In this document: piece by piece, positions 1-35,189 of the stretch | Layout: every line of letters starts with the position of its first letter | How positions within the stretch are numbered: position 1 is the first letter of the stretch | NCBI GenBank assembly: GCA_905178155.1 | Contig: CAJINV010000041.1 | Location: 36,014 to 71,202, forward strand | Reading direction: 5' to 3' | DNA from: Amoebophrya sp. A120 | Taxonomy: Eukaryota > Protista > Dinoflagellata | DNA length: 35,189 bases | The notes under the pieces: model-generated | Told to the model about the DNA's origin: nothing | What the model saw: the letters and a program-made list of their open reading frames with translations, nothing else | Databases searched by the model: none | Made by a program: the position numbers and the translations under genes

Positions 1-560
1 GGGCCGAGCCGAAATCGACGTCCGGGCCGACGTCGATTTCGCGGGCCAAGCCGAAATCGACGTCCGGGCCGACGCCGCGGGCCAACCATACCAAGGAAGC
101 CCCTGCGCCCGCGCTCCTCGACGGCATGGCGCCCCCGGGCCGACGCCGCGGGCCAACCATACCAAGAGAGCCCCTGCGCCCGCGCTCCTCGACGGCATGG
201 CGCCCCCGGGCTCGCCATATGCGAGCACCCGGCACCCGGAGCGCCGCGAAATGCGCAAGCCGAAGGCCGGACGCGTTGCGAAATGTGAGGCACCAGCATC
301 CGGGACGCCCCTGCACCCGTTGCCCAGACGGTGCGGCGCGCCAGAGCCCGCCCGACAGGTATCCGGGGGCGCCTGGCTGTCTGCTCGCTTTCTGTAAAAG
401 CAGAGGGCGCCGGGCGGCCTGAGGAGGCAGGCAACCTGGCAGCCGCTCTTCAAAATGCCCGGCCGCCGCTGGCGCCGCGCTGGCCGACCCCGCTGGCCGA
501 GGCCTTCGCCCAGCAGCGCGGGAGCGGACCTGCAGGGGCAAAAGCTTCCCCTCCTGCCTG
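1..560. repeat. GC-rich repeat region with hairpin and 71-bp tandem duplication (probably part of a non-autonomous element, truncated by window edge)
   Basis: 13-bp perfect inverted repeat 10-22/29-41 (cgaaatcgacgtc); 71-bp period duplication about 64-208; ORFs here are low-complexity P/R/A-rich. Confidence 0.6.
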
Positions 561-836
561 ATGTGGTCGGCGGGCCCGTTCGGGGCTTGGGCTTCAACCT
601 GCCCGACGCAGTCGGGCGTCTTTTTCTGAGTTCGTTTCGCGTCGAACAGACCCGCCTCCGCCTCTCCCACTTTTTGCGCCTGGGTGATCGATTTTGCCGC
701 GGCAGCGTTCCACGCCACAAATGCCGCGCAATTGAATGGCGCCGCGGTTTACGAAGTCGATGTTGCTCAGGCCCCTGCGGCTGGTTTTTTGGCCTGGCTC
801 AGGAATTCTGGTGTGGCCGTGCTTGTCCAGATGATA

Positions 837-3101
837 TCGAGGCGAAAACCCGCGAGCGCGATGAAATATCAGGGTGAAATATTCCGTCTCCTCCCATTCT
901 CGACTGAAAGAGCAGGACACGTATCTTTGCACGAGTCGTCTTTGTCATGCACATCGAGCAGTACGCAAGTTTTACCTCTGACTCTAGGTGCCTTCCATTT
1001 TTGGCATGCCTCTTCTGCAACTGTAGGAAAAGGGCTGTTCCGGATGCAACACGGCATTGCATTGCAGTGCTTCGTAGTGAGTTCCACCCGCAAACACTTG
1101 CTTGCACCGGTACGGCATATCAGAGTTTTCTTCGGGTATTGGGGACGTTGGATTTTGCATCACGATACCTGCAGGTGGCTAAGCTGAAAGCCGAGCGCGA
1201 CTCACTTCTGAGCGACAATCTCCAGCTGCATATCCAGGAAAAACGTACGTATTACAACATAGGCTGATGTGATTGGCATTGTCGCTGCAGAGGTACTAAA
1301 CGACTGTATACGCCTGTCCATCTATCGAACATTGGCGATTGCATGCTCACTTATGCATGGATAGTGCTGAATACAGTGGATAGCGCTGAATTCAGACCTT
1401 ACGAAAATTTACTGCCATGGGAAAAGAATTGCATATCAGCACACCCACGGTCCGTACACTTTTTCGCAGGATAGTATAGGAAGCGTTGCATACCATGTTG
1501 AAAAATGGTCGCAGCATTCGAAATCTGTCATGCCGTAACGGACCAAGAAGAAAACTGCAATGCATTTCTGATGTCACAAAGCGTTCCGTGCTTCATCCTC
1601 GGATTTGTTCACAACGGGGTGTGCATACTTTTCTAGCTGGCAGTCTTTGTGTGCACATTGGTATGAAGAAGGACTCACTATGCTACGAGCACTTTTCTCA
1701 TCGATGCAGCAAGACCACAAAGAGCTCCTGAAAAAGCAGACCGATAAGGTGACCAGACTGGATACCCCGTGTAAAATTATTCCCGCTGTATGCATGAACA
1801 CCGTTCCTAATGCACAAGTTTCTCCATAAATGTAGGAGTTGCGCAAAAATTATTCATCAGGAAGCGCAATTTTTTTCACAAATCAGAGACGCGTGGAGTG
1901 ATGGTGGATAATTCTGATGCTGAGCTACAAGTCCTTGCGCAGTTGCTGCGAAGTTTGCTAGCTGTCCAGCCATATAACGTTTGGATATGGACCGGGAAAA
2001 GTTTTACACGGGATTCCAAAAACTGAGGTGACCGACCTGAATATCGAGGAAAAAAACAAACCCATCACCAACTTGCAATTGTATACATGAAGGGCAAGAA
2101 TGTGATGTCTGGCATGATCAAAACTCTTGCCTGTGATGCACCTGCATAACCGTCGAGGCAGGCTTGAAACTACGTGGCCGTCCTGCATTTTTGCGCAGCA
2201 CGACATGCATTTTTGTATCACAGATTCGTAAGACGGTGCTGGTGGTGTACTCTTTTCCTTCGATATTGCCCGGACAGGTGGAAGAGGCCCGGGAAAAGGC
2301 TGCGTCTCTGCAAAAACAAGTCGACGAGCTAGACATATGCTGCGCAAAAGTACATCCTCGTTCCAGATTCTTATCATACCTTCCGTGCCTTTCTTCTTGT
2401 TGGTTTTCAGTGCCTTTGCCTTTTTTTACCGCAGCGCTGTTCCTGCTCTCCGAGCGGAAAAAGTCCCCGTTTCCCAGGACAGGAACAAGCGGCTTCTTTT
2501 CGTCATTCGTCGTTGAATGTTGAGAAGCTTGCAATGACATCACAGGTCGGGGAACAATATAATGCATTTACAAACCGTTTTAAGTTTGGTATGGTGGATC
2601 CGTGGATCACGTGTAGTTTGTGCAGAATAAACAATGGAACTCACCAGTGCGAAGATGAACGAAGCCGCCGCTGAACTAGAGGTGAAGAACGTCCAACGCG
2701 AGCTGGAAAAGAAGGGCCAGCAGATCGCCGCGCTGCGCCAGGAGCTAGAGGAGCTGCGAGAGAAAATGACGGAAAAGGACAAAGAGCACGACAAATTCAT
2801 CGAACAACACAAGAACGCCCTCTACCAGAACGACGGGATCACGGACATCAAGCGGAAAAAGGACGTAAATGCGCTCCAGCGGTACATCATGAAGAAACGA
2901 GAGCTGGACGAGGAGGTCCGGAAGGCGCACGAGGAAATCATCAAGGGCTTGTGCGAGGAACTGCGGATGGCCCAAGAAGAGGAGGAAGAACAGCGGAATC
3001 AGAACAAGCGCAAGCAGATGGACGATTTGGAAGAGTTCGACAACGCGTACCAAGGAAAGCGGCAGAAGACGACGGCGCGGGAGGAGGAGCAGAATTCGTG
3101 A
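837..3101 (+). CDS. 3' part of a multi-exon coiled-coil protein of unknown function
   Basis: Heptad-like exons (IEAKTRERDE; VAKLKAERDSLLSDNLQL; EEGLTMLRALFSSMQQDHKELLKKQTDKVTRL; ETEVTDL; NGQVEEAREKAASLQKQVDELD) join in frame to the terminal exon 2635-3101 when TAT..ATA elements + 5 nt are removed; junctions near 1474-1663 unresolved; start not found. Confidence 0.65.
867..1167. mobile_element. degenerate introner-type intron
   Basis: tatcagggtgaaa...ttttgcatcacgata ends; DR decayed (tgaaa/cctgc) but removal of element+5 nt keeps coiled-coil frame. Confidence 0.5.
1231..1473. mobile_element. degenerate introner-type intron (family B-like)
   Basis: tatccaggaaaaacgtacg ... cgtacactttttcgcaggata imperfect inverted ends; DR decayed. 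Confidence 0.5.
1763..2015. mobile_element. introner-type intron
   Basis: TIR ccgtgtaaaattattcccg / cgggaaaagttttacacgg; +5 nt removal gives RLETEVTDL in frame. Confidence 0.7.
2042..2265. mobile_element. introner-type intron
   Basis: tatcgaggaaaa ... ttttccttcgata; flanks ctgaa/ttgcc; frame restored (DLNGQVEEAREK). Confidence 0.7.
2336..2629. mobile_element. introner-type intron
   Basis: tatgctgcgcaaaagtaca ... tgtagtttgtgcagaata; flanks agaca/aacaa; frame restored (ELDMELTSAK). Confidence 0.7.
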
Positions 3102-4778
3102 TCGGGGTCGGGGAGACAAGGGGTTGTCATAGGTCGGAGGTGATGATCACGAAAACGAAAAATAGCACAAATTGAATCATAATCCTCACGCAAAGTCTAT
3201 CTTCGAGGCAAACAGCTTTTCAACAGGTTACAACTTTGTTGTTCCAAGAAAAAATTACAAATTGACTCAACTTTACTAATCGTGTTTTAGCAATTTACTA
3301 ATCGTGTTTTACCAAGTGAAGCGACTTCTCCTATTTGCCAGATTTCGTACAGCATCACAGATTATATTACCGTTTGTTTCAAATTCACCTTGACAAAATC
3401 CATTTCAAAAATTCTATGAAGAGCTTTTCCGTTTGCAACAGACACGTACATCATGACAGACGAAAAATACAGTCAGGTTTCATTTAACGACTTTCTCCAA
3501 ATTGCAATCAACGTTTCGCACTCCTGAGTTTCACACTTTTATGCCGGGGGACGAGCAACGTTGCTGCTGTGCTACTAGTACGGTGACTTCAACGCAGGTT
3601 CCTGCATGCTCCGAAACTTGTGATGCAAAGAAGGGTTTGTTCTGTCATGCAATCCTAGAGACTTTGGGACTTCGTCGCCCTGCTGCGCCCAAATCGACGT
3701 GCTTCAGTGCCTTACTGTGTTTGGTTTATACTAGCAGCGTTACAACTCCCCCTGCATACAAAAACGAGCAAAAACCTACCGGAAATTAACAGCCAAAATA
3801 TTGTAAAAACGCAAAGCAGAAGGACCGGGAACAAGAAGTTAATGTTATGTTACTAACGCACCGAAATTCAAATTATCGATGTTGCACAGGTTTCTGTTTC
3901 AAGTTTCAATCAGTTTCATCAGAAAGTTTACCACCAAGAGTAGAATACAGACGACAATACAAGGCAGGCAGCTTGTTTATTTGACAGACAAAGACACAGA
4001 TCAGGGTTTTGTATCACGACTTTTCCTCGGAACCAAAATTAATCCAAAGATGGAACTCACGCTACTTAGGAATAATACACCACCAACAAGCAAACGATTT
4101 AGGAATACACCAGCAACTAGAAAATACAGAACACAAGCTTTCATCAAGACGACAGGAAAACAAATGAAGTGCTTTCCTTCCATGAGATGCAAAGCAGCAC
4201 CTAAAATTGCAAATTCTGAAGCCTTAGAAGACTCCCTTTACGCGTAGCTTTTTTGCAAAATAAAAATGTACACTGGGAAAGCAAAAAGTGCGGACCTGTA
4301 TATATGAAAAAGCAACTGTACACTAGTAGCCGCAGAAAATCAAAGTCTGCGACTTCGCTGCCTAAGCGGAATAGCTGCAACCTTGTTGTGCAATCGATGG
4401 ATCGATGTGACCGGTGTGTTCTACTCCGGAAAGCTAGTAGAAACTGTGTACTTGTCCAACTCCTCATCCCGATCAACCGAGAGACGGTCTTTACGCTGCG
4501 GTCGGTTTTTTTTGTTCTGCTTTTTCTTCGTTCTCCTGAAAACAGTAGAGTAAATATGCGTTTCGCTATGCCTTTATCATCTAGGGTGGTTTTTCTGATC
4601 GGTGGCGGAAATGACGTTGTCTAAGTGCTACAACATGCGGCGGCGGTGGTCGGTTTCTTGTCTTCCCGTCGAGTCGCGAAGCGGTTCTTCTTGGAGGTGT
4701 TGTTCACGGCCCTTTGCACAGCCCGTGGCGCCAGTTTTTTCCTTTTGCGAGTAGACAGTCCGGTCCGCTGAGGAAACC

Positions 4779-7700
4779 ATGAGTGACGCGCAGCGGGATC
4801 AAGCGCCACTGCTTCCGAACGGGCCGCAGGAGGACACGAATGCGGGAATGCAACGGCCGACCACCCCCGCATCGCGCGATGATGCTGGATCTTTACTACA
4901 ACCTGTGCAACAGAGCGACCCGGTAGCGGCTACCACAGCTCCCTCCGCACCTGGAAATCCGGAAGAACCCTCGTCCCGCGCGGGAAATGCGCAGCAAGAA
5001 CTGGAAGAACACGACGCACAGCTGTATCGCCTGAAAGAAGAGCATGTCCAGGGTTCGGTGTCAGTTCCTAATTTGAAAGTAAACTTGCAGGTGTGCTCGT
5101 GAAAGAACTCGGTACAAGATGTTGTAGTAGTGAAAGCAGCTTGTTGATTCCAGATGCGGAAAAAGTACTTACTAATGCGGAGGCATCAGAATCTGCAGTG
5201 AGACTGATACTCCCTGGACGTGCACATGTTTGTTTTCCATGAGCCGCAAGTTGCGGCTGGACGCAGCGTCGCGCAGCTGGGGGAAACGATACTGGAAGAA
5301 CGGCAGAACCCTATTCCGAGCAGGCACATTACATCGCATGAACCCGTTGGTCTACAAACACCGGTGTTGAACGCAGCGGTGGTGGGATCGCAATCGCAGC
5401 CTAGTCGGCAACCACTTGAACAAGAAACAACGGCAGATGTACAAGACCCTTCTTCGCTATTTCAACATGGCATAGCGATTCAGCCGAGCGACTTGCGCAT
5501 CGGGATGGAACACTCCCAAGCAAGCCATCTGCGCACCGGAACAGCACTTCTCGGTGGCAGCGTGCACAGTGAGGGTGCGCAGCGCAGTGGCGACGCGGGG
5601 CCCGGCATGATGCACACCACAGCAGGATCTACTTCTCTGCTTGAAACTAACGTGAACACGACGTCACCGTCTAATAAGCTGCGAACGGGGAAATCCCAGT
5701 CCGGTAACGTGCACATAGCGCAGTCTAGCAGCGTGGGATCGCAGCCGAGCAACGTGTATCTGGCGCAGTCTAGCAGCCGGCAGACCGGCGGTGGATCCCG
5801 GCCGAGCAACGTGGGTTTTGCGCAGTCTAGCAGCCTGCAAAGCAGAGTTGGATCGCAGCCGAGCAACGTGTATGTGGCGCAGTCTAGCCACCCCCGCACG
5901 GGTGGGACCGAATCGCGCAACGCACAGGTGAATATCTCTGTGCAGAGCCGCGCTGCGCCGGGGGCTCAACTGCAGAAGACAACTAATCTAGTACAGAATA
6001 GTGGTTCATCACAGCCGAACATGGACGCAGCTCTGCACCAACCCACACTACCGCCTGCAACGGCGTCCAACATTGATCCAGCACAAGGACACGACTCCGC
6101 GGTCCAGCGCGGAGCCCAGCGGCCACCCCTGGCACAGCAAGAACGGGCCTCACAGCCAATCAACCACCCGCGGCGCAGCGAGTTGCGGTCCGAAAATTCC
6201 TCTCATGATACCTTTCCTGTGAGAGGACTTTTTGCCGCAACGTCGGCATCGTCCCACGCCCCCACGGCGACGAGCACCGGCAATGAACTTTTTGCTCCTC
6301 CATCTGCTGGCGTTTTCCCACATGCTGGTGCCTCGTCTTCACGCCAACCAAGCAGCGCGACCCAGGCGACGGCTTCGGCTTCAGACAACAGGTTCGCACC
6401 AACTTCCCGCAGCGCCGGTGTGCAGAATTTCTCGTCCCTATCAAATGCAAAAATATCTGGGTCTCAAGTCTGGGGGATTGCAAGATTTGTCATGCGTATT
6501 TTGTATGACCCATAACGCCTGTTGTGCAGGACCTAGCATGACAGGTTCTGTTAGGTCCTATCATGCCTATCCTGCATGAGAAACTTCCTCTCAGCTTGGT
6601 CAAAAGTGGACAGCTTTTGGCATTCATGCAACACAGATTTTTGCACGATCCAGAATTAGCATTACAGGTTGCAACCTTCCAGACCCAGACATTTTTGCAA
6701 TGCATAATCCCAATATGCCGGCAAGACGCAGACCGGAGGATCCCAACCCAGCAACGTTGGAACCGCGAGGCCACGCCGTTCTCCACCAACTGGGGCGACT
6801 GGGTAAACGAATGCTTTTATAACTTTTCTAGATAAGTTCTTGAGGACGTTCTGCCAAAGAAACTGCTCCAGTCGAGTTTTACTAAACAAATTCTTGCTTG
6901 TTCTACGTTTTCAGTATGTCGGAAAATAAGCTCTATTTCGTTTTGATGCTTCTAAAGAACACGAAGACACCACGAGAAACTCAACAGGTTACTTGTGGAC
7001 CGCACACACGACGAAGCTGCGGCTGCACAGATCGGGGAATCGCGGCCTCCGAGAGTAACAGGGCACTTCAACCGACTGCAAGCCCGGATCAGACGCCTCG
7101 GAGGAACTGTAACAGACGGGGGTTCGCAACCTAGCAGTGCACAACCCGGCACTTCGTCCTCCAGCAGCAGTCTATTCCATATAAAAGTGCACCCAGCCTG
7201 GGACGAAGCTTTCTATACTTCCCGGACTCCCACAAAAAACTTGGGTACTTTCTGGCATTCAAGAAACAAGTTTTCTTGGTGGCTGATGCTGAAAAAAAAA
7301 CTGAGAAAGTGACGCTGTGAAACCTAGAAATCAACGGACTCCGCTCGGGCAACGTCGTTTAAGGTTTCCCGGGAAACCTTCGGCGTAGCTCGTGCTAAAG
7401 TGTGTCGCAATGCAACCGAAAAGGCGGCGCGCGCATGGACTCCGCTGCTGTTTGTGTACACAACCGCGCCGCGTCTGTGTTGCAGTCTCTTGTGCCCAAA
7501 GCGCCGCAGACGGCTGCGGATTGCGAGCAACCTGGCGGCCCCGGCAAACCGGCGCACATTTTCGCCTGGCCTAACTTGGGCCGCTTCAGACGATCTTCCG
7601 CCGGTGGCACGGCCTCGCTTTGGGCGGAGGATTTTCCAGCGGATTCGTCAGAGGGCCCGAAGATCCTCTGTCGGGTCCTCTGGCCCAATTTGGACCGCCT

Positions 7701-10700
7701 CGGGCGGCCTTTCCCCGATGGCACGGCCTCGATTTGACCAGAGGACTTTGCAGAGGACCCGTCAGAGGACCCGAAGATCCTCTGTCGGGTCCTCTGGCCC
7801 AATTTGGACCGCCTGGAGCGACCTTCCCCCGGCGGATCCCCTGGGGGAAGGCGGATCCCCTGGGGGAAGGCGGATCCCCGGGGAACGGGCGGATCCCCGG
7901 GGAACGGGCGGATCCTCGGGGAGCGGGCGGATCCCCTGGGGGAAGGCGGATCCCCGGGGCGCGGGCGGATCCCCTGGGCGAAGGCGGATCCCCTGGGCGA
8001 AGGCGGATCCCCGGGGAACGGGCGGATCCCCGAGGAGCGGGCGGATCCCCTGGGCGAAGGCGGATCCCCGGGGAGCGAGCGGACCCCCGAGTAACGGGCG
8101 GATCCCCTGGGCGAAGGCGGATCCCCGGGGAACGAGCGGATCCCCGAGCAGCGGGCGGATCCCCGGGGAACGGGCGGATCCCCCAAAAAAATCCACAAAG
8201 CGAAATCACGACGCTATGCCTATTTTTTTCCCGTCATTCTAAACACAAAAAAACCACGCTGCCGCCGTGGTTTGTTGGCTTAGGTCTCAGAGCGTCAGGG
8301 TCTCAAAAAAAAACCTGAAAAACTTGTGATACTGTCCTGCCAAAGCATAGTTTTTTGCGAAACAAAGACTTGCAACGCCGATTATTTGATTTGCAAAGTG
8401 TCGTTGGGCTCACTTTATTTCCTTTTGATGCAATGTCCCGTCCCAACCTGCGCAGCCAGGCCACTCGCAACCGTCTCTGCTTGGCGCGAATGCACAAGGG
8501 CAGCACAGTATGCAAGAAAACAAGAGCAGTTGTGTTTATGTCTATCAAACATTTTCTGACGAGAACAGCACCTACGGGCTGGCACGACAAGAAAATATCG
8601 CCATTGACGAGGACCACGACAGCACTGTTGTAAGAACATAATTCACCACATTGCATCCCCTTTTACTTTTAGGCACAACGAGCAGGAGTGTGACTGCCTA
8701 GTAATTTTTTTGCAATAGAAGAAACAGGAGACACAATAAACACAGCCCGGCTTATTTTCTTGGATACGAAGTAAAGCTGTAGCTCCAGCCGTCGCGGACC
8801 AGGAGATCAACATCCCCTACCCAGACTTCGAGCAGTTTTTCGACACGGAGCTAACCCGCGCAAGAAACGAAAGACGGAGCAGCATGCAATCCCTGTCGGA
8901 GCGTTCTCCCGGCGGAACCTGCGACGCCGCGTACGTGGAAGGCCTGGAGAGGCAGGTGGAGAACTTGAAGTGGGACATCGAAAACACCACCAAAACCGCA
9001 CGTGCAATGTGCGTCGCCGACGTTATCAAATGCAAATATGTTTGGGTCTGGAAGATTGCTAGGTTTGTCATGCATATTTTGTATGACCCACGATGCCTGT
9101 AATGCATGACCTAGTATGATTATCACAGACTTTATTTAGAGGGCACTCTCCCCTGCTCCGCATGAGAAATGCCCTCCCCACGTAGCACAGCCTGTAATCC
9201 TCTACATACAAGATATATTTTGCTCGAATCCAAAGACAGCATCGGAAATTGCACCCTTCCCGACCCAGACATATTTGCAATGCATAAGCATGCAAGGATA
9301 TCTATCTCGTGCAAAATTGATGGCTGGGCTTGAGAAGGCGTAAACGCTCCGCGAGAACGCCGCGGCCGGGCCGAGGACCGAAACTCTGGGGCAACATCCA
9401 GTGGCCGGTCGGCCAACGGTTGCTTTTGAAGGCATGATTTTTTAAAAAAGGAACGAACAGCGAAAATTTAAAAGTATGCTTGGCTGCGCTCTGCAGTCCG
9501 ATTCCCCCAAATGAGCACTTGCATTCGCGGCCCAGACAACATCACAGTGCTTGCATTCGATGTCGGCAAGATTTGGCGCAGCAATTTAGCTGGGAACTGA
9601 CGGAAAACTTTCGGCTGAAACGCCAGACAATCGACTTGGAAAGCGATTTGCGTAAGGAGAAGAAGAGGGCCGCAGCCTTCGAACGGCAGAACGCGGAGCT
9701 GCGTGCGGGAAAAGGGTTGAAAGATGACTTCATCAACCCCTACGCCAATGCCGCACTGGTCACCTATCTCGTGAAGAAGTTTCCCACCGAACTTGAAGGC
9801 GGCACAGATGCCATCCGCATTGAGCACGCCGTCGCGACCGACGCCGCGAGAACCGCAAACTGCCTGATGATGGAGGGTTACTACAACGATCTCCATGTGC
9901 TCGAGGGCTTCGTTCGTGCTGAATACGACAAGCCGGAAATGCTGCCACCAGCGGTACAGGAAGTGCTCCAACGATCCACGCCTACCTTTAGCTCCATAAC
10001 CTATCCTTCATAAAAACGCTCTCACGCGCGCCTAGTGGTCATGACCATTTGCATTTGACGCAAAGGCATTTGTCATGCACCGTGGCACGACGGTGCTCCA
10101 CGCACAACGGGTAGCCAGACAGGTTGTGGTCGCGAGCCGGCGTCTTCAGGTGGAAGACCAATAAAACTGCGAGTATATCACACACATTTCTTCGTGGCGC
10201 GGGTGTGGGAACGTTTTTACCCAGAATGAAGCCGCGCCCAAAGTTGTCTCTACGGCTTCCTCGAGACAGGTCGGCAGCAAGTTTGAGAAGGACGACACCA
10301 CAACGTGGATCTATCCTGTAGCAAAACTGGCCTTCTGGTCTCACACGTTCAGCAAAGTCTGTGGTGCAAAATTTTATTCTACAAATGAGTTTGTCTTGCA
10401 GAAAGGCAAAAAAAGGTTGTGGCATAGGTTTAGGGTTTAGGGTTTTTGGCAGGAGGCGACTTCTCGTCTGTATTCCGGGTCGTATTTTACGTATTTTTCC
10501 AGCCCACTCCTGTCAAGCTGAAATGGCAACGCTTCTGTTTGACCACTACCCACAGCTCCAATCTCGATATCTGGTAAGGCAGGTGTGAGTAGTGTCCGCC
10601 CGCATGATGTTCCGTAAATTTTCCTGCTTCACAGACTGGAGGTTCTTTTTGCTTTGATACAATCACGACAGACTTCACCGACGCAGACCGCACCAGTGCG

Positions 10701-13700
10701 GCAATCACCGATCTCAAATCTGCGCACCGTCTCATCCAGCAGATGGCACTGGATAACGCGAACATGACCCAGCACGTTGCAAGCATGCGGGAAGCACTGC
10801 AGCAGGCGTACGAGGAACAGTGTCTGTCCGAAATGGAATGCGACTACCTCGTGTGCGAAACCTACGACTCCGTAGACTCCAGGATCCGGAAACTCGAAGA
10901 AGACTACCCCGGCTTGTGGGATCAAATGTGCAGCTACTGTCGAGCAGACGAAATCGTGCCAGGCGATGATGCCGACTGGCACCAGTTCTTCAGCAGCATA
11001 CCTACGATCGAAAGGAGGGCTAAGGAGAAAGCACGACAGGCTATGCTACGAGAGGGTGAAACACTGAACCTGTCATGTCAGTCGGCACTGAAATGTACTG
11101 AACAAGAGAGCACTTGCTTCGTTTAGGTTTACGTTTCAGTACCTTGGTCAGAAATAAAAGTGGTCGGCCGCTTTGTCTTATGCAGTGTGATGTAGTACAA
11201 AGACAGTCTCCTAATCTGCAGGCACATTCCAGCTCAAAATGACATGACTGACAGACATTTTTCCGCCTGATCTTATCCGAGAGAAAAATCCCCCATCCCC
11301 GTACTGAAATGAAAACTATGTGATGCGGATTTGCGTACACGAATTGCCTCGGACTGCAGCGAAATTTCAAAAGGCAGCCCCCCGGTCGCTTGGTCGACCC
11401 AGCGAGCGGGGGGGTACCGGAAGAGGGCGGCCTGCCTTTGCTGCTTCAGTTTCTGGGCGGCACGCTACCCGCAGGCGGCGCAATTTTCAAGGGGCCGCCC
11501 CCCGGTCGCTTGGTCGGCCAAGCGAGCGGAAGGGCGGCCAGCCTTGTCCGGGCCACTTCCTGGGTGACACGCTGCCCGCAAGTGGCGCGTTTTTTAACAT
11601 TGTACACAGATGCAGACGCCTGCGTGGCGAGTAGCATTATTTCGTTGGGGCTTGACTGTTTTGTCAGCCCTTCGCCAAACAGCTTCGGCAGCAAAATAAC
11701 AAATAAAAGTTGGCTGCCGTTTATGTAGTACAGTACGGGCTACTCTGTGTACACGTAATCAAGCATTGCAAATCCCCTTTTTGGCATGCGGAAGGCAGGG
11801 AATTTTTCTTCTCAATACACGTTTTGACGATTTTGCAGCGACATGTGCGGGGATCGGAACGCTATTTCCGCCAGCCGGAATGATCTGTAGTGCGACACCC
11901 GAATCAAAAACAGCATCTGAACTCGCCGAACTATCAGCGAAATATATCGAAGCAGAAAATACTCCAGCACACGCAGCGAAGATGAACCACAGTGGGGCCA
12001 GTCAGAGGCGCTTCGTCCCTCAACACGGACGGAGCTCCTCCAAGACCGCCCCGGCGGTTCGTTAATCTTGCATGAGACACTGGCGGCACGGGAACTTGAA
12101 TGCAGCGGTGTTTCCGTGCCCCATGCTGCAGCTGTGACTCGTGGAGGCTTTTTGGTTTCATAACTTTTGAAAACCCCGTCGCAGCAGCACTTCATTTTCG
12201 GCTCCAGATATGACGGCGAAAAACCAAAGTAAAGCCGGCGGCGGTGAAATGCGTTGCGCCATACTGTAAGATTGAGCGATTCTTCGCAGACTTTCTAAGC
12301 GTCTTTAGTCCGGTTTTGCTTTGGTTTGCAGCCCATAATCAGAAATGGCGCACGAGCTTTTCTTCAAGACCAGGACGCTGAAAGAAACATTGGAAAAGCT
12401 GGCCAGTGCAGAGAAGCGCCTAAAAAAACTTTCGGATAAGGCGACTACAACGTACGCAAACACTTATAATTTTGTCGAATGTTCAGTGGCAATCCATGGC
12501 AACACAGAAAGTAGAGTACCCAGGCTCCATTTCGCGTTCACATACGCATCGTGACAAATTTTATTACAGATACTTACAGATTGAACGAATAAAAAACTCA
12601 ATAAAACAGCTCTGCGGGGGACCCCAACAAGCCAGCGGTACTCTTCCTTCTGCAGACGCACTTACATGGTCGGTTCTGCTTTTGAACACCTGCAAGCTAT
12701 CATGCAGATATGGTTTCTCTGCTGCGTACTAAAGTAGCGGACATTGCAGAAAAGTTTCTGTCTGGAGTAGGCTGTTTGCATGAGCCGCAGTTTTATCGAT
12801 ATGGATTACGGATTATCAGATTTATGTTTTTGGCATGCAAGTAGATCCCCTAGCCCTAGGCACCTAGTTACAACATGCATATCCGTGAAAGGTATCGGAC
12901 GGGCGCGAAGAGGCCCTACTGCTTCAGGGGGAAGAAATCAAACGGCTGCGGCAGACACAAGACGCGCTGTCGCGCGAACTGTACAACGAGAACATGCTGA
13001 AATACACCATGCAAGACCAGGCACGCGCCGACCGGTGGAGAAAGGTGATGCACAAAGAAGGCAAGCTGACAGAGAATGAAATCGAACAGAGGGTGGCGCA
13101 TTGGTTAAGGTAAGGCGATGGACAATATTTGTTCGCATCTAATAGACCCTATATTAGTTTTTGGCATGGACCGCCCGCACGGCTGTGGCATTTCTATTTC
13201 ATTTTTACCGTCCGTCTATCGCCGCCACGCCGGGTTTTTGTATTTTTCAGTGCCGAATGCAAATCACGAAAAGCGGCTAGATGCGAACACGGTTTTCCTT
13301 ACCATGTCGAACTCTTGCAGCCATCCTCGCGTGGACGCGCCAAACACTTCATTTTTGCAAAGTAAACACCAAGTGTGGTGCCAAGATATCTAATTGTGCA
13401 CGATGAGGTGCTTGCTTCTTGTTTTTGCATCAAGCTGTAATTCCCAAAACACCTACGTTTTATGTGGATGTAGACGAAAAATTTATCCCGGAGTAACGAT
13501 GTACCTTGGCAGCAACGGCAGGAGGTTTGAAAGGTCCATACCCTGGAAGCCCTCCAGAAGTCTTTCGCCTGGAACCAGTATCACCAGTGGGACTCCGAGA
13601 TGCAAGCGCAGTTCGTTGCCGAGACGCAGCAAACCTCCAGCGCTGTTTCGGGCGGTAGCAATGCTGGAGACGGGAATGGCGCCACCAGCGGAAGTGAAGC

Positions 13701-15580
13701 AGGAGGACAGCATGTTTTCGCTTATGATACAAAAAATGCTCTCGCGCGCAAGCGGGACTGGTACAAATGAGTCACTCACTCCTTTATTTCCCCTGCGACA
13801 TCTTCAGACTCTTTGCACCTCATGTCGCGTCTCTAAGCATCATCTGTAGCAGTGGAACTGTGCGCCAGAGCATTTTTCCGAATCACACCCTCGCGACCAT
13901 CAGCCGAGACCCGGTGCTCGCGAAGCAAGCCCTCATCCAACAGGCGGGCGAGTATCAAATGCAAAAATGTCTGGGTCTGGAAGAGCGCCACACTTGTCGT
14001 GCAGGTTTTCCATGACTAATGAGGTCTGGTATGTAGGACATAGCATGAGAAATTCTGCGAGACCTCTCTAATACCTATCCTGCATGAGAAACTGCGTCTC
14101 GATTAGGTGAAAAAAGGGCAGCTTTTGGTAATCATGCAACACAGATTTTTACATTTTTCAGATTTAGCATGACAAGTTGCATCCTTCCAGACCCAGACAT
14201 TTTTGCATTTCATAGCGAGATCGAGAAGTTGAAGTCGGAGAAAATCGCGTTGGCTATCAAGTGAAAATATGTCCTGCGGTGGAAACTTGTGATGCTAAAG
14301 TGTGGACGATGCAAGCACTTCTGGATGGAGCCAAGCATAACAACTATCCAGAACGCTTTCCTAAGTGCAGCCCGCATGACAAACTGCGTTTTTGTATGAG
14401 AAAAGAGGCTGCGGCTTTTGGCGGTCATACAATACAAATTTCACAGGCATGTCAGATCAGCATTACAACTTCGAACGTTCCAGACCCGGACATATTTGCA
14501 ATGCATATGGGCCAAAGAGCTGCAACAGCGGGTCACAGTAGCCCGGTACAAGGAATTGTGTCTATCCGAAGCACACCCGGACCTGAAGCAGGAACTGGAT
14601 ATAAGCACTGTAAATTAGGATGCTTAAAGTGCGGAAAATTGTGCCGAACTTGTCATGTTAAGTATCCTACAGTACATGACAAGTCAGTCCACCATATGTC
14701 ATGAGGATAAGCGTGGTTTTCGAATCCCAGCATCACATCTTTCCGCACCGAAGCATGCTGTTTTCCAAACCATAAGAGAAACACCGCAACGATTTTTCCA
14801 AGGGGGCGAACCACTGTGTGACCAAGCACTTCGAGGCGGCGTCGGTGTACGCCAAAAACGTCACCGGTTTTTTCCAGCACACGAACGGTGGTTGCAACTC
14901 TATCAAGTGCAAAAATGTCCGGGTCTGGAGGAATGTAACTTGTGATGCTGCGTTTGGAATCCAAAAACATCTGTATTACATGAGCAGCAAAGGGAAGGCA
15001 ACCCTTGCTACGCGGAGAGGGTATCTGTCATGCGCAATAGGCATCAAGAGGGCCTCAAAAAATCTGTGATGCTAGGGCATGCATCACAGACATCATGGCT
15101 CATGCAAAATGTGCATGACAAACTCCCCAAATCTTCCAGACCCAGACATATTTGCATTTGATAAACCCCTTCGAGGAGCAACAGTCGGACGCCGGTAGAG
15201 GAGAGACGGGAACTACCCAGCCCCCGCGGTCCGCTGCACCCCGGACGGGCGAAGCAACAGCTAGTAACGCAGGCACGCACAACTCGCTGCCGACGACCGT
15301 CTCACCCGTGCCGGCAGCAGGTACTACGCCCGCATCAAGTAGCAGCAGCAGTTCTGCCGCACCGCGAACCCTGTTACCGCCGGACACGCAAGTACGTGCC
15401 GGGGGCGCGGCAAGCTCGAGCAGTGTCGTTCCCAGAACGGCGATGGACGCCGGAGAACCATGCAACAACCCCTCCACCCAGGACTCCCTAGTAGCAACTC
15501 GCAGACAGCAATCATCTTCCCCGACGCAGGGCGCACCGCTCCGGAAGCGACGGCATACGGTCACCGGATATCGGAGGTAA
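4779..15580 (+). CDS. multi-exon hypothetical protein, paralogue 1 (S/Q/G-rich GSQPSN repeats, central helical/coiled-coil region, C-terminal RKRRHTVTGYRR)
   Basis: Exons linked across introners (e.g. NFSS|QYAGKTQTGGSQPSN; QQAGE|IEKLKSEKIAL|AKELQQ); colinear similarity to paralogue 2; several junctions unresolved, so start and single-gene status are inferred. Confidence 0.6.
5706..5907 (+). repeat. coding tandem repeat, 45-57 bp units (NVxxAQSS...GSQPS)
   Basis: aacgtg...gcgcagtctagc recurs at 5706, 5751, 5808, 5865. Confidence 0.85.
6439..6706. mobile_element. introner family A
   Basis: tatcaaatgcaaaaatatctgggtct ... agacccagacatttttgcaatgcata; DR gtccc/atccc; frame restored into another GGSQPSN motif. 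Confidence 0.92.
6803..6987 (+). other. candidate canonical GT-AG spliceosomal intron
   Basis: gg|gtaaac ... caacag|g; AT-rich, no TIR; joins GATG to LLVDRTHDEAAA in frame. Confidence 0.65.
7567..7830. repeat. 114-bp tandem repeat, about 2.3 copies
   Basis: tggcc(c/t)aa(t/c)ttgg(a/g)ccgc at 7567, 7681, 7795. Confidence 0.85.
7831..8184. repeat. 19-bp GC-rich minisatellite, 19 units (ggcggatcccc(t/g)ggggaa(c/g))
   Basis: ggatc cores from 7834 to 8176, exactly 18 x 19 bp apart. Confidence 0.95.
8509..8766. mobile_element. introner family E
   Basis: tatgcaagaaaacaagagcagttgtgtttat ... ataaacacagcccggcttattttcttggata; flanks cacag/cgaag; frame restored (GQHSKAVAPAV). Confidence 0.75.
9024..9286. 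mobile_element. introner family A
   Basis: tatcaaatgcaaatatgtttgggtctggaag ... cttcccgacccagacatatttgcaatgcata; DR decayed (gacgt/agcat). Confidence 0.88.
10002..10228. mobile_element. introner family B-like (degenerate)
   Basis: tatccttcataaaaacgctctcacgcgcgcc ... ggcgcgggtgtgggaacgtttttacccagaatg; flanks taacc/aagcc; frame continues (SITAPKVVST). Confidence 0.65.
11274..11817. mobile_element. introner family C copy with nested insertion
   Basis: tatccgagagaaaaatcccccatcccc start matches 31758/32912; end gggaatttttcttctcaata; no clear DR. Confidence 0.55.
11338..11749. mobile_element. candidate MITE with TA target duplication (Tc1/mariner-type signature), GC-rich, internal 120-bp duplication
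   Basis: TA at 11336-37 and 11750-51; imperfect TIR cacgaattgcctcggactg / cagtacgggctactctgtg; interrupts the family C motif atttg(a/c)gta|cac; ccccccggtcgcttggtcg at 11378 and 11498. Confidence 0.5.
13953..14214. mobile_element. introner family A
   Basis: near-perfect 31-bp TIR; perfect DR gcgag; frame restored. Confidence 0.95.
14255..14507. mobile_element. introner family A (diverged)
   Basis: tatcaagtgaaaatatgtcc ... ggacatatttgcaatgcata; DR ttggc/tgggc; frame restored. Confidence 0.88.
14901..15163. mobile_element. introner family A, opposite orientation to 18034
   Basis: family A TIRs; DR aactc/aaccc; interior is the reverse complement of the 18034 and 9024 interiors. Confidence 0.92.
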
Positions 15581-16094
15581 CAGAAAATGCTGGTTCATTA
15601 CTGTGGTAGATTGTAATGCGCAGAGCGGCGTGTATGACTGACTTTTGCATGCCCTGTTCGAGTTAGCATCAAAATCATCTCAGCATTACAAACTAACATT
15701 TGCGATGAAGCGGCAACGATGCTTTTCCATGTCACAGTAGATAACGATGGCGGAAAGAAGGACGGACGGTGAAGGGAGGACGCAGTGGCGCAAAAGCAAA
15801 ACCGTGTCTCATTCGATGTCAAATACATAGTAACAGTACAAAATCAGTAGTCAGTTCCAGTGTTTCAAGTTATGATTTTTTTGCTATAAATTTTACATCG
15901 CAATATAGCATTACTAACTCACGATGCGTCTTACCAGTTGGTGCACAGATAAATAAAGTATGATCTCAACAAACAGGCAAAATTTATATCTCCACGTATC
16001 CGTTTCGACAATGCAGTATAGCGACAGCACGGATGTTATTTTCTCGTTTCTTCAGGGCTAGTTACTGATAATTTACAGTTTGACGAAACTCAAG
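15581..16094 (+). repeat. 3' flank of paralogue 1, homologous to 25888-26359
   Basis: shared colinear blocks aagaaggacggacggtg, aaataaagtatgat, gtttga(c/t)gaaactcaag. Confidence 0.8.
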
Positions 16095-16802
16095 CGAGGC
16101 GTTTTTAGCGAAAAAAGCCATCAATCAGAATGGATACTACAAATCCACCAGCCAATGGTAGACATTTAGCATGAGCAAGGACTACATTGATGCAGGCGAG
16201 ACTTCCAGAGGAGAAAATTCGCCGACAAAAAAGAAAATGACAATATCCAGAATGGTCACACGCATAGGGCTATCACATGAAAGATCCTTTTAGATGCAGA
16301 AACGAAACTGTATACTTCCATCGACGAAAAAAATCATTTCTAGAAAATTCAAGTCCTTTTGCTCCTTCACAGGTGTGCTTACGACAGCACAAAACTGCCA
16401 TTCTACTCACGCCAGTTCTTGGAAGTAGTTGCATCTCAGGGCGTTCTGCAGCAGGATGTGCGCGCTGTCTCGTATTAATTTCTGAGCAGCCGTAGTTGCG
16501 GTCAGAGTCGCGTTTTTTTTTTTTTTTAAACAAGAGTGGTATAACGATCACGAGAGACGTCAGAGTGAGCGCGATTGCCATGATAAATACACCTATATTA
16601 GCCCGCTCGCACATACAATGAGCCGACTCTGCTCGCGTTGATGCCACGAAAAGGGCCAGGATGGGGTTGAAGCGCTCCACCCGTACGTCGTTGCATTTCG
16701 TTTCTTGCTTCTCAGGAGCTGCGCCAGCTATGTTTTGCTTCTCGCGGGAATCGTAGAGGACGTAGACCTTGCGCACACGCGGACCGGGGTGCGCTACGAA
16801 GG

Positions 16803-19800
16803 ATGGAGGATCCGCGGAACGCGAGAGTACCCCCTGCCGAAAATGCACAGGTTGCAGGCTCGCAGCCGACCGCATCTGGCGGCGCAGCGTCTCACGGAGG
16901 GGGGCCGGCGCCGAAGAGTGGTAATACCACAAACCAGTACAGCCAGGGCATGCAGCTAGCAAGCAACGAGCAGGGGGACCCGCAGGAAACCGGCGTGCAA
17001 TTGGGAATGATCCCACACATGACAAGCAGTTCCTCGGAGGTCGTCCTGCGGCAAACCAATAGGACGCAGCTCAACGAAATGGAGCCGTCCAGTTACCAGC
17101 AGACTGGAGGATCCCAGCCAAGCAACCTGCAGTTCGGCGGGGCGCAGTCCAGTTACCAGCAGACTGGAGGATCCCAGCCAAGCAACCTGCAGTTCGGCGG
17201 GGCGCAGTCCAGTTACCAGCAGACTGGAGGATCCCAGCCAAGCAACCTGCAGTTCGGCGGGGCACAGTCTAGTTACCAGCAAACTGCGGGTTCCCAGCCG
17301 AGCAACCTGCAGCTTGGTGGGGCGCAGTCTAGTTACCAGCAGACTGGAGGATCCCAGCCGAGCAACCTGCAGCTCGGCACAGCACAGTCTAGTCACCAGC
17401 AGACTGGCGGATCTCAGCCAAACAACCTTCAGTTTGGCGGAGCACAGTTTAGTTACCAGGAGACTGGAGGATCCCAGCCAAGCAACCTCCAGTTTGGCAG
17501 CGCACAGTCTAGTTACCAGCAAACTGCGGGGTCCCAGCCGAGCAACCTGCAGCTTGGTGGGGCGCAGTCTAGTTACCAACAAACTGCGGGTTTCCAGCCA
17601 AGCCACTTTCACTTTGGCGGAGCACAGTCTAGCACCCTGCACACCGCGGGATCCCAGCCAAGCACACTTCAGTTCGGCGGAGCACAGCCTAGCAACCTGC
17701 ACAGTGCAGGATCCCAGTCAAGCAACCTCAACTCGGCGCAATCAAGCAGCCTGCACTACACAGGTATACCCGCCCAGTCGAGCAACGCACAATTAAACGG
17801 CAGCCTGCAGAGCAGCGGTGTGCAAATGGATGTCGTGCAGCAGCAGACAAATCTGCAGGTCAACGGCTCGCAACCAAGCAATTTGCAATCAACGCTGCTG
17901 AACCCAGCTAGCCCACCGGAGCTTCTCGGCCAGCATGCCGTGCCGAACACGGAACCAGCTGCGCATCAACAACCCGCACCACTTCATCTCCCGAACCCCG
18001 CGAACGCACCGCAGGTGGCTGGTCCGCCGGGAGTATCAAGTGTAAAAATGTCTGGGTCTGGAAGATTCCGGAATTTGTGATGCATCTTTCGTATGATCCG
18101 CGACGCATGTAATGCATGATCTAGCATCACAGATTTTTAGAGGGCTTGCTGATGCCTATTCCGCATGAGAAATGCCCTCTCCACGTAACACAAACTGGAG
18201 TCCTGTTGCTGGTCACGTAATACAGATTTTTTTGGAATCCGAAGACAGCATGACAAGTTGCAATCTTCCAGACCCAGACACTTTTGCAATCCATAGGGAG
18301 ACGGAGGAAGCTCGTCGCCAGGAACGGCAAGCGCGTCCATGTATCACCCGCAAATATGTCTGGGTCTGGAACGATGCAAGGTTTGTCATGCAGGGCTAGC
18401 ATGTCTCCCAAGTCTGTCATGCACGTTAGTACCCAAAAGTCACGTTTCTCTGTTACGCAGAAACGCAGTTTATTGTCATGCAAGATAGGCAACACTTAGT
18501 AGCCCAAAAATTTGTCATGCTTGGCTGTCAATGGAGGCGTCGCGTGGTTCGCCACATAGCATCACAAGCTTCCAGACCCAGACGTCTTTGCAATTGATAC
18601 TATGCGGTCGGGCACAACGATCTCGTATACAGCCTCGTCCCTGCGTCACACGACTCCGCACCTGAGGGAGGAGCGGAACTTCGCGATAGAGGATCTTCGC
18701 TACGTTATTGAAATGACAAAACCCTGCACGCCTCCAGTCGGAAAGAATAAATACATAAGAGTTGAGGGACTTGCTCATGCCCTGAGTCAACGCTCCGTCA
18801 AGCGGTCAAGGATCTCCAGGCGCCGGCAGATTCGTGTTATTCCCAAAAGCCTTACATGCTTGCGGAAGAAACACAGTGGCGCACGATGCAAATCCAGCAA
18901 TCGAAGTAAGTATTCTTTCACACATGGCATGAGGATTTTTTATTTCAATATTTGCAAAGCGGCAGCTGGACCAAGCCAGGCGCGTGAAGGCGTTAGCAAT
19001 TCAACAGAGGGACCACTACAAACAGCAGGCGGACCATATCTATGGCGCTGAGAGCACTGGATGCCCCAACCCAGAAAGAAGCTGTTGCTTGAATTCTTGT
19101 AAAGCCTCGTATCATGCACACATGGAAAACAGCATAAAGGATAAAAAAATTTTGTGCATAGTCATGTCGCAAAATACTTGCGAATCAAACGCGCCATAAG
19201 TATTCCTTGTAGGCAAACTTTTTCCATTTTCTAGCGGATCTTTACAACAACCGTATGGCTTCAAGTGTTGTAAAAGCAGAAGTACTCCTTCTGGAGTTGT
19301 CGCTACTAGTTTTGGCTGAATAACGCGAAAGACGAAAACTAAAACCTGTGAAGTGAAGACGAAAGCACCTGTCGTGTAACGAGCCCATCGCGCCATTGCT
19401 TCCACTATAGTCGTGATCAGACTATAGCCGCTGAACTTCTTTCGATTGCAGTGTGGCGAATGTTGTCAAAAAGCGTTTGCGTCGCTGCTCTGCAGCGTAA
19501 ACTCGAACTGAGTATAGACAGCAGGTGCAGGCTCTATGCATTGCAAATATGTCTGGGTTTGGAAAGGTGCAGAAAAGTGATGCTCCTTTCCAGGCACACA
19601 AAAATCTGTCATGCATGAGTGGCAAAAGCTTCCGCTTTCGGCGAAGCTGAGAAAGAATTTCTCGTGCTGAGTAGGCGTTGCAAGGCTCTCATACAGCCTG
19701 TGAGGATGCTAAACTCTGCAATCCAGACCTCGTGAGGCATACGAGACCTGCATGACAATGTCTGTACTTCCTCGGATGCAGACATGCTTGCACTGAACAG

Positions 19801-22800
19801 GTTTGCAGTTCATACAATGCCTAAATAAGCATCAGCGCGATGTATATTCCCGCGTTGCCAGCCTCGAAACGGAGCTCCAAAGCGCCCGAGTTCTAGCAGA
19901 ATTCTACAAAAGCAGGTTAGATTTCTACAAAATGAACGACGCAAGGGACGAGGAAAGTAGAAACCTGGAAGAACAAATCCGCAACGAGCAGGGGAAGTGC
20001 TGGGGCCTTCGCCACAAGCTTCGGGATGCAGAATCCGAGCTAAGGAGGAAGGAGACGGAACTGCAGCTCGCTGAAACCCGCTGGAATTCCCTAAAGCCCA
20101 GCGTCGCAAAGCTGCTGGAATCGGCCGAAAACCACGAGAAAAGGGCCCTGAACAACTACCGCGAATACGATTGCTTCAACAAAGCCGACTGCGATCACTG
20201 GTGCAAGACGTTTGTGTTGTCGCGCGACTCCTTCGCGCGCGACATTTCCGTCCTGCAAGCTTTCATCGCCAAGACCGTGCCACGTGAAGCAATCCCCGAA
20301 GACGTTGCTGCCATCGTGAACGAGCTGGCCGACTCCTCCGACTACTGCTGGCCGGATCAGGACACCCTTGTGATCAGCAACCGGGACAACACGCCGTATG
20401 ACCCGGACAAGAGGAACACCTGGCCTGCAACGGATTTAGCAGATAAAGAACGCGTCAGCGGTACCATCACCTCCCTTCCGGACGCGATTGACATCATCTC
20501 CCAACTTGCAATCACCTGCTCGCATCGCATGCAGGAAGCAACCATGTACAAGGCCGAGCTGGAGCAAATGTGGGCAAAAACGTCCTCCGACGACACTGCC
20601 TTCGACCAGGTAGACAGCAAACGGAGCGGTAGTAGCCTGCCGCGCAGTGCAGACCAGCGGACGCAGATGTTGGATACGCGAATTGCGGAGCTCCAAAAGC
20701 AACTGCAACAGAAAGGCGCAAAGCTGGCTGAGACCGACTCGAACCTGAACAATCTAGTGGAGCGCACGCGACGATTCTTTGCCCGGGAGGAGAACAGACT
20801 ATCCGAGGAAAAAACAAAAGAGCTCGAGGAGGATTTGGACAAGATGCGCAGCCGGGCACTGGAGCGGTGGGATAACAATGCGTCCCGCCTGCAGGCGGCG
20901 GTGGAACGAGCACAGCGACAGCTTCATCAACAACACTGCTCAGCGGCGGTGGACAACACTGCTCTTCAGCAGGCCGCGCAGCAGTCGGACGGCCCCACCT
21001 ACATCGACTCGGCACTAGAAGCCGTCCGCGACATGCGACCACTAGTGGAAACACTGTCCCAGCCTGCAGCCCTTGCAGATGCGCACAACAAAATGAAAAA
21101 CGGGAAAGATGAAGTAGCCGATCTCCGAAATCTCGTGGAGGAACTGCATTGCGCGCGCATCAGGAATCAAAATGAAGAGGAGGTCGCACGACAGGAGGCC
21201 AAGCTCCAAGAAATTATATCCTCGGGAGGCATCGATCAGCCTTCACCTAGCGCAGCAAAATTCGATACGGGCGATGCGTCAGAGTGCCACTGCATGTCAA
21301 AAGAGTACGTCTGCATGGCTGGGTGAAGCTGTTTGTAGTGCGCGCACCTAGAAGAGGTCGGCCAGCTGGGCTAACAGCTAAGTAGCCTGCTAAGCTCTCG
21401 GCCTCTCTTGTTCTTTTGGCGCCAGGAACTTGCAAACAGCTTCACAAGGTTCGAGCTAAATTTGTCCTCGTTTTTGGGTGAAGGCGCCTTTCCTTGCAAT
21501 GACGCCTGTCGACCAACTACCCCGCAACCATATCCTACAGAACAGCACACACATACAAGAAAAGTTGATTTCTTGTGTCGCTGTGTTTCTTATAGCACAA
21601 GAAACGTCGCCATGCTGATTCTCAAGAAGAAGAAAAACCTGTCATACAGCAAAATGAAGATTGAAATGAGGTCGTCGTGGGAGTACGTTTGTGATGCTGC
21701 TCAGCAGGACGTTTTTGTAGCTCGTCATTTCTTGGAGGACTTTATCCTTTTGGACGCTTTAGTATCTACTCCTTGACGAACTGCATCACAAACGCTTTCT
21801 GATATGGTATGGGTGTGCTGTTCTGGAGGGTAAGCCATCGGGGCCGCACAAAGGGTTGACAACGTCATCGACGCGATCGGAGGTGTGGGTATCCTACAGA
21901 AGAGTACGCACATACCATGGTCAAAAAGCATTTGTCTTGAAAGGAGAACCTCTTTGTCTGCCGAACAACACAACCTTTCCTTCCTGATTTTTCCTGTTCC
22001 GCATTACAGATTACGTCTTCCATGCCAGAAAGTGACCCATCTTCTGCTCGCCGCATCACGGCCTTGTCACTGGTGCTGGCAGAGGAGCAACAAAACTGAT
22101 TGCTTTTTTTTTGTGCTGTGTGTGTGCTTTTGTTCGCAATAATGGGGCAGTTCCGATATGATTGAAAAGTTGCTCCACATCCAACAGAAGACCAAAGTAG
22201 TGTTCTGCTGCGAAAAGCCAGGCATAAGGGGTAACATTTCTCCTTCGGCATGAGTTTGTTCCCTACCACGCAGAAGACTGCGCGCTCTCTTGCGAAGATG
22301 ACGGGCAACTTTTTCCAAAGTGATACCACCGTAGTGAACACCAGTCTGTACGACCCCACCGTCGGCGCAGCTACTCGGTCCCTGCGAGAGCTCGCCCCCG
22401 CAACTAATCCAATCGCTGCTAAGCTTGCGTCGCAGGTGGAGGACCTCGCCCGGGAAGTGTGGTTTAAAACTAGGCTTCTGCGCGAACGCGACCAAAAGTC
22501 CCCCGGCTCGGCGGCCATCAATCCAGGCATCAGCAGTGGTGTTTCTACTCCCGCCGCGGCCTCGGATCGGATGACGAAAGACGAGCTTCTGCAGCGGCAG
22601 GCGACGCAGCTCGCGCAGGTGCGGTTCGAGCGCGATCTCTACCGCACCGCCCTTCGCAGGTGCTACGTCGACCAGGGGTTGCAGTACTTCGACGTATGGA
22701 GACGAATACACTCCTGTGCCGGGAGAAATCAGTTTGACAGGCTGCTCGCTGATGTTGATGTTTGTTTGCATGTATACTCAGAATACTACGCAGGGGATGC

Positions 22801-25800
22801 ATGCATGATCGCAAAACCCTTAACCTGAGTCAGTGCCTTTGCTCCGTCACAGGAGGTATTCGTGGTCTATAGACGTCCGGCGACATGTATGAGTTCTATG
22901 ACGAGGAAGCCAACGCACGAAGCCGATCCGTTCGCCTGCTCCACAGGATCCGGGCGGTCACCAAGCATGCTGACAAGCTCATGGACCAACTATCGCATGC
23001 AAATATGTCTGGGTCTGGAAAAGTGGAACTTCGGTTGAATGTTTGGGAAGATGCAGTGTGTCATGCAAAGACTAAGTTTGTCATGCGTGCGACACATCAG
23101 ACGCCGCCAAACGAACCTGTCATGCTTGGCTGCACTCGAGAACACCAGACTCATCCATACTATCGCATCACAAATTTCCAGACCTTGCCATATTCGCAAT
23201 GCATACCCATTGCACAATAACTACGTCTTCCAGCAGCAGCTCCTGTGGAACGAGGCCCTGGAGGCTGAATTTCGTGCGGATCGGAAGGGCCCACAAAAAA
23301 ACAACCTACCGGCCCTTAACCGTGCGGCGGAAGAACCTGCTAAGGCCTCGACAGGACTTTCGGAGAGCAGGTATAGAAAAGACTAGACATTGTAAGACTA
23401 TGTCGAACAGCAAATAGTTTGCATTCGTGTTGCTGTTCACAAATGTTCTTGACTATGGTCCTTGGCAAGACTCGTTGAGGTTGTTTATTTATCGTGCAAA
23501 AAAACAAAATTGTTCCAATGGCAAAACAGCACTCCTGCGGGGCGCCACTATAGCGCCACCGAGTTGTCCCAGCAGCTGGTCGCTGTGTCCAACAGTGCTC
23601 TTCTGGCACGGGAAACGATCCTGAAGCAACAGCTCCATATCAAAAAGCTCCTAGCCGACCAGGACGTTCTCAAAGTTGAGCTCAAGCAACAAGTACGCAC
23701 TGCAAAAATGTCTGGGTCTGGAAAGATGCGAGGTTGTTTTATGCAGACCCTGGATTACGCAAAAATTTATGTTGCATGAACGCCAAAAGTTGTCGCATTT
23801 TTTCTACGCCGCAAGTGCCGACTTTCTCATGCAGGATAGGCATCAAGACACCTGGACAAAAGGTGAAATGCTTTTTCGCGCATAGCTGAGCATCTGCATG
23901 GTCCAAAAGATGCATGACAAACTTGCGCAGTCTTGTTCCACACCCAAACAACATATTTACAATGCATAAGAAGCCGGAGCAAGCAAGTACCTGCGACTCT
24001 CCATCGCCAAGACGAAACCCGAGCTGAAGGAGGAAGTGATATCAAATGCAAACATGTCTGGGTCTGGAAGACTGCAGATTTTTGTCATGCTGTTTTTGCA
24101 TGATACACAAGGTCTGTCATGGAAGCCCTAGCATCACAGCTTTCGAAAACGTTCCGCAATGCTTAATCCGCATACCAAATCCTCCTTTTTGGTGACAGGA
24201 AATTGGCACCCTTTGCTGCCTATGCATGAGACATTTGCCTGTGTAATTCGCATCACAAGTTCGGATCCTTCCAGACCCAGACATATTTGCATTGGAAAGG
24301 TCACGAAGCTTTACCATTCGTTTCTGAAGCAGGACTGGACCTTCCTCGAAGAGCTACCCGCGGATATGGACCAGGACCTAGTCGGCTCTGCGAGGTCGTA
24401 CGCGTCGCAATACCGCATCGAAGAATCTATCCACGCCATAGTACAACAAGGCTGCTAGAATGTTGCGTCCTTTTACCTGCATGTTGCAGTGCAACAAGGC
24501 TCGTGGGAAATAATCTGATGGACCCCAACGAACATTTTGTCACGCGGCGAGCATGATAACAGGCAGCAGTAGCCGGCTTTTGTACAACAGCTCACAGTGC
24601 AATTGTGACAAAAGGTCGATTGAACGCAGAGCTAGCAAAAACCAAACAATGGCGTGCATAGATATTTTGCAACGGAATACGTACTACACTTTTCTCGTCG
24701 CGTACGGAGCCCGCTTCTTCATGGACCCACGTTTCGTCGAGATTGCCGATCGCAGCGAGCAGACGTTTATTCACCAACCTTTGGACACTACGACCTCCAA
24801 AACCGAGATAAATGCGTCGACTTCTTCTTCTGCACCAAAAGTCCGACAACACATGCCGCAGCTGTACGACCCTACCCTCGCTGCCGAAATCTTTCAAAAG
24901 CAGGCGGAGCAGATCAAAAAACTCGAGCAGGAAAAGGACGCCCGGAAGGCCATCGCTGGTCGCAGGACAGCGGAGGGACTGAATAATAACTCCAGAAACT
25001 ACGAACCTACAGGAGGACTCGCCGGCGAGTTGACAGCTGCCGGTTTCTCCTCCTCGTCCGGTGCCCCAAGTAGCAGCTCGGCGAAACAGGTGTCGGTGCC
25101 AGAATCTCTGTTGCCGCGGGTGGAAAGGAGTGATACTACGGGAGCGGCGGCGAGTTCGAGCAGTGTTAGTGGGAAGGAGGTAGTGGAAAACAACAGCAGT
25201 GCAACGCCTGCGACGTCGCAAGGGCTATGGATTGCAAAAATGCCTGGGTCTGAAACTTGTAATGCTGTCTCTGGATTCTAAAAAAGTTTGTATTGCATGA
25301 CCAGCAAGAGGACTCCAGTTTGTGCTACACTTCTCTCTGGGCATTTCTCATGCGGTAGAGGCATCACAAAGGCCTCTAAAAATCTGTGATGCTAGGATCA
25401 TGCATCATAGACGGCGTTGGTCATTCAAACTATGCATGACAAACTTGCCATTTTGCATTGGATAAGGGCCAACCACGAACAACTTATCCGACAGGAAAGT
25501 GCAGCCAGATCAAAAGAAATAATGAATTTGTCTTGCTATTTTTCTGGAACAAAGGACGAGTCATTTGTGATGCTGATCATCTGCAAGACAGACGAGAACT
25601 TGTCACGCAAAACGAACATTGTAATGCAACATTGGGATGAAACAAGGTTGGCAAGAAAATTTGTGATGCTCAACAGGCAGGAAAGAGCTTTTTGTGGCAC
25701 AACAAAAAAAGCATGGGAAATGGTATTTTAGAATTTCATCTGGGTGCACTTTTCTCTCGGATACAGTTCCTCCGCTAGTACTACTAGCACTGCTGCAGTA

Positions 25801-25887
25801 TTGAACCGCAGAAAACAGTCGTCCTCGCCGACCGAAGGCGCACCGGTGCGGAAGCGGCGGCACACGATTACAGGCTACCGCAAGTGA
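16803..25887 (+). CDS. multi-exon hypothetical protein, paralogue 2 (20-aa QSSYQQTGGSQPSNLQFGGA repeats, coiled coils, C-terminal RKRRHTITGYRK)
   Basis: Long exons 16803-18033, about 19803-21322, about 22250-22771; junctions across introners restore frame; colinear similarity with paralogue 1; some junctions unresolved. Confidence 0.65.
17088..17745 (+). repeat. 60-bp coding tandem repeat, about 11 copies
   Basis: lines 17101 and 17161 are identical 60-mers; copies diverge progressively toward the 3' end. Confidence 0.97.
18034..18295. mobile_element. introner family A
   Basis: family A TIRs; perfect DR gggag; frame restored (PGDGGSSSPG). Confidence 0.95.
18342..18599. mobile_element. introner family A
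   Basis: tatcacccgcaaatatgtctgggtctggaa ... ttccagacccagacgtctttgcaattgata; DR ccatg/ctatg; interior similar to 27494 copy. Confidence 0.92.
19535..19799. mobile_element. introner family A (diverged right end)
   Basis: tatgcattgcaaatatgtctgggtttggaa start; cagacatgcttgcactgaaca end; exact right boundary uncertain by about 1 nt. Confidence 0.7.
21531..21832. mobile_element. introner family F
   Basis: tatcctacagaacagcacacacatac ... gtatgggtgtgctgttctggagggta; DR aacca/agcca. Confidence 0.85.
21890..22141. mobile_element. introner family F
   Basis: tatcctacagaagagtacgcacatac ... gtgtgtgtgcttttgttcgcaata; DR gtggg/atggg. Confidence 0.78.
22991..23205. mobile_element. introner family A
   Basis: tatcgcatgcaaatatgtctgggtctggaaa ... 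tttccagaccttgccatattcgcaatgcata; DR ccaac/cccat; frame restored (MDQLHNNYVF). Confidence 0.88.
23694..23968. mobile_element. introner family A
   Basis: tacgcactgcaaaaatgtctgggtctgg ... catatttacaatgcata; DR acaag/agaag; frame restored (LKQQAGASKY). Confidence 0.88.
24040..24298. mobile_element. introner family A
   Basis: family A TIRs, right end ggaaa; DR agtga/ggtca (both changes synonymous); frame restored (KEEVTKLYHSF). Confidence 0.9.
25226..25464. mobile_element. introner family A, opposite orientation to 18034, right TIR internally deleted
   Basis: perfect DR agggc; right end retains only cattttgcattggata. Confidence 0.92.
25485..25763. mobile_element. introner family D
   Basis: tatccgacaggaaagtgcagccagat ... 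atctgggtgcacttttctctcggata; DR caact/cagtt; removal yields the C-terminus matching paralogue 1. Confidence 0.9.
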
Positions 25888-26359
25888 CGCAAAATTCTTC
25901 CTCATTACAACCATGTCAGTGTGTAATGCATAGGATTGTGCGGAAGTGCATGATGGGTGACTGCGGATTTTTCTCGATCTTGGAAAAGAGATGAGGCGTA
26001 TAGCATTGTTCAAACTGACATGTGCTGCAATGACGAAAATTTTCCATTTCATAGTACATAATTTCTTGCGGCAAGAAGGACGGACGGTGCAAGGAGGACA
26101 CAGTGGTGGAAAATTGTAAATCTCATGTGATGTAAAGTAAGTACAAGTAAAACAATACAATTTTAGTAAGTACACAGTTCCAGTATATGCAAAGTATCAC
26201 TTTATCAGTTCTTGCTGCACAGGTGAAATAAAGTATGATTTCGAACTGACAAAATTTCAGATCAACAGCGGTTTAGTTGCAAGATTTCTAACCAAGTGCT
26301 CTCGATCTTTCTTTTGGCACCAAGAACTACTGACAAGTTACCGTTTGATGAAACTCAAG
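25888..26359 (+). repeat. 3' flank of paralogue 2, homologous to 15581-16094
   Basis: 17-nt identity at 26073-26089 vs 15755-15771 plus other colinear blocks. Confidence 0.8.
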
Positions 26360-27432
26360 TATAAGTGTTTCGTAGTAAAAGCAAAAGTGAACCCCAGCGA
26401 AAAACAAAGGTGAATTATCAGAAGCAATTTTTGATTACAAAGAGGAAACAAAACAATCGAATAGTAATGATTAGTGTCAGAATACCGGGTCAAAAAAATA
26501 AAGCACTGAGCGTTTATGCGGAAGTAAAACGATAGGAAAAAAAGATAAACAAGACGATCACAAGCAGAAAATGTAGTGGTGGTTTCAAGATTGATATTGC
26601 AGGAGAACCGGATGTACCGACAAGCGACACAAGCTGTCTCGTTTGTAGCATTAGCAAGCCGAAACTGTACAAACAGCCTACACTTCTAAAGCGAAAATTC
26701 GATATTGTAGAAAGCAAAAGCGCTTTGACAACCGCAAAGTGACTGCTCGATTTAGCGATGGTTTTTTTGGTTGTTCAACATGTGAAGGTATCATTGTGAG
26801 GATATTTGTTCCACTCTATGCTATGTGTTGTTTTTTGAGTTGCGTTGGAGTTGCGTCCCAAAAGTCGTCTTGCGTTGGAGCTGCTTCTTGTCGCACAGTC
26901 TTGTGGCACAGTCTTGTGGCACGACATCAGTTGTGGCTGCCATAATTGAGTTGGAAATTCTTGTAAATGCTATTCTCTTCCCAATCCGTCGTGACTAGGG
27001 TGCGTTCGAAATGCCAAAGCTGCATTTCGGCTGCCAGGACTCCATATGTCGATGAATTGGGGTCCTGATAAAACCTGAGAGTTCTGGTTAAATTGCAAAA
27101 TTATAAACCAAGATGGACCTTGTCCACGTCGGTCAACAAACCGTTCTTTGCTGCTTCCTCCCCGCTTTCACAACCTGGTAGACGACAACTCCTAAGACGG
27201 CTGCGAGCAGACGAATCACCTGAGCGCGGCGAGGACCATTTTTGCGCTCTTCTGCAATACAGTGGAGAAGTTATTTGGCGCGCCTGCGGACACGAATTGC
27301 GCAGCGGCAGCGAAAATGCAGGACCGCACAAACGGCTCTGCCTGCTGTCGATCCACCTCCTGAAGAACTACACGTGCAATTGCAATTTCGCAAGACAAGT
27401 TACGGCGGATCCACTGTCCCTGTCCGTGAAAA

Positions 27433-30400
27433 ATGACAGAGATCAGCGTCAAAGTCGCGGTCCGGGTTCGGCCGTGGAATGACCGTGAGAAACTATCAAA
27501 TGCAAGTATGTCTGGGATTGGAAGTTTGCTACATTTGTCATGCATGTCTAACATGAATCAACAATCTGTGATGCATGGGCACCAAAAAGCCCTCTTATCT
27601 GTCATGCAAAATCGCAGTTTGTCATGCGTAATACGCAACACCTAGCAGCCCAAAAATTTCTCATGTTTGGCTGCGGATTGCAGGTGTGCGCCTACTGATT
27701 CACTTTTAGCATCACAACTCTCCAGACGAAGACATACTTGCTTTGCATAGAAGCAGATGCAGTGTAAACTCGCGGTGGAGATGCCGCCGACGTCGGGAAA
27801 CGAATATCAGAGGGCACATGTCTCCCTTCCCCTCATTCGTAGTGCAAAAAGGCCAAATCCTGTCGGAACTCTTTGGCTGTGCTTGCATGACAAGTTCTGG
27901 AAGCTGCCGCCCAAACTGCACTTTGCTCCGTGCGTGCGTTTGTAATGCTCAGACTGCATTTTTGAGGTGGTTTGTGATGCTACAAATGCATCCTTCCAAA
28001 TTACGGGGAGGGGGACGAGTTGTGTACTCGCATCACGAACTCCCGAATACCACCGTTCTGAAAGACCTGGACGACACGGGAGCGGAAAAACAATTCACGT
28101 TCGACTACTCGTTCTGGTCGCACGATGGTTTCGTGGAGGATGAGAAAACCGGGCTCACGGTGCCGGATGTTGCCAGTGTGGCCGCCGGCGGGGGCGGCGG
28201 CAAGAAAGGCAACAGCAAGCCGGTATACGCGAGCCAGCAGACGGTTTACGACAAGCTCGGCGTCACGGTGCTCAATAACGCGTGGGAGGGCTACCACTGT
28301 TGTCTATTCGCGTATGGACAGACCGGCGCTGGGAAGTCGTACTCCATGGTCGGGTACGGGGCGAACAAGGGCATCGTGCCGCTGGCGTGTGACGAAATCT
28401 TCCAGCGCATTGACAAAAACAAGGACAAGAACCTCGAGTACGACGTGGTCGTGTCCATGTTGGAAATCTACAACGAGAAGGTGCAGGACCTGCTGATTCA
28501 CCCCAACAAGCGGCCGGTTGGAGGTCTGGAAATCCGCGAGTCGAAGGAGCTGGGCGTGTACGTGGCAAACCTGACCAAGTGCAAGGTGACCAGCTACAAG
28601 GAGATCGACCAGATCATGGAGCAGGGAATCGGGAATCGCACCATTGGCAGCACGCTGATGAACGCCACCAGCTCGCGGGCCCACACGGTGCTCGGCATCG
28701 AGTTGAAGCAGCTCTCACACGTCGGCGACCGCGTCGGGACGAAGTATCCTGAGGAAAAACGTCCCTACCCCAGAGTTTTCATGCAGATTTGCAATGACAA
28801 GGAAATTTCTGATGCGCACACCCATGGTAGACATTTCCATTCGTGTTTTGGAATTTGTGATGCTATGAACAGGATACCCAGATGAATCTCTGATGCAGCT
28901 GCACTTGCTTAAGTACCTGCACTATGCTACGGAGTGCATTTTGTCATGCGTGACTCCCAGAACTCCTAGGTTTGTGTTGCAACATCCCCATCTTGACTCT
29001 GGTGTGGGGACGTTTTCACTCAGGATACGAAGATGTCCGTCATCTACCTGGTGGACTTGGCTGGCAGCGAGAAGGCCGCGAAGACGGGCGCGACGGGAGA
29101 CCGGCTGAAGGAGGGCATATCAAATGCAAAAATGTCTGGGTCGGGCAGATTGCGAGATATGTCATGCTATAATCTGGCATGATTCTGAACTCTGTATTGC
29201 GTGGCCGCACAGAGCTCCTCCTCCCTGCCATGCTAAAATGCAGCTTCTCATGCGGAATACGCAACTCAGAACCATGAACATAAACTTGTCATGCTTGGCG
29301 GCGCATTAAAGTGAGCTCACTATTCCCTTCCTTGCATCACAAGTTTCCCGACCCAGACATTTTTGCACTTGATAGGGCAGCGCGATCAACAAAAGCCTGT
29401 CCTGCCTGGGAAACGTGATCGAGAAACTGGCGGACGCGTGCAGTGGCTATGATTTGTAAAAACGTCCCCACACCATAGTTGTCATGCTAGTCTGCATGCC
29501 AAAAAAGTTTGTCATGTTGAGCGCCATGAGAGGCATTTTCTAGTAGTGTTTTGGAATTTGTGACGCTATAATCAGAATGATATACTAGATCTGTGATGCT
29601 GCTGAACTACGTAAATAGGATTACACTACGAGGAGACACTTGTCATGCCAAACGACCAAAGCTGGCTGATTTGTCTAGCAGATTTCCCATCTTGACTCTG
29701 GTGTGGGGACGTTTTTACAAATGATAGTGGCAAGGTCGCTCTGAAAAACATCGTGATTCCCTACCGGGACAGCAAGCTGACCCGGCTGCTGCAGAACGCG
29801 CTGGGAGGCAGCTCCTTCACCGTCATGATCTGTGCGATTTCGCCCGCGAGTAACAATTACCAGGAGTCGCTGTCCACGCTGCGGTACGCAGACCGCGCGA
29901 AAAAGATCAAAAACCAGTCCGTGGTCAACGAGGACCCGCAAGACAAGATCATTCGGCAGCTGCGCGAGGAAAACGCCAAACTCCGGGAAATGGTGGAGCA
30001 AGGGGGTGGCGTGCAGGTGGAAACGAAAACCGTCGAAAAGCTGGTGGTGGACGAAGCGGCCATGGGCAAGGCAAAGGAGAAACACGAGAAGGAGATCAAG
30101 GCGCTGGAGGACGCGCTGATCCAGATGCAGCAGGATTTCTTCAAAAAGTTGCAGGAGGAGAAGAACAAAAAGAAGGTCGAAACGGTGGTGGAGGAAAAAG
30201 AGATCGTCACCGTGAAGGAAATATCCTGAGTAAAAACGTCCCCGCCCCAGAGTTGTCATGCAGACTTGCAATGCCAGGAACATTTGTGATGCGCATCCCC
30301 ATGATAAGTAGGCATTTACAAGCGTGCTTTCGGAGTTGTAATGCTGTAACCAGGATACTAAGCACACGGATTTGTAATGCGGCTGTCCTTTCCAACCTGC

Positions 30401-33400
30401 ACTACACTACACCACTGCAACTTGTCATGCGTGACTGCCGAAGCTTCTGGATTTGTGTTGCGAGCGCACCGTCTTGAATCTGGTGCGGGGTCGTTTTTCC
30501 TCAGGATAGGATATCGTCGTGCAGGAGAAGATTCGGGAGAAGCATCTCGACTTGCCGCACATTTCCAACCTGCACGAGGACCCCATGCTCGCCGGGAAAC
30601 TGCACTACTCCTTCCCGCCGCCGGGCAAGGACGACAAGGACGACAAAACGGAATGGTGGCTCGGACGGCAAGTGTTGAACGAGAACTGGAAGCCGCACGT
30701 GGTGCTTGCTGGCGTCGGCATCCAGAAGAAGCACTGCCGCATCACGTCGAAGAAGGATCCGAAAACCAAGAAGAACGTGGTGACGCTGTTCGTTTCGGAC
30801 AAGACTGCCATCGAGACCACCTTCGTCAACGGCGACAACTTCTTCTTCGAGGGCGGCGAGGGCTGCGAGCTGACGCACGGCGACCGCCTGATCATCGGCC
30901 AGAATTACGTGTTCGTGTACATCGATCCGGCCACGTTCCTCTCATCTGCGGACGGGAAAACGGAGTACTGCAACGACCTGATTGACGCGGGGAAGTGCAG
31001 CTACGAGTTGGCCAAGAAGGAGCTGGCCGAGAAGCAGGGCGACCTGTTTCTGTCCGGGCAGATGAATAAAGATGCAGTGTCGTCGAACCAGGAGAATCTG
31101 AAGCAGTTGGAGGAGCAGAAGAAGCTGCAGCTGGAATACGAGGAGAAGCTGAAGCAAGCCGAGCAGAAGAAGCAGAAGGCGCAAGAAGAGATGCTGCTTG
31201 AGCTGAAAAAGAAGGAGGAGGAGTACCAGCAGGAGCTTTTGCGGATGCAGAAGCAGATGGCCGAGTCCGAGCTCAGCCAGGAGCTGAACCAGGAAAAAAA
31301 ACAGGAGTCCGAGCTGAAAAAGATGGAGCTGGAGTACAAGCAGCGCAAAAAGCAGATCGAACTGAAGAACCGCCGGGAAATTTACCTGATCGAGAAGAAG
31401 CAGCGCATGCTTATCCCGAGTAAAAATGTCCCCACCCCAGAGTTGCCATGCAAATCTGCATGCCAAAAAAGTTTCTCACGCGGAGCGGCCCCATGAGACC
31501 CATTTTCCAATCCTGTTTTGGAATTTGCGATGCTTGAATCACCATGGTATGCTACATCTGTGATGCTTCTGAACTAGCTAAACACGACTGATTACACTGC
31601 GCGGACAAACTTGTCATGCCAAACAACCAGAGCTGGTTGATTTGTCTAGCAGATTTTCCATCTAAACTCTGGTGTGGGGACGTTATTAATCAGGACAACG
31701 CTCGCCCTCGAGGAAAAATTGCGCAAGGACCGCGAGCAGGACATTGCCGTCATTGAATATCAAAAGGAAAAATCCCCCCTCCCCATATCGAAAGCGAAAT
31801 TTGTGATGCTGTATTTGAGTACACAAATCGACTTGTAATGCTAGAAGGCCAAGAGACGCAGCGGTGGCCTCGTTTGCAGGCACTTTGTCATGCTGTTTCC
31901 CACTTCCAGCTGCCCCCTGTCATGCTGAAGATGCAAGGCTTTCTCACGCCAACCAGCACTACAGTCCGCATCTTTTCCCTTCTAGCATGACAAAGCTGAT
32001 TTGTGACCACAAATCTGCATCACAAGTTTCTAGTTTGAGTATGGGGTGGGGGGATTTTTCACTTTGATATTGAAGAGCTGCTGACCACCAATGTCCCGCT
32101 GTGCAAGGAGGCGACCGCCCTGTCGCTGGAGATGAACAAGGGCTACTCGTACCACCTCCGGCTGAACATCTTTCCCGTGACCGACATGGCCGGGAAGAGC
32201 CTCCGATCGGGCGGCTTCCGCCTGCTCCAGCCCTCCGTGCTGGTGGTGTGCAAGAGTGCGGAGGGCGACCAGCTCTTCGAGTGGGACGCGGACACGCTGG
32301 AGAACCGCGTGTTTCTCATGCGCGAACTTTTTGACCACTGGTGCCTAGGCGGCCAGTTCGACCTTAAGACGCTTCCGGTCGACCGCGACCCTTTCTGGGA
32401 CCCCGTCACGACCGAGTACTTCATCGGCAGCTGTCGTGTGTACTTGGAACCACTGATCTACGGCTGCCTCGTGTCCGTCGACGCCAAACTCCTGGGGCCG
32501 GAGGGCAAGCCGGCGGACGCCTACCTGCGCGTCGAGCTGGAGCGAAAGCAGAACTCCACGGAAAAGTCAAATGCGGGCGACAAAAAGTACGACTCCATCG
32601 AAGAGCTGGAGGACGAATGCGACCACGGCCTGACCGGCGGGAGTTTCAGCTTCAAAATCAAGGTGGCCAAGCTGCGGAAGCTGGACGCCAAGAAGTGGAA
32701 GAACCCGCGCGTCGAGTTTCAGTACTACGTCGACGAGAAAACGGTGGTGCGCCCGAAGCGGGACAACAAATCCGAGTTCATCTTCGACTACTCGAAGACG
32801 GTGAAACAAGATCCCGTCACGGAGCGGTATCTGGAGTATCTGCGAACGGGGGTGCTCACGTTTTCGGTCTTCGCCTTTTCCAAGCACGCTATCCAACTGG
32901 ACCAGGAGCAGTATTGTGAGGAAAAATCCCCCTTTCCCTTATCGAAAACGAAATTTGTGTCGCTGTATTTGAGTACACAAATCGCCTTGTATTGCTAGAA
33001 GGCCAAGAGACGCGGTTGCTATCTCGTTTGGAGGCAATTTGTCATGCTGTTTCCCGTTTCCAGTTGTTTCCTGTCTTTTGAAGACGCATGGCTTTCCTGC
33101 GCCCGCCAACACTACAATCCGAATCTCTTCCCTTCTAGCATGACCACGCCATTTGTGATCACAAATCATGCTGCACAAATCTCCGTTTTCATATACGGAG
33201 GGGAGATTTTTCATTTTGATAAGCAGCAAACCGAGCTTGCTGAACGCCAGGACCAAACCTCCTCGTCCCCGGACAGCAAGAAGAAAAAGGCTGAGGCGGC
33301 GCAGAAGAAAAAAACCGCGAACGAGAACGAAGAGCTGGATGCAAGCACCAGCGGAGCCTATTCTGGGCAAAAACGGCGGCAACACCCCATAGTCAATGAT

Positions 33401-34084
33401 TGGTAAATCTGCAACACAAATCCTGAAGTTTTGGGAGTTCTTCATGATAATTTTCTATATGTAGCGCAGTGCTGCTTCGCAATGGAACAGCCGCATCACA
33501 ACAACGCCTGCTTACAGCATTACAAATCTCAGAACACAACTACAAATTCGATTCCTCTCATGCGGATGTGCATTCCAAATACCCCCGTAATTGCAAATCT
33601 GCATGACAACTATGGGGTGGGTACGTTTTTGCACAGTATAGCGCGGGTCCCATGTTTTTCGCCGAACAGTCACGGACCAGTCCCGAGCTGAAGGGAAATA
33701 ACAAATCCCTGTATCCTGAGGAAAAACGTACGCACCCCATCCCCAGCAGATCTGTCGTCAAATACCTCTGCATGCTCGGTAAGTATCGTCTCGCATGCAA
33801 AAATCAGGCTTCGAGATATCTCAATTTGATGTGACGTGCTTGCATACGCTTAAAACGACGTCGCAGCGAGTTCAGATTTGTCGGGTCAGACACCTCAAAC
33901 TTTGTAATTGTCTTATCCAGATTTTCTCTCTTGACTCTGAGGTCGTTGTGTTTTTGCCCAGGATACTCCGGCGGACATGGCTAACGAGCAGCATTTCTTC
34001 GTCCCGTCGCCGGATCTCAACCGTAAGCGATACGAGGTTCTCGATAAAAATCGAGACCAGAGTCAGGCGTGCGTGATCTTGTAG
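27433..34084 (+). CDS. kinesin-3 family motor (KLP-6/KIF28-like): motor domain, FHA domain, coiled coil, tail, C-terminal CaaX; 12 exons, 1186 aa
   Basis: Exons 27433-27493, 27755-27804, 28040-28744, 29033-29117, 29380-29447, 29732-30221, 30514-31411, 31703-31757, 32075-32911, 33227-33358, 33646-33711, 33971-34084 total 3561 nt with no internal stop; motifs [94 protein letters not shown]. Confidence 0.96.
27494..27749. mobile_element. kinesin intron 1, introner family A
   Basis: DR gaaac/gaagc; REK|QMQCKLAV. Confidence 0.93.
27805..28034. mobile_element. kinesin intron 2, introner (family C-related, diverged)
   Basis: perfect DR acgaa; tcccttcccc/ggggaggggga inverted ends; GNE|LPNTTVL. Confidence 0.88.
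28745..29027. mobile_element. kinesin intron 3, introner family B
   Basis: tatcctgaggaaaaacgtccc ... gggacgttttcactcaggata; perfect DR cgaag; GTK|[13 protein letters not shown]. Confidence 0.96.
29118..29374. mobile_element. kinesin intron 4, introner family A
   Basis: near-perfect 28-bp TIR; perfect DR gggca; KEG|SAINKSL. Confidence 0.96.
29448..29726. mobile_element. kinesin intron 5, introner family B
   Basis: atttgtaaaaacgtccccacacca / tggtgtggggacgtttttacaaat; perfect DR gtggc. Confidence 0.96.
30222..30508. mobile_element. kinesin intron 6, introner family B
   Basis: tatcctgagtaaaaacg ... cgtttttcctcaggata; DR ggaaa/ggata. Confidence 0.94.
31412..31697. mobile_element. kinesin intron 7, introner family B
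   Basis: interior closely similar to intron 5; DR atgct/acgct; QRML|ALEEKL. Confidence 0.92.
31758..32069. mobile_element. kinesin intron 8, introner family C
   Basis: tatcaaaaggaaaaatcccccctccccata ... tatggggtggggggatttttcactttgata; perfect DR ttgaa. Confidence 0.96.
32912..33221. mobile_element. kinesin intron 9, introner family C
   Basis: interior closely similar to intron 8; perfect DR agcag. Confidence 0.95.
33359..33640. mobile_element. kinesin intron 10, introner family B in reverse orientation
   Basis: reverse complement of its right end (tatactgtgcaaaaacgtacccaccccatagttgtcatgcagatttgcaat) matches left ends of introns 3, 5, 6; DR gagcc/gcgcg (both encode Gly-Ala). Confidence 0.9.
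33712..33965. mobile_element. kinesin intron 11, introner family B
   Basis: tatcctgaggaaaaacg ... tgtttttgcccaggata; DR ccctg/ctccg; removal gives last exon ending ACVIL-stop. Confidence 0.9.
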
Positions 34085-34779
34085 ACATTTTCGCAGCGCT
34101 GTCGGTGTCGACAGAGGCTGTTCAAAAGCCCGCACGTCACTTTTCAGAATTTTTTGATTGCTGAGAAAACATCACCGTTTCTTCATCAGGATGTCAAGAC
34201 AACACTAATTTTCAAATGGAGCATCGCTTGCTGCTACCAACACAAATGCGCTTCACTCAAACAGTCTTTTTATTCAACAACGAGCACACACTCCTTTTTC
34301 TCAAAGTCTACTTCAGAAATATTGTTTTCGGAAAAGTAAATCAAATCCAGCGGAAAAGAAATGATCCAAACCCTTTTAGTGGCTACACTGGCAGAGCAAA
34401 CTTTGATACAAGGAACCAGACCCGACGGAAGGATGTTGAAGACGTCGTCCATGTTCTTGGAGGCACGAGTTTGGGTAACATTGAAATTATTTTTTTTAAA
34501 TGCATGGTAACAGCAGACAGTCGCCGTGTCACCAAGGATATAAGTCAAGTAAAAGGCAAACGGTGCAACAGTGTAGCCGTCATGGCGCATAGGTAATTCC
34601 GCAAGCTACGATGTTGTTCCTCGCAGAGTTACTTCGGTCACTGTGGTACTTCTCCCCCCAATGTGATTCGTCTCTGCCTTGTGTCTTTTCGGTCATTGTG
34701 GTTTTTCTCTGTCCCGCCTCGATTCGTCTCTCTGTCTCGCTCGGTATTCTTCTTCGTGATTCGGCGTCGCTATGTTGCT

Positions 34780-35189
34780 GTCGGTCCCGAGTTGTTCCGG
34801 GGGCGGCCCGTCGGTAACTAATTTTCTGCGCCGCCCGTGTTGCGTAAACACCTTTTCGCCGCTGCCGCCCAGTCGATGCCGCCGGCCCGGGGAAATGGCG
34901 CCGAATCCGGCACCCCAAAAGGCGCAGGACGGCCGGCGATCGCGACCCACGCCAAGGAAGACACGGCCCCAGTCTTCGCGCAGCATTGCCCCGGCGAGGT
35001 GGCTGCGACTTCCGGCAGCAGGTCTTGATAATTGCGGGCCCGCCCACAATTTCCGGAAAGGCTCCCAAATCCGGCACCCCCGAAGGCGCAACAGCGTCGG
35101 GGCCGGCGGTCGCGAGCCGCATCAAGGAAGACACGGGCGCCACCCTTGCGACGGCTTCGCCGGGCGGCGTGCTCGCGATTTCCGGCGGG
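34780..35189. repeat. GC-rich region with about 165-bp diverged tandem duplication, truncated by window edge
   Basis: aatccggcacccc..aaggcgca and caaggaagacacgg each occur twice (about 34905/35069 and 34953/35123). Confidence 0.6.

Follow-up and report, generated by a model that had tools for sequence, protein, structure and literature searches.

Introners of Amoebophrya A120 were described by Farhat et al. (2021; PMC7789003), and the inserts analyzed here belong to that same system. In the parts of that account available to us, A120 introners are about 240 nt long, with arms that comprise TAT, seven looser bases and AAA, and with direct repeats of 3–5 nt over their borders. They follow no dinucleotide rule; their splice sites are termed variable, and the position of the border is given as unknown. 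All nine predominant non-canonical A120 motifs in its Table S4 begin with N-T (none with TA), and eight of the nine carry A at −2. Nearly all spliceosomal proteins were found; a U1 snRNA was found in neither A25 nor A120, and no cognate transposase was found in A120. The words "lariat" and "template" and the stem "reverse transcri-" are absent from the main text.

The nearest analogue is the set of nonconventional introns of euglenids (Milanowski et al. 2016; PMC4770533). As far as the available portion of that paper goes, these share with the present introns variable, non-canonical ends, a stem that joins the ends, a longer 3′ overhang, direct repeats, a proposed MITE origin and a favored purine at +1 (25 of 33 introns here). 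They differ in register and in what is kept: euglenid introns pair +4..+6 with −8..−6, mostly as CAG/CTG, and retain complementarity rather than sequence, whereas here +2..+4 pair with −7..−5 as TAT/ATA and it is the sequence that appears to be kept. According to the accessible part of a review (PMC11282704), euglenid introns leave as circles without a lariat.

Introners that co-opt target-site duplications (TSDs; Gozashti et al. 2025; PMC12130899) are likewise DNA elements with terminal inverted repeats (TIRs) that derive splice sites from the target duplication, and A120 families are among them. The automated A120 calls, in the 19 of 58 rows of Dataset S2 at hand, are mixed: TSDs span 2–5 nt, and families are scored as co-opting both sites, carrying the 5′ site or carrying the 3′ site. 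In the introns described below, by contrast, both cuts fall within a 5-nt duplication and no letter is required. The available part of that paper also reports TIR elements with LTR-element-like ORFs. The introns of Fritillaria borealis are transposon-derived as well, with TIRs and TSDs, and an adapted U2 spliceosome is thought to be responsible for their removal; in the same portion of PMC11282704, they keep preferred ends (AG-AC, AG-AT) and a TAC target, whereas 14 different terminal dinucleotides occur among 33 introns here. The group III introns of euglenid plastids, in the excerpt of PMC3534033 at hand, resemble the present introns in U+2 and in a bulged A at a fixed distance near the 3′ end, but this is a resemblance only: they are organellar and U-rich, with G at +5 (7/33 here) and without TIRs or TSDs.

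The window (the whole stretch of DNA that was analyzed, 35,189 nt) encodes three proteins identical to gene models labeled A120 (P0002, P0004 and P0125). These genes hold 34 introns, of which one, a GT-AG intron, was dropped before counting, leaving 33. The 3′ part of a coiled-coil gene lies at 841..3101 on the plus strand; its spliced sequence, 839–3098, corresponds to residues 843–1075 of P0002, with exons at 841–865, 1172–1229, 1478–1489, 1711–1761, 2020–2040, 2270–2334 and 2634–3101. Six elements interrupt it. A seventh ends at the ATA at 836, the close of the right arm of a long GC-rich intron whose 3′ part fills 1..840 (plus strand) and whose start lies outside the window; on that strand, 1–840 contains no six-residue match to P0002, and the model resumes at 839.

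The six introns all begin with AT and end non-canonically. The first, AT...TG (866..1171, 306 nt), contains the element 867–1167 between repeats (862–866 and 1168–1172) that match at none of five positions, and the model permits only three or four letters of the left repeat to be kept. The second, AT...AT (1230..1477, 248 nt; element 1231–1473), has repeats matching at two of five positions. The third, AT...GC (1490..1710, 221 nt; element 1491–1706), follows a 12-nt exon and has repeats matching at three of five. Repeats match at two of five in each of the remaining introns: AT...AA (1762..2019, 258 nt; element 1763–2015), where the model permits four or five left letters; AT...GC (2041..2269, 229 nt; element 2042–2265), where the two repeats have no letter in common next to the cut, left or right, and only the cut that keeps four left letters yields the model's T899; and AT...CA (2335..2633, 299 nt; element 2336–2629), where four to six left letters are permitted. 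The original prediction, which had described the flanks at 867, 1763, 2042 and 2336 as barely matching, was correct on this point (0, 2, 2 and 2 of 5). Two of the exons between elements, 1478–1489 and 2020–2040, are just 12 and 21 nt long, an argument for definition of each intron from within.

These inserts are Amoebophrya A120-type introners, a class already published from this organism (PMC7789003, in the parts at hand). Their arms start with TAT in four of the six and with TAC in two (28 and 4, respectively, of the 33 introns in the three genes); the statement that all elements read TAT...ATA fails at 1491 (TAC...ATG) and at 1763 (TAC...ATT). Between 11 and 16 of the first 20 stem pairs hold in each of the six. 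A repeat spacing of 5 nt stands out over the 33 introns, with a mean identity of 0.62 vs. 0.22–0.30 for other lengths. Canonical U2 ends (GT/GC...AG) occur in none of the six P0002 introns and in one of the 34 across the three genes. The interiors of the six P0002 elements matched none of the other 27 elements at E 1e-6, so that they behave as the singletons of PMC7789003, whereas the other elements of the window match one another and loci elsewhere.

For a view of young copies, a piece of the family arm was used to scan another assembly of the metagenome collection, yielding 132 loci (L001–L132) and 114 elements with both arms. The 15 longest matches among these loci were 72–88% identical. 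A perfect 5-nt repeat flanked 93 of the 114 elements, compared with 0 to 9 of 114 for repeats of 2–4 and 6–8 nt, and the target letters were near-uniform. The family thus shows the terminal inverted repeats and the target duplication of fixed length that characterize MITE-type TIR transposons. Related elements occur in both orientations and both are removed (E 2e-37 and 1e-14), which places the signals in the arms that the orientations have in common. Within the window, stem pairing correlates with repeat match (Spearman 0.48, p 0.008, 29 introns); in agreement with the original prediction, the six are old introners with decayed repeats.

Removal of the elements opens a single coiled-coil frame of 235 residues. 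As originally claimed, excising each element together with 5 nt restores this frame, yet all six elements must be removed, not the four that had been listed. Nor does the frame prove the figure of five, for it tests length modulo 3 only: element plus 8 nt opens the frame at all six, and element plus 2 nt at five of six. The length of five instead follows from the repeat length in young copies (93/114) and from the gene models. On the sequence alone, the strongest case for keeping the left copy is a site that the original prediction did not cite, the element at 1231, where keeping three or fewer left letters brings in an in-frame TAG. Reassigned stop codons were considered and ruled out by the lack of an internal TAA or TAG in 2,624 residues with 169 Gln codons.

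To define the register, we counted the upstream-repeat letters left in the exon as k and took the gene models P0002, P0004 and P0125 as the reference. Over the 233 residues of P0002, k=4 gave no mismatch, k=5 gave two (K for Q852 and N for T899), k=3 gave four with a stop and k=0 gave eight with a stop. Over the 2,624 residues of all three genes, mismatches numbered 0, 8, 9 and 26 for k=4, 5, 3 and 0, and the introns compatible with these values were 33, 25, 24 and 12 of 33. The A120 models derive from cDNA assemblies that BLAT/EST2GENOME placed on the genome, and the longest ORF was retained; minor or variable cuts are therefore invisible in them. We are highly confident that the gene-model intron is N + element + NNNN, that is, N+TAT...ATA+NNNN, with four upstream-repeat bases and only the final downstream-repeat base remaining exonic. 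This single register, which fits 33/33 introns, contrasts with the variable sites of PMC7789003, as that account terms them in the parts available. The N-T starts of all nine A120 motifs in Table S4 support it; for A25, which has TTA arms, the published TT- starts likewise predict U at +2, and the introns of AT5.2 are canonical.

The originally predicted intron, TAT...ATA + NNNNN, is thus one base off, with k=5 excluded at eight of 33 introns, two of them in P0002. The left copy is exonic in four of its letters, as had been proposed, and its fifth is intronic; retention of the right copy (k=0) disagrees with the models at most introns. Among the residues that had been read from the left copy, LETEV and DQL match the gene models. 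LNGQ does not: P0002 has LTGQ instead, and it has DEQV at 867 in place of DEKV. At the IAL cited at 14255, the frame is open under any register. The right copy would bring in Pro only at 1763 and 2042, with Leu at 867 and Thr at 2336, not Pro or Trp throughout. Judging the junctions by how well their residues suit a helix was rejected as a criterion, since it preferred N at 2042 over the T of the model.

The letters at the very ends of the introns are free: +1 is A in 16, G in 9, C in 5 and T in 3. That repeat position 5 might be better conserved than the others was rejected (22/33 vs. 19–23). There is a suggestive drift of +1 toward A, with five A/C mismatches among 11 and A in 10 of 15 old introns and 6 of 18 young ones. 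Only 10 of the 33 introns have A at −2, unlike the motifs published in Table S4. AG ends occur in 2 of 34 introns, where the register predicts 1 in 16; the six large A120 families in Dataset S2 of PMC12130899 lie far above this, with AG ends in about 24–34% of copies among the 19 of 58 rows at hand. The AG excess and the A at −2 could, we infer, reflect sliding of annotated junctions inside perfect repeats.

What, then, positions the cut? In the 11 introns whose repeats agree no more often than expected by chance (on average at 1.27 of 5 positions), A+3, A−7, T−6, T−16 and T−17 were each present in 11/11 and T+2 in 10/11, with the proviso that the reference position was set by the TAT/TAC triplet in 32 of 33 introns (by the hairpin register in the other), so that conservation at +2 and +3 is partly built in, while the 3′ positions follow the model intron length. 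Most other stem pairs hold in just 2 to 8 of these 11. Over all 33 introns, A−7 is kept in 32. In the 18 introns with repeats of three or fewer matches, −7, −16 and −17 were unchanged in 54/54 cases and their partners +4, +13 and +14 departed in 12/54, an asymmetry between the 5′ and 3′ ends that was spotted post hoc in 18 to 33 introns from three genes. At birth, these same pairs are intact in 91–93 of the 93 copies. One exception to the motif is the element ending at 836, which has G at −16.

Because inner-end letters are kept while pairing decays, we lean, if only slightly, toward a spliceosome with relaxed requirements, measuring its cuts from short signals within the element ends. The failure to find a U1 snRNA in A25 or A120 is in line with this. 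The claim that the 3′ cut is set by the hairpin irrespective of sequence is correct for the end letters and not supported for the inner ones. Under the proposed mechanism, the introns would be old copies of a non-autonomous inverted-repeat transposon, whose insertion, judging from young copies elsewhere, duplicates 5 bp without target preference. As read from the gene models, excision takes out the element along with the fifth base of the left repeat and bases one to four of the right repeat, and so restores the original coding sequence exactly. The five intronic repeat letters drift, and the repeats decay without any shift of the cut. The letters that stay conserved, and that would act as signals, are N-U-A-Y at the 5′ end with an A near +12/+13 and, at the 3′ end, U−17 U−16 and A−7 U−6 at invariant spacing. 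U+2 may be recognized in the manner of a GU donor whose +1 position is relaxed. A−7 would be the candidate branch nucleotide, from which the 3′ cut may be counted with no need for AG, and the hairpin would help to bring the ends together and not serve as the ruler. Both arms bear the two sets of signals at birth, such that an element works in either orientation; both orientations do occur.

We hold more tentatively that the A120 spliceosome dispenses with G+1 and a terminal AG, reads U+2 A+3, branches at A−7 and counts from there. In the usual branch consensus, a U stands two bases upstream of the branch A. A−7 does not fit this consensus, as no conserved U lies two bases upstream of it.

The register could also be kept if the terminal RNA hairpin itself were the ruler, with an enzyme or an altered spliceosome cutting 1 base 5′ and 4 bases 3′ of the stem base. 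This explanation, which we consider unlikely but not negligible, has been proposed likewise for the euglenid nonconventional introns, and it amounts to the original prediction shifted by one base. Several observations are in keeping with it. The best-pairing diagonal of the two arms agrees with the reference register in 29/33 introns (three by tie); the pairs +2/−5, +3/−6 and +4/−7 hold in 28, 31 and 27 of 33 and +13/−16 in 30/33; all four double departures from the consensus stayed complementary; and young introns fold strongly (z −7.1 and −5.3). Other measures speak for letters rather than pairing. All five changes at +4 leave A−7 uncompensated, and the 29 stems show no excess of G.U over A.C (29 vs. 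35, p 0.81). The predicted terminal pairs, strong at 1230 and 2041, have near-zero probability at 1490 and 1762. Four of the six P0002 introns fold at shuffle level (z 0.79, 0.06, 0.42 and −0.46; 30 shuffles), and the intron 1762..2019 has a folding z of −4.8. In the 783-nt composite intron at 19036–19818, a nested or chimeric element, the 3′ arm finds a better pairing partner in an inner arm at 19535 (15/26) than in the model's donor end (7/26). On the other side, against a purely sequence-based reading, mid-stem mismatch is partly inborn: the pairs +5, +6, +8 and +11 hold in only 43, 50, 27 and 55 of 93 perfect-repeat copies.

It is improbable that the cut instead floats within the repeat, or uses nearby AGs, with the models recording just the commonest or longest-ORF form. 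The protein does pin only three of 33 junctions to one position (k=4 being the sole solution there), according to the legend to Fig. 3 of PMC7789003 the sites vary in position with respect to the hairpin, and many AG ends occur among 19 of the 58 rows of Dataset S2. A floating cut, however, is hard to square with one register in 33/33 introns; it would create stops at 1231 and 1491; and the seven informative introns (866, 1230, 1490, 22156, 22694, 25880 and 30221) all bypass in-frame AGs close to the 3′ cut. Among these, the cryptic acceptor ctgcag at 1169–1174 is passed over, as the original prediction had it: the in-frame AG at 1173–1174 remains exonic in the P0002 model, and its use would cost Q852.

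A test-tube-only removal by reverse-transcriptase slippage between direct repeats at a hairpin base (falsitrons) is scarcely credible even though young copies present the known recipe of a strong hairpin and perfect 5-nt repeats (PMC8240250, in part) and all evidence here descends from cDNA. At six of 33 junctions, three of which the protein pins to one position, the repeats have no letter in common left or right of the cut, as the original argument against a template-switch artifact had anticipated, and disruption of the repeat abolished the artifact in the available part of PMC8240250. Four of the six P0002 introns fold at shuffle level only. If left unspliced, five of these six would bring in an in-frame stop and the remaining one a frameshift. 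The motor domain of the window's kinesin, moreover, aligns gap-free to seven relatives over both the 28745 and the 29118 junction.

That kinesin gene (27433..34084, plus strand; model P0004, 1186 aa; Pfam Kinesin, KIF1B and FHA) holds 11 element introns. In its motor domain, four repeats are perfect and a fifth differs silently; one of these belongs to an element with worn arms (27805). The orphan gene (17826..26119, plus strand; model P0125, 1205 aa) has 17 introns, 16 of them non-GT-AG, and its model start at 17826 lies within a longer open frame that begins at about 16800. The regions 4780–15800 and 16800–26350 are two diverged copies of a large orphan gene, with a common C-terminal motif, SQPSN-type repeats and elements at differing positions. 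The paralogue at 13.8–15.6 kb was tried as a test of the register; it proved too distant for single residues and is open under every register.

Individual introns of P0125 show departures from the common pattern. The sole GT-AG intron among the 34, at 23371–23529, starts G-TAT, has repeats matching at three of five positions, and carries T at −17/−16 and A at −7; it may be an old element that is canonical under the common register. At 22694–22875 lies a GT...CG intron; an in-frame AG located 3 nt before its cut is ignored by the model. The intron 25880–26057 starts GCAAGT and lacks TAT, but its arms still pair best in the common register and its 3′ signals are intact; through it, the model bypasses a stop with which the preceding exon closes. 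Four stretches of the window (1–836, 7400–8200, 11274–11817 and 34800–35189) are long and GC-rich, with internal tandem repeats in units of 19, 71 and 114 nt. At 836 and at 11817 the stretch terminates in element arms, and some of the four may be long introners.

No Pfam family was found in the P0002 coiled-coil gene, and no Rfam match anywhere in the window. The last P0002 exon matched one protein among 1.84 billion representatives, namely P0002 itself (100% identical, labeled as an Amoebophrya sp. A120 gene model); a homologue search with this exon gave nothing among proteins of near length and only its own model in the full library. A metagenome scan for relatives of the same exon found none among 340 stretches, and the three window proteins had no match in the 132 loci. 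In a search for later published accounts of the register or the branch point, only Farhat et al. (2021), the review PMC11282704 and an Entamoeba preprint surfaced. The geometry described here may already be visible in Figures 3, S19 and S21–S23 of PMC7789003.

The intron class is already known, and the one-register rule is a sharper version of its description that makes the open mechanism testable. Tens of thousands of such introns exist, and the published account (PMC7789003), in the parts at hand, left their mode of cutting open. Decay of the repeats provides natural marks by which the cut can be placed with single-base precision. As nucleotides to test, the rule N+TA...AT-N+NNNN names U+2, A−7 and U−16/−17, and it offers a route to re-annotation of the genome. 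It also provides a concrete model of how a cell neutralizes transposon insertions without splice-site sequences. If the A120 spliceosome does read U+2 A+3, branch at A−7 and count, any insertion, in either orientation and at any 5-bp target, would be a perfect intron at once, which would explain how these elements invaded the genome.

Follow-up and report, generated by a model that had tools for sequence, protein, structure and literature searches.

Amoebophrya is a marine parasite infecting algae. More than 60% of the introns of Amoebophrya sp. A120 lack GT-AG borders, and their splicing mechanism is left open in sections 10 and 16 of the genome paper (Farhat et al., 2021; PMC7789003). According to the parts of that paper available to us, A120 introners have ends that start with TAT, followed by seven loose bases and then a run of at least three A, carry inverted repeats of 8-20 nt at both ends and are flanked by direct repeats of 3-5 nt, while the cut position of these introns is called variable and unknown. 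The published A120 introner elements form 1954 families. Gozashti et al. (2025; PMC12130899), in the accessible portion of their survey, likewise describe A120 introners as diverse inverted-repeat DNA transposons that supply a single gene with many introns, and the survey removed introns that were similar through paralogy. The introners of Micromonas and Aureococcus, as far as they are covered in the accessible sections of PMC11282704, share with the elements described here a MITE-like build, inverted ends, target duplication and seamless removal. In those algae, one splice site is borne by the element and the other is co-opted from the target repeat, resulting in GT/GC-AG introns, whereas the A120 introns analysed here show almost no base preference at +1, -2 and -1. 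Euglenid non-conventional introns (PMC11282704, section 6) are similar in that their borders are non-canonical, their termini pair at a set distance from the junctions and target-like repeats are present, but differ by offsets of +4 to +6 with -8 to -6, by a purine/pyrimidine junction consensus and by belonging to an unrelated lineage.

The window, by which we mean the whole stretch of 35,189 nt that was analysed, carries 23 or more elements, 215-312 nt in length, whose ends are inverted repeats (TAT…ATA) and which are flanked by a direct repeat of 5 nt. The long exon of one of its genes, copy 2 of the pair discussed below, is a 100% match to the 1205-aa protein P0001, publicly named Amoebophrya sp. 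A120. With their TAT…ATA inverted ends and 5-nt target duplication, the window elements are known A120 introners, and they agree with the accessible description in PMC7789003 in the TAT ends with seven loose bases and an A run, the repeats of 3-5 nt, a length of ~240-260 nt and the occurrence in repeated families; orthologues of A25 and A120 were compared there, paralogues here. Position counts over 24 RNA-joined introns gave the end motif TAT-N7-AAA. The preliminary description of this DNA had named six elements, starting at 13953, 14255, 23694, 24040, 25226 and 25485, and all six starts are correct. In five of them, 16-25 of the 26 terminal bases are complementary (14 of 26, ungapped, in 23694), and 3-5 of 5 nt match at their borders. 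RNA contig joints document removal without GT-AG borders for 13953, 14255, 14901, 23694, 24040 and 25485. Element 25226 is retained in the contigs of X3 and X4 and removed in the public model P0001.

Family A, which has a high copy number, is repeated at unrelated loci, including the kinesin gene of the window (27494, 29118), and a 30-nt family-A end has at least 128 exact matches at metagenome loci. Among 74 relatives with enough flank, the right repeat was found in 63; a perfect direct repeat of 5 nt was present in 52 of these 63 and one of any other length between 2 and 10 nt in 0-2, with no clear sequence preference. None of the retrieved metagenome loci overlaps the exons of the paralogues, and neither 25485 nor the decayed introns matched family A.

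RNA support consists of assembled contigs from runs X3 and X4 of one sample, to which a second study (X10) adds the joint 15566>15740 only. X3 and X4 were taken as RNA because precise skips and open frames mark spliced transcripts. X7 contained no exon-exon joint, raw reads of X11 fell on repeat parts only and X10 contributed nothing on copy 2. Seven joint rows inside elements (three in copy 1, four in copy 2) were read as other copies of the family and dropped; the copy-1 joints are those among the joint rows listed, and the X3 record coordinates of the copy-1 contig leave no letter over. The mapped 3' part of copy 1 has 13 exons, which are open over 480 aa to ...RKRRHTVTG-stop, and 12 introns between 11942 and 15740, joined in a single X3 contig and mostly too decayed to be recognised by eye; this contig extends 1940 nt further upstream, beyond the mapped part. 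The stop codon of copy 1 arrives through splicing of its last intron, and the RKRRH tail may be a nuclear localisation signal. In copy 2, X3 and X4 contain 12 junctions between 21215 and 26058, the 9-nt micro-exon counted in, and the spliced frame equals P0001, for which no Pfam family was found, except at element 25226 and at the last junction. The features are listed in Table 1.

Table 1. Positions of the two gene copies, their elements and related features in the window.
Feature	Position	Strand	Evidence
Copy 1, 3' part of multi-exon gene, predicted coiled-coil protein	11826..16347	+	X3 contig, 3986 nt
Family-A element, young, copy 1 only, direct repeat 5/5, spliced	13953..14214	+	RNA joint
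Family-A element, copy 1 only, direct repeat 4/5, spliced	14255..14507	+	RNA joint
Decayed element-type intron of copy 1 (intron 14601-14778), directly after QELD	14602..14774	+	RNA joint
Family-A element, orientation opposite to 13953, spliced	14901..15163	+	RNA joint
3' segment spanning the tail codons, the last intron and 3' UTR sequence, DNA-level match to ~25067-26385	15336..16120	+	DNA alignment
Old element-type intron (intron 15568-15740), last Gly codon, common to both copies	15569..15736	+	X3, X10
Copy 2, paralogue of copy 1, corresponding to public model P0001 (1205 aa)	17829..26700	+	RNA contigs, protein match
Element seen both spliced and retained	21531..21832	+	X3, X4
9-nt micro-exon flanked by two element-type introns	22147..22155	+	RNA contigs, also P0001
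Family-A element, copy 2 only, spliced	23694..23968	+	RNA joint
Family-A element, young, copy 2 only, spliced	24040..24298	+	RNA joint
Family-A element with arm deletions, without terminal hairpin	25226..25464	+	Retained in X3/X4, spliced in P0001
Copy-2-specific element from a different family, spliced, with an aligned empty site in copy 1	25485..25763	+	RNA joint
Copy-2 partner of common last intron (intron 25875-26057)	25876..26053	+	RNA joint

Judged from their sequences, the two segments are real tandem paralogues. They are collinear (blastp E 3e-31 unadjusted; composition-adjusted 3e-14 for the core and 7e-10 for the tail), and the gapless alignment that had been proposed for them proved sound: over 60 residues it contains 17 identities and reaches a BLOSUM62 score of 92, which is the top placement along the 1046-aa translation of copy 2, compared with 14.5±7.1 (maximum 41, n=100) for shuffled segments and 34 for the next-best placement. 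Chance similarity between coiled coils is ruled out by the blastp E values and by the register score relative to the shuffles, and an alternative register on a later repeat of copy 2 (DPTLAAEIF…) scored 34 versus 92. The peptides on which this alignment had been based were recovered by splicing at the RNA joints 13947>14215, 14251>14510, 23690>23971 and 24038>24303. The middle of the protein alignment is gappy, with 19-30% identity and uncertain codon offsets.

Motif scores did not yield a reliable reconstruction of the 5' half of copy 1, and the comparison of intron positions covers residues 42-480 of its mapped 3' part. There, 11 introns of copy 1 stand against nine insertions of copy 2; ten sites occur only in copy 1, eight only in copy 2, and one of the 19 positions is common. 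The common intron lies in phase 2 in the last Gly codon, and its two representatives are mutual best matches among 40 elements (z 7.5). The alignment of the spliced paralogues, suggested as a check in the preliminary description, confirmed over this span positions that differ almost entirely, but it also brought up this common site and a copy-1 intron only one codon away from 24040. Similarly, the final region of copy 1 had been called uninterrupted, which is true of 15168-15566, a single unbroken exon in the RNA contig, but not of the last-Gly intron. Elements 14901 and 25226 have the same orientation and are 76% alike, yet they do not represent one ancestral insertion, as the aligned GAASSSSV anchor falls between their sites. 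An element at 18034 resembles both of them more closely than they resemble each other. Elements 13354 and 22695 are also mutual best matches (z 7.3), about 45 codons apart and in different phases, and were provisionally read as members of an old family.

Our main reading, to which we assign a probability of about 0.8, is that these are tandem Amoebophrya paralogues in which intron positions are almost wholly different because short non-autonomous DNA transposons (introners) inserted separately into each copy once an old duplication had taken place, and in which splicing takes these elements out of the RNA at a fixed register. Insertion after the duplication would have been driven by a transposase. 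The cores of the paralogues are saturated at four-fold sites (8/37 identical), whereas 13953, 14901 and 24040 share 84-88% identity with relatives found at other, unrelated loci; by this measure the duplication is far older than these young elements, which cannot predate it, and unshared positions are to be expected. Elements 25226 and 25485 lie in the 3' segment and their empty sites align in copy 1, which makes them the best case for gain in the window. Since gain and loss are not distinguishable from a pair of paralogues that lacks an outgroup, gain is what we infer, and the phrase 'direct evidence of intron gain' used previously was too strong. Independent insertion after duplication is nevertheless the best reading of the differing elements: this part of the earlier proposal gained from the high-copy family with its target duplications and from the aligned empty sites, but lost some force because polarity is inferred, 25226 is mostly retained and the site at 24040 has a copy-1 intron at one codon's distance. 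Searches for outgroup homologues returned only P0001 and missed copy 1 as well, a weak negative for a fast-evolving protein, and none of 598 matches from a pattern search of metagenome contigs was a relative. Two unique records, both short, came from the field DNA run X8 and showed no difference from the window; coverage in X8 and X10 was small. In section 12 of PMC7789003, orthologues of A25 and A120 are likewise described as having no common intron positions, which was read as gain; intron gain at this locus is a local example of an already published process.

The same distribution would arise if the ancestral gene already carried the introns now seen in either copy and the two copies then precisely lost different subsets, for instance by recombination with reverse-transcribed mRNA. 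Such a history is formally allowed without an outgroup, for any one site taken singly, and the one common intron places elements before at least the homogenisation of the 3' ends considered below, but it would have to accommodate elements that are 84-88% identical to relatives elsewhere while the cores are saturated, and just 1/19 common positions. We consider it very improbable as a general account, although loss is still possible for decayed introns. Hardly less improbable is that a single ancestral intron, having slid or been replaced, accounts for some of the apparent gains. This applies mainly to the copy-1 intron at 14601 and the copy-2 intron at 24039 (element 24040, after EEV), which are one codon (3 nt) apart and both in phase 0, and a second pair of copy-1 and copy-2 sites is 7 nt apart. 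However, the register is gapless on either side of 14601/24039, the two introns differ in age and show no similarity in the same orientation (14602 versus 24040, z 1.3; reverse z 4.1; both scores negative), and when 10 + 8 sites were placed at random, 37% of the trials contained a pair no more than 3 nt apart. The preliminary description had named such a coincidence as refuting its reading; for the reasons given, 14601 and 24040 are read as separate events.

The 3' segment looks younger than the rest of the duplication. About 800 nt including the tail, the last intron and the UTR align between the copies at the DNA level (score 293 versus 31±3), and four-fold sites are identical at 7/9 positions, compared with 8/37 in the cores (p 0.003). 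The 3' ends may thus have been homogenised later than the duplication, in which case 25226 and 25485 would have inserted after both this homogenisation and the common last intron. Alternatively, strong constraint on the tail, intron and UTR could have kept the 3' ends similar without later gene conversion, with the common intron dating from the original duplication. Selection is indeed visible in the last 30 codons, where second positions are kept at 0.83 and third positions at 0.43, but constraint alone would have to explain an alignment of ~800 nt that includes intron and UTR although synonymous sites in the cores are saturated. We regard constraint as the less likely cause, keeping in mind that the four-fold test has only 9 sites at the 3' end; it would alter the dating, not the gain.

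Comparison of the RNA joints with a register profile built from 14 elements outside the RNA-mapped stretches revealed that in 19/24 joints the missing stretch is the element and precisely 5 nt more, which restores the frame. All 19 are compatible with cuts placed 1 nt ahead of TAT and 4 nt past ATA, compared with 10/19 for the next-best offset. When three joints readable as GT-AG are set aside, all 21 non-GT-AG joints fit the 3' offset of 4 and 19/21 the 5' offset of 1. Target duplication blurs the junctions of young elements, whereas decayed repeats give sharp joints; in the seven unambiguous joints, the 3' offset was 4 in all seven and the 5' offset 1 in six. Four P0001 junctions fall outside the RNA data: offset 1 is the sole possibility at one of them, offsets 1-3 are possible at another, and the remaining two permit all. 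After the register was chosen, intron position +2 was T/U in 22/22 rows, and +1, -2 and -1 were near random. Two places do not fit: a piece of the copy-1 contig starts at 11826, where the rule predicts 11822 (the joint itself is not in the data), and the last junction of P0001 is 5 nt from the RNA joint. We did not find a fixed register rule in the accessible text on Amoebophrya introns, but Figures 3 and S19-S23 of PMC7789003 may show it.

Elements are spliced in either orientation, as seen in the oppositely oriented 13953 and 14901, and the hairpin persists in decayed introns, suggesting that the splicing signal may be the terminal hairpin together with the TAT-N7-AAA end motif and not GT-AG. 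The cuts would be made by the spliceosome, given that +2 is always U and that, for a target of the sequence NNAG|G, the register coincides with GT…AG. We lean slightly towards the view that the non-canonical introns of A120 have invariable borders of the form N + hairpin element + NNNN. This would be the register of GT-AG introns with only the +2 U kept, and the terminal hairpin rather than the end sequence would set both cuts, perhaps replacing the missing U1 snRNA. Element 25226 would then be a natural splice-defective mutant, kept in the mRNA as its hairpin was abolished by loss of 18-19 nt in one arm.

No joint across 25226 was present in the complete joint table of X3 and X4; the contigs run unbroken over 24683-25282 and then 25287-25483 before splicing to 25768. 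Retention leads to a stop at 25279-25281 and loss of the tail common with copy 1, so that 18 element-coded residues would take the place of the conserved 40-residue tail. As P0001 splices 25226 and contigs drop rare forms, retention is incomplete and some spliced transcript probably exists. Compared with its closest relatives, the right arm of 25226 is 18-19 nt shorter and the left arm 8 nt shorter. With arms of 50 nt, z ranges from -2.0 to -13.7 in the spliced non-GT-AG introns, 21/21 of which form a terminal duplex, while three GT-AG introns (z +0.3 to +1.1) and the retained 25226 (z +0.3) form none; this split is nearly clean with 35-nt arms (spliced 25876, z -1.5) and gone at 25 nt, and the link between hairpin and retention is one retained element deep. 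Deletion of its hairpin may have left 25226 mostly retained. Its end-motif scores (16.6 and 12.8) are among the best and were rejected as the cause. All 63 family members have strong stems, having been selected for intact ends.

The register with offsets 1 and 4 and the hairpin-less, retained 25226 are the new part of this work, a by-product that outweighs the intron gain in importance. The available supplement text of PMC7789003 does not contain the word 'retention', nor does the available main text of PMC12130899 contain 'intron retention' or 'splicing efficiency'. If true, a fixed register would provide exact borders for tens of thousands of introns, correct gene models and constrain the mechanism, and the retained copy with its deleted hairpin raises the possibility of a genome-wide relation between hairpin strength and splicing efficiency. 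In the RNA-mapped stretch of copy 2, 2/13 insertions are incompletely removed, showing a cost of introner insertion. A strong stem (z -7.1) does not keep element 21531 from being retained about half of the time, with contig depths for the spliced and retained forms of 9.39 and 9.15 in X3 and of 10.3 and 9.08 in X4.

Two open frames upstream of copy 1, the first of the two tandem paralogues, resemble parts of the 1.4-kb intronless exon of copy 2 (10608-11126, tblastn E 0.001; 9600-10010, judged by eye only), and because of these partial matches copy 1 probably has this exon broken into separate pieces. The duplication may span about 10-12 kb, and the GC-rich satellite at 7566-8183 may set apart the 5' part of copy 1. 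The region with Gln/Ser-rich 'GSQPSN' repeats at 4779-6830 of the window is similar to the one at 16671-18033, which runs on into P0001, the public gene model of copy 2.

The last junction of P0001, at the intron 25875-26057, lies 5 nt off the assembled RNA contigs, and the model carries a 21-residue extra tail translated from the 3' UTR; both are probably due to an annotation error. A second element (19535-19799) sits nested within 19036-19818, a long intron in the public model. The intron 23371-23529 has GT-AG borders and weak element-type end motifs in the element register, without a hairpin, and may represent an element intron that has gone back to canonical splicing.

Micro-exons and the kinesin motor gene in the window
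Feature	Positions	Size	Remarks
Micro-exon	22147-22155	9 nt	between adjacent elements; both sides spliced
Micro-exon	25469-25483	15 nt	between adjacent elements
Kinesin motor gene	27430-33965		PF00225; 10 elements

Whereas the elements of the duplicated genes belong mostly to the high-copy family A, those of the kinesin gene are mostly of a second family (6/10), with 2/10 from a third. The closest relatives are neighbouring pairs (31758/32912, 83%; 29448/31412, 82%), and this sequence similarity between neighbours hints at local hopping.
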